Source: Ignavibacteria bacterium (GTDB lineage: Bacteria > Bacteroidota > Ignavibacteria > Ch128b). Taken from it: a stretch of DNA of 55,857 nt. The stretch's first letter is position 1. Each line of letters opens with the position of its first letter. Shown here one piece after another: positions 1 to 55,857 of this stretch. The position numbers and the translations under genes are program-made. The notes beneath the pieces were generated by a model. That model was not told the origin of the DNA and ran no database searches. It saw only the letters and a program-made list of their open reading frames with translations. Where the stretch lies: positions 1 to 55,857 of the forward strand of contig JBNAWO010000003.1 of the NCBI GenBank assembly GCA_049699815.1. Reading direction: 5' to 3'.

Positions 1-106
1 TTATAAAATTATATTCTTTGTCTTAATCATCTAAATTTTGATGGAGTGGGATTGAATGTTTGAACTCTCTAAAATCTTTTTTGAACTTGATAAAATAATT
101 GAATTG

Positions 107-159
107 AAAAAGAAAAAGCATTTACCTTTATCAGATTTAGAGAAAAGAAAGGTAAATGC
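107..159 (-). terminator. Rho-independent terminator downstream of pncA
   Basis: Perfect 12-bp stem GCATTTACCTTT (118..129) / AAAGGTAAATGC (148..159). On the minus strand it is followed by a T-rich run (plus-strand A-run 107..117). Confidence 0.7.
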
Positions 160-185
160 AAGAATTATTCAAGAATATCTGGTTA

Positions 186-725
186 TTACAAATCGCTTGA
201 ATTTATCATTACGGCACCGGCTTCTTCCATCTCCTTGAAAGCTTTTTCAACATCGCCTTCATTTTGATAAATGCCTTCCACAGCATCTTTAATTACGAAA
301 GTTTTAAATCCACTTTTTAGTGCATCAAGGACCGTCTGTTTAACACAATATTCTGCTGTTAATCCTGTCACATAGAGTTCATCAACATTATTATTTCTCA
401 GATATTCAGCAAGATTTTCATTTGTTGCTTCAAATGCAGAATATCCATCATCTTTATTGCCCGTGCCTTTCAAAAATACTTTATTGATTTTTTCCGAATT
501 TAAACCTTCAGGGAAGTCAGCACCTTTTGTATTCTGAACGAAATGTTTTGACCATTTCTGAAAATGAATAGAATCTTCCGGATGCCAATCTTTTGAAGCC
601 AGAACAAGATCAAACTTATCCATAATCTTATTTAAGTCAGGAACAATAACATCACCTTTGGGAGTGGGCAGAGCTCCCCAGGGGCAAAAGTCGTTTTAAA
701 GATCTACAATAAACAAAGCTTTCAT
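186..725 (-). pseudogene. pncA: Nicotinamidase (PncA, isochorismatase family) interrupted by an in-frame TAA at codon 10
   Basis: The frame is continuous from ATG 725..723 to the stop at 186..188. It reads MKALFIVDL*NDFCPWGALPTPKGD..., with TAA at 696..698 where E. coli PncA has Q in VDLQNDFC. The downstream part keeps SKDWHP and the catalytic Cys context LTAEYCV. The ATG overlaps the pncB stop (ATGA). Confidence 0.8.
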
Positions 726-2140
726 ATTTTACCCTCCTTATTTTTTCTAATTAAATTATCTCGAAGCTCTAAAAGTTTCGGACTTACTCCAACTTTATAA
801 ATGTGCGGGAACTCAAAACGTTTGTGCTCATCAGGTAATTGAGAAAAACGAAATTCAACATAAGATGCAATTTCATTCACGGACTTTTTTTTCAAAATAA
901 TCTCACCATCTTTAAGAACCTGTTCTAAGATTTCTTCGCACTTTAAATTTTTTAGATTGCACTTTTTATAAATATCAAATGGATGAATCATTAACTCAAT
1001 TTCATCTTCATCATTCAAAGCAATGCAATCAGCATAAAATTTTCCTTCACCATTGAAATAACGATAGATCTTCTTTATTCCCGGTAAAGTTACTTTGCTA
1101 ATATCTTCAGATAATTTAATTGTTGGTTGATTTTCAATTTGACTTATCTTATAAACACCATCGAGTGCTGCGTCTTTTTGACCTGTAATCAAATTAGTCC
1201 CAACACCAAAAAAATCGATTGGAGCGTTTTGTTCATTCAGACTCTTAATTAAATATTCATCAAGTTGATTGGAAGCAACAATCTTTACATAGTCTAAACC
1301 AGCTTCATCAAGCATTTTTCTTGCTCTCTTTGAAAAATAAGCAAGATCACCACTATCGAGTCGAATTGCTTTGAGCTTTTTTCCTTTTTCTTCAAGCTCT
1401 TTAGCAACTTTAATTGCGTTTGGAATTCCGCTTCGTAATGTATCGAATGTATCAACTAAGAGTATGCAATTATCTGGGTAGAATTCCGCAAATTTTCTAA
1501 AAGCTTCGAGCTCATCACCAAAACTTTGTATCCAGGAATGAGCCTGTGTTCCAGCTGGAATTATATCATAATTAAATGCGGCAAGAACATTTGATGTGCT
1601 GTTTACTCCACCAATCACAGCTGCACGACTTCCAAACAAAGATGCAAGTCCTTGTGCTCTTCTTAATCCAAAATCAGAAACTATTTTTTCTTTTGCTGCA
1701 AATCTTATTCTTCTTGCTTTTGTTGCAATTAATGATTCGAAATTAATCACATTCAGAAGGAGTGATTCAATAACTTGAGTTTCGATTATATTTCCTTCCA
1801 CACGAATAATTGGCTCATAAGGAAAAACTATTTCGCCCTCTTTTGCTGAAAAAATGTGCCCGCTGAAACGAAATTCTTTTAGGTAATCAAGAAACTCATC
1901 TCTAAATCCTTTTGATTTAAGAAAATCGATTGCTTCAGTTCCAAATCGAAAAATTTGTATTAGCTCAAGTAAGTCTGATAGCCCGGCAAAAATAGTGTAA
2001 CCAGAATTAAAAGGATTGTTTCTAAAGAAGTAATCGAAATTAGCTCTTAGATTGTGTCGTCCACTCAAGAAATAACCTTGAGCCATTGTGAGCTCATAAT
2101 AATCAAGATAAAGTCCGAAATTATCGAATAGATTTTTCAT
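722..2140 (-). CDS. pncB: Nicotinate phosphoribosyltransferase
   Basis: 472-aa ORF with a typical NAPRTase N-terminus (YELTMAQGYF), GTQAHSW and RLDSGDL motifs. Translationally coupled to pncA. Confidence 0.9.
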   Translation of the reverse strand: MKNLFDNFGLYLDYYELTMAQGYFLSGRHNLRANFDYFFRNNPFNSGYTIFAGLSDLLELIQIFRFGTEAIDFLKSKGFRDEFLDYLKEFRFSGHIFSAKEGEIVFPYEPIIRVEGNIIETQVIESLLLNVINFESLIATKARRIRFAAKEKIVSDFGLRRAQGLASLFGSRAAVIGGVNSTSNVLAAFNYDIIPAGTQAHSWIQSFGDELEAFRKFAEFYPDNCILLVDTFDTLRSGIPNAIKVAKELEEKGKKLKAIRLDSGDLAYFSKRARKMLDEAGLDYVKIVASNQLDEYLIKSLNEQNAPIDFFGVGTNLITGQKDAALDGVYKISQIENQPTIKLSEDISKVTLPGIKKIYRYFNGEGKFYADCIALNDEDEIELMIHPFDIYKKCNLKNLKCEEILEQVLKDGEIILKKKSVNEIASYVEFRFSQLPDEHKRFEFPHIYKVGVSPKLLELRDNLIRKNKEGKI

Positions 2141-2236
2141 AGCAATAAAAAAATATAAAAAGCAAAGGAATTAAAGAAACCCTGAATTTAAAACTTTTAG
2201 AAATCAAAATAATTTGATTGATTTGATCCTCTTCAA

Positions 2237-2273
2237 AATAAAAAAGGTTTAGCAGAAATTTATCCGCTAAACC
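2237..2273 (-). terminator. Rho-independent terminator after the aminomutase operon
   Basis: Stem GGTTTAGC (2246..2253) / GCTAAACC (2266..2273). On the minus strand it is followed by TTTTTTATTTTG. Confidence 0.65.
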
Positions 2274-2301
2274 CTTCTGGGAAATTTCATTCTATGAAAA
2301 A

Positions 2302-3441
2302 TTACTCGTTGTCGTTTTGATTTTGAATCACCGGCAAAGAAATTGTTGAAGTACTTTCGTATGTTTCTGTAGGAGCGGGAATTCCTGACCTGTATTCTTC
2401 TGGTTTTACATCCGGATAGACGAAGGTTTCGTATTTGTAATTTCTTAAAATTAATTTTTCATCATCCTGGTATAAAATATATTGTGGCAATAAAGGGATT
2501 TTTCCACCTCCGCCTGGTGCATCAATAACATAATAAGGAACAGCAAGTCCTGATGTATGACCTCTTAACTTATCCATAATTTCAAGACCTACCTTCACAG
2601 GTGTTCTGAAATGGTTTGCACCTTTTGTCAGATCAGCTTGATAGAGATAATAAGGTCTAACTCTCATTAAAAGTAATTTTCTAAAAAGTTCTTTTATAAC
2701 TTCAGGATCGTCATTTACACCTTTCATAAGAACGGTTTGATTTCCAATTGGAATACCCGCATCAGCTAAAAGTTCACAAGCGCGTTTACTTTCAGGAGTT
2801 ATTTCCCACGGATGATTGAAATGTGTGTTCACATAGATTGGATGATATTTCTTCAACATCCTCACAAGTTTAGGGGTAATTCGATGAGGAAGAACTACTG
2901 GCATTCGAGTACCAAGACGAATAATTTCAACATGCGGGATCTGTCTTAGTCTCTGAAGAATTTTTTCAAGCATTGCATCGGTTAACATCAAAGGATCACC
3001 ACCAGAGAGAATGACATCACGGATTTCTTTATGCTCTTCAATGTATTTGAACGCTGCTTCAAGTCCTCGCATTGATATTTTTGATGAGTCACCAACTTTT
3101 CTTTTGCGCGTACAAAATCGACAATACATTCCGCATTGACTTGTTGTTAGGAAAAGTACGCGGTCTGGATATCTATGAGTAATATTTGGAACAGGACTCA
3201 TCGAGTCTTCACCCAACGGATCTTCAGGTGCATCAATATCATTGAGTTCTGTTTCGTCAGGAACGCATTGCAACCAGATTGGATCGCCTGGATATCGAAT
3301 TAGACTCAGGTAATATGGATTGATGCGAGCCTGGAAAAATTTATCCAGTCTTTCAGCCACTCGTCTATCGAGCTTGAATTTCTCGACGAGTTGATCGACT
3401 GAATGAATGCTGTCTCTGATCATTTTTTGCCAGAGTTCCAT
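2302..3441 (-). CDS. kamA: Lysine 2,3-aminomutase family radical SAM enzyme
   Basis: 379 aa with the radical-SAM cluster motif CGMYCRFC. KamA-type YQADLTKGANHFRTP and VIDAPGGGGKIPL blocks are present, with both acidic residues retained. Confidence 0.88.
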   Translation of the reverse strand: MELWQKMIRDSIHSVDQLVEKFKLDRRVAERLDKFFQARINPYYLSLIRYPGDPIWLQCVPDETELNDIDAPEDPLGEDSMSPVPNITHRYPDRVLFLTTSQCGMYCRFCTRKRKVGDSSKISMRGLEAAFKYIEEHKEIRDVILSGGDPLMLTDAMLEKILQRLRQIPHVEIIRLGTRMPVVLPHRITPKLVRMLKKYHPIYVNTHFNHPWEITPESKRACELLADAGIPIGNQTVLMKGVNDDPEVIKELFRKLLLMRVRPYYLYQADLTKGANHFRTPVKVGLEIMDKLRGHTSGLAVPYYVIDAPGGGGKIPLLPQYILYQDDEKLILRNYKYETFVYPDVKPEEYRSGIPAPTETYESTSTISLPVIQNQNDNE

Positions 3442-3443
3442 AG

Positions 3444-3929
3444 TTATTCCCCTTGATTTTGTAAGTATTTGCCGAAGATTATCAGGCTATCACCTTTTTT
3501 ATAAAAATCTTTGATGACAGCCAGCTCTTTGTAATTATTTTTTTTGTAAAAACTTCTTGTACTTTGATAATCATCGCGTGATGAAGTCTCCGCAAGGATC
3601 AATCTTCCATTTTTTGAAAACACATATTTTTCAGCATCTTTAATTAATTGTGTTCCAACTCCTGAGCCGCGAGATTCTGGATCAACAACAATCCAGTATA
3701 AATCGTAAACTCCATCGGTTAAAGCGCGATGTCCAATGCAGTAATATCCTAAAACTTTTTCATCATCTTCGGCAACTTTGAAGTAATAATCATTTTGATC
3801 TGGGTTGTTGATTACAATATCAATCAATTCCAATCCAACTTCTTTTTCTTCAGGTGAAAAATTTTCTGTTTTAAATAAAATTTCTTTTAATCTTTCTCTG
3901 TCTTCTTTTTTCATTTCTCTAATTTTCAT
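3444..3929 (-). CDS. GNAT family N-acetyltransferase
   Basis: 161 aa with a GNAT acetyl-CoA motif region (VVDPESRGSGVGTQLI). 2-nt gap to kamA and 4-nt overlap with the upstream ATP-grasp gene. Confidence 0.8.
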   Translation of the reverse strand: MKIREMKKEDRERLKEILFKTENFSPEEKEVGLELIDIVINNPDQNDYYFKVAEDDEKVLGYYCIGHRALTDGVYDLYWIVVDPESRGSGVGTQLIKDAEKYVFSKNGRLILAETSSRDDYQSTRSFYKKNNYKELAVIKDFYKKGDSLIIFGKYLQNQGE

Positions 3930-4975
3930 CTTTTTCTTTGTAGTGCAAATTCAATTATTCGAATTAAAAGTTGATCGTAACTTAATCCATAAGCTTTTGC
4001 TGCTCTGGCAAAACCCGCATCAATTGATATATCCGGATTTGGATTTACTTCAAGTATGAATGGTTCATTGTTTTTATCAATTCTAAAATCAACACGACAG
4101 TAATCACGACATCCAAATAAATTTGAAACATCAAGAGCAATTTGTTTAATCTTACCTGCCAATTTATCATCAAGGGGTGCAGGACAAACTGGAATAGTGT
4201 TTTTATAATAAAGACTATCTTTAATCCATTTACCATCGTAAGTTACAATTTTTGGTAGGTCATTGGGCAAAGTATCAAAACTTATTTCAGAAAGTGGAAG
4301 AGCAATTTTTTCTTTATCACCCAAAATTGCTGAATTAATTTCTCTACCTTCAATATATTCCTCAACCAGAATAGGTTGTTTTAGTGTATGATAGAGATAT
4401 TCGAGTTGTTCTTTTAATTCCTGTTCATTAAAAACAACTGACTGTTCGCTTATTCCAACGCTTGCGTCTTCCTGAGATGGTTTAACAATTAATGGAAACT
4501 CTGGCTTTGAATCAAAAATTATTTTTGACGGATTAATATATAATCTCCAATTTGGGACATTGTAGCCGGCGCCTTTCATAATTAACTTTGCTCGATGCTT
4601 ATTCAAACAAAGGCTCAGAGTAACCGCACTACAACCTGTATAAGGAATATCGTAAAGCTCGTAAATGCCAGCTATATACATTTCTTTAACTGCTTCACCA
4701 CCAACACTCTCAACTAAATTGAAAACCACATCATAATTACCTGAACCAATTTTTGAACAAAGCTCTTCGATATTATCAAGCAGATTAAAGACTTCTGTAT
4801 CAAAACCATTTTTAGTTAAAGTTTCCTTAATTGCCTCAAATTCTTCAAGCACTCCAATTTCTGATAAATCAATTGAATTAGAATATTCTGCTTTTACTCT
4901 TCTGCCGTCATAGCTTTCATAAATTCCACCAATTGGTTGGTTAAAGGCTAAAAGTATTTTAATATTTTCTTTCAT
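3926..4975 (-). CDS. D-alanine--D-alanine ligase-like ATP-grasp enzyme (paralog A)
   Basis: 349 aa with Ddl-family organisation (IPYTGCSAV..., KPSQEDASVGIS, EEYIEGREI, EVNPNP). Confidence 0.8.
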   Translation of the reverse strand: MKENIKILLAFNQPIGGIYESYDGRRVKAEYSNSIDLSEIGVLEEFEAIKETLTKNGFDTEVFNLLDNIEELCSKIGSGNYDVVFNLVESVGGEAVKEMYIAGIYELYDIPYTGCSAVTLSLCLNKHRAKLIMKGAGYNVPNWRLYINPSKIIFDSKPEFPLIVKPSQEDASVGISEQSVVFNEQELKEQLEYLYHTLKQPILVEEYIEGREINSAILGDKEKIALPLSEISFDTLPNDLPKIVTYDGKWIKDSLYYKNTIPVCPAPLDDKLAGKIKQIALDVSNLFGCRDYCRVDFRIDKNNEPFILEVNPNPDISIDAGFARAAKAYGLSYDQLLIRIIEFALQRKR

Positions 4976-6054
4976 ATTCCGTATCTTTTTCTTGCTTCAT
5001 TTAATACCGCATTAATCATTTCTTCGTAAGTCATTCCAGCTGCTCTTGCAGCCTTTGGGTAACAGGAATTATCCTTTGGATCTGGAAGAATTCCAGGCAA
5101 AGGGTTGATTTCAAGCACATTTGGTATTCCGTTTTCGTCCAGTCTTATATCTATTCTTGACCAATCTCTGCACCGCAAAACTCGATAAGTTGAAAGAGCT
5201 ACTCTTTCAATTTCAGTTTTTAATTTTTCATCTATGTTTGCAGGACATTCATAAATATCAAGAGGATCTTCTCTGGTATCAAAAATCCATTTTGCCTCAT
5301 AAGAATAAATGGGTAAAACACCCTCAGGCAATTCTTCAAATTTCATTTCAATAATGGGTAATACTCTTGCATCTTTTCCATTTCCTAAAATAGCAACTGT
5401 GAATTCTCGCCCATTAAGAAATTTTTCGACAAGAGCTGATTGATTATAAATTTGATGTATCTTCTGAATTTCATTAAACAATTCATCTTTAGTACTTACA
5501 ACAGATGAATTGAAAATTCCTTTACTCGAACCTTCGGCTACTGGTTTAACAATAGCCGGCAACGGAAAATCAATTGAAGTAAAATCTTCTTCTTTTTCAA
5601 TCAAAAGAAATTGGGGAGTTGGAATTTTGTAATATGAAAGGATTTCTTTTGTACGAGATTTATCAAGACAAATTCCAAGTGTGACAGGATCTGAACCAGT
5701 ATAAGGTATATTCAAAAATTCGAGCATTGCAGGAATTTGTGCTTCACGACTTATTCCATTAAAACCTTCTGCAATATTAAATACGATATCAGGATTTAAT
5801 TCACGAAGAGTTTCAAATGCATCGTTATCGGCTTCAACAAGAGTCACATTATGATAGATTGCTAACGCATTTCTTACTGCGTTAATTGTTTCTTCTGTGT
5901 CCCACTCTGCAAAAGTATCTTGATTAATCTCTGAGTTGTAATTGAACTTTTTGAGAAAAGGATACTTAGCCGATGGAGTGTCAAAACTTTCCTGTTTAAT
6001 ATTATAGGTGAGAACAACATTTAATTTCTTTTCAGAAGAAGTATAAGTACTAAT
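4972..6054 (-). CDS. D-alanine--D-alanine ligase-like ATP-grasp enzyme (paralog B); 5' end unresolved
   Basis: The ORF track starts at GTG 5847, but the frame stays open upstream to 6057. That stretch encodes an N-terminal region (KKLNVVLTYN...EWDTEETINAVRNAL) that aligns with paralog A. There is no ATG/GTG/TTG between 5848 and 6057. Candidates are ATT at 6054..6052, or ATG at 6081..6079 separated by an in-frame TGA at 6060..6058. Confidence 0.6.
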   Translation of the reverse strand: MSTYTSSEKKLNVVLTYNIKQESFDTPSAKYPFLKKFNYNSEINQDTFAEWDTEETINAVRNALAIYHNVTLVEADNDAFETLRELNPDIVFNIAEGFNGISREAQIPAMLEFLNIPYTGSDPVTLGICLDKSRTKEILSYYKIPTPQFLLIEKEEDFTSIDFPLPAIVKPVAEGSSKGIFNSSVVSTKDELFNEIQKIHQIYNQSALVEKFLNGREFTVAILGNGKDARVLPIIEMKFEELPEGVLPIYSYEAKWIFDTREDPLDIYECPANIDEKLKTEIERVALSTYRVLRCRDWSRIDIRLDENGIPNVLEINPLPGILPDPKDNSCYPKAARAAGMTYEEMINAVLNEARKRYGI

Positions 6055-6101
6055 AAATCACTCTCTCAATTTGTTCAACATATTTACTTGATTCACTTGC
6101 T

Positions 6102-6129
6102 AATATATTATTTAAAAAATTTTTGTCAA
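6102..6129 (-). promoter_or_regulatory. Putative sigma-70-type promoter of the ATP-grasp/GNAT/kamA operon
   Basis: On the minus strand: TTGACA (6129..6124), 16-nt spacer, TATATT (6107..6102). It lies about 20 nt upstream of the in-frame ATG at 6081. Confidence 0.4.
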
Positions 6130-6137
6130 TAGGTTTT

Positions 6138-6326
6138 AAATGTTTTTTAAAAAATTTTTTGAAGATGAAAAATGAGTCTTGAAGAAAAAATTTTTTTAAT
6201 CATCGATCTTGAATAAATGTTTTAAAATTGATTCAATTAAATTCTTAATTACAGAGAGTATGAATTGAAAAAATGTTTTAAAGTGTTCGTAAAGATTTTT
6301 TTGTTTTAAATTCTGTGAAATGTTTT
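6138..6326. repeat. Four direct copies of AAATGTTTT in an intergenic region
   Basis: Exact 9-mer at 6138..6146, 6215..6223, 6271..6279 and 6318..6326, between the panB stop and the ATP-grasp operon promoter. Confidence 0.6.
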
Positions 6327-6361
6327 TCAGGTATGCTGCTAAAATTTATAGCGAATATGAA

Positions 6362-7177
6362 TCAATAACTTTCTTTTTCGTTGGGAAAATCTCCGCTGCG
6401 AACATCTTCAATATAATGTTTAAACGCATCGAAGATTGTTTCTGAAAGATGTGCATACTTTCTAACAAATCGTGGATTGAATTCTTCAGTCAATCCAAGC
6501 ATATCATAAACAACAAGTATTTGTCCATCAACATATTTACCAGCACCAATTCCAATTGTTGGAATTTTAACTGATTGAGTAATTCTCTTTGCCAGTTTAG
6601 CCGGCACTTTTTCAATCACAATTGCAAAAGCTCCAGCTTCTTCAAGTGCTTTTGCATCGCGGATTAATTGTTGAGCTTCGTCTTTCTCTTTCCCTCTCGG
6701 TTGATATCCACCAAAACGATGAATTGATTGAGGAGTTAATCCAATATGCCCCATCACAGGAATTCCATTTGCTGTGAGTTTAGCTACTGTTTCAGCAAAA
6801 ATTTCTCCACCTTCAATTTTTACAGCGCCTGCATCAGTTTCTTTCATAATTCTTCCTGCATTACGAAATGCTTCTTCAATATTGGTCTGATAAGTCATAA
6901 AAGGCATATCAACAACAATCATTGCTCTTTTAACGCCGCGTTGAACAGCTTTTGTGTGATAAATCATATCATCAAGGGTAACAGGAAGTGTGGTCAGATG
7001 TCCTTGAAAGACATTGCCAAGTGAATCGCCAACCAAAATTATATCAATTCCAGCGCGATCACAAAGTCTAGCAATTAAAAAATCATAAGCCGTAAGCGCT
7101 GTTATTTTTTCTCCATTATTTTTCATCTCTTGAATTTTTCGCGTCGTAACTTTTTTTATTTCTGAAGATGCACTCAT
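6362..7177 (-). CDS. panB: 3-methyl-2-oxobutanoate hydroxymethyltransferase
   Basis: 271 aa with typical PanB blocks ([32 protein letters not shown]). Confidence 0.92.
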
Positions 7178-7920
7178 ATCAAGATCTCACTTTCTACAAA
7201 ATTAATTTCAAAAACTTTTTCGAAACCTCTTTTCAAACAAAACTTTAATCTCTCAAGATCAACTTCTGAGTTAAGAATCTCTTTCAACGAAATAGTCTTA
7301 GCATCAAGGTCATCTTTCAGAAATTTTTTTTCTTCATCATCAAGATTGAGATAATCGACAATTTTTTTGTGATAATCCCCGAGCAGTATTGATCCATGTT
7401 GAAGAATCACATCGTTAATTACTCTTTGAGCTGATCCAATTAACTTTTTATTCTGAAATTTAATTTCATTTCTTGCTGAACTTGAAAAACAGGGTATTGA
7501 GCGAGATGATTTGTAAAAATCTTTAAAGTCAATCTGAGCTTTTTCAAGTTCAACAGATTTCAGCCTTTCATCATAGAGATGTAAACCCTCAAGCAATGCA
7601 AAATTGATACTATAATAAATTTCGTATGGAGAAAACATTTCAAGAGGAGTTGTAACTGAATAAGTTAATTCATCAGAATGTAAGATAGCTCTGCCGCCTG
7701 TTGGCCGTCTAACTATATCTATTGAATCTCTTGCACATAATTCTTCGTTAATTGTTTCAATTTTTTGGTGATATCCAAGTGAGATTGCAAATGGTTCCCA
7801 CTGGTAAAAACGTAAAAATGAAAAACCCTCTTCTCTAACTTTATCCACGAGCCTTAGATCAAAATCCATATTAAAATTTCCGGAGTGCTTTCCGGTATCC
7901 AATATAAACCAATCTTTCAT
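7174..7920 (-). CDS. Lipoate/octanoyl-protein ligase family protein (BPL/LPL catalytic domain)
   Basis: 248 aa with [18 protein letters not shown] and KLIGSAQR motifs typical of LplA/LipM-type enzymes. 4-nt overlaps on both sides. Confidence 0.7.
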
Positions 7921-8690
7921 TTGCTTATTCCGCGTCGACTCTTGTCAATAAATTCAAGCAGATTTTTAACTTCAGTAGTTTGTTTAACTTCGTTTTTAAT
8001 TTTTTCGACAGCTTGGGTTGTGTTGAAAAAAGGACTGTAAAGAATTGTATAAGCCTCTTTAAGTGAATTTATTGCATCAGATGAAAAACCTCGTCGTCTT
8101 AAGCCAATTATATTCAAACCTTCATAATGAATTGGATTTCCACTGAACAAAGTATAAGGTGGAATATCTTTAACTATTTTTGAACAAGCTCCAATCATAG
8201 AATGCTGACCAATACTTGTAAATTGATGAACTCCGGTAAGTCCACCAATTATAACATAATCTTCAACATGAACATGACCTGCAAGTTCAACTGAATTTGC
8301 CAGAATACAATTATTACCAACCACACAATCGTGAGCAATATGAACATAAGCCATCAGAAGGCAATTATTTCCAATAACAGTTTTCTTTGTCGCCGAAGTT
8401 GCTCGGCTAATTGTAACTGCTTCTCTAATTGTATTGTTATCGCCGATGAAAACTTCTGTATATTCATTATTAAATTTTAAATCTTGCGGAACTGCAGCGA
8501 TTACTGCACCTGGGAAAATTTTATTGTTTTTTCCAATTCTTGCTCCGTTATAAATCACAACATGACTAAGAAGTTTAGTTCCGCTATCAATTTTAACATC
8601 TCCTTCGACAATGCAGAAGGGACCAATTACGACATCATCTGCGATTTGCGCTTCACTTGAAACAATAGAGGTAGGATGAATTTCAGGCAT
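7917..8690 (-). CDS. lpxA: Acyl-ACP--UDP-N-acetylglucosamine O-acyltransferase
   Basis: Left-handed beta-helix hexapeptide repeats with an LpxA-type C-terminus. The start is set at MPEIHPTSIV (ATG 8690), because the longer ORF would overlap lpxC/fabZ. Confidence 0.88.
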   Translation of the reverse strand: MPEIHPTSIVSSEAQIADDVVIGPFCIVEGDVKIDSGTKLLSHVVIYNGARIGKNNKIFPGAVIAAVPQDLKFNNEYTEVFIGDNNTIREAVTISRATSATKKTVIGNNCLLMAYVHIAHDCVVGNNCILANSVELAGHVHVEDYVIIGGLTGVHQFTSIGQHSMIGACSKIVKDIPPYTLFSGNPIHYEGLNIIGLRRRGFSSDAINSLKEAYTILYSPFFNTTQAVEKIKNEVKQTTEVKNLLEFIDKSRRGISK

Positions 8691-8697
8691 AGGATTT

Positions 8698-10116
8698 TTA
8701 TTTCTGTGATTTTTGACTTTCTTCTTTTGGAACAACTGCAGCCATAAATTCAGCTTCTGCTGCAAGATTTCCGTCTACAATTGCACGACCTTTCATTGTA
8801 AAAGTTTTGCTTCTTGAATTAACAAGTTCAACTTCAAGAATCAATTGATCACCCGGAACTACAGGTTTTCTAAATTTTGCATTATTAATAGCCATAAAGT
8901 AAACCAAGCTATTTTCAAAATCAGGAATTGAATTTAAAAGTAATATTCCACTTGTTTGAGCTAGTGCTTCAATGATCAGTACACCCGGCATTACCATTTG
9001 TCCAGGAAAGTGTCCCTGAAAATATGGTTCGTTAATGGTTACATTTTTAATTCCAACAACTTTCTCGCCCATTTTCAATTCAACGATTTTATCGACAAGA
9101 ACAAAAGGATAACGATGGGGAAGAATTCGCAGGATTGCGTTTGCATCAAAAACAACACCTTCCTTTTTGATGAACTGATATTTCTTTTCAAGTTTTTTCT
9201 GTTGATATAGTTTTCTTATCATTCGAGCAAATTCAACATTTGCTCTGTGACCTGGACGAGCCGCTAAAATTTGAGCTTTGAGCGGGACACCAATCAATGC
9301 AAGATCGCCAATTAAATCAAGAACTTTGTGTCGTGCTGGTTCATTTTTAAATCGAAGTGTTTCATTATTTAAAATTCCATTTTCACCGATAAACAATGGG
9401 TGTTGTATATTTAACTTTTGCGCTAAATTTTTTAATTCATCTTCACTCAGCTTTCTATCAACAATAACAACAGCGTTATCAATATCTCCGCCTTTAATTA
9501 GATTTTGATTAACAAGTTGTTCAACTTCGCTTAAGAAACAAAATGTTCGAGCAGTTGAATATTCAGTAATGAATTCTTTTTCAAGAGAAAACAAACTTGA
9601 GTGTTGACTTCCAAGAGCGGGATTGTTGTAATCAATCATTATAGTTATTCTAAAATCATCAAGCGGAAGAGCAACTATATCAATTCCCTTCTCTTCATCA
9701 TGATACATTACAGTCTGATCAATTACTAAATAATCTTTTGGAGCTTCCTGTTCGACAATTCCGGCTTCAAGGAGAGCATCGACATATAGTTTTGCACTTC
9801 CGTCACCAATTGGTGGTTCAATTCCATCGAGTTCAATTTTCAAATTGTCAATCTTCAATCCATAAACAGCAGCTAAAACATGCTCAACAGTGTGAACCTT
9901 TGCCTCACCCACTGCAATTGTAGTCCCTCGTGAAACATCAATAACATTTTCAACTATTGCAGGAATCTCAGGATTACCACCAAGATCAACTCGAATAAAT
10001 CTTATACCGTAATTCTCTGGTGCTGGTTTAAATGTCATTGTACATTCAGTGCCGGTATGAATTCCAATTCCTGAAACTGTTACGGGTTTGGCAATAGTTC
10101 TCTGTTGTTCAACCAT
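8698..10116 (-). CDS. lpxC/fabZ: Bifunctional UDP-3-O-acyl-GlcNAc deacetylase / 3-hydroxyacyl-ACP dehydratase
   Basis: 472 aa. The N-terminal LpxC part shows GIGIHTG and HTVEHVLAA. The C-terminal FabZ hot-dog part shows LPHRYPFVLVD and FQGHFPG. Confidence 0.92.
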   Translation of the reverse strand: MVEQQRTIAKPVTVSGIGIHTGTECTMTFKPAPENYGIRFIRVDLGGNPEIPAIVENVIDVSRGTTIAVGEAKVHTVEHVLAAVYGLKIDNLKIELDGIEPPIGDGSAKLYVDALLEAGIVEQEAPKDYLVIDQTVMYHDEEKGIDIVALPLDDFRITIMIDYNNPALGSQHSSLFSLEKEFITEYSTARTFCFLSEVEQLVNQNLIKGGDIDNAVVIVDRKLSEDELKNLAQKLNIQHPLFIGENGILNNETLRFKNEPARHKVLDLIGDLALIGVPLKAQILAARPGHRANVEFARMIRKLYQQKKLEKKYQFIKKEGVVFDANAILRILPHRYPFVLVDKIVELKMGEKVVGIKNVTINEPYFQGHFPGQMVMPGVLIIEALAQTSGILLLNSIPDFENSLVYFMAINNAKFRKPVVPGDQLILEVELVNSRSKTFTMKGRAIVDGNLAAEAEFMAAVVPKEESQKSQK

Positions 10117-10126
10117 AAAGATACTC

Positions 10127-11173
10127 CTATTTTTTTTCTTTTAATCTTTGTTCAAGCTCATCAATTTTTTTATTTAGTTCAAATAATTTTTCTCTCAGCT
10201 CTGGAAGATTTCTAATTAGTGCGTTTAGTTTAAATGCTTCTCTAACTTCCATTGCTGGATAACCAAAATAAACTTTTCCTTTTTTCAAATTATGAGACAC
10301 ACCAGATTGAGCCATTACAACAACATCATCTTCAACTTCAATATGATCAGCAAAACCTACCTGACCTGCAATGACTACATTGTTTCCAACTTTGGTACTT
10401 CCGGCAAATCCAGTTTGACCCGATATCGCACAATTTTCACCGATAACCACATTGTGAGCAATCTGGACAAGGTTATCTATCTTTGTCCCTTTTTTAATTC
10501 TTGTCTCTCCAATTGTTGCTCGATCAATGCAGGTGTTTGCACCAATTTCCACATCGTCTTCAAGTACAACAATTCCAATCTGTGGAATTTTCTTATAGGT
10601 TTTATCTTGTTTTTTATAATAACCAAATCCATCGCTCCCAATTACGGCACCAGCATGAATAATATTTCGTTTTCCAATTTTACATCTTTCTCTAATAGTT
10701 ACATTTGAATAAATAATTGTATCGTCACCAATTTCTACATCATTAAGAATTGAGACATTTGAGTAAATCATTACATTATTACCAATTTTACAATTCTTTC
10801 CAATTGAAACATTCTCTCCGCATCTGAAATTTTCTCCAAATGAAAAATTCACATCCTCAGCCTTTTTATCAAATAAAGGTGGGAGTTCAATTTCGGGAAT
10901 GAAAAACTTTTCAATTACCTGTATGAATGCGAAATATGGGTCCGCGACTTTAATTAAAGTGAGAGCTGGAAAGTTTTTGGTGAAGTCTTTTTTTACAAGA
11001 ATAGCAAAAGAAGAAGCAGGAGTTAAAAACTTTACATATTTATCTTGATATAAAAATGTGAGATCATTTTCGCCTGCTTCTTCTATTTTTGCAACATTTT
11101 TAATTATTTTATTTTTATTTCCAATAACTTCACCATCAACCAGCGAAGCAATATCTTCAACTTTAATAATCAT
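10127..11173 (-). CDS. lpxD: UDP-3-O-acylglucosamine N-acyltransferase
   Basis: 348 aa with hexapeptide repeats and a C-terminal coiled-coil tail, in the canonical position in the lpx cluster. Confidence 0.9.
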
Positions 11174-11177
11174 AAAA

Positions 11178-11681
11178 TTACTTTAATGCTTGTAGAACTT
11201 TGTTTGTTAGATCATATTTTTCATTTGCGTAAAGTAGGAGAATTTCTCCACTCTTATCGAAAACGAAATCGTATCCTTCATCTTTTGCAATTTTTTCGAG
11301 AGCATTAAAAATTTTATTCTGAATTGGTTTCATAAACTCTTCTTGTTTCTGGAAGAGTTCACCATTTTGTCCGAATTTTTGCTCACGGAATTGGATAATT
11401 CTGTTTTCAAGATCGACAAGTTCTTTTTCTTTTTCAGCTCTTGTTTGATCGCTCATAATTAATTTATCGCGATCATATGCATCATACTTTTGCTTCCATT
11501 CTGATTCAAGTTTGCGGAGTTCTGTCTGCCATTCCTGAACTAAATTATCCAGCTTTCTTTGTGCATCCTGAGCTTCTGGAAGCTCTTTCATTATTGCCTC
11601 AGAATTTATGTAACCGATTTTAACCTGAGCAAAAATCGGAAATACAAAAAGCAATGCGGAGAGAATGATTAGCTTTTTCAT
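11178..11681 (-). CDS. skp: OmpH/Skp family periplasmic chaperone
   Basis: 167 aa with a signal peptide and a charged coiled-coil-rich sequence, located between bamA and lpxD. Confidence 0.85.
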
Positions 11682-11694
11682 AAAAGCCCCTTGT

Positions 11695-12228
11695 TTATTT
11701 TACTTTCCCGCGTCTTAATTGATCTAGAACTTTGAAAGTTAAATCGTAAGATGGATCTGAATAAAGAACAACTACATCTCCAGCTTTATCAAACACAATA
11801 GTTACTTTTTCTTCTTTAGCAACTTTTTCAATTGCTTTGATGATGTTTTGCTTGATTGGATTAAGCAATTCATCTTGCTTTTGTGCAAATTCACCTTGTT
11901 GTCCAAATTTTGCTTGTCGGAAATTATAAATTTCCTGTTCAAGTTTCATTATCTCTTGTTGCTCTTTAAGTTTTACTTCTTCGCTCATCAAAGCTTCTTG
12001 CTTACGATAGTTGTCGATTCTGTCTTGATATTGCATAGAGAGACTATCGAGCTGCGATTGCCATTTCTTAACTATTTCATTTAATTGGTCTTGAGCTTTT
12101 TTGTATTCAGGAAGCTGACTTAAAATTATTTCTGAGTCTACAACACCAATTTTTACTTGTGGTTGTTGTGCTAATAATAATGTGGATGCAAGAAATATGA
12201 ATGGTAAAATTAATTTAAACGTTTTCAC
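11695..12228 (-). CDS. skp: OmpH/Skp family periplasmic chaperone (second copy)
   Basis: 177 aa, paralogous to the adjacent gene (KIGVVDSE..., FDKAGD..VLY). GTG start preceded by AAGAGG. Confidence 0.85.
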   Translation of the reverse strand: MKTFKLILPFIFLASTLLLAQQPQVKIGVVDSEIILSQLPEYKKAQDQLNEIVKKWQSQLDSLSMQYQDRIDNYRKQEALMSEEVKLKEQQEIMKLEQEIYNFRQAKFGQQGEFAQKQDELLNPIKQNIIKAIEKVAKEEKVTIVFDKAGDVVVLYSDPSYDLTFKVLDQLRRGKVK

Positions 12229-12255
12229 TTCTAACCTCTTAATTTGTTATTGTTT

Positions 12256-14769
12256 TTACATTCCTCTTCCGAATTGAAAATGGAAGATCCATTGCGGATC
12301 GTAACCACTAACAGATTTTCTATCGAATCCATAACCAAAATCGAATCCAATCATACCTATAGGATTTATCAGAACACGAGCACCGAAACCGACACTTCTT
12401 TTTAAGTCAAATATATTAACATCTTTCATATCTCTCCAGACATTTCCTGCTTCAGCAAAAGCGAGAACATATAAAGGCATTGGCTGGAGAGTGACTGCTA
12501 ATCTTAATTCAAAAGTATTTCGAGAAAATATCTTTCCACCAATTACATTTCCATTAACATTCTTCGGACCAATTGATCGATCATCATAACCTCGCAAGGG
12601 TTCTGTCGCAATAATCAAACCGCTTCCACCCATATAATAATATTCAAAAGGTTGAATTGGTGTATTGGGCACAAGTTCATAGATAAATCCATAATAATTT
12701 CCTAAGAACAAAGTAATCTTATTTGAACCAAATAATCTTCGATAAACTTCGAGATTAATATCTGTTTTTAAGTAATCAACATCACCAGGCAAAAAAGGTC
12801 CACCAGATAAATCGAAATCAATCCCAAGATTACTTCCAGTGCTCGGAAAGATTGGATTATCAATATCTTTTCTTCCAAATCCAAAAGTTAAAGAGTATTG
12901 TTTATACATTCCTTCACGATAGTAACCACCACCACCTTTCACATCATTCATATAATATCTGAAACTTCCATTAACCATAAAGTAATCATCGGGCCAGGAA
13001 AGTCTTCTACCAACTCTGATGCTTCCACCGTATTGTCTTAATTCATAAATGTAAATCTGCCTTGTATCAAAAACATCAAAACCGATTGATGTGGGCGTAT
13101 CCATAAACCAGGGTTCAGTGAATCCGAGCTGGAAAGTTCTGTAATAATTTCCAATTCCAAATTGCCAGTTGAAATTTAAGACCTGTCCACCGCCAAGAGT
13201 AAATGGATGTGCGAGAGAGAAGTTTGTTAATGTGATACCAACTGCACCACTAAATCCCCAACTTCCACTATATCCTACCGAAGCATTTAAATAATCACTT
13301 GATTTTTCTTCAACTTTGTATGTTATATCTACAGTTGAATCTGATGTTGGGAAATAATCAAGACCCTCTTGATAAAGTTTTTCTGGATTAAAGTATTGAA
13401 GATTTGCAAGTTGCTGAAGACTTCTCAAAAGCAAAGCTCGATTGAAATAATCACCGGGTCGAGTAAACAATTCACGACGAATTACTTTATCCATTGTTTT
13501 ATCGTTCCCTTTGATTTCGACATATCCAATCTTGAATTGATTTCGTTCAGCAATTTTAATAATGATATCGAGCGAATCTTCTGCAACCTTTATCTCTTCG
13601 GTTTTAAGTGAAAATCCTAGATAACCATTATCAAAGTAAAGTGAAGAAACATCTGACTGTTGTTCGTTCTGCCTTAAATTCCTTTCAAATTTTTCGTAAT
13701 CGAAAACATCGCCTTTTTCGAATCCTAATCGTTTATTCAAAACATCTGTTGGAAAGACTGTATTCCCTACCCACTGGATGTTTCTAATTTTGTATTGAGG
13801 ACCTTCATAAAGGTAAATGTCTAAAAAGAGATTTTTCTTACTTTCATCCAAATAGATTGAATCTTTTAGAATTGTTGCGTCAATGTAACCATTCTTTTTA
13901 TAAAATTTTATTAATGCTTCTTTATCTTTTTCAAAGTTTTTCTTATCGAATTTTTCTTTCTTCCAGAATCGCCACCATCTCTTTTCAACTGTTTCATCAA
14001 ATTCTCTGATTAATTTACTTTTAGAGAAATTTTTATTCCCATAAAAATTAATCTGTTTTACAAGAATTACATTACCTTCATCAATTTTAATTTTCAATAA
14101 AACTCTATTTTGAATTCTTCTAATTGTTTCTGCATCTGGTTTGTCGCTAAGATTTATTTCGGTTGTGTAAGTGTCTTCTGGATCATATTTATTAACCCAG
14201 TGAATGAGGAGTTTCTTCTTTGTTGTATCAACTTTTGAAAATTCAAGAAGTGTTGTTGTAACTTCTGCATTGAGCATCCCTTTATCTTCATAAAGACGCA
14301 AGATGCTTCTTTTTAACTTACTTATATCTTGAGGTTTTAATGTTTGACCTCTTATTAATGTAACCTCCTTCTTAAGATCTTTTTCACCAATCTCGTCATT
14401 CCCAACAAACACAAAATCTTCAAGTCGTGGAAATTCTTGTACTTTTATTAAGATATAAATACCATCACCAATTTGTCGTTCTTTAATTAATTGAACATCG
14501 GAAAAAATATTTAAGGCAAGAATTCTTTTTATTGCATTGATGGTTGCATCACCTGGAACTTGAATTACATCACCAATTTTGAGTCCACTCGATGCAATAA
14601 TCACAGTTGGATCAGCCGTTACATTTCCTTCAACTGAAAGTCCAAGAATTTTATAGGTTGGTAAACCTTGTTGAGCAAAAGCTTTGCTGGACAAGAAAAA
14701 GCTTATAATTATGATAAAAAAGATTTGAATATTATTTCCTTTGTTTGAGAAGAAGAGCATTTTTTCCAT
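12256..14769 (-). CDS. bamA: Outer membrane protein assembly factor BamA
   Basis: 837 aa with a signal peptide, POTRA-like repeats and a C-terminal Omp85 barrel ending ...FHFQFGRGM. Confidence 0.9.
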   Translation of the reverse strand: MEKMLFFSNKGNNIQIFFIIIISFFLSSKAFAQQGLPTYKILGLSVEGNVTADPTVIIASSGLKIGDVIQVPGDATINAIKRILALNIFSDVQLIKERQIGDGIYILIKVQEFPRLEDFVFVGNDEIGEKDLKKEVTLIRGQTLKPQDISKLKRSILRLYEDKGMLNAEVTTTLLEFSKVDTTKKKLLIHWVNKYDPEDTYTTEINLSDKPDAETIRRIQNRVLLKIKIDEGNVILVKQINFYGNKNFSKSKLIREFDETVEKRWWRFWKKEKFDKKNFEKDKEALIKFYKKNGYIDATILKDSIYLDESKKNLFLDIYLYEGPQYKIRNIQWVGNTVFPTDVLNKRLGFEKGDVFDYEKFERNLRQNEQQSDVSSLYFDNGYLGFSLKTEEIKVAEDSLDIIIKIAERNQFKIGYVEIKGNDKTMDKVIRRELFTRPGDYFNRALLLRSLQQLANLQYFNPEKLYQEGLDYFPTSDSTVDITYKVEEKSSDYLNASVGYSGSWGFSGAVGITLTNFSLAHPFTLGGGQVLNFNWQFGIGNYYRTFQLGFTEPWFMDTPTSIGFDVFDTRQIYIYELRQYGGSIRVGRRLSWPDDYFMVNGSFRYYMNDVKGGGGYYREGMYKQYSLTFGFGRKDIDNPIFPSTGSNLGIDFDLSGGPFLPGDVDYLKTDINLEVYRRLFGSNKITLFLGNYYGFIYELVPNTPIQPFEYYYMGGSGLIIATEPLRGYDDRSIGPKNVNGNVIGGKIFSRNTFELRLAVTLQPMPLYVLAFAEAGNVWRDMKDVNIFDLKRSVGFGARVLINPIGMIGFDFGYGFDRKSVSGYDPQWIFHFQFGRGM

Positions 14770-15532
14770 ATCCTTTTACCTGTTCGCTGACCAAACCGAA
14801 TTTTCTTTCTCTTTTTTGATAATCTTCAATTGCTTTATAAAGTTCATTTCTTCTGAAATCGGGCCAGAGAGTTTCTGTAACATAGAGTTCTGTATAAGCA
14901 ATTTCCCATAACAAGAAATTACTAACTCTCATTTCGCCACTTGTTCTGATAAGTAAATCCGGTTCAGGGAATTCAGCAGTTGAAAGAAATTTTTTGAAAG
15001 TTTCTTCATTGATTTCTGATTTTTTAATTTTTTTATTTGCCACACTATCAGCAATTTTTCTTGTTGCTTGAAGTATATCCCATCTTCCTGAGTAACTAAG
15101 AGCTAAAATTAAATTCAATCTGGTATTGTTTTCAGTTTTTTTAATTGCTTCTTTCAATTGTTTTTGAACTGCCTCGGGTAAACTTTCAAAATCACCAATC
15201 ATTCTTAGGCGAATATTGTTTTTGTGAAGTTCATCTGTTTCAGTTTTCAAAGTTTTTAGAAGTAATTTCATTAAGGTTGAAACTTCTTCTTTTGGTCGCC
15301 TCCAGTTTTCAGTAGAGAAAGCATAAAGAGTTAAATATTCAATTCCAAGTTGAGCGCAGGCTTCAACAACATCCCTAACAGATTTTACACCTTCTGAGTG
15401 ACCTGCAACACGAGGCAAACCTCTTTTCTTTGCCCATCTGCCATTACCATCCATTATAATGGCGATATGTCTTGGTAAATTTCCTTTATTTTTAAGCTTT
15501 TCCTGAAGTTTTTGGTCCTCAGTCGATTGCAC
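14732..15532 (-). CDS. uppS: Undecaprenyl diphosphate synthase
   Basis: 266 aa with HIAIIMDGNGRWA and FSTENWRRP motifs. GTG start; the 3' end overlaps the bamA ORF by 38 nt. Confidence 0.92.
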   Translation of the reverse strand: MQSTEDQKLQEKLKNKGNLPRHIAIIMDGNGRWAKKRGLPRVAGHSEGVKSVRDVVEACAQLGIEYLTLYAFSTENWRRPKEEVSTLMKLLLKTLKTETDELHKNNIRLRMIGDFESLPEAVQKQLKEAIKKTENNTRLNLILALSYSGRWDILQATRKIADSVANKKIKKSEINEETFKKFLSTAEFPEPDLLIRTSGEMRVSNFLLWEIAYTELYVTETLWPDFRRNELYKAIEDYQKRERKFGLVSEQVKGYGKNALLLKQRK

Positions 15533-15974
15533 TCTCTTTAACCACTTTCATTTAATTTATTAAAGCAAAACAATTTACTAAGATTAAAATGAAAAAAAAA
15601 TAAGAATGAGAATATTCAAAATAGAATCAGTTTTATCGATTTTAATAAAAAGATTAGAAAATGTTTCAGAAATGTTAAAGATAATTTTATTTTGTTATTA
15701 GTAAAATCTTTGTAAGAGTCGTGTATGTTTTTTTATTGAAAGAAAAAACTATTTCATAATTATGCGTTATTATTTCTTGATTGAAGAAATCATCAATTTT
15801 TTTGAATATATAACTAAAATCTCTTTTTAATTCCCAACTTCTTTCTGGATTACTCTTATCAAATAAAACAATGTAAAGCCTATTATCGGATCCGAATCTT
15901 TTTATTACTAATTAAAATTCCATAACGAATTTTTTATATTTGTCAAAACCACAAATAAAATTGGAGATTTAAAA

Positions 15975-17030
15975 ATGACAATAGATGAGATTGTAAAACT
16001 TTTGGGCAATGAAGCAGACTATCTTTTAAAGCATGAATGTAAAACCGTTACAAAAGAAATGCTTCATCTTCCAGGACCTGACTTTGTAGATAGAATTTTT
16101 ATTCCTTCTGATAGAAATCCACAGGTTCTGAGAAATCTTCAACTCTTATTTAATACAGGTCGATTGGCTGGAACGGGTTATCTTTCAATTCTTCCAGTGG
16201 ATCAAGGGATTGAACACTCAGCTGGCGCCTCATTTGCACCAAATCCAATCTATTTCGATCCAGAAAATATTGTAAAACTTGCAATTGAAGGCGGTTGCAA
16301 TGCTGTTGCATCAACTCTTGGAGTTTTAGGCTCAGTTGCAAGAAAATATGCTCACAAAATTCCTTTCATACTTAAAATAAATCACAATGAATTTTTAAGC
16401 TATCCAAACACTTACGATCAAATTCTTTTTGCTTCTGTTAAACAAGCTTTTGATCTGGGCGCTGTTGCAGTAGGTGCAACAATTTACTATGGTTCAGCTG
16501 AATCAAAAAGACAAATTCAAGAAATTTCTCAAGCATTTCAGTATGCACATGAACTTGGAATGGTCACAATTCTCTGGTGTTATTTAAGGAATTCTGCATT
16601 CAAAGTTGGTGATAAAGATTATCATGTTGCAGCTGACTTAACTGGCCAGGCAAACCACTTAGGTGCAACAATTGAAGCAGATATTATTAAGCAAAAATTA
16701 CCTGAAACAAACGGCGGTTATAACGCACTGAAATTTGGAAAGACACACAAAAAAGTTTACGAGCAACTCACAAGCGATCATCCAATTGATTTGACAAGAT
16801 ATCAAGTTGTGAACAATTATATGGGTCGGATTGGATTAATCAATTCCGGTGGTCCTTCCGGAGAAAATGATTTTGCTGAAGCGGTTAGAACTGCTGTTAT
16901 AAACAAGAGAGCCGGTGGAATGGGATTGATCTCTGGTCGTAAAGCTTTCCAGAAACCAATGAATGAAGGTGTGAAATTACTCAATGCAATTCAGGATGTT
17001 TATCTCTGTAAAGAAGTAACTGTTGCATAA
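15975..17030 (+). CDS. fbaB: Class I fructose-bisphosphate aldolase (FbaB/DhnA type)
   Basis: 351 aa, near-colinear with E. coli FbaB as I recall it ([39 protein letters not shown]). Confidence 0.92.
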
Positions 17031-17050
17031 AAAATGAATTCATCAAGTTT

Positions 17051-17090
17051 AAACGCCAGTTTCAATTGCTGAGACTGGCGTTTTTTATTT
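17051..17090 (+). terminator. Rho-independent terminator of fbaB
   Basis: Stem AAACGCCAGT (17051..17060) / ACTGGCGTTT (17074..17083), extendable by 3 further pairs, followed by a T-run. Confidence 0.8.
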
Positions 17091-17281
17091 TAAATTCTCA
17101 AATCAAATCAATTAATGAAATTTTTATCTAAAAATAGTTTTGAGCAGTAGATTGTTAGTTTGATTTCGATTTCTATTTTCATAAAGTAAATTTTTCTTTT
17201 TTGCATATTCGTGAAATTTACTTCCCTTTGTTTTTTCTTTTATACAAATATTATCTTGAACTTAAAATTAGTGAGTTTATT

Positions 17282-17704
17282 ATGGTAAAAAAGATTGATC
17301 ACATTGGAATTGCTGTAAAAAATTTAGATCAAGCAATTAAAACATTTGAAAAACTTCTTAGAACGAACTGTTACAAACTAGAAATGGTCGAAGATCAAAA
17401 AGTGAATACTGCATTTCTAAAAGTCGGTGAAACAAAAATTGAATTGCTCGAAGCAACATCTCCAGAAAGTCCTATTGCAAAATTTATTGAAAAGCGAGGA
17501 GAAGGAATTCATCACATTGCTTTTGAAGTTGAAAATCTTCAAACTAAACTAAAAGAGCTCAAAGAATTAGATTTTCAACTGATAGATGAAAATCCAAGAC
17601 TTGGCGCAGAAAAATTTTTAATCGCTTTTGTTCATCCAAAATCTGTAAATGGGGTTCTAACAGAATTCTGTCAAAATCAAAATGAAAACAAAACTCAGGA
17701 ATAA
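17282..17704 (+). CDS. mce: Methylmalonyl-CoA epimerase / VOC (glyoxalase) family protein
   Basis: Start placed at [15 protein letters not shown] (ATG 17282). About 140 aa with HHIAFEV, typical of epimerases in this family. Confidence 0.75.
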
Positions 17705-17711
17705 CTTTAAA

Positions 17712-19019
17712 ATGAAAAGACTTTCTCTCTTAATTTTAATACTAACATTTGATCTATTTGCACAAAATGTAGACATCGAAAGCTATTATTTAAAAAATGG
17801 GATGAAAGTAATTCTTTCACCAAACAAAGAAGTTCCAAATATTTGCTTCCGAATATTTTTTAAGATAGGTGGTAAATACGAATCACCCGGCACAACAGGC
17901 ATTTCACACCTTTTTGAACATATGATGTTCAATGGTTCTAAAAAATTTAAGCCGGGAATGTTCGATAAAATCTTAGAAGAGAACGGTGGTTATTCGAACG
18001 GAAGCACCTGGAATGATTTTACAAATTATTGGGAAGAATTTAATTCGGATAAACTCGCTCTTATCTTAGAAATGGAAGCTGATAGAATGACTGCATTAAA
18101 ATTAGATAATGAAAATCTTGAACAGGAAAGATACATTGTTATGGAAGAAAGAAGATTAAGCGTCGACAACAATCCCCAGCAAAAAATGGAAGAAGAACTT
18201 TATGCAAACGCATTTGTTTCTCATCTTTATCGTCAACCTGTTATCGGCTGGATGAATGATTTGGAAAAAATCACTCTCGATGATTGTAAGTATTTTTACA
18301 AAACTTATTATTCGCCAAACAATTCAGTTTTAATCCTAACCGGCGATTTCAATAAAGTTCAAGCTAAAAGATTAATCTCAAAATATTTTGAGAAAATCCA
18401 GAAAGCCAATATTCCACAACAAAAAAGAATTATTGAACCAGAACAAAATGGAGAAAAAGTAATTTCACTTATTCAAGAAGTCGAACTTCCTTCTTTAATG
18501 ATTGGTTACAAATCTTGCTCGATTAACGATAGCGATTTTTATGCAATGGATTTGCTTGCTAATATCTTAAGTAAAGGATTAAGCTCAAGATTTAATAAAA
18601 TTTTAAGTGAAGAAAAAAAATTAATAACTGAAGCCTATGCCTCGCAGGACCAAATGGAGGATCCGGGACTCTTCAAAATTTATGCTCAAGCAAGAGGAGA
18701 TAAAGAATTTGAAAAACTTCTGCCGGAGATTGAAAAAATCTTAGAAGATATTAAAACAAAAGGTGTGACTTCGAACGAAATCGAAAAAGCAAAAAATTCA
18801 AAAGTCCTTGAATACTTCGATTTCTTCAAAACGAACGAATCTCTTTCATTTGCTCTTGGATATTTTGAAACTTTAACTGGAGATTATAATAATCTTTTTA
18901 AAGTCATAGATAAGTATGCAAAGGTAACTTCAGAGGATATTCAAAATGTCGCTCAGAAGTATTTTGCAAGTAATTCTAAAACAATCATTATCTCAAAACC
19001 AAAAAGTGATAAGCAATGA
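17712..19019 (+). CDS. M16 family zinc peptidase (active subunit)
   Basis: Signal peptide from MKRLSLLILIL. Inverted zinc motif HLFEHMMFNG (HxxEH). Confidence 0.85.
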   Translation: MKRLSLLILILTFDLFAQNVDIESYYLKNGMKVILSPNKEVPNICFRIFFKIGGKYESPGTTGISHLFEHMMFNGSKKFKPGMFDKILEENGGYSNGSTWNDFTNYWEEFNSDKLALILEMEADRMTALKLDNENLEQERYIVMEERRLSVDNNPQQKMEEELYANAFVSHLYRQPVIGWMNDLEKITLDDCKYFYKTYYSPNNSVLILTGDFNKVQAKRLISKYFEKIQKANIPQQKRIIEPEQNGEKVISLIQEVELPSLMIGYKSCSINDSDFYAMDLLANILSKGLSSRFNKILSEEKKLITEAYASQDQMEDPGLFKIYAQARGDKEFEKLLPEIEKILEDIKTKGVTSNEIEKAKNSKVLEYFDFFKTNESLSFALGYFETLTGDYNNLFKVIDKYAKVTSEDIQNVAQKYFASNSKTIIISKPKSDKQ

Positions 19020-20383
19020 AAAAAATACTTTTAATATTGATTTTATTTTACTTTTCCATACTTAACGCTCAAAACATTTCTGATTTTGAATTAAAAACTC
19101 TTGATAACGGATTAAAATATATTGTCATTCAAAACAAAAAACTTCCGCTTGTACAAGTAAGGATAATTTTCAATGGTGGTGCAAGTTTGGATCCGCAAAA
19201 GCATCAAGGTTTGACTTATCTTACTGGTCAGCTTTTATTAAAAGGAACAATTAAAAGAACCGCTCAACAGATAGCAGAAGAGTTTGAATTCTTGGGATCA
19301 ACAATAAATATCTCAACCAATTTTGATTACACTCTTATCTCTACTGAATTCTTAAAATACAACTTTCAAGATGGTATGAATATTTTAGCAGAGATTATTA
19401 CATCACCAGCACTCGATTCGAGAGAGATTGATAAAGAAAAAGAAAAATTAATTTCTGATTTAAAATCTTCACTCGAAAATCCAACTTATGTAGCTAATCA
19501 ATTTTTTAACAAATTACTTTTTGAAGGACATCCATATTCACAATCAATTCAAGGAACGATTAAAAAAATAAACGATATTTCTGCCCGACAAGTTCGTAAT
19601 CATTATAAAACTTATTTTATTCCGAACGAAACAACAATAATTCTATATGGAGATGTTGAAACTACGGATGCTGAAAAACTAATTAAAAATTTATTTTTAA
19701 GCTGGCAAAAAGGTCAAGAAATAAAATTAAGTCAAAAACCAATTCAAAAAATCTCTGGTCTTAAATTAATTTTAGTCGATAAACCAGGATTAACACAGGC
19801 ACAAATTTGTGTTGGAAATATTGGAATCAATCAGAACAATCCCGATGAAATTCCAATATCAATTGTGAATACAATTTTAGGTGATGGATTTACATCCCGC
19901 CTTGTTGAAGAAATTAGAGTAAAGAGAAGCTTAACCTACGGTGCAAGAAGTTCATTTCAAGCTTATAAACAGAGTGGAAAATTTCTTATTTCAACATTTA
20001 CAAAAAATCAAACGGTGGGCGAAGTTATTCAAATCATTCTGGACGAACTAAAAAAACTAAAATCAACTGGTGTAAGCAATTGGGAAATTAATAAAGCAAA
20101 AAATTATTTAATTGGAGAACCCTCACGTAATTTACAATCTCCCGAAAAATTTGTTGATTATGTAGTTCAAAATATATTCTATCAAAAAGATAAAGAACTA
20201 ATCTTGAAATTTGCCGATAAAATTAAAAACACATCACGAGAAGAAATTCAAAAAGCTATAAATGAATATTTCCCTGAGAGAAATGTTTTAGTTGTTGTAG
20301 TCGGTGATGCAAAAGAGATAAAAACACAACTGGAAAAATTTGGAAAAGTTCAGGAAATTAGTTACGAAAATTTAGTGGAGTGA
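19016..20383 (+). CDS. M16 family peptidase-like protein (no HxxEH motif, probably the non-catalytic partner)
   Basis: 455 aa with a signal peptide and the M16 fold pattern, but GLTYLTGQLL at the zinc-motif position. 4-nt overlap with the upstream M16 gene. Confidence 0.8.
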   Translation: MKKILLILILFYFSILNAQNISDFELKTLDNGLKYIVIQNKKLPLVQVRIIFNGGASLDPQKHQGLTYLTGQLLLKGTIKRTAQQIAEEFEFLGSTINISTNFDYTLISTEFLKYNFQDGMNILAEIITSPALDSREIDKEKEKLISDLKSSLENPTYVANQFFNKLLFEGHPYSQSIQGTIKKINDISARQVRNHYKTYFIPNETTIILYGDVETTDAEKLIKNLFLSWQKGQEIKLSQKPIQKISGLKLILVDKPGLTQAQICVGNIGINQNNPDEIPISIVNTILGDGFTSRLVEEIRVKRSLTYGARSSFQAYKQSGKFLISTFTKNQTVGEVIQIILDELKKLKSTGVSNWEINKAKNYLIGEPSRNLQSPEKFVDYVVQNIFYQKDKELILKFADKIKNTSREEIQKAINEYFPERNVLVVVVGDAKEIKTQLEKFGKVQEISYENLVE

Positions 20384-20386
20384 GCA

Positions 20387-21403
20387 ATGAAAATAATTTT
20401 ATTTACTCTCATAATTACTTTTTCCGTTCTTCATTCACAGAATGCACAACAATATTTACCAATCGAAATTGGAAATGTGTGGGTTAATAATGTTTATGTT
20501 TTAGATTCACTTGGCAATCCAATTGGCGAACCAGCTATTCTAATTGATTCATCTGTGGCTTATCAAAATTTTTTAGGTAAGCCAACACTCTTTATAGTTT
20601 CTCGACCAGCTGGTTTAGAGTTTGGGGACACAAATTGGATTTCTGCTTCAAATCAAAGTATTTTTATTCATCAAAGAGATCTGGAGATAGATACTTTTGT
20701 AACATTAAAACTTCCTGATTGGTTTGAGTATTACAGATTTGGTACTTCGCTCGGAAGTTTTTATCAGATTTATAAATTTGATACAACTTTAACAATTCCA
20801 CAACTTGGAACTCTTCCGTTAAGATTTCTGGTAAGAGGAGCAAGACTTGGTTTAGATACCATCACAGTGCCTGCAGGATTTTTTAATGCAATAAAGTTTA
20901 GAATAGAAATTAAAATTCAATATCTGGTTTCACTACCTCCGCCACTTCCACCTTTGGCAATCGATATTGTCACAATTCCATTTAACGATTGGCTTGCTCA
21001 AGGAAGATACATTATTAAATCAATTCAAGAACCTTTTTCAATTGATACATTAAATCTTTTTATTCCAGGCTCAATGCGAGAGCTTGTAGAATTTAAAACA
21101 GCTACTTCAGTTAAAAACGAAAATCAAACAATCGAAAATTTTGAACTTTATCAAAATTATCCCAATCCTTTTAACAGCTCAACCATCATTCAATTCAGGT
21201 TGAACAAAAAAGAAGAAGTTAATCTTAAAATTTTTGATGTGCTTGGACGAGAAGTGACATCTCTAATTGATAATGAACTCGATCAAGGATTTCACCAAAT
21301 ATATTTTGAAGCGAATGAATTGAATTTAAAATCAAGAATTTATTATTACACTTTGAGAACAGGTTCGGGCATTAAATCAAAAGCGATGGTTCATTTAAAA
21401 TAA
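20387..21403 (+). CDS. Secreted hypothetical protein with a T9SS C-terminal sorting domain
   Basis: 338 aa with a signal peptide and C-terminal FELYQNYPNPFNSSTIIQF...YYYTL....K, characteristic of Por secretion tails. Confidence 0.75.
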   Translation: MKIILFTLIITFSVLHSQNAQQYLPIEIGNVWVNNVYVLDSLGNPIGEPAILIDSSVAYQNFLGKPTLFIVSRPAGLEFGDTNWISASNQSIFIHQRDLEIDTFVTLKLPDWFEYYRFGTSLGSFYQIYKFDTTLTIPQLGTLPLRFLVRGARLGLDTITVPAGFFNAIKFRIEIKIQYLVSLPPPLPPLAIDIVTIPFNDWLAQGRYIIKSIQEPFSIDTLNLFIPGSMRELVEFKTATSVKNENQTIENFELYQNYPNPFNSSTIIQFRLNKKEEVNLKIFDVLGREVTSLIDNELDQGFHQIYFEANELNLKSRIYYYTLRTGSGIKSKAMVHLK

Positions 21404-21440
21404 AAATTCCTCAAAGCTCTAAAAGAACTTTGAGGAATTT
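21404..21440. terminator. Bidirectional hairpin terminator between convergent genes
   Basis: 13-bp perfect stem AAATTCCTCAAAG (21404..21416) / CTTTGAGGAATTT (21428..21440), flanked by A/T runs on both sides. Confidence 0.75.
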
Positions 21441-21462
21441 CAAAATAAATCACTCTAAGGAA

Positions 21463-24400
21463 TTATTTCCTCTGTTTCACAATCGAAAATTTAAGAACTT
21501 TATCACCGAATTTTGTTTTTACATGAGCAAGATAGACACCATCCGCCACTTTCATTCCTTTTTCGTTTCGTAAATCCCATTCTATAAAAGGAGATGTAAT
21601 TGTAATCTTGTCATTTTCTGTCAATGTTCTGATGAGATTACCTGATAAAGTGTAGATTTTAATCGTTACTTCTTCAGGGAGATTTGAAAATGTGATTACT
21701 CCGCTCTTTACAGCTCTAAAATCTTCCCATCCAAAATATGGATTTGGAAAGACATTAATTTTTTTGACGAGTTCTTTTCTTTCATTAAGAGTCAATTTAT
21801 TTAATTTAGATTTTGATTTATAGTAGAAAGTATCTCTCTCAGTTATCACATAAGAAATTGGAATAGTAAGAATATCTCCGGAATTGTAAAATGAATCTAC
21901 TGATGAACGTTCCAATCCAATTACAAGCAATGCATCAAACCATGGAGATTTAGCCCTATTAATTTGTTCTGTGGAGAAATTAGCTTCTACAGGTGGATCC
22001 CATCCATCAAGCTTAGCATAAACTTTAGTTCCTGTTGTTGGTAGGTATCCAACATATTCCATCTGTTTTCCATCTGGATCATAAGGCTGATTAAAGATAA
22101 TGATGTATTCTTTTGTTGAGACAATATCCACTCCTGGATCCCACTCGCCATCAGGGTTACCACCTCTCAACACACTCTCAATAAAACCGCAGGCAAGTTG
22201 AATTTCTTCTTTATATCTATCATCTTTTATCCAGACCTGGAATGGAACTTCGACAAAATATTCACCTGGATATCCAACATTTGGTTGCCCCGCTGTTCTA
22301 GCTGCACTCCAAAACCTTAGTCCTAAATTATCAGATACAAATCGATAAGCTTTTTGCGTTGGTCCAAATCTAATTTCTATTCTTCTTAATTTATCAAAAG
22401 TAGTTAAATAGGACTTCTTCATTCCTAATGTTGACAGTGTTCTAATAATTTGCGATGAAATTCCTTTTACACTTTCAGGGCCAGTATAAAAGATCCCCGA
22501 AATTTCTTCCCTAAAATCCTTGAACCATTTGTTTTTCTCTGGATTATAAATTTCTTTTTTAATCTCAGGATCAATCCATTTTATCTTTGGAGATAATCCA
22601 TCAATCACAACGCGCGTCGAATCAATATTATAATAAAACTTTTGTGAATCGAGTAATATCCTGTTCTTTGTTAAGTTTTTCATTCTCCAGAACATCGAAT
22701 ATCCATCTCCACTCCTGTCAAGGAAGAAACTCAACTGATAATCATCATCGGTCAATTGGGAATTATCAATTTCTTCAAATACTACCTCGCTTTCAGTTAT
22801 GTTTGTTAACGAAGGGATAGTTTTAGCTTCAAGATTTATTGGTGCGTTAAAATCCTCACCCACTCTGAATTCATATAAATCCGACACTTTTTCCTTTAAT
22901 CCAAACTTGTAAGAAGTTAGAAGATAATTTCTGGGTTTATTTTGTATTTGAACAAGATCGCTCGATGTTTTATTCAAATACAATTTTCTAAGAGAGAAAT
23001 AAAGTCTCTCACCTTTGTTTAATTGTTTATTTGTAAATGGGTTTTTTGTAAGTGAAACCATTAAATAACCACTATTCGAATTTGAATACAGTTTTGGCTC
23101 AAGTTGAGTATAGTTTGAAAAAACTTGTTTTATCGAGATTCCATCATCATCTACATAGTATAATTTTTCTATATCATTTCTCACATCAAATGCAGCAATT
23201 TTTTTTGAGCGATTTGTATCAGGACCATAATAAATCTCTGGTGTTGAATGAGCCCAGAGTTCATAAGCTTCGAATTCAACATTCAGAAGTGTATCGTTTT
23301 GTGATGTAGTTAAGAAATTCTTGAATTGAAAATCATTTGCCGTTTGCCAGAAAACATCTATACGATTTTCAAAACTTCTTGCTCTTAATTCAGTTTCTGG
23401 AAGAGGAACCGTTGAAACAAAATTTAAGTTGTAAATAGATGTGTTTGTTGATGCTGCTCGTCGTGCCTGAACAATACTATTAATTGGGTCTGAACCTCTT
23501 CCAACAGCATACGCGACAATAATATCAACGGGTTTATTTTTTTCGAGAACAAACTTCCCTACATTTAAAAAGCCCCTTACATCATGAACAACATTATTTA
23601 ACCAACCTTTATTTGTAACTGGATCTCCAGAAAAAACAAACATAGGATTTACCTGATTACAATTAACTCCACCAACCACCACACCATATTCAAAAGTGCA
23701 GGGGTTATACTTTTTTCCTGATGGTGTATAACCTTGTATTAAATTCCAGAAAGCATATTCGGGATATTCAGGTATGCCAGAAAATAAAGAATTAGATGAA
23801 GAGATATTTAAATTAATTGCACCTTGAATTTCTCTTATCTTATTTTCTCCAATAAATTCTTTTGCTGATGTAATTGGAGTTTCACCAGAATCAAAAATTC
23901 CATTTCCATTTGCATCAACAAAAGATACATTTGGAATGAAGGCATAAGGTCCCTGTAACAGTTGAGCCATAATGACAGGCGGGTTGTTTCCAAATTCATC
24001 ATCACTCCCATCGTTGTAACAATAATTTGCTTGAAGCAAAGTATCAGTTCCTAACAAATCATCCATATAACCACCAAGATCAAAATCGTTTGCGAAAGAG
24101 AATATTACGCTGTCGAGTCTATTTACATCTGGAAATTGATTGCTTCCTTTGTAGGTAATTCTGTAGCGAATAAAGACACAATTAGCAAGTTTCGGAATTG
24201 TTTTATACGCCCACAGGGTCTGTTGTATTTCTATTCCAAGTGGTGGAACTGAAGTAAAAAAATGTCTGCTACTCGTAGGAACTCCATCATTATAAACACA
24301 CCAGGCTGTAAAATCACCAATTAAATTTGGTTTATCTTCATCTGAATCCCATTTACCATTTTCATTTTTATCAACCGGGTTATAGACACCGTCATCATCG

Positions 24401-24879
24401 CCGTCATAAAAATCTGCACCTAACTCCACTGCTTTTTTCCATTCCTGCCAGCTTTGAGAAAAAGGTTGATCAGAACTTTGGACAATATAAATTTTCGCAT
24501 CAGGGTTATTTCTATCCATTCCAACTATTCCCGGATAATAATCTTCTACTCGGTATGTTGTTTGAACACCATTTATCCAAAGCCTCTCATATGGTGTACC
24601 TGGATAAATGTAACCACCAAGGAAAAATCCACCTGAAAAAATTACAGTTAGAGTATCAAATTTAGCACTATATGAATATGGGGGTATGCGAACATCGGCT
24701 AAAATCCCATTGTTCGTGAATGGCAATTCAAATCTATCGAGCTTTAGGTGATAAGCATCTGTCTGATAATAGTTCGTTTTCAATACTTTTTCTTTTTCAC
24801 CAGTAAAACCGATGAAAAGTAGTGTGGAGAGGATAAAAAGGGATGAAAAGAATTTTTTCAATTTATTTTTAAGAAACAT
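21463..24879 (-). CDS. Large secreted protein (1138 aa) with acidic Ca-loop-like motifs and a T9SS C-terminal domain; paralog of the 34412..37534 product
   Basis: Signal peptide; DGDDDGVYNPVDKNENGKWDSDED and DANGNGIFDSGE loops. The C-terminus reads VFPNPYFG...IKIYTLSGNLIRTL...GVYLAHV. Blocks shared with the 1040-aa protein include LGIEIQQ../LGLRIEV.. and ..YCYNDG/..YCYDYDG. Confidence 0.7.
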   Translation of the reverse strand: MFLKNKLKKFFSSLFILSTLLFIGFTGEKEKVLKTNYYQTDAYHLKLDRFELPFTNNGILADVRIPPYSYSAKFDTLTVIFSGGFFLGGYIYPGTPYERLWINGVQTTYRVEDYYPGIVGMDRNNPDAKIYIVQSSDQPFSQSWQEWKKAVELGADFYDGDDDGVYNPVDKNENGKWDSDEDKPNLIGDFTAWCVYNDGVPTSSRHFFTSVPPLGIEIQQTLWAYKTIPKLANCVFIRYRITYKGSNQFPDVNRLDSVIFSFANDFDLGGYMDDLLGTDTLLQANYCYNDGSDDEFGNNPPVIMAQLLQGPYAFIPNVSFVDANGNGIFDSGETPITSAKEFIGENKIREIQGAINLNISSSNSLFSGIPEYPEYAFWNLIQGYTPSGKKYNPCTFEYGVVVGGVNCNQVNPMFVFSGDPVTNKGWLNNVVHDVRGFLNVGKFVLEKNKPVDIIVAYAVGRGSDPINSIVQARRAASTNTSIYNLNFVSTVPLPETELRARSFENRIDVFWQTANDFQFKNFLTTSQNDTLLNVEFEAYELWAHSTPEIYYGPDTNRSKKIAAFDVRNDIEKLYYVDDDGISIKQVFSNYTQLEPKLYSNSNSGYLMVSLTKNPFTNKQLNKGERLYFSLRKLYLNKTSSDLVQIQNKPRNYLLTSYKFGLKEKVSDLYEFRVGEDFNAPINLEAKTIPSLTNITESEVVFEEIDNSQLTDDDYQLSFFLDRSGDGYSMFWRMKNLTKNRILLDSQKFYYNIDSTRVVIDGLSPKIKWIDPEIKKEIYNPEKNKWFKDFREEISGIFYTGPESVKGISSQIIRTLSTLGMKKSYLTTFDKLRRIEIRFGPTQKAYRFVSDNLGLRFWSAARTAGQPNVGYPGEYFVEVPFQVWIKDDRYKEEIQLACGFIESVLRGGNPDGEWDPGVDIVSTKEYIIIFNQPYDPDGKQMEYVGYLPTTGTKVYAKLDGWDPPVEANFSTEQINRAKSPWFDALLVIGLERSSVDSFYNSGDILTIPISYVITERDTFYYKSKSKLNKLTLNERKELVKKINVFPNPYFGWEDFRAVKSGVITFSNLPEEVTIKIYTLSGNLIRTLTENDKITITSPFIEWDLRNEKGMKVADGVYLAHVKTKFGDKVLKFSIVKQRK

Positions 24880-24906
24880 TTCTGATCTCCCTTATTATTT
24901 AATGAC

Positions 24907-24935
24907 AAATTAGTATAAAAAAAAAAGTTTGTCAA
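24907..24935 (-). promoter_or_regulatory. Putative sigma-70 promoter with a T10 tract in the spacer
   Basis: On the minus strand: TTGACA (24935..24930), 17-nt spacer AAC-T10-ATAC (T10 = 24926..24917), TAATTT (24912..24907). GGGAG lies 7 nt before the ATG at 24879. Confidence 0.45.
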
Positions 24936-24990
24936 TATTTAACAGGCAAATAAAAGAAACATATCAATTCTAAAACATAAACTTTTATAA

Positions 24991-25424
24991 AATAAAAGAC
25001 AGGTAAAAGCACCAAAAAAATTTTATGCATACGATAATGGCATTATTTCTTCAAAATCATTCAGCTTCATTGAAAATTATGGAAGAGCGTTTGAAAAACT
25101 TGTTTTTGTTGAATTTGTAAAATCTGGATTAAAGCCTAACGAGAATATCTTTTACTTTAAAAGCAAGAATCAAAGAGAAATTGATTTTTAATTAAAGATA
25201 AATTGAAAATTACTAAGTTGATCCAGGTAGTTTACGACATTTCAAATCAAGCTACTTTTGAAAGAGAGATAAAAGGACTGGTTGACGGCTCGAAAGAAAC
25301 TAGTTGTGATGAACTCTTAATTATTTCCTGGTATACTGAAGGAACAGAAAAATACAATGGTAAAGAAATAAAAATAATCCCTTTCTGGAATTTCCTTTTA
25401 GAAACATATAATATTAGCGAATAA
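24991..25424 (+). pseudogene. 5'-truncated, frameshifted remnant of an AAA+ ATPase gene (DUF4143-type C-terminal region)
   Basis: Frame 1 (24991..25188) encodes ...KAPKKFYAYDNGII...ENLVFVEF...KSKNQREIDF, then TAA. The sequence continues in another frame as (F)LIKDKLKITKLIQVVYD...EREIKGL... to 25424. The switch falls in a T5 run (25185..25189). No N-terminal P-loop part is present upstream. Confidence 0.6.
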
Positions 25425-25435
25425 CTCCTTTCTAT

Positions 25436-27118
25436 TTACTTTAAATAAATCATTTTTATTGTCTGGACTTTATTATCAACCTCAAGACGGCAAATAAGAA
25501 GACCAGACGAAAATGAATTTTGTTTAATCGACTCAACATCAAAAACTACAGAATGATATCCACTGGATTGATATTCATCAACAGGAGTTGATAACTCTCT
25601 TCCAAGTAAATCGTAAATTTTGAGTGAAACTTTTTGTGGTGAGGTTAATTTTTCTGAAATGTAATAATCAATTTTTGTTTTTGAATTAAATGGATTTGGA
25701 TAATTTTGATAGAGCTTAAAATCTTTGACATTAACTTCAGGCTTTTCTTTTTCAACACTGGTAATGAGTTGATAGTCCATCCATAACAATCTACCCGTCA
25801 ACCAATTTTTCAAGTAATTAATCTCATCTTCATAAGTTTGACCGACATAGTAATTGGGCCACACATATTGACCTATCACGGGCCATTTCTGAAAATTTCT
25901 TTGTCTCGATTCTTCAAGTAACTGAACAAGTGAATCAATCGTTGAATTTATTTTTTGATTTGTCCAGACAGAATTTCTAAGTTCAATCCATCTTTGACTG
26001 AATTTATTTCGGAAACTTTGATCAGAAAAAATTTTTTTCCACCAGAATGGGATAAAGAAATTTTCCCAGCTCGGAATGTTTGAGTATTCCGAGACATATT
26101 CAAGATACCAGCCGCTTGAGTTGAAGGCTTGATAGTAATCACAATTTCCGAATGCAAGGTTGAAATCCCAGACTGGACCGGCAAATAATTTTGGATTACG
26201 GCTGTCTCTATCTTTATAAAAGAAAGTACTCAATCGATATGCATCAATGTTTTTTACAAGTTCATTTAGAAGTATGTAATCAACAAAAGAATTTACATCA
26301 ATATATTTTAGATAGCCTAGAATTGAATCGGCGTAATAGGGACCAAACATTGCCGATTCAAAAGCATAAATCCAGGCTTTGATATAATTTTTCTGAGCTT
26401 CAACTATATCTTCTGGTTTCGGATAATGATATTGATAAAAGATTCTTGCACTTAATTGTGGAAATGGACGAAAATTTGAATACCATCCATCGTTATTTTC
26501 ACCATCGAGTTTATCAATTTTTATGATATAACCACCAGTGAGTGCATCGCCGGATGTATCAGCAGGATTCAATTTTCTAATGTTGACTCGATTTGCATCT
26601 CTTTTAATTTTTTCGAGAAGAACATAAACACCTTTATAATCTCCATTAATAACAAGTTCAAAAAATCCTGAACGAGAAGCATATCTTCCCATATCTCGAG
26701 CAAGTTTATATGCAAGCACATCCCGAATTAATGTTTTATCGTTGTAAGGACCATAGAAAACCCAATCAGCTTCTGAAGGTAATCCAAGTAATGAAACCGA
26801 TTTATCATTTCCCAGTGAATCTCTTGTTTCAACTGCAAAACTCTTTTTGGGAAACATCAACGAACTTGAGCCACGCAGTTCAATCCCAATCCATCCATCG
26901 TAATGATTGAAAGGATCAGTAATGTAATTTCTTACTCCTTCACCATTAAAGATAACTCCCATTCTTGCCTGTATTTTGTATTCATTTGGAATTTCCTGAC
27001 CAAAAGTATTAATGATCACAATAGGCAAATTAGAGGAAGTGAAATTTACATTCTGTGCATTTATAGAAATTAAATCAAGTAATATGAGAAGCAAAAAGTT
27101 TTGAATTAAATTTTTCAT
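25436..27118 (-). CDS. CotH-like protein with a T9SS C-terminal sorting domain
   Basis: About 560 aa with a signal peptide and CotH-type blocks (IELRGSSS, KKSFAVE, DKTLIRD.LAY, GVYVLLEKIKRD, WDFNLAFG). The C-terminus reads FKLYQNYPNPFNSKT. The ATG overlaps the GH5 stop (TGATG). Confidence 0.75.
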   Translation of the reverse strand: MKNLIQNFLLLILLDLISINAQNVNFTSSNLPIVIINTFGQEIPNEYKIQARMGVIFNGEGVRNYITDPFNHYDGWIGIELRGSSSLMFPKKSFAVETRDSLGNDKSVSLLGLPSEADWVFYGPYNDKTLIRDVLAYKLARDMGRYASRSGFFELVINGDYKGVYVLLEKIKRDANRVNIRKLNPADTSGDALTGGYIIKIDKLDGENNDGWYSNFRPFPQLSARIFYQYHYPKPEDIVEAQKNYIKAWIYAFESAMFGPYYADSILGYLKYIDVNSFVDYILLNELVKNIDAYRLSTFFYKDRDSRNPKLFAGPVWDFNLAFGNCDYYQAFNSSGWYLEYVSEYSNIPSWENFFIPFWWKKIFSDQSFRNKFSQRWIELRNSVWTNQKINSTIDSLVQLLEESRQRNFQKWPVIGQYVWPNYYVGQTYEDEINYLKNWLTGRLLWMDYQLITSVEKEKPEVNVKDFKLYQNYPNPFNSKTKIDYYISEKLTSPQKVSLKIYDLLGRELSTPVDEYQSSGYHSVVFDVESIKQNSFSSGLLICRLEVDNKVQTIKMIYLK

Positions 27119-29112
27119 CACTTTAAAATCATCATTTTTCTGATTAATGTTTTTTTGTCTGTCTCAAGTCTTATGAAATATGTTCCACTCGATAAATTTT
27201 GAGCATCGAATTCCTCTACATAAGTTCCCGGTGATTTTAATTCATCAATGATAGTACAGGTTTCATTGCCGAGCAAATCATACACCTTTAGTTTAACATT
27301 CGTTAATTCAGGAGTTGAATAAGTAATTACAGTTCTGGAATTAAATGGATTGGGATAGTTTTGCTTCAAATCAAAATCTTTTGGAATTAAACTCTCTTTT
27401 TCAACATCAGTAGAAATTAATTCGAACTCAAAGTGACTGAGATTAAATCCGCCGTTAAAAAATCTTGCTTCAAGTTGATGAATTCCCTGTGGAAGATAAA
27501 CATTGTCTAATTCAACAAATTGCCAGTTTTGCCAGCCATTTGTGTTTGGGACGTTGATTAATCCACTGCCAAGAATAATTCCATCCAATCTTAAAAGGAT
27601 TTGTCCGCCCGAATTCATTGAAGCTACATTTATTTTAATTTTATAGTTACCACTTTGCGTCACTTTGCAAGTATATCTCAACCATTCACCGTTTTGAATC
27701 CAGCCAACATTATAGCCATTCGAACCGAAGTCAAAACAAATTTCAATATCAACCCCATCATTTCTAAATTTGCCGCCAGAGTTCCATATTCCACCGCCGA
27801 CATTTTGATAATCAACATCATAATAAGCGTAATTTAATTTTCCTAGATCGAACTCGGTTGCATAGATGGTGCCTGGAATTAAATTTTCGTTAAATGGAAT
27901 TGTTTGATTATTGTTTGGTTGACGCATCAGAGCATCAATTACATCTTTTCTAATTTCACATAATTCAAACTTTAAATTTTCAGCTTGAAGCATTAGCGCA
28001 TTAAAAGCATAGGTAGCGCTTGGTCTTGGGCCTGAACCACCCCAATAATTCAAAAGCGTTCGATAAAAAGATGTCATAACAGATGAAATTGGAGATGTGG
28101 TTGTTTCTATTTTCTTCCAGGTCCACCATGCCCAGCCAATATTATTTCGTTTCATTAATTCAACACAATCAACAAACCATTTGTTTGAATTTTCACCAGT
28201 TTCACCGAGCCATAAAGGAACATTGTATTGATTTCTGAGATCGATCAAATATTGAATGCTTCCCTGATCGTTAGAATTCCAATATTTGTGAAAACTATAA
28301 ACCATATTATTATCCCAGGGTGGAGTTAAACCTGTAAAATCAGTTGCATACCAGTTCCCTTCGATAAAGATAATGTGATTTGTATCAACCGCTCTAATTG
28401 TATCAGTAATTCTAATATAAAGATCACGAAGCGGTTGATTATTTGGTGGAAGATTCCATTTCGGTTCATTCAGTAAATCGTATCCGCCAATCCATTCTCT
28501 GTCCTTATATTTTTCAGCAATCTTTCTCCAGATTTTGACAGTTAAATCTTTGTTTTGTTCACTTTGCCATAAAGAAGGATAGGCAGGATTGTAATCACTA
28601 ATGTTTTCATCACTTTGACCACCTGGAGCAGCATGCATATCTAAGATTAAATAAATTTGATTTGCCTCGCACCAAGCAAGAAGTGAATCAATTATTTCAA
28701 AACCTTTGTTGAGAAATTGAGGTGGATTTGTATTTACAGCAAAAAGATTCCAGTGAAAAGGAAGACGAATTGAATTAAATCCCCAGGCTTTGATTGAATC
28801 AATATCAACCTTTCTAATAAAATTTTTTCTGTAAGTCTCATAAAAAATTTCAGTGTTAGCTTCTCCAATCAGATCAACAATTTTTTGTCTTATTTGCCAT
28901 TGAGCATTTGCAAAACTGGATGTATGAAGCATATAACCTTCTTGCAGCAACCATCCACCAAGACCAATTCCTTTTAAATAAAATTCCTGACCCGTTCCAT
29001 CAACAATTACTTTCCCTTTTGCTTTTAGAAATCCTACTGAATGAAGCTCGGAATGAATAAAAAAGAATAAAAGTAGAAAAGAAATAAATGAAATTTTTTT
29101 AAAGAACCTCAT
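27118..29112 (-). CDS. GH5 family glycoside hydrolase with a CBM6-like module and T9SS C-terminal domain
   Basis: GFNSIRLPFHW, the acid/base context DLLNEP and the nucleophile context LWLGETGE. These are followed by a beta-sandwich-like region (YATEFD...YKIKINVAS) and FDLKQNYPNPFNSRT. ATG 29112 is preferred over GTG 29115 on spacing to GAGG. Confidence 0.8.
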   Translation of the reverse strand: MRFFKKISFISFLLLFFFIHSELHSVGFLKAKGKVIVDGTGQEFYLKGIGLGGWLLQEGYMLHTSSFANAQWQIRQKIVDLIGEANTEIFYETYRKNFIRKVDIDSIKAWGFNSIRLPFHWNLFAVNTNPPQFLNKGFEIIDSLLAWCEANQIYLILDMHAAPGGQSDENISDYNPAYPSLWQSEQNKDLTVKIWRKIAEKYKDREWIGGYDLLNEPKWNLPPNNQPLRDLYIRITDTIRAVDTNHIIFIEGNWYATDFTGLTPPWDNNMVYSFHKYWNSNDQGSIQYLIDLRNQYNVPLWLGETGENSNKWFVDCVELMKRNNIGWAWWTWKKIETTTSPISSVMTSFYRTLLNYWGGSGPRPSATYAFNALMLQAENLKFELCEIRKDVIDALMRQPNNNQTIPFNENLIPGTIYATEFDLGKLNYAYYDVDYQNVGGGIWNSGGKFRNDGVDIEICFDFGSNGYNVGWIQNGEWLRYTCKVTQSGNYKIKINVASMNSGGQILLRLDGIILGSGLINVPNTNGWQNWQFVELDNVYLPQGIHQLEARFFNGGFNLSHFEFELISTDVEKESLIPKDFDLKQNYPNPFNSRTVITYSTPELTNVKLKVYDLLGNETCTIIDELKSPGTYVEEFDAQNLSSGTYFIRLETDKKTLIRKMMILK

Positions 29113-29152
29113 CACATTTCCTCTTTACTTTTTAAATAAATAAATTAATAAA

Positions 29153-29212
29153 GTCACCCTTCGACAGGCTCAGGGTGACAATTTGTCATCCTTTAGTAAA
29201 CTCGAGATGACA
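29153..29212 (-). repeat. Tandem related hairpins (REP-like element or terminator) between GH3 and GH5
   Basis: GTCACCCT (29153..29160) / AGGGTGAC (29172..29179), and TGTCATC (29184..29190) / GATGACA (29206..29212). On the minus strand the second hairpin to be transcribed is followed by TTTATTAATTTATTT. Confidence 0.55.
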
Positions 29213-29240
29213 ATTCAAATAATGAATGACTTTTAAAATA

Positions 29241-31487
29241 TTATTTCAAATAAAACTTTGCTTGAAGATTTCCAATTGTTACGATGAATTCACCAGGTTC
29301 AATTATTCTTTTGTTGTTTATTCCAATGAATGAAAGATGATCTTTGTTGATTTTGAATGTAACGGTTTTTGTCTCACCAGGATTTAATTCAATCTTTTCA
29401 AAACCTTTTAATTGCTTATTTGGACGACTTACCTGGCCATAAACATCTGTAATGTACATTAAAACAGATTCTTTCCCCTTCATTGAACCTTCGTTCTTAA
29501 TGTCAATAGAAACAAGGATTTCGTCGTCTTCCGTCAATTCGGTTTTATTTAATCTCAAATTCGAATAAGAAAATTTTGTGTAACTCAATCCAAATCCAAA
29601 AGGAAGTAATGGATCATATTTATTTTCAGCGAAGTTTTCAATTGGTTTATAATCGTAGTGAACAATTGCGTTCGGATATTTTGGATAAGAAATTGGTAAC
29701 TTACCGCTTGGATTAACATCGCCAAATAAAACATCGACAATTGCATTTCCAGCTTCCATTCCTGGAAGAAAAGCAATCAATGCACCTTTCACATCATTAA
29801 AAATTTTTGTAATCAATCTTGGCCGACCTTCGACCATCACAAGTATAACTGGTTTACCAGTGGCGATTAATTTTCTTGCATAATTCAATTGAGCTTCGGG
29901 CAAAGTCAAATCGTTTATATTGCCTGGTGTTTCACAATAAGCTGGCTCACCAAGACATAGAATTATCACATCCGATTGTCTTGCTTTTTGCAAAGCTGAA
30001 TTTGTATTCAATTCTTTATCAAATGAACATCCTTCTTCAAATAAAACATTTTTCTTACCAATCTTTTCAATAATTGCTTCTAAGATTGTATTTTTTTCTT
30101 GAGGATATAAGTCTTCTTCATTTCCCTGCCAGGTGATTGTCCAACCACCGTTTAAAACTGAAAGTTTATTTGATGTTGGACCAGTTACAAAAACTTTTTT
30201 ATTCTTCTTTAATGGAAGAATATTGTTTTCATTTTTTGCAAGAATGATTGATTCTCTTGCAGCATCGAGATTTACCTGAGTGTGTTCTGAACTTGCAAAT
30301 TTTTCTAAATAATCTTTCTTTGGATACGGATTTTCAAATAAACCAAGTTCAAATTTTACTTTTAAGATTCTGCTTACAGCTTCGTCAATTCTCCACATTG
30401 GCACCGAACCTTCTTTAACAAGCTCTAAGAGTAGTTCATAAAAACTAAAATTGTATGGGACCATACTCATATCAACACCAGCCATAACAGCAATTTTAAC
30501 TGCTTCCTTTGGTGATGAAGCAATTCTATCTCTTGTATGAAGTCGAATTATATCTTCCCAATCTGAAACAACAAAACCATCAAACTTCAATTCTCCTCGA
30601 AGCACTTCAGTTAAAAGATGATAATTTGCATGGCCAGGAATTCCATCAACTTCACTTGAATTGACCATTATTGTTTTTGCTCCGGCTTTAATTCCAGCTT
30701 CAAATGGCGGCAAAAAATATTCTCTCAAAGTTCGTTCAGACATATATGCTGGAGTTCTATCAAATCCATTGAACGGAAAACTATAGCCTACATAATGTTT
30801 CAAGCAGGTTGCGAGTTTATCTGCCCGACTGACATCATTTCCTTGTGCCCCTTTGATGTAAGCCATACCGAGTTGTTGAGCCAGATGAACATCTTCGCCA
30901 AAAGTTTCCCACAATCTTGGCCAGAGAGGTTGACGACCAAGATCCATTACGGGGTAAAAATTCCAGGGAATTCCGCTTGCTCTTGTTTCAAGTGCGGTAA
31001 TTTCACCAATTCTATATGCGATATTTCTATTGAATGTTGAGGCAACAGCCAATGCTTGTGGAAATAAAGTTGCACCTTTTGTATAAGTTGCTCCATGAAT
31101 TGCATCAATTCCATAAATAACTGGTATTCCAAGTCTTGTTTTCTTAGTTGCGATGTCTTGAATTTTTGTAATTATTTCTTGCCAGTAATCGATTGAATGA
31201 GCTACATCGTAAACATTTAGAATTGAACCAATATGATATTTGACAATTGCTTCTTCAAGTTTCTTTTCGTCAAGTTCATGCTTTTGTGTTTTTGTTCCTT
31301 GTTTTTTAGATACAACTTCAAGGGTGATTTGAGTCATTTGTCCAATTTTTTCTTCAATTGTCATTTTTGAGATTAATTCCTGAACTCTCTCATCAATTGA
31401 TTTTGATTGTTGAGAAAAGAGTTGAGATGATATAAACAGGATTAGAATTGAAAAGGCTAAAAATATTTTTTTCATTTGAACACCCAT
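29241..31487 (-). CDS. bglX: GH3 family beta-glucosidase
   Basis: 748 aa with a signal peptide, the nucleophile context GFVVSDWE and a C-terminal Fn3-like domain (ELKGFEKIELNPGETKTVTF). An alternative start is ATG 31475 (MKKIFLAF). Confidence 0.88.
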   Translation of the reverse strand: MGVQMKKIFLAFSILILFISSQLFSQQSKSIDERVQELISKMTIEEKIGQMTQITLEVVSKKQGTKTQKHELDEKKLEEAIVKYHIGSILNVYDVAHSIDYWQEIITKIQDIATKKTRLGIPVIYGIDAIHGATYTKGATLFPQALAVASTFNRNIAYRIGEITALETRASGIPWNFYPVMDLGRQPLWPRLWETFGEDVHLAQQLGMAYIKGAQGNDVSRADKLATCLKHYVGYSFPFNGFDRTPAYMSERTLREYFLPPFEAGIKAGAKTIMVNSSEVDGIPGHANYHLLTEVLRGELKFDGFVVSDWEDIIRLHTRDRIASSPKEAVKIAVMAGVDMSMVPYNFSFYELLLELVKEGSVPMWRIDEAVSRILKVKFELGLFENPYPKKDYLEKFASSEHTQVNLDAARESIILAKNENNILPLKKNKKVFVTGPTSNKLSVLNGGWTITWQGNEEDLYPQEKNTILEAIIEKIGKKNVLFEEGCSFDKELNTNSALQKARQSDVIILCLGEPAYCETPGNINDLTLPEAQLNYARKLIATGKPVILVMVEGRPRLITKIFNDVKGALIAFLPGMEAGNAIVDVLFGDVNPSGKLPISYPKYPNAIVHYDYKPIENFAENKYDPLLPFGFGLSYTKFSYSNLRLNKTELTEDDEILVSIDIKNEGSMKGKESVLMYITDVYGQVSRPNKQLKGFEKIELNPGETKTVTFKINKDHLSFIGINNKRIIEPGEFIVTIGNLQAKFYLK

Positions 31488-31494
31488 TGTTATT

Positions 31495-33300
31495 TCAGTT
31501 TAGTAACAACATTTTTTTGGTCTGATGTGAATTGCTGTTTTGCAAAACATAAAGGTAAACACCCGATGAAGAAGTAAAATTTTTGATTTCATCAAAATTT
31601 AAATTTAGCGAGTAGCTCCCTTCTGTTAGATAGCCCAGTTCTTTTTTGATAATTTGTTTTCCAAGAATGTTGTAAAGTTTGAATGAATAATGATCCGGTT
31701 TGTAAATGTTATAAGAGATCGTTGTGATCCCATTAAAAGGATTTGGAAAGTTTTGATAAAGTTTAAAATTTTTTTCAGGTATAAAATTTCGATCATCAAC
31801 GCCAAGTGAAACCAGATCAATTACGATTCCATTTATCATTGAATTATCTCTGTGCGTTACAAAATAAATATCCAGATAACCATCGTTGATTTGAACATTA
31901 TTAATTTCTTTAACATATGCAGTATTTCTTCCAACTGAAGCATAAATATCAAAATTCTGAAGAACACGCTGTTGTTCAACCCAAACATCGAAAACTCGTT
32001 TACCAGCTTGATTATGATAATTTTCTGCAAACATTAACTTAACATTATAAACTCCGTTTGGGAGACGAACTTTATAGGTAGTCATTCCCCATTTTTCGGA
32101 TTGATATATTTCATCTTCATCTGTGTTGTTAATGCTAAATGAGTAAGATGAATTTCCACCATCAATTGAACCGTAATCAGAAGTTAATGACCAGGTTTGT
32201 TCGGGCAAATAACCGAGTGCAGCAGGTCCACCGCAATTTATCTTCAATGGAAAATTAAATTGAGTTTGTGTAACGATAGATACTGCTTTAGGACTCATTG
32301 TATTTGCGGGATTCCAATCATCTTTTACATTCATTACAACCAAAGTTTTTGGAGAAACAAAATCCCAGCCTGAAACCGTAAGCTCAACTGTTTTTTTATC
32401 TGAAAGCAATTTTGCTGAATCGATTGTTACTCCATAAATGATATAATTAGATTTATTTTGACTTGAAATTTCATCAAGTTCCTCTGAAAAGTTCACAAAA
32501 ATTTTTCCATTATGAACTTTAGCAGATAATAAGACTGGACCTTTGACATCGATGTATCCAATATTTGTGCTGTTTGTCAGGCATAAAATTAAATAACCAT
32601 CTTTGATAACAGCATTTTCTGGAATGAAATCGCAGCCATTCCCAACCCAGGTATGAGTAGCTTTATCCCATCTTGATGTATTCCAGTATTCAAAATCATC
32701 GGACCAAGAAAAAGTGAAGTTGTTTCCTGTTCCGTAATTACCAGAACCTGGTGTATAAAGATAATATTTTACCCAGTCGTAATAGGCAAAAGCCGGAAGT
32801 GCATCAGGGTTAAATTGACCGGCCCAATTTGTGGCTTCTGGATTCCATATATTCATCATCAATTTTTGAGGTTTGTTTAATGTCGGGATATGATCGCCAG
32901 TTTGACGATAAACTTCAACATCATCAACAAACCAGGCGACATAAGTTGGTGTCCATTCAAAAGCGTAAGTATGAAAATCTTCATGAGGTGAGAAAGGTAA
33001 AGGATAATGACTTACATGATTTGTCTGACCCGAAGTAATTGTATTGAATTGAATATCATTAGGATATCGACCAAGAATTTCAATATCAATTTCATTCCAG
33101 TTTTCAATACCACCCGAAAATTCATGATAAGTAAAGAAAGAAGAAAGCATTCCTTCACGATATGCAGATTTCATGCGGACTTCAAATCTACCATAAAGGA
33201 AAGCTTGTTTTGTTCTAAATTCGGCTCCTTTAAAATCTTTTGAGTAGAGTTGTGTAAACGATAAGGTTAAGAGCAGTATCAATAAATTTATTTTCTTCAT
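31495..33300 (-). CDS. GH16 family beta-glucanase (laminarinase/lichenase type) with Ig-like and malectin-like modules and a T9SS C-terminal domain
   Basis: Catalytic EIDIE is encoded at 33079..33093. A malectin-like block follows (KINCGG...YKVRLPNGVYNVKLMFAE...RVFDV). The C-terminus reads FKLYQNFPNPFNGIT. The start is set at MKKINLLILLL (ATG 33300). Confidence 0.85.
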   Translation of the reverse strand: MKKINLLILLLTLSFTQLYSKDFKGAEFRTKQAFLYGRFEVRMKSAYREGMLSSFFTYHEFSGGIENWNEIDIEILGRYPNDIQFNTITSGQTNHVSHYPLPFSPHEDFHTYAFEWTPTYVAWFVDDVEVYRQTGDHIPTLNKPQKLMMNIWNPEATNWAGQFNPDALPAFAYYDWVKYYLYTPGSGNYGTGNNFTFSWSDDFEYWNTSRWDKATHTWVGNGCDFIPENAVIKDGYLILCLTNSTNIGYIDVKGPVLLSAKVHNGKIFVNFSEELDEISSQNKSNYIIYGVTIDSAKLLSDKKTVELTVSGWDFVSPKTLVVMNVKDDWNPANTMSPKAVSIVTQTQFNFPLKINCGGPAALGYLPEQTWSLTSDYGSIDGGNSSYSFSINNTDEDEIYQSEKWGMTTYKVRLPNGVYNVKLMFAENYHNQAGKRVFDVWVEQQRVLQNFDIYASVGRNTAYVKEINNVQINDGYLDIYFVTHRDNSMINGIVIDLVSLGVDDRNFIPEKNFKLYQNFPNPFNGITTISYNIYKPDHYSFKLYNILGKQIIKKELGYLTEGSYSLNLNFDEIKNFTSSSGVYLYVLQNSNSHQTKKMLLLN

Positions 33301-33319
33301 AGAGTAACCTCTTATATTT

Positions 33320-33353
33320 AAAAAACCCGGATTCCTTAGATAGAGAATCCGGG
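33320..33353 (-). terminator. Hairpin plus T-run between the PorV-like gene and GH16
   Basis: Stem CCCGGATTC (33326..33334) / GAATCCGGG (33345..33353). On the minus strand it is followed by TTTTTT (33325..33320). Confidence 0.65.
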
Positions 33354-33366
33354 CGGAGAGCATCTA

Positions 33367-34404
33367 TCAGAAAGAAACGGTAAGAGTAAATTTCTGGATA
33401 TTGTTTAATCTTCCAAAATCCTGATAAGCATAATCCACTTTAACAGCCACATTACCCATAAGATTTTGTTTCAAACCAAATCCAAGAGCAAATGATTCTT
33501 CTGAATCATCGAGAAACAAAGATTTATAACCACCACGCAGGAAAAGAAAATCTTGAAATCCATATTCAAAACCAATATTTACACTTTCATAATCATCGCT
33601 TGGATGGAGCGCATCAAAGGCAAGAGTTAATTTGTGATTTGTTGATCTAATTGGATTGTAAGCTACACCAACTCTAAATGTAAGAGGTAAATCGTAATCT
33701 TTTGTTTCAAGATATGCAGGAATTTTTCCATTATTTCCTGTCGTATATGGGTCGGGATCATACAAAACAAGATTTGACTGACCAAGAAGCTGCATTGTTG
33801 TTCCAAAGTTTGATATCGACATTGCAAGAATTGCATCATCAAATGGAGTTATATATTGTACACCCATATCGATAGCAAAAGCACTTGCACTCATTTTCCA
33901 GATTCCTTGATAAACGAACTTTGGATTGAAACCAATTGAAAATCTATCTGTCAATTGCAAAGCATAAGCGAGACTAATTGCCATATCAGTAGCGGAGAAG
34001 ACTTCGCCTGTTCCCCATGGTTCGTCAATTGTTGTAACTTTCATATCGCCAATATTTGAGCCGGTAAAACTCACACCAATTGTTCCATAATCACCGATGT
34101 TATAACTTACCGCAAAGAAATTATATTTAGTACCCGCAATCCAATTTGTATAATCAATCATCACCTGACCACCTTGAGCTTTTGTTAAACCTGCTGGATT
34201 CCAGTAAATCGAACTGACATCATTAGCAACTCCAACAAAAGCAGAACCCATACTTATTGCTCTTGCACTCTGTCCAATTGAAAGAAAAGTTGCTGCAGTT
34301 GTACCTCTTTTAGAGACATTGCTTTTGAAAGTCTGTGCAAAAGCAAAACTTAAAGTAATGATTAAAATCACAGCTGAGTAAAAAATCTTTTTCATCATTT
34401 TCAT
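33367..34404 (-). CDS. PorV/PorQ-like outer-membrane beta-barrel protein
   Basis: 345 aa with a signal peptide. The N-terminal motif GQSARAISMGSAFVGVANDVSSIYWNPAGL is characteristic of the PorV family. Alternating beta-strand pattern, ending in ..FTLTVSF. Confidence 0.7.
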   Translation of the reverse strand: MKMMKKIFYSAVILIITLSFAFAQTFKSNVSKRGTTAATFLSIGQSARAISMGSAFVGVANDVSSIYWNPAGLTKAQGGQVMIDYTNWIAGTKYNFFAVSYNIGDYGTIGVSFTGSNIGDMKVTTIDEPWGTGEVFSATDMAISLAYALQLTDRFSIGFNPKFVYQGIWKMSASAFAIDMGVQYITPFDDAILAMSISNFGTTMQLLGQSNLVLYDPDPYTTGNNGKIPAYLETKDYDLPLTFRVGVAYNPIRSTNHKLTLAFDALHPSDDYESVNIGFEYGFQDFLFLRGGYKSLFLDDSEESFALGFGLKQNLMGNVAVKVDYAYQDFGRLNNIQKFTLTVSF

Positions 34405-34411
34405 CTCTCCG

Positions 34412-37400
34412 CTATTTAATTAATGCAAATTTGCCGATGTATTCTCCAATACCGGGAGCTTCAACATGATAAACATAGACACCGTAAGCGGCCTCCATTC
34501 CATCGTCAGTAATTAAATTCCAGGATACAGTTCCATCGAGATAACCAGAGTCTTTACGAATAGTTTTTATCAGCTGACCCGAAAGAGTATAGATTCTAAT
34601 CGTACACTTACTCGGAAGATTAATGAAATCAATTTTTCTTTCACCACGACCGGTTGTGTTCAGATTTCGTTTTTCCCAGGCAGCGGCACCCAGGTAAGGA
34701 TTAGGGACTACATCAATTTTTGATAGTTGTGTTTTAGCGAGTGAATTATCTGTAGTTGCAGCTTTTGTGGTAACAACAAATTTATCGCCTGTCTTAAATG
34801 GCTTTCTTGTCGTAATTACAAATTTGTCCCCACCTTTTGGATATTCAGGTTGAACATTTGGATCAAAAGGTGAATTGTAAGTAATATTCCAGGCAAATCT
34901 AATATTAGCAGGAGTTATTATTTTATCTTTGAACTCAAGAATTTGAATCACATCGCCAAGTGAAAGAGATTGAGATTGATCTCTATCCTGAACAGCGATC
35001 TTACTATATTTTTGTTCTGTTTTATTCCAGACCTTAAAGTTTACCGGAAATCTTCTATAAAGTGGTGGCGAAGAAATGTAACAGGTATCAGCTGGACCAT
35101 CATAAAATGTAATTTCGTAATCAGCGGGCCAGGGAACTCCACGAATTGGGGTCCGATCTGGAAATACATTCATTACTAAATTGCTATTACCAACTAACCA
35201 CCCGGTAAGAGAATCAATAACGGTGATAGCAGTATCATTTAAAACAGTAACTGCCAATCCATCAAATGGTGGACTTACTCTACCTTCTCCAATATAAGCT
35301 GAATCAACTTTTAAGATTGTATCTATCTCACTCCCTTTTTTTCTTACAACATCGAAACCCAGTGTTTTATAAAGAGGATAACCGTTAGTTGATTTGAAAA
35401 TAAATTCATATTGATTACCTTCTTCAACAATTTGAGGATTGTAAACATGAAATTGAAGTGAACCAGTACCAATTCCTTCGGTAACTTTTTTAGTATCACC
35501 GACTATCTGCGGTGGAACGTAACCAGCAACAGGTGCATTTGGAGTTACAACAGCGCAGTTAATATCAACAAATTGAACATTACCAGCATAATCGACAGTT
35601 ATAATTTTAGTACACTCGCTTGGCTGCAATCCAGTGGTACCATAGTTTGGATCACCCATATCGTATGAGACACAGGCATAATAATAAGTTACTCCATTTT
35701 TAACATCTGTATCGACATATGAATATTGTAGACCTGTGTCGTCACCTCTCCAGAAATGAGCGCCATTAATTCCAACTGGATCTGGACCTTTTATTCCATC
35801 AATCTTATCGAATTGAGCGATAGGTTTCCAGTATCGTGGAAGTCCACGAGAGTCTGTAATAACTTTGATGTCATTAAATTCGGGTTCCTGACTTCTATAA
35901 ATTAAATAGCCTTCAAAGTCCTTTTTGTAACCTTTGGTTGGGTCATTATCCTCATATCCTAAGAATGGGTCTCGAGATTCTTCAGCAATATTATCCCAGT
36001 AAAGAAATACTTTACCATCACCGGGAACAGCCGTTAACTTAGGTTTAATTGGAGGTTTTGAAAAATTATAATTGGCATTATAAATCTGTTGAACTGTTTC
36101 TTTATTAAAAACTAAGTCATTCAGGTCTTCACCGAAAACCAGAGCCATAGAGAAACGTTCTCTTAATCCTTTATAAAGCGGGAATGGACCAGAGGCGAAA
36201 ACCATTGAAATATTTGATCTCTGTAATGAAGTATCAAAAGTACCAGCAACCATTTTAAGCCACATAGATTCATCATCTTTGGGCCATCCTCCACCGGTAC
36301 CACCTTCACCAAGTCGGTAAATTGAAACAGCTGTCAAACCAATCTGGTCTGATTCATCTTTATCTGTTTTATCAAAATGTGGTTCACCATCAGTTGGTAG
36401 TCCATCACCTTCACCTTCATCAGGACCATTATATTGACGATCCCAAGGACCAACCCCATCTTTACCAAGATCATCGTTTAGAGGTTCGTTTTCTTCACGG
36501 TCCCATTTTCCGTTTCCGTTAAGGTCAGTGTAAGGGATCCAATCTCCATCATTATCTATTCCATCATCTCTCCTCTCATCAATCATACCATCTTGATCGT
36601 CATCAATTCCATTCCATGGATTACCCGGACTTTCCAGGTAAGCATATCCATACATACCAGTTTTCCATGCATCAGGTACACCAATTCCATCGTAATCATA
36701 GCAATAAGCTAAATCAAGTTTTAAATCAAAGGAAGCACAATCATCACCTGAGTCCTGAGTCCCACCAACGCCACAATCAGTATAAAATCCAAATACTGTG
36801 GTGGGATAATCAAAATCTGATATGTTCACAATGTCGTAGTGCCAAAAGATTATATCTTCAGCAAGAACATGAGACCATTGGAAACCACGAACTTCAATGC
36901 GAAGTCCCAGACCACCACGATCCGAATCAGCTGCGATTGGAAAATACAAATAAGGCGGTCTAGTGAACTCTTTATCTCTCGAATCATCCATAACGAAGAA
37001 AGTTTCAAAATCGGAATTCATTACTCCTCGACCGAAATAGCCGTACCAATATCCATTCCATTCAGGAGTTAAATTTAGAGCACGTGGCCAGATAGTTGGC
37101 CATGATTTTGGATCAGTATTAATTGCTGGTTTTGTAGAAGATGGATTAACATAACCTGGAACAGGCTCAAGTCCCCAGATTTCTCCTGTCACTGGATCTT
37201 TATCCATCCATTCACGATAAGAAGATTCAAGCGGATGAATTTTTTGTCCATTTCCAGGTGCCGTAACTTCGGAAGCAATCAATACACAAACACCATCAAG
37301 ATATGAGTGACCACTTCCTTTAGGCCATTCACCAGATGGTTGATAAGGCCATTGACCAACTTCACCATTATTATAAAATAAAGTTCGAATTTGATTACCG

Positions 37401-37534
37401 TCCATTACACCTTCACGGCGATACTGGATATTTCCTTTGGGTTCATCTCGATAAAGTTGAATTTGAGGTGGTACCTGTGAATATGTATATTCAGTCAAAA
37501 CTAAAAGAAAAATTAAAGCTATTTTCCGTATCAT
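34412..37534 (-). CDS. 1040-aa secreted protein with an acidic Ca-loop cluster, Fn3-like segment and T9SS C-terminal domain
   Basis: Signal peptide; IDDDQDGMIDERRDDGIDNDGDWIPYTDLNGNGKWD...; an Fn3-like stretch (GDGKVFLYWD...GYLIYRS...GVTYYYACVSYD). The C-terminus reads VVPNPYLG...IRIYTLSGQLIKTI...GVYVYHV. No catalytic motif was recognised. Confidence 0.7.
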   Translation of the reverse strand: MIRKIALIFLLVLTEYTYSQVPPQIQLYRDEPKGNIQYRREGVMDGNQIRTLFYNNGEVGQWPYQPSGEWPKGSGHSYLDGVCVLIASEVTAPGNGQKIHPLESSYREWMDKDPVTGEIWGLEPVPGYVNPSSTKPAINTDPKSWPTIWPRALNLTPEWNGYWYGYFGRGVMNSDFETFFVMDDSRDKEFTRPPYLYFPIAADSDRGGLGLRIEVRGFQWSHVLAEDIIFWHYDIVNISDFDYPTTVFGFYTDCGVGGTQDSGDDCASFDLKLDLAYCYDYDGIGVPDAWKTGMYGYAYLESPGNPWNGIDDDQDGMIDERRDDGIDNDGDWIPYTDLNGNGKWDREENEPLNDDLGKDGVGPWDRQYNGPDEGEGDGLPTDGEPHFDKTDKDESDQIGLTAVSIYRLGEGGTGGGWPKDDESMWLKMVAGTFDTSLQRSNISMVFASGPFPLYKGLRERFSMALVFGEDLNDLVFNKETVQQIYNANYNFSKPPIKPKLTAVPGDGKVFLYWDNIAEESRDPFLGYEDNDPTKGYKKDFEGYLIYRSQEPEFNDIKVITDSRGLPRYWKPIAQFDKIDGIKGPDPVGINGAHFWRGDDTGLQYSYVDTDVKNGVTYYYACVSYDMGDPNYGTTGLQPSECTKIITVDYAGNVQFVDINCAVVTPNAPVAGYVPPQIVGDTKKVTEGIGTGSLQFHVYNPQIVEEGNQYEFIFKSTNGYPLYKTLGFDVVRKKGSEIDTILKVDSAYIGEGRVSPPFDGLAVTVLNDTAITVIDSLTGWLVGNSNLVMNVFPDRTPIRGVPWPADYEITFYDGPADTCYISSPPLYRRFPVNFKVWNKTEQKYSKIAVQDRDQSQSLSLGDVIQILEFKDKIITPANIRFAWNITYNSPFDPNVQPEYPKGGDKFVITTRKPFKTGDKFVVTTKAATTDNSLAKTQLSKIDVVPNPYLGAAAWEKRNLNTTGRGERKIDFINLPSKCTIRIYTLSGQLIKTIRKDSGYLDGTVSWNLITDDGMEAAYGVYVYHVEAPGIGEYIGKFALIK

Positions 37535-37551
37535 CCTTCATCTCCTGATTA

Positions 37552-40275
37552 TTAAAGTTGAAATCCAATACCAAGACGTATTTGTCTTGGTGATGAATAC
37601 ATTGCTGGATTTTTGATATACTCATCGATTGTATTTAAGCCAATTATTTCACCAGCATATTTAATATTCAAATCTGCTGTAGCTCTTCCAGTGGTTGCAT
37701 AAACGCCAACTTCATTTTTGATATCAAGGACATTGTAAATAATAGCGTATGTATAGAGATTTAGACCAAAGACTTTGAAGTATTTATCAGCTCTTAAATC
37801 GAGATTAATAAAGACTGGTTTTCTTCCACCATTTTCAAACCGCACACCACGAGATATTTTGATATCTTCGGTATAAGGAGTCCCTGAGCCATATTGGAAA
37901 ACTAAACCAGCAGACCAATTACCTGGTAAACCGACATTTACACTCAAATTCAAAGTATGTCTTTGATCCCAGTCAAGTGGAATTACTGTTTTCGACTCTT
38001 CAATTGGTGGATTTGTTTGATTGTAATTATAAACAGCATAAGGATCTGAAGCATTACCTTCAGCGATTTGGTAAGTGTAGTCTAACTTAGCACTAAAGTA
38101 ATTAGAGAATCTCTTATCCAGTGTAATTATTAATCCTCGAACATTTGCATAATCTCGATTAATGAATCGAGCATATTTAAAACCTTCATAAGTATTCACA
38201 ATCTCCATACCTAACCAGTTACGAATATCCCTGTAATAAATCGAAGCATTCAATGCGAGATCTTCCATTAAAACCTGCTGTAAACCTAATTCATAAATCA
38301 CATTTTTTTCTGCATTTAAATCTGGATTACCAATAATTGAACTTAAAGCATTACCAGGTTGAACAATGAAGTCAGGATTTGCATAAAGATTTTCAAAGTT
38401 TGGAATCTTGAAGAAATGTCCATAGGAGAATCTGATTATACCTTTATCAGTAATTGGGAAAGAAACTCCAAGTCTTGGACTTACTTGCATCTTTGGTTTA
38501 ACCTTTACCCATTCATTATAACCGGGGAAATTTGGATTTCGAGTAGGATTTCTTTTATCTGCCGGCATTTTAGCATTAGCATTGAAATAATCAAATCTCA
38601 CTCCAGCGTTTATAATCATTATGTCATATTCCATTTTATCTTGAATATATGCTGAGGCTTCGAAAGGAAATCTTGTGTATTCAATGTGAGAACCACGATC
38701 GGTGATTGTACCTTTATCAGGATAACCTGGAGTGAAAACTTTATTACCAAGACTATCTACAACTCCATCAGTCAAATTAATTAAATCTTTATAATGGTTA
38801 TAAATGTGATGATATCTTAATTCGAAACCTGCTCCAATTTTATGTTCTTTACTAACTTGGGAAGAAATTGACCATTGTGCAATATAAGATTTGGTGAAAC
38901 GAGTGTATCTTCCACCTTGATTTCCCCCTGATCTAAAAGTATAACCTGAGATCGCAATTCCCTGTCTTGGATCAACATATCTTGGATCAAACTCATCTTC
39001 ATATAAATAACCTTTGAAATTATAATTATTAAATGTGAATTTGAAACTCTGACTTGTGTTAGATGAAATGTAATGAGTTATCTGAAAATTATGAATCCAG
39101 TCATTACCATAATGGGTCATCATTCCATCCGGCGTCCAAGACCAGTAGTGATCATAATATTTGTTTCGTGTTTTGTCATAGAATATAGAATATGAAAATA
39201 CAATGGATGGCAAAGCATAAGTCAATTTCCCATTTGCAGAATATTTTGTGAATGGATTCATCGGAACATAGGCACCATCTCCTGTGTTTCGAGGAATCCA
39301 TATTGATTTATTCAAAGGATCAGGATAATAAGGAACATCATCCCAGGTATTATAAACTCTTTTGCCGTAAAGGTGACCGATATCGTCATAATAACGACCA
39401 GTTAAAAAATAATAAAGATTTTTAAAAGGTTTTACAGGTCCACTTATAGTTATTTGTAAATTTTTCTGAGAGATTCTATCAATTTTATCAAGATTTCTAA
39501 AAATATCAGTGTGAGATGTGACAAAATTTCCTGTATAAGCACTTATATCTGTTTTGAATTTATCAGAACCCCCTTCAGTAACAATATTTACAACTCCTGA
39601 AAGTGCCTGACCATATTCAGCATTAAATGTTCCAGTAATAATTTCCATTTGACGAATGGAAGTATTCTCAATTTCAATATTAAATCCACCATTAAAAGGA
39701 TCAGTAACCATTACACCATCAATTAAATACGCGACATCATTTGCACGACCACCACGAAAATGTCCATCTATTACTCCAGCTTGAAGATTTACAATTCTGT
39801 TGACACTTTCGACCGGCATCATTTTAATATCATCAGAAGAAATTGTCACAGAAGTAGATGTCAAATCTTTCTGAACAAGTGGTCTTTCGGATGTAACAAC
39901 AATTTCTTTTTCAAGCTGAATGACAGAACTTGTCATTTTAATATCGACACGGGTCGTCAAATCGATTTTAACAATTACATTTTCAACAATTGTTTTTTGA
40001 TAGCCAACAGCTGAAGCAATCAATCTATATTTACCTGGTGGGACATTATTAATGGAATAAAAACCGTCTACACCTGCAGCAGCACCAAAATATGTTCCTT
40101 CAATAATAACATTAGCCCCAATTATTGGTTCGTTAGTTTGAGCATCTGTTACTTTACCAACAATTTTACCTGTTGTACCGGCATTTAAATTATCTCCAAA
40201 TAAAATCAGAACCAGAAAAATCGAAGCTAATAATTTTAATATCTGATTCTCATTCAGCAAATTTTTTACTTTCAT
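37552..40275 (-). CDS. TonB-dependent receptor with an N-terminal CarboxypepD_reg-like domain
   Basis: 907 aa with a signal peptide, GKIVGKVTDAQTNEPIIGANVII, a plug region (VESVNRIVNLQAGV, FRGGRANDVAYLIDGV) and a long beta-barrel. Confidence 0.85.
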   Translation of the reverse strand: MKVKNLLNENQILKLLASIFLVLILFGDNLNAGTTGKIVGKVTDAQTNEPIIGANVIIEGTYFGAAAGVDGFYSINNVPPGKYRLIASAVGYQKTIVENVIVKIDLTTRVDIKMTSSVIQLEKEIVVTSERPLVQKDLTSTSVTISSDDIKMMPVESVNRIVNLQAGVIDGHFRGGRANDVAYLIDGVMVTDPFNGGFNIEIENTSIRQMEIITGTFNAEYGQALSGVVNIVTEGGSDKFKTDISAYTGNFVTSHTDIFRNLDKIDRISQKNLQITISGPVKPFKNLYYFLTGRYYDDIGHLYGKRVYNTWDDVPYYPDPLNKSIWIPRNTGDGAYVPMNPFTKYSANGKLTYALPSIVFSYSIFYDKTRNKYYDHYWSWTPDGMMTHYGNDWIHNFQITHYISSNTSQSFKFTFNNYNFKGYLYEDEFDPRYVDPRQGIAISGYTFRSGGNQGGRYTRFTKSYIAQWSISSQVSKEHKIGAGFELRYHHIYNHYKDLINLTDGVVDSLGNKVFTPGYPDKGTITDRGSHIEYTRFPFEASAYIQDKMEYDIMIINAGVRFDYFNANAKMPADKRNPTRNPNFPGYNEWVKVKPKMQVSPRLGVSFPITDKGIIRFSYGHFFKIPNFENLYANPDFIVQPGNALSSIIGNPDLNAEKNVIYELGLQQVLMEDLALNASIYYRDIRNWLGMEIVNTYEGFKYARFINRDYANVRGLIITLDKRFSNYFSAKLDYTYQIAEGNASDPYAVYNYNQTNPPIEESKTVIPLDWDQRHTLNLSVNVGLPGNWSAGLVFQYGSGTPYTEDIKISRGVRFENGGRKPVFINLDLRADKYFKVFGLNLYTYAIIYNVLDIKNEVGVYATTGRATADLNIKYAGEIIGLNTIDEYIKNPAMYSSPRQIRLGIGFQL

Positions 40276-40376
40276 AATTCTATCCCTGAATGATTTATAA
40301 TAATTTCAAGTTATATCTAATTTCAAACTTCAAAAAGCAGGAAGTTCAAATAAATTTTATATAAAATAACAGATGC

Positions 40377-40397
40377 CAGGCTGAGATTTTCAGCCTG
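40377..40397 (-). terminator. Hairpin after the 831-aa protein gene (possible terminator or attenuator)
   Basis: Stem CAGGCTGA (40377..40384) / TCAGCCTG (40390..40397) with a 5-nt loop. The downstream minus-strand sequence is T-rich, but not as an immediate run. Confidence 0.45.
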
Positions 40398-40428
40398 ACA
40401 TCAATTAAAAAATATCACACCAAAAGAA

Positions 40429-42924
40429 TTACTTAATTAACATCATCTTTCTTGTTTGATTGAATGTACTTCCGGTCAATCTGTAATAATAGACACCGCT
40501 TGTCAATTTGGATGCATCAAATTTGACTTTATAAAGACCAGATTGTAATTCGCCCTCAATCAAAGTCGCAATTTCTTTACCCAGCACATCATAAGCTTTT
40601 AAAGTTACATAATCATTTTTTGGCAGAGCAAATTGAATTTCTGTTGTTGGGTTAAATGGATTTGGATAGTTCTGATAAAGTGTATAATTCTTTACAACAA
40701 CATCTTCTCTTTCAACAGATAAAGGATCCCACAAATTACCAATCCAGGTAAATAACCATCTTGAAACATCACGCCAGGATTGATCCTCATTGTAAGGTGA
40801 ATAAGTAAGAATACCCTCTCTTTCTGGACCGTTATCTCTATCATTGATTGAGAAATCAATTGGAATCCTATAGCCTTCAACCGGGGTAAACAAATTATCA
40901 TTACCTAATGCAGCAAGTGCAGTCCAGGGGATTCTTGCTTCCACAACATAACCAGTTGGGAATTTTGGTCCAAAATAGTAGTTCGGTCCTATTGTATCGA
41001 GCACTCCACCTGGATTATCACCAAGAATTCTATCAACATAAAATCTTAAGTGATAATCTGGCTGAGCTCCTCTTTGATAATTTGTGTGTGGGATACCACG
41101 CCCGTTATAAAGACCAATAAACAAATCTGGGGCATCATCTAACCAAGTTTGAGAAGGATGACCAGAAGGAGCAAATACATCATCATTGATATCAAAAGCG
41201 ACATAAAGATAATTCTGATCTGCTGCAAGGTAAGCATTGACAGAAAGATCATTATCACCATTAATAGATGTATTGGCTACAATGTGTCCAGTTCCGTCAG
41301 ATGGGAACATTCTAAATGGTCTAATGTTTGACCATTCACTTAGGTCACCATCCGGATTAAATGTTGTAGTAGGTGCATTAGTAAGATTAATTGTTGCAAC
41401 ACCTTTTGCGGTATTTGTAACTGGTCCAGCGTTTGTGCTTACATCACTTTCATTTCCTGACGCATCAACGCAGGTAACAGCATAATAATAAGTTACACTT
41501 TGATTTGTATTTGGAGCAAAGAGCAGATGTTCAATTAATTGATTATTTTCAGCAACACCAAGTTTAACGACTTCAACACCAGGTGCATTAATATCAGTAA
41601 TTGGATTCTTGCTGTAATAAATATTGTACTTTTCACCTACTTCATTTGGAACATCCTGCCAGGTAATAATATTTTGAAAAGTTCCTTGAATTGCTAAAAC
41701 TCCCTGTGGTGGATTTGGTGGGATTACATCAAATTCGGGATTCCCTGTCCACCAATCTGTTATCCAAATTACCCTACCAGCAACACCAGAAGCTTGAGCC
41801 ATCAATCCAACAATATGAACCGAAGAAGAATCAAAATTGCTCGTATTATCTTGATATTCCATTTCTCTTAATGGGAAGTAATAAGTATGCCATTGACCGT
41901 CATCAATTGGCTGGAAAACTTTTCCAACTTTTCCAGGACCACCTTCAAATTGAATTCTGAGAGGACCAGTACCTGCTGGACATTTTAATTTAATCTGACA
42001 GGTATCTTTTTGCCAGGCACCTGCTAAATTAAATGGAGGATTAATATCCATACCCCATCCTGTCCAGCCGTTACCCCATTCATCACCTTGAGTCCATTTG
42101 ATTGCATTCGAGTTAGGAACAGGACCAGCACCTTTTACAACTTCAACAGCTGATTGTCCCCAAGCCCAGACATTTGCAATTTGACTGGGAAAAGTAATCC
42201 CATTGAAAATTACAGCCGGAACAGCTTTAAGACCAAATCTTCTGAATCCATCAAACATCACAACAAGTGAATCCGCAGGAAGATTTTGACCAGGAGTATA
42301 ACCTGCTGTCACTGCTGCGATGTTAAAGCCAACTATTTTATCAGCATCAAATTTTTTATTGTTCCAGAAAGAAGAACCACCCCAGTTTGCAGGGAAAATT
42401 ACAAATCCTTGATCGTTTGGATCTGTATTCCCTTCAGAATCAAGAATCTTGAGAGGAATACGCAATTCAACCCAATCTGTTGTTGCGTCTAAAATTACAT
42501 CCTGTTGATAAATCCATTCTTCAATATTTGATGCTGCAGTCGGGCGATCCTTTAAGTGAATTCTGAATACCATATTTGTCGGGATGGTTGGAGGTGTAAC
42601 AACTTTAATCCAGATTGCAAGTGAATCTGATATTGACCAATCCCATGGTAAAGAATCAACTGGTAAAGTCTTGATCAACTGAGCATAACTTCCCCACTCA
42701 TGATGAGCTCCAATAACAAATTTAACATAAGCGGAACCAGTACCCTCAACTTTATCAGTTGTATTTAATGAATAGTCAATTCGGCTTGGCGGACCTTCTG
42801 TAAGGAATTGCCAGGTATTGTCCTGCGATAGGTCTGTATCAAAGCTCTCGATTATATGGCTCTGAGCATATGTAATCGAGGCAAAGAACAGGACAAGAAG
42901 AAAAGTATTAAAGAGTTGTTTCAT
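40429..42924 (-). CDS. 831-aa secreted multi-domain putative glycan-binding protein with a T9SS C-terminal domain
   Basis: Signal peptide; an Fn3-like segment (YNIYYS...VTYYYAVTCVDASGNES); a CBM9/DOMON-like region (DGDLSEWSN...LYVAFDINDD...EARIPW). The C-terminus reads YTLYQNYPNPFNPTT. Confidence 0.65.
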   Translation of the reverse strand: MKQLFNTFLLVLFFASITYAQSHIIESFDTDLSQDNTWQFLTEGPPSRIDYSLNTTDKVEGTGSAYVKFVIGAHHEWGSYAQLIKTLPVDSLPWDWSISDSLAIWIKVVTPPTIPTNMVFRIHLKDRPTAASNIEEWIYQQDVILDATTDWVELRIPLKILDSEGNTDPNDQGFVIFPANWGGSSFWNNKKFDADKIVGFNIAAVTAGYTPGQNLPADSLVVMFDGFRRFGLKAVPAVIFNGITFPSQIANVWAWGQSAVEVVKGAGPVPNSNAIKWTQGDEWGNGWTGWGMDINPPFNLAGAWQKDTCQIKLKCPAGTGPLRIQFEGGPGKVGKVFQPIDDGQWHTYYFPLREMEYQDNTSNFDSSSVHIVGLMAQASGVAGRVIWITDWWTGNPEFDVIPPNPPQGVLAIQGTFQNIITWQDVPNEVGEKYNIYYSKNPITDINAPGVEVVKLGVAENNQLIEHLLFAPNTNQSVTYYYAVTCVDASGNESDVSTNAGPVTNTAKGVATINLTNAPTTTFNPDGDLSEWSNIRPFRMFPSDGTGHIVANTSINGDNDLSVNAYLAADQNYLYVAFDINDDVFAPSGHPSQTWLDDAPDLFIGLYNGRGIPHTNYQRGAQPDYHLRFYVDRILGDNPGGVLDTIGPNYYFGPKFPTGYVVEARIPWTALAALGNDNLFTPVEGYRIPIDFSINDRDNGPEREGILTYSPYNEDQSWRDVSRWLFTWIGNLWDPLSVEREDVVVKNYTLYQNYPNPFNPTTEIQFALPKNDYVTLKAYDVLGKEIATLIEGELQSGLYKVKFDASKLTSGVYYYRLTGSTFNQTRKMMLIK

Positions 42925-42959
42925 TGTTAACCTCTCTTTTTGTTTTTAGTTTTTGTTTT

Positions 42960-44588
42960 TTAATTCCAGAATGACCATAAAATTATTATAACAAACACAA
43001 TCACCATTGAAATTGCGAAATTCGAATTCAAAGACTTTAAATGACCAACTTTCCAAAAGTTTAGTCTTATCTCGGCAAGATTTTCTTTCATTGATGCTTC
43101 AATAATAGAGACAATTTGAGTTTTTTCGTTCGTTGAAAATAAATTCCCAATTTTGATTATAACAATTGAAAGTATGAACAGGAAAATTGAAAAGTGTAAG
43201 AAATTTATTTTAAGGATTGATGCTAAAATTGGATGTAAGACTATTCCATTATCGTAAATCAATTGAAGGACAAGTCTGAAAATTCCAATCGTTTCACCAA
43301 TTATTAAAGTTATAATAGCCGTCTTTGCACTCATCTTTTTTGAGAACAATCCAAATAGAAAGACAGCTGTTATTGGTGGACTGACAAAAGATTGAACACT
43401 TTGCAAGAAAAGATAAATTTGAGATGTAATCACTTTCACAAGTGGAACGATTAAAATCGCGCCAACAACTGCTGCAGTTGTAGACAATCTCCCGATAAGA
43501 ATCAGCTTTCTTTCATTGGCATCGGGATGGCGTAGTTTATAAAAATCATTTGTAAATAAAACAGAAATTGTATTAAAAACACCAGCAAGAGAAGACATAA
43601 TTGCAGCAAGCAAACCGGCAATAACAAATCCCTTCAAACCGTGCGGGACAATATCGCTATAAATCATTGCTGAGTAAGCGCTATCTCCTCTTGATTCTGG
43701 AAAGAGAACTGAAGCAAAAATCCCAGGAAACACAAGGATAAATATGGGAAGAATTTTTAATGCTGCTGCAAGAAGACTACCTTTCCTTGCCTGATCAATT
43801 GATTTTGCACTGAGTAACCTTTGTACAATGTATTGATCACTACACCAGTACCAGAAAGCAATAATAGGCGCACCAAATATAATTCCCGTCCAGGGATAAT
43901 CCGGATCAGACGCTTTCTTGAACATATTAAAGAAATCTGCCGGGACTTTTGAAGTTAGACCAGCAAAACCTCCAATTGCATTGAAGCCAGCAATTGACAA
44001 AATGAAAGCTCCAATTATTAAAATCAATCCTTGAAAATATTGAGTTCTAATGACAGCACTTGAACCACCAATAACGCTATAAAGCCCAGTAATCAAAACA
44101 ATTAAAATTGAAGAAGCATAAATGTTTAATCCAAATAAATCGTAGAATAGTAGTCCAGCAGCAAAGAGGGATACGAGAACTTTAGTGAATATGTAAATTA
44201 TTATTGAGAAAAGAGCAAAGAATTTTCTTATTCTTCGATCAAAAACTTTTTCTAAAAACTCAGGAACAGTAACTACACTTGTTTTAAAATAAATTGGTAC
44301 CAGAAACCAGCCTAAGAACAACAGAGTGAAGATTGCCATTAATTCAAATTGACCAACGGCAAGTCCTCTCAGAGAACCAGCACCAGCAAGACCTATAAAA
44401 TGCTCACTCGAAATATTAGTTGCAAAAATTGAAACTCCAACTATAAACCAGGGAATGTTTTTACCAGCAAGAAAATATTTTTCGTAATTATCATCATTTT
44501 TTTGTGAATAGTAAAATCCCAGACTCAATATGAGGATGAAATAAACAACGAGAACAATCGCATCTATGTAAGAAAATACTTCAAACAT
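42960..44588 (-). CDS. Sodium:solute symporter (SSS/SGLT family), probable sugar transporter
   Basis: 542 aa, polytopic, with an SSS-type N-terminus (YFLAGKNIPWFIVGVSIFATNISSEHFIGLAG). Confidence 0.85.
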   Translation of the reverse strand: MFEVFSYIDAIVLVVYFILILSLGFYYSQKNDDNYEKYFLAGKNIPWFIVGVSIFATNISSEHFIGLAGAGSLRGLAVGQFELMAIFTLLFLGWFLVPIYFKTSVVTVPEFLEKVFDRRIRKFFALFSIIIYIFTKVLVSLFAAGLLFYDLFGLNIYASSILIVLITGLYSVIGGSSAVIRTQYFQGLILIIGAFILSIAGFNAIGGFAGLTSKVPADFFNMFKKASDPDYPWTGIIFGAPIIAFWYWCSDQYIVQRLLSAKSIDQARKGSLLAAALKILPIFILVFPGIFASVLFPESRGDSAYSAMIYSDIVPHGLKGFVIAGLLAAIMSSLAGVFNTISVLFTNDFYKLRHPDANERKLILIGRLSTTAAVVGAILIVPLVKVITSQIYLFLQSVQSFVSPPITAVFLFGLFSKKMSAKTAIITLIIGETIGIFRLVLQLIYDNGIVLHPILASILKINFLHFSIFLFILSIVIIKIGNLFSTNEKTQIVSIIEASMKENLAEIRLNFWKVGHLKSLNSNFAISMVIVFVIIILWSFWN

Positions 44589-44617
44589 AAAAGATATTTT
44601 TAGTCATTTTTGACTAA

Positions 44618-44633
44618 GTCAATTTTAATGCCA
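44618..44633 (-). promoter_or_regulatory. Candidate -24/-12-like (or -35) promoter element upstream of the SSS symporter gene
   Basis: The minus strand reads TGGCATTAAAATTGAC, with GG and TTGA at sigma-54 spacing but GA instead of GC. Its 3' end is 30 nt from the ATG at 44588. It shares GG.ATTAA..TTGACTT with 47458..47473. Confidence 0.35.
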
Positions 44634-44967
44634 TCCCTAATCACAAGATAAATTCGAAAATCAAAGAATAATCAAAGAGACTTCAACTGAAAATTACATC
44701 AATTATAATTTTGATAAACTGAATTTATTAAATTGATAAAGCACCTGATTAAACCTGGCTAAATTCAAAAAAGGATAAGCCGAACAACCCTCCCATTGAA
44801 TTTGAAAAATATTAATAATTTCCCGGAAAGATTTGTTCAGCTAATCCAAATTTCGTCAAGTGCGTCCCTAATTTTTTGACCAGTAAATCAAGTTAAAAAA
44901 AAATCTTTCGTATTATTATCCACATATTCATTTAAACAAGCATTCCTGTTGTGAAAGCAACAACCTT

Positions 44968-45010
44968 ATTTCTATTAACCATAGAAATTTTATACTTAAC
45001 AAATTTCTAT
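44968..45010. repeat. Nested inverted repeats built from ATTTCTAT
   Basis: ATTTCTAT (44968..44975), ATAGAAAT (44981..44988), ATTTCTAT (45003..45010). The outer pair extends to 10-bp arms, ATAGAAATTT / AAATTTCTAT. Confidence 0.55.
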
Positions 45011-45095
45011 TTCGAGATACAATCATTCATTATTACCATTTTCAATTAAGTTAATCGAGAAATAGAAAAGTCAATTATTAGACATTGATTTCTTA

Positions 45096-47423
45096 TCATT
45101 TCAATAGAACCAACTTTCTGCTCGCAATAAAACTTCCCGCTTTCATTTGATAAATATAAACACCACTGGCCAAATTTAATTTACTTGCGTCAAATTCAAG
45201 TTCATATTTACCAGGGAGCTTTTCGTCATTTACAATCGTTGCAATATTACGTCCAAGTAAATCAAAAATTTTTATAACAACATTTTCTCTTTGACTAACC
45301 TCATATCTAATTTTCGTAATCGGATTAAATGGATTTGGATAATTCTGATAGAGTTGAAAATCCTTTGGAATTAAATTTAAGTTTTCACTTTCAACATCAG
45401 TCACAAATCCACCAATATTGTAAAAAGGTTCATAATATCTTTTCAAAGTATCCCTGACAAATTTTGCTGTATCTCTAAACATTCTATATAGACCCATGCT
45501 CTGAAAACCATTGGGTAATCCGTGAGTATACCAATCAAATATGCACCACCAGGTAACTCCCATCAGATAACCACCGTCACGGTAAGTTCCATCTGGGCGA
45601 ATGACAGAAGCACGGAAGGTAAATGCTCTAAATGTTTCTTTAAAAACTTCGACCTGAGCATTCTGCCCACCAACAGCATTATTTTCACCCGACCAGTAAC
45701 CAAATTCAGTATCTAAAATAGGTTTTTCAGGATAATAGTAATTTGCCATTGTAAGGAATAGCCTTGTTCCATCGTAATAAGTTCCACCGTGAAAGATCCC
45801 GAAATACATTGTCCAGCCAGCTACATCACAAACCTGTTGTGACGGATCATCAGGACCTGGCCTATCTGCAGCTGCAGATTGTGTAATCAATCTACCATCT
45901 GGATAAAGTGATTGAAGTTCCTGTTTTATTCGATTAATGAAAATTCGTCTGTTATCAACATCTTTACATTCATTTGTTGTACTCCACATAATAATTGACG
46001 GTCTGTTATAATCCCTGAATACCATTTCCTTAAACATCTGTTCATGAATATGTCTTACACTATTTTGAATAACCCAAGCAATGGTTAGATCAAACCACCA
46101 AACTGGAATTTCTTCAATAACGACGATGCCGAGTCTATCTGTTAGTAAATATGTGTAAGGATGATTAGGATAATGAGCTGTTCTAAGCATTAAAGCATTT
46201 ACATCTTTTACTTTTAATAAATCAGAATAAATCACATCAAGAGGAACGCTTCTACCATAGATTGGATGATCTTCGTGTCGCGCAACTCCGACAAAGAAAA
46301 CCGGATTTCCATTAAGATAAACTTTATCGAGATGTGCTTTAATTGTCCTCACACCAAATTGAGTATAATATTCATCAATTACTTCTCCATTTTCTCTTAG
46401 AGTAACTTTCATAACATATAAATTTGGAGTTTTTGGGGTCCAGAGTTTTGGATTTTGAATTGTTAAAGTTGTTCTCCAGACTCGAGTAGAATCGCTCTGA
46501 ATTGAAATTGAAGTTTGACTTATGCCTACAAACTGTGCAGGTGAACCGATTATTTCACTTGCTCGTTCACTTGTAATATTCTGCGTATTAATTTCAGCGT
46601 TGAAAATCTCGATTGAAACATCAACATTTTTATTCGCATTTGATTTACTATAAAGTACAACAGTTGTTTGAATATCGCCGCTTGTATTTAACGGGACAAC
46701 ATTTGTCCTTGCAACACTAACGGGATTTGAGAATTCGAGATAAACATCATGAATGATTCCAGTATAATTAAACCAATCACATTGGGTATAAGGGACAATA
46801 TCGTTTCGCGATCCCCACTCGGGATTATCAACACGAACTACTAAAACATTATTTCCACCAAAATTGAGAAAGTTAGAAACATCAAAAGCAAAAGAAGTAT
46901 AACCACCTTCGTGATAACCAATATAATTACCATTTAACCACACATCAGCAACGTAATTAACTGCATAAAAAATTAATTTCACAAACTTACCAGAAAGCGC
47001 AGAATCGATGGTAAAGTTTTTTCGATACCAGACTCCGTTTTGATAATATTCAGGAACTTGTGGGAATGGATTGATTCGATTTTCAACAGAGGGAACGATT
47101 TTATCCGCCCATTGGGAGTCATCAAAATTTGGTAAATGTCTTCCAGCAGCTTCGTTAATTAAATCTTGATAACCAGTTACATCTCTCTTAGTAAGTGTAA
47201 TATTGTCATTTGCATTAAATCTCTGTTTTTTCCAGTTGCCGCCCAGATTAATGATGAAACGATTTTGTTTTTCAAATGATGGCAGAGGCATTCCATTCTG
47301 GAATGGAATTGTTACTCCATCAATTTGTTTTAAGCTGATTGTGGCTTCGAGACTTGCAATTTGAGCAGTAGATATTTTAACGAAGAAAAGTAAACTTAAA
47401 ACAAAGTAAATTTTGTTCTTCAT
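45096..47423 (-). CDS. GH2 family glycoside hydrolase with a T9SS C-terminal domain
   Basis: GH2 blocks are present: VWLNG.YIGYHEGGYT.F, NALMLRTAHYPNHP, the acid/base context WSTTNEC and the nucleophile context TEFGYW. The C-terminus reads FQLYQNYPNPFNPIT. The start is set at ATG 47423 (MKNKIYFVL), preceded by AGGTGGA. Confidence 0.82.
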   Translation of the reverse strand: MKNKIYFVLSLLFFVKISTAQIASLEATISLKQIDGVTIPFQNGMPLPSFEKQNRFIINLGGNWKKQRFNANDNITLTKRDVTGYQDLINEAAGRHLPNFDDSQWADKIVPSVENRINPFPQVPEYYQNGVWYRKNFTIDSALSGKFVKLIFYAVNYVADVWLNGNYIGYHEGGYTSFAFDVSNFLNFGGNNVLVVRVDNPEWGSRNDIVPYTQCDWFNYTGIIHDVYLEFSNPVSVARTNVVPLNTSGDIQTTVVLYSKSNANKNVDVSIEIFNAEINTQNITSERASEIIGSPAQFVGISQTSISIQSDSTRVWRTTLTIQNPKLWTPKTPNLYVMKVTLRENGEVIDEYYTQFGVRTIKAHLDKVYLNGNPVFFVGVARHEDHPIYGRSVPLDVIYSDLLKVKDVNALMLRTAHYPNHPYTYLLTDRLGIVVIEEIPVWWFDLTIAWVIQNSVRHIHEQMFKEMVFRDYNRPSIIMWSTTNECKDVDNRRIFINRIKQELQSLYPDGRLITQSAAADRPGPDDPSQQVCDVAGWTMYFGIFHGGTYYDGTRLFLTMANYYYPEKPILDTEFGYWSGENNAVGGQNAQVEVFKETFRAFTFRASVIRPDGTYRDGGYLMGVTWWCIFDWYTHGLPNGFQSMGLYRMFRDTAKFVRDTLKRYYEPFYNIGGFVTDVESENLNLIPKDFQLYQNYPNPFNPITKIRYEVSQRENVVIKIFDLLGRNIATIVNDEKLPGKYELEFDASKLNLASGVYIYQMKAGSFIASRKLVLLK

Positions 47424-47457
47424 AGAGTCCACCTGATTATTAATGATTTTTTAGAAA

Positions 47458-47473
47458 GTCAAAATTAATACCG
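47458..47473 (-). promoter_or_regulatory. Second copy of the GG.ATTAA..TTGAC element, upstream of GH2
   Basis: The minus strand reads CGGTATTAATTTTGAC. Its 3' end is 35 nt from the ATG at 47423. Confidence 0.3.
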
Positions 47474-47579
47474 GAATAAAAAACGATAATTTTTAAAAAA
47501 ATCTGGATTTTGTAACGAAGTTTTTTTATGCGGTTTATTAAAATGATAGGGTATTTTATCTTTTCGATAAATAAAAAGT

Positions 47580-49037
47580 TTACTTCATCCCAAGCTCTTT
47601 TGCCATTCGATAGAAATTTGATGGTGCAAGTCCAAGTTTCAACGCTGCATCTTTATCCGAATTAGAAATTTCTCTTACAAAGCGAAAATATTTTTCACGG
47701 AAAATTCTTTCAGCGTCTTTTAATGGAATTATATTTTGAGGATTAAACAAAGCTCTTACATCATCTTTATCGTAAGCAAGATTTTGACCGAAGCTAATTG
47801 CATTAATTGCTTCTTCGGGAGTAATTACTTTTCCAGCACGGAAGAGAATTCGTTGAACGACATTTTTTAATTCTCGAACATTGCCAGGCCATTCGTAATT
47901 TAGAAAAATTTTCATTGTCTCTTCTGGAATTTCTGGTTTGTCTTTGCCCATATCAATCGAAAAGTTTGTCAAAAAGTAATCAATCAAAAGTGGGATATCG
48001 GAGATTCTTTTTTTCAGAAGAGGGACTTCAATTGAAAGGACATTTAATCTATAATAAAGATCTTCGCGAAATCTTTTTTCTCTGACTTCCTGTTCAATAT
48101 TTCGATTAGTTGCAGCAATAATCCTGACATTTACTTTTATTGATTCAGTTCTTCCAATTTTTTCAATTTCACCATCCTGAATTACTCTTAAAAGTTTAAC
48201 CTGAGCTGGAAGTGGTAATTCCGTAATTTCATCAAGGAAGATAGTTCCGTGATTTGCTAACTCAAAAAATCCTGGCTTGCGTTTATCGGCTCCAGTGAAA
48301 GCACCTTTCTCATAACCGAACAATTCACTTTCAACGAGATTTTCTGGTATTCCACCGCAGTTAACCACAACAAATTTTTCATATTTTCGATCACTTCGAT
48401 AATGAATATTGTAAGCTACAAGTTCTTTCCCCGTACCAGATGCACCTCTTATTAAAAGATTCAGATTGCTTTTTGCAAGACTTTCAATATCATTTTTAAG
48501 CTGGAGCATTACTGGTGATTCACCAATAATTTTTTTCTGATTTAAAATATCCTCCACATTGCTTTTCATTTTTTGAAGAGCTCGAAGTCTTTCTCGCTCG
48601 AGTATACATTTTTCATATGCATTGAAAATACTAATAATGAAATCAGTTGGCTGATAAATAAAATCTTCAATATCCCCTGGATATTTTGTGCAATACCAGA
48701 AGGCACCTGCTTTCAAAAGTTTATTGGCAAAGTTAAAGTCAGTTACATTGATTGTCATTTTAGTAATTACATTAATCTGAACCGATGGATCAATCTCTTT
48801 AATTTTCTGAATAAGAGCTTCGCCCATCAAACCGCCAGCAATTTGATAATCCATTATTATAACATGAACTTTACCGTTATTCTCTTCCATAAATTCAAGA
48901 GCAGCCTTGCCATTGGAAACAATTTCGATAATTTTGATTTGTTCTGAGAAAGGTTCGATTGTTTTAATCACTCGTCTCACATCAAAATCTTCATCTTCAA
49001 TCAAAAGGACATTAATTTGCTTTTCTGATAACATCAT
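47580..49037 (-). CDS. Sigma-54-dependent response regulator (NtrC family)
   Basis: Receiver domain (LLIEDED...IIMDYQI). AAA+ domain with Walker A GASGTGKE, the sigma-54 contact loop GAFTGA and Walker B FLDEI. C-terminal HTH. Confidence 0.9.
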   Translation of the reverse strand: MMLSEKQINVLLIEDEDFDVRRVIKTIEPFSEQIKIIEIVSNGKAALEFMEENNGKVHVIIMDYQIAGGLMGEALIQKIKEIDPSVQINVITKMTINVTDFNFANKLLKAGAFWYCTKYPGDIEDFIYQPTDFIISIFNAYEKCILERERLRALQKMKSNVEDILNQKKIIGESPVMLQLKNDIESLAKSNLNLLIRGASGTGKELVAYNIHYRSDRKYEKFVVVNCGGIPENLVESELFGYEKGAFTGADKRKPGFFELANHGTIFLDEITELPLPAQVKLLRVIQDGEIEKIGRTESIKVNVRIIAATNRNIEQEVREKRFREDLYYRLNVLSIEVPLLKKRISDIPLLIDYFLTNFSIDMGKDKPEIPEETMKIFLNYEWPGNVRELKNVVQRILFRAGKVITPEEAINAISFGQNLAYDKDDVRALFNPQNIIPLKDAERIFREKYFRFVREISNSDKDAALKLGLAPSNFYRMAKELGMK

Positions 49038-49046
49038 TGCTCTTCC

Positions 49047-50513
49047 TCAATGTTTAATTGTGATTGTAAATCGGCAGCCTTTATCAAGATTTTCGGCGTC
49101 AATTTCCCAGCCGCAACGTTTTGCCATTTCGTAAGCAATATAACAACCATATCCGGAATTATTAATTCCTTTAGTTTTTGTCGTTGTATTTTCGATGAAA
49201 AGTTTTTTTATACCATCTTCATTTACCTCAAGCATCTCACTGGCAATACCTTTACCATTGTCTTCAATTATAAGATAAGACTGATTTTTTTCCTTTTCAT
49301 ACTTTGTTGAAACTTTTATTAAAAGATTACTCTCCCCTCCATGGTCAATGCTGTTTTGAATTAATGGCTCAACAATTTCCCATATCACAAATTCATTGAT
49401 ATTAACAATTGGAAGCTTTTCATCCAGCTCCATTTTTATTTCGTAGGCATCGGACTTGCTGGAAATTCTTTGAAAAATATTATTCACGATGAATTTTAAT
49501 ACTTCATTCAAATCTGTATGAAAGAGCGAACTTCGTATAGTCTGAACAGGTGGTTCATACCATTTCATATCGTAAATCACTCTCGAAATAAAATTTGAGT
49601 ATTTAGTCACTCTATATTTCACTTCTTCAATATTTCCAGTAGATAGAGTTCTAAGATCTTCTTTAATAAATCCCATTATCTTTTCTGCTTTATGATGTGT
49701 GTGATAAATTCTCTTTGTAAAGCTCAGTTCTTTCTCGTAAGTAATCTGTTTCTTGATATTCTTTTCATGTTCTTCAAGAAGAAGTTTTTGAGCTTCGTCT
49801 CTTTCTTTAACCGTGTAAGATGAAATGAAATACATTGCAAGCAAACCAAGCAATATCAAAGATAAATAAATTATGGAAGTTTCATCATAACTGCTTATTA
49901 CCTGATTGCTTATCACACTCAAGTCTGGTGAATTACTCATATAAATTGCACCAATAAACTCACCACGAAGAACAAATGGAACGAATGTGTGAAATGTTTT
50001 CCCGTCTCTTATACTTTTAATTTGTTCATTAAATCTAACATCCGTTTCAATTTGATTGTAGAGATCAACGATTTTGGGATCTACACGAATTCCCTCCTCA
50101 GTATTATTTTTCTCAATCAAAACTTCGTAAAGAGTTTTTCCATCATCAATCAAAATATATTTATTCGATTTTTTAATAAGCAAACCAAGTTTATCAATAT
50201 TATGGGCAAGCTGCTGCTGACTGAAAATTATGTCGAAAGATTGTTCAATTCTTTTTCTTTCTTCAATCGACCGTTTTTTATTGTTATCAACTGACTCTAG
50301 AACAAGTTCAATAGCTGTGGCAGTTAAATTTGCAATCTCTTCCGCAGATTCTTTTAAGTACCAATCTTGTGTTGTGGTAATAAAATCTTTGATTGATGCT
50401 TTGTTGACAAAAGAAACAATTAATTGAAAGGCAAAAAGAACGATAAATAAAACTGTAATGTGCTTAAACTCGAAATGATATTCTTTTATTTTTTCTCGGA
50501 TCTTATTAGACAT
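49047..50513 (-). CDS. Membrane sensor histidine kinase
   Basis: Two TM segments flank an extracytoplasmic region of about 190 aa. HATPase_c blocks are present (QNSIDHG, IEDNGKGI, GYGCYI). The phospho-acceptor region is atypical and His-rich (YHTHHKAEKI). Confidence 0.8.
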   Translation of the reverse strand: MSNKIREKIKEYHFEFKHITVLFIVLFAFQLIVSFVNKASIKDFITTTQDWYLKESAEEIANLTATAIELVLESVDNNKKRSIEERKRIEQSFDIIFSQQQLAHNIDKLGLLIKKSNKYILIDDGKTLYEVLIEKNNTEEGIRVDPKIVDLYNQIETDVRFNEQIKSIRDGKTFHTFVPFVLRGEFIGAIYMSNSPDLSVISNQVISSYDETSIIYLSLILLGLLAMYFISSYTVKERDEAQKLLLEEHEKNIKKQITYEKELSFTKRIYHTHHKAEKIMGFIKEDLRTLSTGNIEEVKYRVTKYSNFISRVIYDMKWYEPPVQTIRSSLFHTDLNEVLKFIVNNIFQRISSKSDAYEIKMELDEKLPIVNINEFVIWEIVEPLIQNSIDHGGESNLLIKVSTKYEKEKNQSYLIIEDNGKGIASEMLEVNEDGIKKLFIENTTTKTKGINNSGYGCYIAYEMAKRCGWEIDAENLDKGCRFTITIKH

Positions 50514-50515
50514 AG

Positions 50516-51841
50516 TTACTTCGTTAGAGCGACATTTTCTTTATATTGACTTAAGATATTCTTAATTGTTTCTTCTGCTGATAAATTTTGCTCTATTGCT
50601 TTACTCAAATTTATTGAGATCAAATCAGAAACCGTTGTGTAGTTTTCGTCAATTGGTCTATGAATCCCTTGATCAAATAATTTTTTGTAAAAAATTAAGT
50701 CGGGATGTTTAGATACAAAATCTGAGTCTTCATACAAAATTTTACAAACTGGTAAATAACCGCCTTCTTCGTAAAGAATTTTTTGAGCTTCTGGACTGAT
50801 TAGAAATTCAATGAATTTGATTACTTCGGGAAATTTCTCAGAATATTTCGATACCATTAAGTTCCAACCGCCAAAAACAGAAACTGGTTTTGATCCATCG
50901 ATGTGTGGAGTTGGAGCTTTTTTAATATTTTTTAAAAGTTCTGGCTTTATGTATTTATTGTCTTTACTTGTGAAACTGGGCCAGCCTCTAACAGCGAAAG
51001 CATCGTTATCAGCAAAGAATTTGTAACTTTCATTTTCTCTGAGATTACTTACCTCCTTTGGAGAGATTTTATACCTGTTTACAAGATCAACTAATGATTG
51101 AACTGCTTTTCTTGTTGCTTCGTTATCCAAATTTAAATTTTGAGCAGTATCTAAAAGTTTTCCTCCAAAGTTATCCAGAGCTTCTATAAATGAACACATC
51201 AAACCTTCATACTTATCTGCTTGAAAGATATAAAAAGGTTTGGTGCTTCGGTTATATTTGTCAAGTTTTTTCTTTAGTTCAAAAAACTTATTCCATGTGA
51301 TCGACTTCTCTAGTTCTTTTTGATATTGCTTATAATCAGGAAGTTTACGCAAAACATCATCTCGATAAAACATCAAAGCTACATCTGTATAAAGTGGAAC
51401 CGCATATAATGTATCGTTCAGGATACAAGTTTTAAGTGTGTGGGGTAATAAAATCTTAATATGATTCGAATCTATTAAACTTGTTAATGGAATAGACCAT
51501 TTCTTAAACCTCGCAACCCAGATTACATCAACTGAATAAATATCTATTCGATTACTCTTGCTTCTTAAGTAACGGGCAAGCAAATCTTTTCTCTCATTCG
51601 TACTGAACTTATCGAATGAAAGATTTACAGTTTCAACCCGAATTTGACCTTTATATTTCTGATTAAAAGCATCAATTAATTTTTTATGAGCACTCGAGAT
51701 GTGATCAACATAGAAAATTACTTTTTCTTTGTTTTTAAAATTATTTCGGTAGGTCCCAGAAGACAAAACAAAAGTAAATAGAAGAAAAATCGTAACTAAG
51801 ATTGTGCTCGTAACTATGTAAAAAAGTTTTTCGATGTTCAT
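50516..51841 (-). CDS. Membrane-anchored extracellular solute-binding protein (ABC family-1 SBP fold), probable sensor partner
   Basis: 441 aa with an N-terminal TM anchor and SBP-type blocks (FGGWNLMVSKYSEKFPEVIKFIEFLISPEAQ). No ABC permease or ATPase genes are in the window. 2-nt gap to the kinase gene. Confidence 0.75.
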   Translation of the reverse strand: MNIEKLFYIVTSTILVTIFLLFTFVLSSGTYRNNFKNKEKVIFYVDHISSAHKKLIDAFNQKYKGQIRVETVNLSFDKFSTNERKDLLARYLRSKSNRIDIYSVDVIWVARFKKWSIPLTSLIDSNHIKILLPHTLKTCILNDTLYAVPLYTDVALMFYRDDVLRKLPDYKQYQKELEKSITWNKFFELKKKLDKYNRSTKPFYIFQADKYEGLMCSFIEALDNFGGKLLDTAQNLNLDNEATRKAVQSLVDLVNRYKISPKEVSNLRENESYKFFADNDAFAVRGWPSFTSKDNKYIKPELLKNIKKAPTPHIDGSKPVSVFGGWNLMVSKYSEKFPEVIKFIEFLISPEAQKILYEEGGYLPVCKILYEDSDFVSKHPDLIFYKKLFDQGIHRPIDENYTTVSDLISINLSKAIEQNLSAEETIKNILSQYKENVALTK

Positions 51842-52012
51842 TCTGTTCTATTTCTATCATTTAATTCAATTTAAATTAGTAAGATTTTATTGAAAAATTA
51901 ATAGAACTTAAAAACACTGATCATAATTTTTAATAATAAATCATTAATTCAGTGATTGAATATTATTAAAGGTTTTAACATTATTGTAAAAGAATTAGAT
52001 ATTAAAAAAATT

Positions 52013-52861
52013 ATGAAAAATATTGACTTGACTAATTTAAAAGCATACAACCCATCTTTTTTTGTCGAGGAAAAAGGTATATACATTTATAATTATGATT
52101 CAATAAAATTAATGGATAAATTAATTGAAGAACACCCAGAAGGTTTATTTGATATGATCTTTGCTGATCCACCTTATTTTTTGTCCAATGGGGGTATTAC
52201 CTGTTATGCAGGTAAAATGGTCAAAGTTGATAAGGGACACTGGGATAAGTCAAAAGGTCTAATCGAAAATCATTCTTTTAATCTTGAATGGCTTTCTCGT
52301 TGTCAAAAATTATTAAATAAAAATGGGACGATATGGGTTACAGGAACATATCATAATATTTATTCAATTGGTTTTGGGATGCAACAATTAGGGATGAAAA
52401 TTTTAAATGATATTTCATGGGAAAAACCAAATCCGCCTCCAAATTTGTCCAGAAGATATTTTACACACTCAACTGAAACCATCATCTGGGCTGCAAAAAA
52501 TAAAAATTCAAAACATTTGTTTAACTACGATCTCATAAGACATTTAAATAATGGAAAGCAAATGAAAACTGTTTGGCAAATTCCTGCGCCTAGTAATGAT
52601 GAAAAGCTTTTTGGTAAGCATCCTACTCAAAAACCTCTGAAATTATTAGAATTAATAATTATAGCAAGCACTAATCAAAATGATTTAATTTTTGACCCCT
52701 TTTTAGGCAGCGGAACTACAGCAGTTGCTGCAATTAAACTTAATCGAAAAGTCATCGGGTGCGAAATTAATCAACAATACTTAGATATTGCTATAAAAAG
52801 AATCGGTGCTGAATTAGTCAAGATAGAACAATTACCAAAATTTATTATGAGTATTTATTAA
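52013..52861 (+). CDS. Beta-class DNA methyltransferase (N6_N4_Mtase family; DPPY motif, probably N6-adenine)
   Basis: DPPY is encoded at 52166..52177, ahead of the C-terminal AdoMet motif DPFLGSGTT. The block WEKPNPPPNLSRRYFTHSTETIIWA resembles CcrM/HinfI/DpnA-type enzymes. The start is placed at ATG 52013. Confidence 0.85.
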   Translation: MKNIDLTNLKAYNPSFFVEEKGIYIYNYDSIKLMDKLIEEHPEGLFDMIFADPPYFLSNGGITCYAGKMVKVDKGHWDKSKGLIENHSFNLEWLSRCQKLLNKNGTIWVTGTYHNIYSIGFGMQQLGMKILNDISWEKPNPPPNLSRRYFTHSTETIIWAAKNKNSKHLFNYDLIRHLNNGKQMKTVWQIPAPSNDEKLFGKHPTQKPLKLLELIIIASTNQNDLIFDPFLGSGTTAVAAIKLNRKVIGCEINQQYLDIAIKRIGAELVKIEQLPKFIMSIY

Positions 52862-53400
52862 TGAGAAAAGGTGGTCATGGCGGAGGTAAAACAATAACAG
52901 GGTTAAGATTTGAAAAGAAATTAGATCTTAAAACATTGTTTCAAAAAATTCCTGGATATTCTGTTCAAAAAGTTAAAAATAAAGCTGGCATAGATGTTTT
53001 ATATGAAGGGAAATTAGTTGCAAGATTTTTTATTAAAAATGATTTTTATTATTTTCTTAATGAAAACAATATTGACTGGAAAGTAATAGTTTCAAAAAAG
53101 CTAATCCCTGATAATGCTCTTTTAGTCATAATTAGAAATACACTTTTTATATTCGAAATAAAATATCAGGAAGTTGCAGGTTCAGTTGATGAAAAATTAC
53201 AGACATGCGATTTTAAAAGAAAACAATTCTCAAAGTTAGTCAAACCACTAAATTTAAAAGTTGAATATGTTTATATTCTAAGTGAATGGTTTAAAAAACC
53301 AAAGTATAAAGATGTATTAGACTATATTGAAAGTATGAATTGCCATTACATATTTGGAGAGGTTCCTCTTTCTTGGCTAGGGTTACCTTTCAAAGAATAA
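52861..53400 (+). CDS. Putative type II restriction endonuclease (PD-ExK-like)
   Basis: 179 aa. Its ATG overlaps the methyltransferase stop (TAATG). Candidate catalytic signature IPD-x14-FEIKYQ. No family was recognised by eye. Confidence 0.55.
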   Translation: MRKGGHGGGKTITGLRFEKKLDLKTLFQKIPGYSVQKVKNKAGIDVLYEGKLVARFFIKNDFYYFLNENNIDWKVIVSKKLIPDNALLVIIRNTLFIFEIKYQEVAGSVDEKLQTCDFKRKQFSKLVKPLNLKVEYVYILSEWFKKPKYKDVLDYIESMNCHYIFGEVPLSWLGLPFKE

Positions 53401-53567
53401 TTGAATAAATATTTTAATTTATTACTTTAATAAATTTAATTATTAAAATAATATTTAAATCATCATCCTATCACTTCAATTTTTAATTTTTTATAAACTA
53501 AATTCATTTTTTACAAGGGCATAATTTTTGACTTATCAGAGCGATAAAAAATTTACAGGAGATAAGT

Positions 53568-54896
53568 ATGTCTTCAGTTTCTGCAAACACAAACACAGTT
53601 AATTTCTCAAATCAAAAAAGTTATTTACCTGAACTTACAATTTTAACATCTCTGTTTTTTATGTGGGGATTTCTAACCTGTCTTAACGATATTTTAATTC
53701 CCCATCTTCAAAATGTTTTTGAATTGAACTACTTTGAATCAATGCTTGTTCAATTCACATTCTTTCTTGCATATTTCATTGTCTCACTTCCATCTGGTTG
53801 GCTTGTTGAAAAGGTCGGTTATAAGAAAGGTATTGTTATTGGTTTGCTTACGGCTGGAATAGGAACTCTAATTTTCTATCCAGCTGCCGCGTTAAGATCT
53901 TATCCTATTTTTCTTTTTGCATTTTTTGTTCTTGCATCGGGAATTACATTACTTCAAGTTGCTGCAAATCCTTATGTAACAATTTTAGGTCCACCAGAAA
54001 CAGCTTCATCGAGATTAAATTTAACTCAAGCTTTCAATTCACTTGGAACAACAGTCGCACCATATTTCGGTTCACTATTAATTTTATCGAATGCAGTCAA
54101 AACAACTGAAGAACTTGCAAAATTATCACCACAAGAACTGGAAGCCTATCGTGCTGCCGAAGCCGCCGCTGTTCAATATCCATATCTTGGGCTTGCGGCT
54201 GTATTGTTCATTATGGCTGCAGTGTTTGCTTTTCTAAAACTTCCACAAATTGAGGCAAGTACTGTTCAATCTTCTGAAAACAATGGAATGAATTATGACG
54301 AGCTTCATAAAAGTGCATGGGGTTATAAACACCTTGTACTCGGTGCAATTGGCATTTTTGTTTATGTAGGTGCAGAAGTTTCAATTGGAAGTTTTCTTGT
54401 TAAATACTTTGTTAATTTAAATCCTGATATGTCAGAAGTGGAAGCTGGAAAGATGGTTTCATTTTACTGGGGTGGTGCAATGGTTGGTAGATTTATTGGA
54501 TCTGCCGTTCAAAGAAAAATTAAACCAGGAACTGTTTTAGGCTTTAATGCAATTATGGCTTCTTTGCTTGTAGTAAATTCTATGTTAAGTGATGGAAAAG
54601 TTGCAATGTGGTCAATTCTTCTTGTTGGACTTTTTAATTCAATTATGTTTCCAACTATTTTCTCACTGGCAATTCGTGGATTAGGTAAACATACTGGACA
54701 GGCTTCTGGAATACTTTGTATGGCAATTGTTGGTGGTGCAATTGTGCCTGTTCTTCAAGGTTTGCTTGCTGACAACATTGGAATTCATCATGCATTTATT
54801 CTTCCTGTTTTATGTTATTGGTATATTGCATATTATGGTTTCAAAGGAAGTGTTCCTTCTTTTGAAAAAGCTGAACTTGCATTAGAGGAAGCCTAA
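53568..54896 (+). CDS. gluP: MFS glucose/galactose (FucP family) transporter
   Basis: 442 aa with 12 TM segments. FucP/GluP-type N-terminus ([19 protein letters not shown]). AGGAG lies 8 nt upstream of the ATG. Confidence 0.85.
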
Positions 54897-55857
54897 TGGA
54901 TAGAAAACAACTCGTACTTGGAATTGATATTGGAGGAACAAACACAAAATTTGGTTTGATTGATCAGGTTGGAAATGATTATTTGATGGGTTCAATTTCA
55001 ACTAACGCTGATCAACCCGCTGATAATCTTTTTAATCGTTTGTTTCAAGAATTCGACAAATTAAAAAAAGATTTGAAATTCGATTTTGATCTGGTGGGGA
55101 TAGGAATTGGCGCACCAAATGCGAATTACTACAAAAAGACAATTGAATATCCTCCTAACTTAAATTGGGGTTATGTTGAAGTAGAAAAGCTAATCAGAAA
55201 ATTTTATACTCAAACAATTGCTTTAACCAACGACGCAAACGCCGCCGCTCTGGGCGAAATGTATTATGGTGCTGCTAAAGGAATGAAAGATTTTATCGTT
55301 ATTACTCTGGGAACAGGACTTGGCAGTGGTGTCGTTGTAAATGGAAATCTTGTTTATGGTCACGATGGCTTTGCAGGTGAAATTGGTCATACAGTCTACG
55401 ATCCAGAAGGTAGATTATGTGGATGTGGGAAAAAAGGTTGTCTCGAAACTTATGCTTCAGCGCCCGGAATAAAAAGAACGGTTTTCGAACTTCTTGCCAG
55501 AACAAATTATCCAAGCATATTCCGAGAAATTAGTTTTGAACAATTAGACGCAAAGATGATTACAGATGCTGCTCTTAAAGGCGATCGAATAGCCCTTGAA
55601 GCTTTTGAATTCACCGCAAAAGTTCTTGGAATTAAATTAGCTGATGCCGTTGCTAATACTAGTCCGGAAGCAATAATCCTTTTTGGCGGACTTGCAAATG
55701 CAGGTGACTTACTATTAATCCCAACAAAAAAATATATGGAAGAATATTTATTTCATGTTTTTCGAAATAAAGTAAAACTTCTTAAATCAGAATTAAACGA
55801 AGGTAAATCAGCTGTCCTTGGTGCAGCTGCCTTAATCTGGCATGAGATTCTTAACAA
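54896..55857 (+). CDS. glk: ROK family glucokinase (3' end beyond the window)
   Basis: Not in the ORF track because there is no stop codon in the window. My translation gives [20 protein letters not shown]..., the ROK signature and the zinc motif GHTVYDPEGRLCGCGKKGCLE. The ATG overlaps the gluP stop (TAATG). Confidence 0.88.
   Translation, partial: MDRKQLVLGIDIGGTNTKFGLIDQVGNDYLMGSISTNADQPADNLFNRLFQEFDKLKKDLKFDFDLVGIGIGAPNANYYKKTIEYPPNLNWGYVEVEKLIRKFYTQTIALTNDANAAALGEMYYGAAKGMKDFIVITLGTGLGSGVVVNGNLVYGHDGFAGEIGHTVYDPEGRLCGCGKKGCLETYASAPGIKRTVFELLARTNYPSIFREISFEQLDAKMITDAALKGDRIALEAFEFTAKVLGIKLADAVANTSPEAIILFGGLANAGDLLLIPTKKYMEEYLFHVFRNKVKLLKSELNEGKSAVLGAAALIWHEILN

Follow-up and report, generated by a model that had tools for sequence, protein, structure and literature searches.

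A candidate operon for an acetylated beta-lysine peptide or amide in an Ignavibacteria-type bacterium

A KamA-family lysine 2,3-aminomutase, paired with an acetyltransferase, provides a known two-gene route to N-epsilon-acetyl-beta-lysine, an osmolyte (PMC3543383). Here we analysed a 55,857-nucleotide stretch of DNA from an Ignavibacteria-type bacterium (the window), in which four tightly packed minus-strand open reading frames encode a KamA aminomutase, a GNAT acetyltransferase and two Ddl-like ATP-grasp ligases, A (AGA) and B (AGB). The initial annotation knew of no pathway with this exact gene set, and none turned up in the literature searched. On balance, we lean towards an operon that turns L-lysine into a small non-ribosomal, N-acetylated, beta-lysine-containing peptide or amide, most plausibly a cytoplasmic small molecule; if true, the product would be an acetylated beta-lysine peptide new to the literature searched.

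Operon layout and conservation

The open reading frame coordinates (Table 1) bear out the packing first described for these genes, which run in the order AGB, AGA, GNAT, KamA with a 4-nt ATGA overlap at the AGB/AGA junction, another 4-nt overlap at the AGA/GNAT junction and a 2-nt gap between GNAT and KamA.

Table 1. Positions of the operon's genes and its putative control elements in the window
Feature	Coordinates	Strand	Remarks
Sigma-70-type promoter-like site	6102..6129	-	-35 TTGACA 6129-6124, 16-nt spacer, -10 TATATT 6107-6102
Leader mini-ORF	6058..6081	-	seven codons, MLNKLRE; stop TGA 6060-6058; overlaps GAGAGAG
ATP-grasp B (AGB), Ddl-like carboxylate-amine ligase	4972..6054	-	about 360 aa; probable start ATT 6054-6052
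ATP-grasp A (AGA), second Ddl-like ligase	3926..4975	-	349 aa
GNAT N-acetyltransferase	3444..3929	-	161 aa; Pfam matches; orthologue of 2R7H
KamA-family radical-SAM, PLP-dependent L-lysine 2,3-aminomutase	2302..3441	-	379 aa
Intrinsic-terminator-like hairpin with T-rich tail	2231..2278	-	16 pairs, hairpin 2278..2241; 24 nt past the KamA stop

The putative promoter upstream of AGB held up: the TTGACA-16-TATATT site has 11 of 12 matches and the top score in the 8 kb scanned, both hexamers are invariant across nine related species, and most of the other loci show a TTGAC..TATATT pattern upstream as well. Since the 27 promoter-type matches in those 8 kb do not exceed the 31.1 expected from shuffled sequence, it is this conservation that supports the site. 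At the other end, the terminator placed at 2237..2273 corresponds to a 16-bp hairpin (2278..2241) followed by a T-run. The sole error in the initial annotation was the start of AGB at ATG 6081, a frame that an in-frame TGA closes after MLNKLRE. In close relatives, this stretch is interrupted by TGA or TAA at different places (codon 4, 6 or 8), so the mini-ORF is not part of AGB. GTG 5847, the first canonical start, was rejected, as the conserved N-terminal domain would be lost. By cross-species comparison, translation most likely begins at a conserved non-canonical ATT, which lies a 6-nt spacer downstream of a Shine-Dalgarno-like GAGAGAG (6067-6061) inside the mini-ORF stretch. Co-transcription, as initially proposed, is predicted from the overlapping genes, the conserved promoter-like site, the terminator-like hairpin and the invariant gene order, supporting one self-contained putative operon that extends from 6129..6102 to 2278..2241.

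A gene-neighbourhood survey for kamA, GNAT and two ATP-grasp genes, suggested in the initial annotation, returned the order AGB-AGA-GNAT-KamA in 82 of the 82 related loci fetched (Ignavibacteria, Melioribacter, Rosettibacter and Kryptonia; three loci are interrupted by contig ends), which is far beyond chance. Flanking genes vary among these loci. Neither the window nor the 82 loci yielded an efp gene, and the flank families that recur in those loci, compared as families rather than queried with an epmA sequence, include nothing epmA-like, in line with the expectation that no EF-P modification link lies nearby. Judging by record titles, low-salt settings such as groundwater are the source of many carriers. 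Within the window, no osmotic-stress link was seen.

Predicted enzyme activities

KamA aligned to the solved clostridial lysine 2,3-aminomutase (PDB 2A5H) with 416 bits over residues 4-347, a match that takes in part of LAM_C, and keeps C125, C129, C132, R134, D293, D330 and K337. The CxxxCxxC motif is present, and the acidic residues first noticed in the YQADL and VIDAPGGGGK blocks align with Asp293 and Asp330 of the clostridial enzyme, confirming both observations. D293, D330, K337 and R134 are kept in all 78 Ignavibacteria-side KamA sequences (the window protein and 77 orthologues) as well as in nine KamAs of distant cassettes, whereas the clostridial zinc ligand Cys268 is missing from the window protein. 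The protein passes NCBIfam TIGR00238, and its top NCBIfam match is AblA, yet below the equivalog cut-off (476 against 525), ahead of the glutamate (436 against 650), arginine (359 against 600) and EpmB (240 against 369) models. This ranking and the retained residues favour lysine over glutamate as the substrate, as originally argued, and judged on its sequence KamA is a lysine-type 2,3-aminomutase, not EpmB.

Both ligases resemble Ddl at a distance. AGB matched Pfam Dala_Dala_lig_C with 125 bits, and AGB and AGA reached 201 and 161 bits, respectively, against the NCBIfam Ddl cut-off of 243; in neither does Pfam recognise the N-terminal domain as Dala_Dala_lig_N. They are 37% identical to each other and 22-31% identical to Ddl, with a common Ddl fold (Foldseek TM 0.7-0.8), and Ddl is the top Foldseek match of the AGB AlphaFold model (pLDDT 77.6). 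Counterparts of Ddl K97, K144, E180, E187, K215, R255, D257 and N272 are invariant in both ligases and that of E270 is near-invariant (84/86 in AGB); with all Ddl ATP/Mg residues thus retained, both look catalytically competent. Positions equivalent to Ddl Tyr216, Ser281 and Leu282 are altered in the ATP-grasp proteins: AGB has E-S-W in place of E15-S150-Y216 together with H63E and E68R, and AGA carries S150A, Y216W, G276D and L282G. Each ligase also has an extra invariant acidic residue, D315 in the AGA pocket and E97 in AGB, the latter adjoining E51, the retained counterpart of Ddl Glu15. The placement of E97 beside E51 is consistent with beta-lysine as an AGB substrate.

With scores below every Ddl cut-off, altered substrate residues and orthologues in Archaea, the ligases do not appear to be bona fide peptidoglycan Ddl enzymes, in agreement with the initial annotation. 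To our knowledge, the archaeal groups that carry them lack murein. Relatives of Ddl often act on D-amino acids; no racemase linked to the operon was found. An aminomutase that is in fact EpmB in EF-P modification, or ATP-grasp genes that are peptidoglycan D-Ala-D-Ala ligases, would have family-level similarity in their favour, but this is extremely improbable given the EpmB score against the 416-bit clostridial match, the lack of efp in the window and the 82 loci, the sub-threshold Ddl scores with changed Tyr216, Ser281 and Leu282 positions, and ligase orthologues fused to KamA in Archaea.

The GNAT matched Pfam Acetyltransf_7 and Acetyltransf_1, showed no match to the NCBIfam AblB model, and aligned with 96.9 bits to PDB 2R7H, an orthologue that is the GNAT of the Desulfovibrio four-gene set. 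Its top NCBIfam match is RimI, which raises the possibility, by analogy with RimK, RimI and EpmA/EpmB, that a ribosomal protein or translation factor is beta-lysylated, acetylated or both. RimK and LysX are ATP-grasp enzymes that modify proteins, EpmB supplies beta-lysine for EF-P, and retention of the cassette in small-genome DPANN archaea would also suit such a role. We nevertheless consider it unlikely, because RimI scores 52 bits where the cut-off is 86, both ligases belong to the Ddl rather than the RimK type, the EpmB model falls short of its cut-off, and no conserved small-protein gene, ribosomal gene or efp adjoins the cluster in the 82 loci, nor is there an epmA-like family, at the level of a family comparison, among those that recur in their flanks.

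Distant cassettes and the proposed pathway

Many anaerobic bacteria and archaea carry the gene set as well, frequently with its products fused. Among the matches listed, about 100 proteins are KamA/AGB-type ligase fusions, carried by Thermoplasmatota, Woesearchaeota, Nanoarchaeota, Methanocellales, Spirochaetales and Deltaproteobacteria; an AGA-type ligase/GNAT fusion occurs in one archaeal-type locus (L089, P0190), and double ATP-grasp proteins are also found. The same component set is present in Methanocellales, and Desulfovibrio has the same four genes behind a sigma-54 activator. BLAST best hits give a consistent pattern, with a B-type ligase as the one joined to KamA or lying next to it and an A-type ligase as the other; in a neighbour-joining tree, the window AGB groups with archaeal KamA-fused domains in 99 of 100 bootstraps, and a single A-type clade is weakly supported. 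The two kinds of fusion newly support the earlier suggestion that ligases, GNAT and KamA form a functional unit. The GNAT is absent from some distant cassettes and belongs to a different subfamily in Methanocellales (27% identity over 75 aa), suggesting that acetylation may be accessory to the pathway.

These data bear on an ordinary AblA/AblB-type pathway ending at N-epsilon-acetyl-beta-lysine, with the ATP-grasp genes as functionally unrelated neighbours. Although KamA plus an acetyltransferase is a known osmolyte route and AblA is the top NCBIfam match of KamA, this is highly unlikely: the GNAT does not match the AblB model, ATP-grasp domains are fused to KamA and to GNAT elsewhere and persist in cassettes where GNAT is lost, and the genes keep one fixed order, in which stop and start codons overlap.

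In the pathway that we favour, KamA would isomerise L-lysine to beta-lysine, as its conserved active-site residues suggest. ATP-grasp B, assigned to beta-lysine because it is recurrently fused to KamA, would take this product directly and form a first amide bond via an acyl-phosphate, and ATP-grasp A and GNAT, paired on the strength of the A-type ligase/GNAT fusion, would in an Ngg-like manner attach a second residue and carry out the acetylation. A role for acetylation is also in keeping with an HDAC-family deacetylase encoded beside, or joined to, the GNAT in Desulfovibrio mangrovi and L088. Since the operon is linked to no further enzyme that would supply a precursor, the remaining building blocks would be common metabolites or further beta-lysine; the co-substrates and bond order of the putative ligations are guesses. 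The neighbourhood of the operon contains no conserved exporter, peptidase or carrier protein, so the product would most plausibly be a cytoplasmic small molecule, for example a compatible solute or stress protectant, which is the weakest step of the proposal. The acylated beta-lysine peptide pathway initially put forward was supported at each element that could be checked, while the product itself we still infer.

A less probable, though conceivable, outcome is that the ligases build an oligomer or short polymer of beta-lysine alone, a polycation resembling polyamines, in which one ligase would form beta-lysyl-beta-lysine and the other extend it, with acetylation by GNAT and deacetylation by an HDAC-type amidohydrolase switching charge or activity. 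Ddl-type enzymes join two molecules of one amino acid, and consistent with this scheme are KamA as the cassette's sole precursor-supplying enzyme, the extra acidic residues in both pockets, the HDAC-family deacetylase that neighbours the GNAT or is fused to it (Desulfovibrio mangrovi and L088), and a cyanophycinase-like S51 peptidase that follows the ATP-grasp/KamA fusion in L087. However, deacetylase and peptidase each occur in just one or two inspected contexts, none of the 82 Ignavibacteria loci has either, and the clearly different ligase pockets fit two distinct reactions equally well as chain extension.

Comparison with known systems

As in AblA/AblB, the window operon combines a clostridial/AblA-type lysine 2,3-aminomutase with a GNAT, and would presumably yield a cytoplasmic derivative of beta-lysine; it differs in its two integral ATP-grasp ligases, fused to KamA and GNAT in other lineages, in a GNAT outside the AblB family, and in a KamA that scores under the AblA equivalog cut-off and lacks Cys268. 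The use of an acetyltransferase and ATP-grasp ligation to reach a small N-acetylated peptide is shared with NAGGN synthesis (the bifunctional GNAT/ATP-grasp enzyme Ngg plus AsnO), and the same logic underlies mammalian NAAG synthesis (the GNAT Nat8l plus the ATP-grasp enzymes RIMKLA/B); the A-type ligase/GNAT fusion mirrors the Ngg architecture. Unlike in these systems, the window ligases are Ddl-type rather than RimK-type (NCBIfam Ngg model, 16.8 bits against a cut-off of 569), and the operon includes KamA as a dedicated beta-amino-acid supply enzyme.

With Ddl/Van ligases, the window ligases share fold, ATP/Mg2+ and acyl-phosphate machinery, but they are two paralogues in a KamA operon, also found in Archaea, with Tyr216 changed to Trp and other substrate-residue changes. 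EpmB/EpmA acting on EF-P likewise joins a KamA-family aminomutase making beta-lysine to a ligase that attaches it, as is predicted here; the window aminomutase instead belongs to the long LAM type, ATP-grasp enzymes take the place of a LysRS paralogue as ligases, and there is no efp linkage.

DdaG/DdaF (dapdiamide) and MysC/MysD (mycosporines) are two-ATP-grasp small-peptide pathways that operate without NRPS machinery, and carnosine synthase is a beta-amino-acid ATP-grasp ligase. The proposed pathway resembles these in its successive ATP-grasp ligations or beta-amino-acid ligation without NRPS, although no sequence relationship closer than the superfamily was found between them and the window ligases and, unlike the two-ATP-grasp pathways, the operon carries no tailoring, resistance or export genes. 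The way the cassette is distributed suggests core metabolism more than an island for a secondary metabolite.

Conservation of the operon and its surroundings

Scanning one genome per species, we recovered at least 585 loci encoding a relative of ATP-grasp B, of which the best 80 were fetched and, with two further contigs, made up a set of 82. The order ATP-grasp B, ATP-grasp A, GNAT and KamA, on one strand, was found at every one of these loci (82/82), three of which are cut by contig ends, which is the neighbourhood conservation that the initial annotation had proposed to survey. Carriers include Ignavibacterium, Melioribacter, the cultured Rosettibacter primus, many Ignavibacteria metagenome-assembled genomes and Kryptonia, with identities to the window proteins of 68–97% for KamA, 57–90% for ATP-grasp B, 41–82% for ATP-grasp A and 39–82% for the GNAT.

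Conservation does not extend to the flanks. In the window the cluster is bordered by panB, a lipoate ligase gene and lpxA-lpxC/fabZ-lpxD on its upstream side and by pncB-pncA on its downstream side; a relative of 87% identity has a hydrogenase operon between panB and the cluster. Clustering of flanking ORFs across the 82 loci returned synteny of housekeeping genes and nothing else: recG lies upstream in 63 loci, and then come gpsA, plsY and NAD kinase. Among the recurrent flank families we saw no gene for a transporter, peptidase, racemase or carrier protein, and no efp, that travels with the cluster. An antibiotic cluster is therefore unlikely, as the gene order is conserved over 82 species-level genomes and export and resistance genes are absent. 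Lysine fermentation would require kamDE, kdd, kce and kal; these genes are missing both from the recurrent flank families and from the neighbours labelled by Pfam. Modification of a protein, instead of synthesis of a free metabolite, receives no support from the gene context.

Several loci carry irregularities of their own. Six contigs labelled Synechococcus sp., Chitinophagaceae/Chitinophagales or Acidobacteriota (L026, L053, L067, L070, L075 and L076) contain an Ignavibacteria-type cluster with ATP-grasp B at ~58–61% identity and unchanged gene order, and are probably mis-binned or mislabelled Ignavibacteria contigs. At the locus of Candidatus Chrysopegis kryptomonas (L012), the KamA match falls into two adjoining pieces (9621-10376 and 10376-10654), which suggests a frameshift or sequencing error. 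In the window itself, the fused LpxC-FabZ of the upstream block is typical of the Bacteroidota/Ignavibacteria lineage, and the second OmpH/Skp gene of this block was assigned by sequence similarity on inspection. The nicotinamidase/isochorismatase gene 3' of pncB (186-725, minus strand) has its ATG at 725, overlapping the stop of pncB and preceded by an AAGGAGG site, and its codon 10 is an in-frame TAA (698-696). Read through this codon, it matches Pfam positions 2-173 at 95 bits, full length, versus 57-173 at 78 bits otherwise; the gene is a pseudogene, a strain-specific nonsense mutant or the product of an assembly error.

Features of the operon and the block upstream of it, in window coordinates
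Feature	Position	Strand	Basis or content
KamA	2302..3441	minus	ORF, 379 aa
GNAT	3444..3929	minus	ORF, 161 aa
ATP-grasp A	3926..4975	minus	ORF
ATP-grasp B	4972..~6054	minus	ORF
Promoter-like TTGACA-16-TATATT	6129..6102	minus	Consensus scan, 11/12 matches, top site in the 8 kb scanned
Terminator-like hairpin	2278..2241	minus	16 pairs and T-tail, 24 nt past the KamA stop
Housekeeping block upstream of the operon	6362-15532	minus	panB, lipoate-protein ligase, lpxA, lpxC-fabZ, lpxD, OmpH/Skp (two genes), bamA, uppS

Expression signals and the start of the first gene

The four genes are as tightly packed as first described, two junctions being ATGA overlaps and the third a 2-nt gap, and the proposed terminator was recovered as a hairpin with a T-tail. 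For the proposed promoter, matches of this kind are not enriched in the 8 kb scanned of a window of 33% GC (27 found versus 31.1 expected from shuffled sequence), so that the match count alone stands at shuffled level and the real support comes from conservation across species: neither hexamer varies across nine aligned related species, and the two can be recognised upstream of most of the other orthologous clusters. Rfam searches returned no riboswitch or RNA leader, either in the window at gathering thresholds or in 5800-6400 at E ≤ 1.

ATP-grasp B had been taken to begin at ATG 6081; this did not hold, as an in-frame TGA (6060-6058) follows soon after (MLNKLRE-stop). In close relatives the leader is closed by a TGA or TAA whose position varies (codon 4, 6 or 8), and this variation indicates that the TGA is genuine and that the leader stretch lies outside the enzyme; for the same reason we rejected a sequencing error, selenocysteine or recoding. 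The first canonical start past the TGA, GTG 5847, was also rejected, since it would drop ~70 conserved N-terminal residues, invariant positions among them.

We surveyed the starts of 67 sequences in which the N-terminal motif LNVxLT[YF]N could be located. An in-frame ATT or ATC stands 8–10 codons before the motif in 47/67, preceded in 44 of these 47 by an AGGAG-like or GAGAG-like Shine-Dalgarno sequence at 4–16 nt. No ATG, GTG or TTG occurs between the upstream stop and the motif in 14/67, all of which (14/14) have the ATT/ATC; gene callers shorten such ATP-grasp B genes to 289–301 aa. The window leader reads GAGAGAG (6067-6061), a 6-nt spacer and ATT (6054-6052), and together with the pattern across loci this led us to place the start at 6054. 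ATP-grasp B is thus likely to have a conserved AUU/AUC initiation codon, judging from these alignments. AUU starts are rare in bacteria, infC being an example. In the window's subclade, a mini-ORF of 4–8 codons overlaps the ribosome-binding site of the first gene (window 6052-6081).

Signature residues of the aminomutase, ligases and acetyltransferase

KamA matches the Clostridium subterminale lysine 2,3-aminomutase 2A5H over residues 4-347 with 416 bits. In this alignment it keeps the radical-SAM CxxxCxxC motif (C125, C129, C132); K314 and R112 align to Lys337 and Arg134, the PLP-binding and carboxylate-binding residues of 2A5H, and D270 and D307 align to Asp293 and Asp330, the binding residues for lysine's epsilon-ammonium group, which glutamate 2,3-aminomutase does not share. 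All of these are invariant in 78 Ignavibacteria-side sequences (the window and 77 orthologues) and in nine distant cassette KamAs. The initial annotation had argued for lysine over glutamate as the substrate, a view reinforced by Asp at both 293 and 330 and by the NCBIfam ranking, in which the AblA lysine 2,3-aminomutase model (TIGR03820) comes first with 475.9 bits, under its cut-off of 525.4, ahead of the glutamate (TIGR04368; 436 bits, cut-off 650) and arginine (359 bits, cut-off 600) 2,3-aminomutase models. Only the general KamA-family model TIGR00238 was passed (309 bits versus 199). The zinc ligand Cys268 is absent: the window has Asp there, and every cassette KamA has D, N, S, R or E. 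The window protein is also shorter than the clostridial enzyme (379 versus 416 aa), the C-terminal tail being missing and the LAM_C match covering profile positions 1-61 of 127. EF-P modification by an EpmB-type KamA, the competing role named at the outset, is effectively excluded: the EpmB model (TIGR03821) scores 240 bits, under its cut-off of 369.3, efp is absent from the window and the 82 fetched loci, and nothing epmA-like occurs among the recurrent flank families.

ATP-grasp B and ATP-grasp A share 37% identity with each other and 28–31% with E. coli DdlB. Their scores against the NCBIfam Ddl model NF002378 (201.4 and 161.2 bits, respectively) both lie under the cut-off of 243, and all other Ddl and Van models place both ligases far under the cut-offs. 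A structure search with an AlphaFold model of ATP-grasp B (pLDDT 77.6) yielded no functional analogue closer than Ddl, matching Ddl only, at TM 0.7–0.8 and 22–27% identity. Counterparts of K97, K144, E180, E187, K215, R255, D257, E270 and N272 are kept in both paralogues (84–86 sequences), the sole variation being at E270 in ATP-grasp B (E in 84/86, D in 2/86). At the Ddl triad Glu15-Ser150-Tyr216, ATP-grasp B has E-S-W, with His63 replaced by Glu, Glu68 by Arg, and S/C at the Ser281/Leu282 site. ATP-grasp A, whose N-terminal alignment is uncertain, has (V/T/I)-A-W at the triad and A/G at 281/282, its substitutions relative to Ddl being Ser150 to Ala, Tyr216 to Trp, Gly276 to Asp and Leu282 to Gly. 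Orthologues of the ligases exist as KamA fusions and are present in Thermoplasmatota, Woesearchaeota and Methanocellales, groups that are not known to have murein. From these residues, both are predicted to be active ligases of the Ddl lineage and not D-Ala-D-Ala ligases; a murein Ddl role, which the initial annotation had held open for them, is effectively excluded by the scores, the changed substrate residues and the KamA-fused archaeal orthologues.

The GNAT domain lies above Pfam gathering scores (Acetyltransf_7, 50 bits versus 27; Acetyltransf_1, 47 versus 20.7), and the best NCBIfam match is RimI, at 52.3 bits under a cut-off of 86.4. No AblB family is among the 12 NCBIfam matches at E ≤ 0.01, TIGR03827 being what we take to be the AblB model of that library, and the NAGGN synthetase Ngg model TIGR03103 reached 16.8 bits, on the GNAT only, versus a cut-off of 569. 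The closest solved relative is 2R7H (96.9 bits), deposited as "putative D-alanine N-acetyltransferase" and presumably from Desulfovibrio G20, which we take to be a genetically tractable strain. A protein encoded at 8001-8531 of the distant locus L091, inside a KamA/ATP-grasp/ATP-grasp/GNAT cluster, is 99% identical to 2R7H; by sequence, 2R7H is thus the GNAT of such a cassette in a Desulfovibrio G20-type genome, and for the GNAT a crystal structure is already available. Its deposited name probably came from neighbouring "D-Ala-D-Ala ligase" annotations and is likely wrong.

Gene fusions and a predicted ATP-grasp-based use of beta-lysine

An exhaustive profile-free search returned 1,380 representative clusters at E ≤ 1e-30, including many longer proteins. 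By Pfam, these comprise fusions of KamA to a Ddl-like ATP-grasp (P0130, P0231), an ATP-grasp/GNAT fusion (P0190) and double ATP-grasp chains (P0123, P0124, P0141). Among the matches listed, ~100 are KamA/ATP-grasp fusions of 650–880 aa, from Thermoplasmatota, Woesearchaeota, Nanoarchaeota, Methanocellales, Spirochaetales and Deltaproteobacteria.

Gene content of distant loci (fusion, KamA/ATP-grasp fusion)
Locus	Source	Content
L083	Methanocellales	Fusion, ATP-grasp, GNAT
L084	Deltaproteobacterium	Fusion, two ATP-grasps, no GNAT
L085	Woesearchaeon	Fusion, ATP-grasp; adjoins MscL, cation exchangers, CorA
L086	Spirochaete	Fusion alone
L087		ATP-grasp/KamA fusion in reverse order, then cyanophycinase-like S51 peptidase
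L088		Fusion, ATP-grasp, HDAC/GNAT fusion
L089	Metagenome contig	Fusion, ATP-grasp/GNAT fusion; all four activities in two polypeptides
L090	Desulfovibrio mangrovi	Sigma-54 activator, KamA, ATP-grasp, ATP-grasp, GNAT, then GNAT/HDAC protein
L091	Contig with the 2R7H-like GNAT	Sigma-54 activator, KamA, ATP-grasp, ATP-grasp, GNAT

By best BLAST hit, the ligase fused or adjacent to KamA is of the B type in every case and the other ligase of the A type; the KamA and B-type halves from L089 are nearest to archaeal fusions. In a neighbour-joining tree, ATP-grasp B of the window groups with the archaeal KamA-fused domains in 99/100 bootstraps, and a single A clade is weakly supported. The KamA moieties of these loci all keep Asp293, Asp330, Lys337 and Arg134, and all lack Cys268. 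A plain AblA/AblB pathway, in which aminomutase and acetyltransferase would suffice, does not explain the fused ligases.

Some distant cassettes carry additional genes. A deacetylase of the HDAC family lies next to a GNAT or is fused to one (L090, 8629-10386; L088, 9587-11872), and the S51 peptidase (L087, 4495-5196) follows the fusion, which hint that the product is deacetylated and broken down. In Desulfovibrio, a sigma-54-dependent activator lies directly upstream on the same strand (L090, 2857-4293; L091, 2874-4310), suggesting that expression of the cassette is regulated and not constitutive; neither the text nor the supplements of the D. vulgaris sigma-54 regulome paper mention it.

The operon is best read as a widespread, so far uncharacterised beta-lysine pathway, to which the gene fusions lend strong support. 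KamA is predicted from its residues to supply beta-lysine, which the B ligase, as KamA's fusion partner, would use directly. This ligase probably activates the beta-lysine carboxylate, since the Glu15 counterpart is kept and a second acidic residue is added. By analogy with Ngg, itself a GNAT/ATP-grasp enzyme, the A ligase and GNAT may act as a pair adding a further residue and an acetyl group, and a small N-acetylated beta-lysine peptide would result. Co-substrates would be common amino acids or more beta-lysine, because no other precursor enzyme is linked, and a cytoplasmic role is the most economical, given that no exporter or peptidase accompanies the cluster in Ignavibacteria; our guess is a cytoplasmic product such as a compatible solute or stress protectant.

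The sigma-54 control, the occasional deacetylase or S51 peptidase and the ion-transport neighbours of the woesearchaeon fit a regulated, turned-over metabolite, and they fit equally well an oligo-beta-lysine that is polycationic, with acetylation switching its charge. It is a long shot that the two Ddl-type ligases make an oligo- or poly-beta-lysine, its charge toggled by GNAT and HDAC and its breakdown effected by S51, that serves as a polyamine surrogate or nitrogen store, with the AUU/AUC start linking its level to translation-initiation status. If true, many anaerobic bacteria and archaea, DPANN lineages included, would contain a kind of cellular polycation not known before, or a reserve resembling cyanophycin.

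The chemistry is of known kinds: the aminomutase is a radical-SAM enzyme, ligation is by ATP-grasp enzymes and acetylation by a GNAT. Since independent gene fusions join its parts, the pathway is predicted with unusual firmness for one that is uncharacterised. We found no description of the KamA/two ATP-grasp/GNAT gene set in full-text searches of the literature on its components and carriers, and curated libraries hold only generic names for the cassette genes. Identifying the product, which could be a new compatible solute or polycation of anaerobes, would give a function to thousands of genes annotated as "D-alanine--D-alanine ligase family", "ATP-grasp domain protein" or "KamA family radical SAM protein".

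Beta-lysine serves in cells as an osmolyte precursor, EF-P modifier, fermentation intermediate and antibiotic building block, and the cassette, which several archaeal and bacterial phyla also carry in complete or fused form, seems to add an ATP-grasp-based use to these. Compared with clostridial KamA/AblA (2A5H), the window KamA has in common the cluster cysteines, PLP lysine, Arg134 and Asp293/Asp330, but lacks the zinc site (Cys268 and the C-terminal cysteines) and a full-length LAM_C. Similarly, both window ligases share with Ddl the ATP/Mg2+ and transition-state residues, whereas each has its own substituted substrate positions.

What the first reader, a model, noticed from the sequence alone, without database searches (positions are those of the whole stretch)
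33367..40275. SusD-less outer-membrane module: TonB-dependent receptor + 1040-aa T9SS cargo protein + PorV-like barrel
Seen in sequence: three consecutive minus-strand genes are separated by only 17 and 7 nt. The first is a 907-aa TonB-dependent receptor with a CarboxypepD_reg-like N-domain, the architecture of SusC-type transporters. The second is a 1040-aa secreted protein with a dense acidic DxDxDG-type loop cluster, an Fn3-like segment and a T9SS sorting domain, but no catalytic motif I can recognise. The third is a 345-aa beta-barrel with the PorV/PorQ-type motif (ISMGSAFVGVANDVSSIYWNPAGL). A hairpin plus T-run (33320..33353) closes the trio. No SusD-like (TPR lipoprotein) gene occurs anywhere in the window, although glycoside hydrolases surround the trio. 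Established knowledge: Bacteroidota PULs are defined by SusC/SusD pairs, and PorV shuttles T9SS cargo at the outer membrane. Inference: the giant T9SS cargo protein occupies the SusD position. It may be the surface glycan-capture partner of the receptor, with a dedicated PorV-type barrel for its export or anchoring. This would be an alternative PUL architecture that, as far as I know, has not been characterised.
Basis: partly seen in the sequence, partly recalled or inferred. Interest (0 to 1): 0.78.

Follow-up and report, generated by a model that had tools for sequence, protein, structure and literature searches.

The report
SusD-less TonB receptor–T9SS cargo–PorV-like barrel module
Next to beta-glucan-degrading enzymes, this Ignavibacteria genome encodes a conserved outer-membrane gene set: a TonB-dependent receptor, a large uncharacterised secreted protein and a PorV/PorQ-type barrel. 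The same set recurs in hundreds of related genomes and probably imports sugars without the usual SusD lid.

Summary
Three minus-strand genes, separated by 17 and 7 nt and bracketed by terminator-like hairpins, encode:
- a 907-aa TonB-dependent receptor (TBDR);
- a 1040-aa protein with no Pfam family ("X");
- a 345-aa PorV/PorQ-family barrel.

The trio is not a local oddity.
- X has relatives in 4,686 50%-identity clusters.
- In 80 loci from Ignavibacteriota, Calditrichota, Kryptoniota, Marinimicrobia, Stahlbacteria and Rhodothermales, a barrel follows X in 71 of 72 testable cases. A TBDR precedes X in 64 of 65.
- The loci carry differing CAZyme sets.

- The TBDR lacks the SusC/RagA signature.
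- X's sorting domain resembles type A but carries a conserved 15-residue insertion. It scores below family cut-offs, and its best matches are the retained C-termini of PorU and PorZ.
- The module has a fourth gene. A fast-evolving CBM-bearing T9SS protein sits directly upstream in 52 of 57 loci and is the better glycan-capture candidate. X evolves as slowly as the receptor.

Best model (inferred): the T9SS exports X, its retained C-terminal domain tethers it to the cognate barrel, and X acts as the receptor's conserved extracellular partner.

A diverged paralogous module exists in non-CAZyme contexts. I found no functional study. I rate it a new variant of a known kind.

The parts
40429..42924 (-). 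831-aa secreted protein with CBM9 and a canonical type A T9SS CTD. It is the fourth, fast-evolving member of the module and the likely surface glycan-binding protein.
   Evidence: Pfam CBM9_1 at 2e-14 and Por_Secre_tail at 1.6e-8. A canonical-CTD protein lies directly upstream of the TBDR in 52/57 loci. Of 38 such proteins, 24 have CBM9 and 4 have CBM_4_9. Mean pairwise identity outside the CTD is 25%.
40372..40402 (-). Terminator-like hairpin (13 pairs plus T-rich tail) between the CBM9 gene and the TBDR gene.
   Evidence: sequence read. It is only a consensus match.
37552..40275 (-). 907-aa TonB-dependent receptor. It has a signal peptide, a CarboxypepD_reg-like domain (38-124), a TonB-box-like E-I-V-V-T-S-E-R-P (124-132), a plug and a barrel.
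   Evidence: Pfam. No SusC/RagA signature. The TonB-box-like motif is conserved across 59 receptors.
36050..37462 (-). X residues 25-495: beta-supersandwich domain with an inserted cluster of invariant acidic, Ca-binding-type loops (about 301-420, nt 36275..36634).
   Evidence: AF2 domain model with pLDDT 90.3 and pTM 0.89. Foldseek probability 1.0 to the N-terminal supersandwich domains of GH94, GH149, GH116 and GH15-type enzymes. Invariant D/E/G columns.
35615..36049 (-). X residues 496-640: Fn3-like beta-sandwich.
   Evidence: Model secondary structure. Fibronectin hits 3t1w and 1fnf. Mean pairwise identity 60%.
34730..35614 (-). X residues 641-935: variable beta-sandwich region, the least conserved part of X.
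   Evidence: Mean pairwise identity 35%, against 50% for the whole protein. All-beta in the model.
34415..34729 (-). X residues 936-1040: atypical T9SS CTD. It is type A-like with a conserved 15-residue insertion (AAAWEKRNLNTTGRGERK) after the PNP strand.
   Evidence: NF033707 PorU C-terminus at E 3.4e-5, TIGR04183 at 18.2 bits (cut-off 23), PorZ C-terminus at E 0.0028. Alignment with six canonical CTDs of the window. None of 77 X proteins hit a canonical CTD HMM. Mean pairwise identity 61-62%.
34412..37534 (-). Whole gene for X (1040 aa), an uncharacterised family. The signal peptide ends ..YS|Q and there is no lipobox Cys.
33367..34404 (-). 345-aa PorV/PorQ-family (FadL-like) outer-membrane barrel, the proposed anchor for X.
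   Evidence: NF033709 at 217.6 bits against 90. PorQ 105 bits (cut-off 220) and PorV 74 bits (cut-off 250). Closest solved chain is F. johnsoniae PorV 6h3i_F at E 1.3e-10. It follows X in 71/72 cases.
33325..33354 (-). Terminator-like hairpin (11 pairs, 6 G-C, then TTTTTT) after the barrel gene.
   Evidence: It lies upstream of the likely true start of the GH16 gene (Met22 of the listed ORF, from the translation).
21463..24879 (-). 1138-aa distant paralog of X. It shares the X-type CTD with the insertion but has no receptor or barrel of its own here.
   Evidence: X-HMM E 1e-26. It is 42% identical to X over the last 105 aa. Its family sits in the same four-gene module elsewhere. A 78% ortholog is likewise alone.
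25436..33363 (-). Downstream enzymes of the locus: GH16+malectin+CTD, GH3, GH5+CBM6+CTD, CotH+CTD.
42960..51841 (-). Upstream genes of the locus: SSF symporter, GH2+CTD, sigma54-type response regulator, histidine kinase and solute-binding protein. The last three are a probable sensor system.
   Evidence: They are kept in orthologous loci L001-L003.

Best explanation
The region encodes the outer-membrane core of a SusD-independent, TonB-dependent glycan import system, here for beta-glucans. It has four parts.
1. A CBM9-bearing protein with a canonical type A CTD. The T9SS exports it and it is displayed on the surface, where it captures the polysaccharide.
2. A TonB-dependent receptor that takes oligosaccharides into the periplasm.
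3. X, an all-beta protein with a supersandwich domain, Ca-type acidic loops, an Fn3-like domain, variable sandwiches and an atypical CTD. The T9SS also exports it.
4. A PorV/PorQ-family barrel that keeps X at the surface by holding its uncleaved CTD non-covalently. PorQ holds PorZ, and PorV holds PorU, in the same way.

Tethered beside the receptor, X acts as its conserved extracellular partner. It would serve as a lid or hand-over platform, filling the place of the SusD lipoprotein. Neighbouring T9SS-exported GH16, GH5 and GH2 enzymes cut the polymer. GH3 and the SSF symporter finish uptake.

**Shown:** gene content, domain assignments, conserved synteny, co-variation of the three proteins, and the atypical conserved CTD.

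**Inferred:** T9SS export of X, CTD retention, X-barrel binding, X-receptor contact, and the substrate.
For: **Linkage.**
- Gene gaps are 17 and 7 nt in the window. Medians are 14.5 and 13 nt in 58 complete trios.
- A barrel follows X in 71/72 cases and a TBDR precedes X in 64/65. The single exception (L070) still holds all three genes in another order.

**Co-evolution.** Pairwise-identity matrices of TBDR, X and barrel correlate at r = 0.91-0.96. Mean identities are similar at 47%, 50% and 50%.

**X's C-terminal domain.**
- It aligns with type A CTDs but carries a conserved insertion.
- It misses the canonical CTD HMM in 0/77 cases.
- Its best matches are the C-termini of PorU and PorZ (Foldseek 5m11 and 6za2). 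These are the two T9SS proteins whose CTDs are retained and bound to PorV and PorQ (review PMC10202324).
- It is the most conserved part of X at 61%. Canonical CTDs of the upstream proteins in the same loci are 46% identical.

**Barrel.** It is a PorV/PorQ-family member but not a PorV or PorQ ortholog. The window has seven canonical type A CTD proteins, so a T9SS is in use.

**No catalytic domain in X.** X has a supersandwich domain typical of the non-catalytic domains of glycoside hydrolases and phosphorylases. It has no catalytic domain.

**Glycan context.**
- GH16, GH3, GH5 and GH2 lie in the window.
- Distant loci carry LacI, sugar ABC transporters, GH94, GH130, GH2 and GH144-like genes.
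- Two modules lie on one contig (L024 and L080).

**Paralogous module.** A deeply diverged family keeps the same four-gene design.
Against: - No direct evidence shows that X binds the barrel or the receptor.
- The correlated evolution could reflect shared descent of linked genes alone.
- X's CTD falls below family cut-offs, so T9SS dependence is itself an inference.
- The window's own X paralog (21463..24879) and its 78% ortholog lack a nearby barrel and receptor. Barrel tethering may therefore not be obligatory, or one barrel may serve several cargos.
- Paralogous modules in L084 and L085 lie among housekeeping genes. The design is therefore not glycan-specific, and the role of X may be more general than a SusD substitute.
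- A terminator-like hairpin separates the CBM9 gene from the trio in the window.
Confidence: 0.55

Rival explanations
1. X is a new surface enzyme, such as a glycoside hydrolase, a lyase or another carbohydrate-active catalyst. The receptor simply imports its products. The barrel only exports or anchors it.
For: The N-terminal domain matches domains found in GH94, GH116, GH149, GH15-type and PL enzymes. Invariant polar and aromatic residues (E177, R216, Q219, D265, E301, W145, W163) could form an active site. X is surrounded by enzymes.
Against: - The matched parts are the non-catalytic supersandwich domains. No (alpha/alpha)6 or TIM-barrel catalytic domain is present in the all-beta model.
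- No Pfam or NCBIfam enzyme family is hit.
- X is kept at about 50% identity across loci whose CAZymes point to different substrates: GH16/GH5, GH130, and GH94 with GH144-like. X-like proteins also occur in non-CAZyme modules.
- Most invariant residues lie in Ca-type loops.
Confidence: 0.12
2. X and the barrel are a self-contained T9SS cargo-anchor pair, for example an adhesin or a cell-surface layer component. They are merely co-transcribed with a receptor and make no physical or functional contact with it.
For: Cognate cargo-barrel pairs without a receptor are known: PorZ-PorQ, and type B CTD proteins with PorP/SprF (PMC10202324). X is a long multi-domain beta protein like many adhesins.
Against: - A receptor of one specific clade precedes X in 64/65 cases, with a median gap of about 14 nt.
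- Receptor and X identities correlate at r = 0.96, the highest of the three pairs.
- The receptor is also kept in the diverged paralogous modules.
Confidence: 0.15
3. The barrel is not an anchor. It is a locus-specific PorV-type shuttle or a FadL-like channel. It serves secretion of all the CTD enzymes of the locus, or import of a small hydrophobic compound. X is an ordinary A-LPS-anchored glycan-binding protein.
For: The barrel's closest solved relative is the shuttle PorV. The locus encodes many type A CTD proteins.
Against: - The barrel is always next to X, not next to the other CTD proteins.
- The X-type CTD with its conserved insertion, distinct from the canonical CTDs of the same locus, points to a specific pairing.
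- The barrel scores below the PorV equivalog cut-off, at 74 bits against 250.
Confidence: 0.13

Closest known systems
SusC/SusD (and RagA/RagB) pairs of Bacteroidota polysaccharide utilisation loci
   Same: - A TonB-dependent transporter with an N-terminal CarboxypepD_reg-like domain is followed directly by a gene for a large extracellular partner.
- The pair is embedded among CAZymes, regulators and inner-membrane transporters.
- Several paralogous copies occur per genome.
   Different: - The receptor lacks the SusC/RagA signature.
- The partner is not a TPR lipoprotein. It is an all-beta protein with a signal peptidase I signal and a T9SS-type CTD.
- A third gene, for a PorV/PorQ barrel, is obligatory.
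- The partner evolves as slowly as the receptor.
PorZ-PorQ and PorU-PorV of the T9SS attachment complex
   Same: - A T9SS cargo whose CTD is not removed stays bound to a FadL-like 14-stranded barrel of the PorV/PorQ family (PMC10202324).
- X's C-terminus scores best against the PorU and PorZ C-termini.
   Different: - PorU and PorZ are single-copy secretion-system parts. One is a sortase and the other an A-LPS carrier.
- X is neither. It has no Cys/His dyad or propellers.
- X is multi-copy, lies in nutrient loci and is linked to a TonB-dependent receptor.
Type B CTD proteins with cognate PorP/SprF barrels (e.g. SprB-SprF)
   Same: The genes for a cargo with a non-standard CTD and its own outer-membrane barrel are adjacent. 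The barrel is proposed to anchor the cargo, whose CTD is not cleaved (PMC10202324).
   Different: X's CTD is a modified type A, not type B. X has no PF13585 hit. The barrel is of the PorV/PorQ family, not PorP/SprF. No receptor is involved in the known pairs.
Rhodothermus marinus alginate utilisation locus (tonB - hypA - hypB), PMC9530828
   Same: [quoted passage not shown] All lie inside a studied polysaccharide locus.
   Different: hypA is shorter (about 727 aa) and carries a canonical type A annotation. Whether it is an X relative was not tested here. The authors call these genes hypothetical and assign no role.
Non-SusD surface partners of TonB-dependent transporters (BtuB-BtuG in Bacteroides; TbpA-TbpB in Neisseria) and BamG-BamH
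   Same: - A surface-exposed protein caps or feeds a TonB-dependent transporter (from my own knowledge of BtuBG and TbpAB).
- In Bacteroidota BAM, a FadL-like 14-stranded barrel (BamG) holds a surface protein (BamH) by its extracellular loops (PMC12578637).
   Different: Those partners are lipoproteins exported by other routes. None uses a T9SS CTD plus a dedicated PorV/PorQ barrel.

Membership tests
SusC/RagA-type TonB-dependent transporter | Plug plus TonB-dependent beta-barrel with an N-terminal CarboxypepD_reg-like domain | tested here: met
   PF13715 at 4.4e-18, PF07715 at 4.6e-6, PF00593 at 1.5e-24. A TonB-box-like motif at 124-132 is conserved.
SusC/RagA-type TonB-dependent transporter | Match to the SusC/RagA signature model (TIGR04056) | tested here: not met
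   It is not among the NCBIfam hits even at E <= 10 (HMMER filters may hide very weak matches). No SusC or RagA chain appears among PDB sequence matches.
Canonical PUL (SusC/SusD pair) | SusD/RagB-family lipoprotein gene next to the transporter gene | tested here: not met
   The next gene is X, which has no Pfam family. No SusD-like protein is among the window ORFs of 400 aa or more. No SusD family is among the 25 most frequent families in 91 flanking proteins of distant loci.
PorV/PorQ family barrels (NF033709) | Score above the family cut-off over the full length | tested here: met
   217.6 bits against 90, covering residues 35-345. PF19572 PorV at 3.6e-10. 6h3i_F PorV at E 1.3e-10.
PorV proper / PorQ proper (equivalogs NF033710, NF033711) | Score above the equivalog cut-off | tested here: not met
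   PorV 73.9 bits against 250. PorQ 105.3 against 220. PorV2 85.4 against 325.
T9SS type A CTD cargo (TIGR04183 / PF18962) | C-terminal domain matching the type A model above its cut-off | tested here: inconclusive
   For X, TIGR04183 gives 18.2 bits against 23 and PF18962 gives no hit. The domain still aligns to six canonical CTDs through the PNP, I-x-I-Y and G-V-Y-x-Y/K-x-x-L-I-K motifs, with a 15-residue insertion. Foldseek to PorZ 5m11 has probability 1.0.
T9SS type A CTD cargo | Secretion depends on the T9SS | not testable with these tools
   This needs a T9SS mutant or proteomics.
Retained-CTD cargo bound to a cognate PorV-like barrel (PorZ-PorQ type) | Cargo and barrel form a stable complex through an uncleaved CTD | not testable with these tools
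   Only indirect evidence is available: adjacency in 71/72 cases, a CTD more conserved than the rest of X, and best matches to the PorU and PorZ C-termini.
Type B CTD + PorP/SprF pairs | Type B CTD (PF13585/TIGR04131) on the cargo | tested here: not met
   X has no such hit.
GH94/GH116/GH149-like glycoside hydrolases or phosphorylases | N-terminal beta-supersandwich domain | tested here: met
   Foldseek probability 1.0 and TM (query) 0.30-0.40 for the domain model.
GH94/GH116/GH149-like glycoside hydrolases or phosphorylases | (alpha/alpha)6 catalytic domain with catalytic residues | tested here: not met
   The full model is all-beta apart from a few short helices. There are no Pfam GH hits.

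The most novel reading that the evidence does not exclude
Outside the Bacteroidota proper, in Ignavibacteriota, Calditrichota, Kryptoniota, Marinimicrobia, Stahlbacteria and Rhodothermota, the main TonB-dependent nutrient importers may be assembled by the T9SS. A PorQ-like barrel would tether a conserved supersandwich protein (X) over a dedicated receptor as a lipoprotein-free alternative to SusD. A swappable CBM-bearing T9SS protein would provide substrate capture. A sister module would do the same job for a non-glycan, housekeeping cargo.
Probability: 0.4. Interest if true: 0.85.

Novelty: new variant of a known kind. Interest (0 to 1): 0.72.

Why it matters
- **PUL annotation.** PULs are found and counted by their SusC/SusD pairs. 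A widespread SusD-less module would go uncounted by that method. X has 4,686 clusters at 50% identity and at least 594 confirmed matches among the representative genomes of 185,579 species. Glycan-uptake capacity in Ignavibacteria, Calditrichota, Marinimicrobia and relatives may therefore be underestimated. These groups are abundant in sediments, hot springs, bioreactors and the deep ocean.
- **T9SS role.** If the model holds, it would link the T9SS to nutrient import. The T9SS would build part of the transporter, rather than only exporting enzymes.
- **Annotation gap.** X is a large protein family with no Pfam or NCBIfam model. It would gain a testable role.
- **Experimental access.** Cultured hosts make the model testable: Ignavibacterium album (80% ortholog), Melioribacter, Caldithrix and Rhodothermus marinus.

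Tried and rejected
1. **Complex prediction.** I built 22 paired fusions of barrel, 50-residue Gly/Ser linker and X's CTD.
2. **Whole-protein Foldseek of X.** The result was dominated by generic Fn3 and Ig arrays with very low TM-scores. A separate N-terminal domain model was needed.
3. **Sigma54 promoter search.** I looked for a promoter (TGGCAC-N5-TTGCW) that would tie the trio to the upstream sigma54 regulator. There were 19 matches against 18.8 expected, and none in the relevant intergenic regions. I dropped this line.
4. **Promoter and terminator scans.** Counts equal the shuffled expectation. The hairpins are only suggestive.
5. **Sequence search of X against the PDB.** Nothing was found.
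6. **Reaching R. marinus hypB.** I searched with a Rhodothermales barrel. The 120 listed hits were all at least 59% identical and none was named R. marinus. Homology of hypA to X remains open.
7. **Literature.** Nine searches found no paper that assigns a function to this gene set. The library lacks most subscription journals.
8. **X as PorU-like sortase or PorZ-like protein.** Rejected. There is no invariant Cys or His and no propellers. X is also multi-copy and lies in nutrient loci.

Full report
**1. Observation**

The three ORFs are exactly as described. On the minus strand they lie at 37552..40275 (907 aa), 34412..37534 (1040 aa) and 33367..34404 (345 aa), with gaps of 17 and 7 nt.

- *Receptor.* It has a CarboxypepD_reg-like domain (38-124), a plug and a TonB-dependent barrel.
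- *The 1040-aa protein ("X").* It hits no Pfam family. No NCBIfam family reaches its cut-off.
- *The 345-aa protein.* It matches the PorV/PorQ family model at 217.6 bits (cut-off 90). It stays below the PorV, PorQ and PorV2 equivalog cut-offs. Its closest solved relative is Flavobacterium johnsoniae PorV, 6h3i_F, at E 1.3e-10.
- *Hairpins.* Terminator-like hairpins lie just after the barrel gene (33354..33325) and just before the receptor gene (40402..40372). Such sites are no more frequent here than in shuffled sequence, so they are only suggestive.
- *SusD.* No SusD-like protein is encoded in the window.
- *Organism.* It is an Ignavibacteria bacterium. X is 94% identical to a protein of an Ignavibacteria MAG and 80-81% identical to proteins of Ignavibacterium album.

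**2. Surroundings**

The trio sits in a beta-glucan-type locus. On the minus strand, the genes upstream of the trio are:
- a solute-binding protein, a histidine kinase and a sigma54-type response regulator;
- GH2 with a CTD;
- an SSF symporter;
- an 831-aa CBM9 protein with a CTD.

Downstream of the trio are:
- GH16 with malectin and a CTD;
- GH3;
- GH5 with CBM6 and a CTD;
- CotH with a CTD;
- a 1138-aa protein.

Seven proteins of the window carry a canonical type A T9SS CTD. A T9SS is therefore clearly in use.

**3. The trio is a conserved module**

*Size of the X family.*
- An exhaustive search of 50%-identity representatives gives 4,686 proteins at E <= 1e-3 and 682 at E <= 1e-30.

*Taxonomic spread.* The 80 best loci come from MAGs labelled as:
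- Ignavibacteriota, including Melioribacter;
- Kryptoniota;
- Calditrichota, including Caldithrix;
- Neomarinimicrobiota;
- Stahlbacteria;
- Rhodothermales and Rubrivirga;
- loosely labelled 'Bacteroidota' MAGs.

*Synteny.* I used HMMs built from the window's three proteins.
- A barrel gene follows X on the same strand in 71 of 72 cases with enough downstream sequence.
- A receptor gene precedes X in 64 of 65.
- The one exception (L070) has the order X-X-receptor-barrel.
- Median gaps are 14.5 and 13 nt in 58 complete trios.
- Two modules lie on one contig (L024 and L080).

*Flanking genes.* Orthologous loci keep the whole beta-glucan locus. Distant loci carry other sets: LacI regulators, sugar ABC transporters, GH94, GH130, GH2, GH144-like 'Glycoamylase', Laminin_G_3 proteins with CTDs, and SurA-like PPIases. 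The module is thus reused in loci for different glycans.

**4. A fourth member**

In 52 of 57 loci, the gene directly upstream of the receptor on the same strand encodes a protein with a canonical type A CTD. Of 38 such proteins, 36 have PF18962, 24 have CBM9 and 4 have CBM_4_9.

Over the same 34 loci, this protein is 25% identical outside its CTD and 46% within it. X is 49% identical outside its CTD and 61% within it. The fast-evolving, CBM-bearing upstream protein therefore behaves like a substrate-specific surface glycan-binding protein. X behaves like a core machine part.

**5. Anatomy of X**

*Models.* The AlphaFold2 model has pLDDT 82 and pTM 0.69. A separate N-terminal domain model has pLDDT 90 and pTM 0.89. 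Both show an all-beta protein.

*Residues 25-495: beta-supersandwich.*
- With Foldseek probability 1.0, the domain matches the N-terminal non-catalytic domains of GH94, GH149 and GH161 phosphorylases, GH116, a GH15-type dextran dextrinase and the cyclic glucan synthase phosphorylase domain.
- Inserted in it (about 301-420) is a cluster of acidic loops whose Asp, Glu and Gly residues are invariant across 24-31 diverse homologs. This is typical of Ca2+-binding loops.

*Rest of the protein.*
- An Fn3-like domain spans 496-640.
- A variable beta-sandwich region spans 641-935, with only 35% mean identity.
- A flexible stretch follows, then the C-terminal domain.
- No catalytic domain is present.
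- X has a signal peptidase I-type signal peptide and no lipobox.

**6. The C-terminal domain**

- *Family scores.* It scores 18.2 bits against TIGR04183 (cut-off 23) and nothing against PF18962. Its best NCBIfam matches are the C-termini of PorU (E 3.4e-5) and PorZ (E 0.0028).
- *Structure.* Foldseek also finds PorZ (5m11, probability 1.0) and PorU (6za2).
- *Alignment.* Aligned with six canonical CTDs of the window, it shares the PNP strand and the later motifs. It carries a 15-residue insertion (AAAWEKRNLNTTGRGERK). The W-E...G-R-G-E-R core of that insertion is nearly invariant in the family.
- *HMM test.* None of 77 full-length X proteins hits an HMM built from canonical CTDs.
- *Precedent.* According to the review PMC10202324, PorU and PorZ are the T9SS proteins whose CTDs are not cleaved and stay bound to PorV and PorQ. 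The review also notes that type B CTD cargos depend on adjacent cognate PorP/SprF barrels. It suggests that cognate PorV-like barrels protect CTDs from cleavage.

An unusually conserved, modified CTD encoded next to a dedicated PorV/PorQ-family barrel fits that precedent.

**7. The receptor**

Domain order is SusC-like. A TonB-box-like E-V-V-V-T-A-E-R-P motif is conserved at 124-132. No SusC/RagA signature model is hit even at E <= 10. The only PDB sequence matches are plug-domain similarities to YncD and PqqU. It works like a SusC but is not a member of that family by the test available.

**8. Co-evolution**

Pairwise-identity matrices of receptor, X and barrel across 59 modules correlate at r = 0.96 (receptor-X), 0.92 (receptor-barrel) and 0.91 (X-barrel). 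Mean identities are similar. This is compatible with an obligate complex, but shared descent of linked genes would also produce it.

**9. A sister module**

The 1138-aa protein at 21463..24879 is a distant X relative. It scores E 1e-26 against the X-HMM and is 42% identical in the CTD, including the insertion. Here, and in a 78% ortholog, it has no receptor or barrel.

In L084 and L085, however, members of its family sit in the same four-gene order:
- a canonical CTD protein;
- a receptor (E about 1e-130 to the window's receptor HMM);
- an X-like protein;
- a barrel (E about 1e-72 to 1e-76).

Their neighbours are housekeeping genes: thioredoxin, serA and LPS genes. The design is therefore older and more general than glycan loci.

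**10. Mechanism**

The best-supported model has four steps.
1. The T9SS exports the CBM protein, which captures the polymer at the surface.
2. The T9SS also exports X, whose retained CTD tethers it to its cognate barrel.
3. X sits beside or over the receptor as a conserved lid or hand-over platform. Its variable middle region possibly tunes specificity.
4. The receptor imports oligosaccharides, using TonB.

Steps 1, 2 and 3 are inferences. Gene content, synteny, domain folds and the special CTD are shown. I put confidence at about 0.55 for the whole model. Confidence that the genes form one functional outer-membrane module is about 0.85.

The rivals are less well supported, for the reasons given under each:
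- X as an enzyme;
- a cargo-anchor pair unrelated to the receptor;
- the barrel as a locus-wide shuttle or channel.

**11. Prior knowledge and novelty**

Nine full-text searches found no functional description.

- *Rhodothermus marinus.* The gene map of the alginate locus (PMC9530828) shows a TonB-dependent receptor, then a T9SS type A sorting-domain protein (2181 nt), then a PorV/PorQ family protein. All are labelled hypothetical. I could not test whether that middle protein is an X relative.
- *Ignavibacterium album.* A beta-1,2-glucan cluster paper mentions only a possible TonB-dependent transporter (PMC8861115).
- *Melioribacter roseus.* It has one classical SusCDE locus (PMC3534657). SusD is therefore not absent from the phylum.

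I rate this a new variant of a known kind: a TonB-dependent glycan importer with a surface partner, joined to T9SS cognate-barrel anchoring. X is a large unannotated family. Interest is 0.72.

Noticed in passing
window 21463..24879 (-): A 1138-aa distant paralog of X has the same modified CTD but no receptor or barrel nearby. In other genomes its family sits in the same four-gene module among housekeeping genes (L084, L085). A 78% ortholog (L086) is also alone and lies next to a transposase fragment.
   Followed up: yes
window 47580..51841 (-): A solute-binding protein, a histidine kinase and a sigma54-type response regulator lie upstream of the locus and are kept in orthologous loci L001-L003. 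They are probably the sugar sensor. No sigma54-type promoter motif was found above chance.
   Followed up: partly
window 25436..27121 (-): A CotH-kinase-family protein with a T9SS CTD lies inside the glycan locus and is also present in L003. It is an odd member of a CAZyme cluster.
   Followed up: no
window 37478..37534 and 34336..34404 (-); alignment A1: The signal peptides of X and of the barrel look set to be cleaved just before a Gln (..YS|Q, ..FA|Q), and the family consensus is A|Q. This matches the 'Q-rule' described for Bacteroidetes (PMC5837995), seen here in Ignavibacteria and allies.
   Followed up: no
L055 16437-17825, L056 6436-7830, L047 784-2433, L071 7950-9491: Genes for SurA-like or PPIase chaperones lie between X and the barrel, directly after the barrel, or (in L047) upstream of the CTD-protein gene in several distant modules. 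They may be a dedicated periplasmic chaperone.
   Followed up: partly
L070 (X-X-receptor-barrel) and L055 (receptor-X-X-PPIase-barrel): These are rearranged or duplicated versions of the module. Two X genes share one barrel.
   Followed up: no
window 33301..33366: The listed GH16 ORF (31495..33363) probably starts at its Met22 (nt 33300). The hairpin after the barrel gene lies in the 5' extension of that ORF.
   Followed up: partly
window 8698..15532 (-): This is an outer-membrane biogenesis cluster: an LpxC-FabZ fusion, LpxD, BamA with POTRA repeats, and undecaprenyl diphosphate synthase.
   Followed up: no
window 51956..53400 (+): An N6/N4 DNA methyltransferase gene is followed by a 179-aa ORF with no Pfam hit. 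They may be the remnant of a restriction-modification pair.
   Followed up: no
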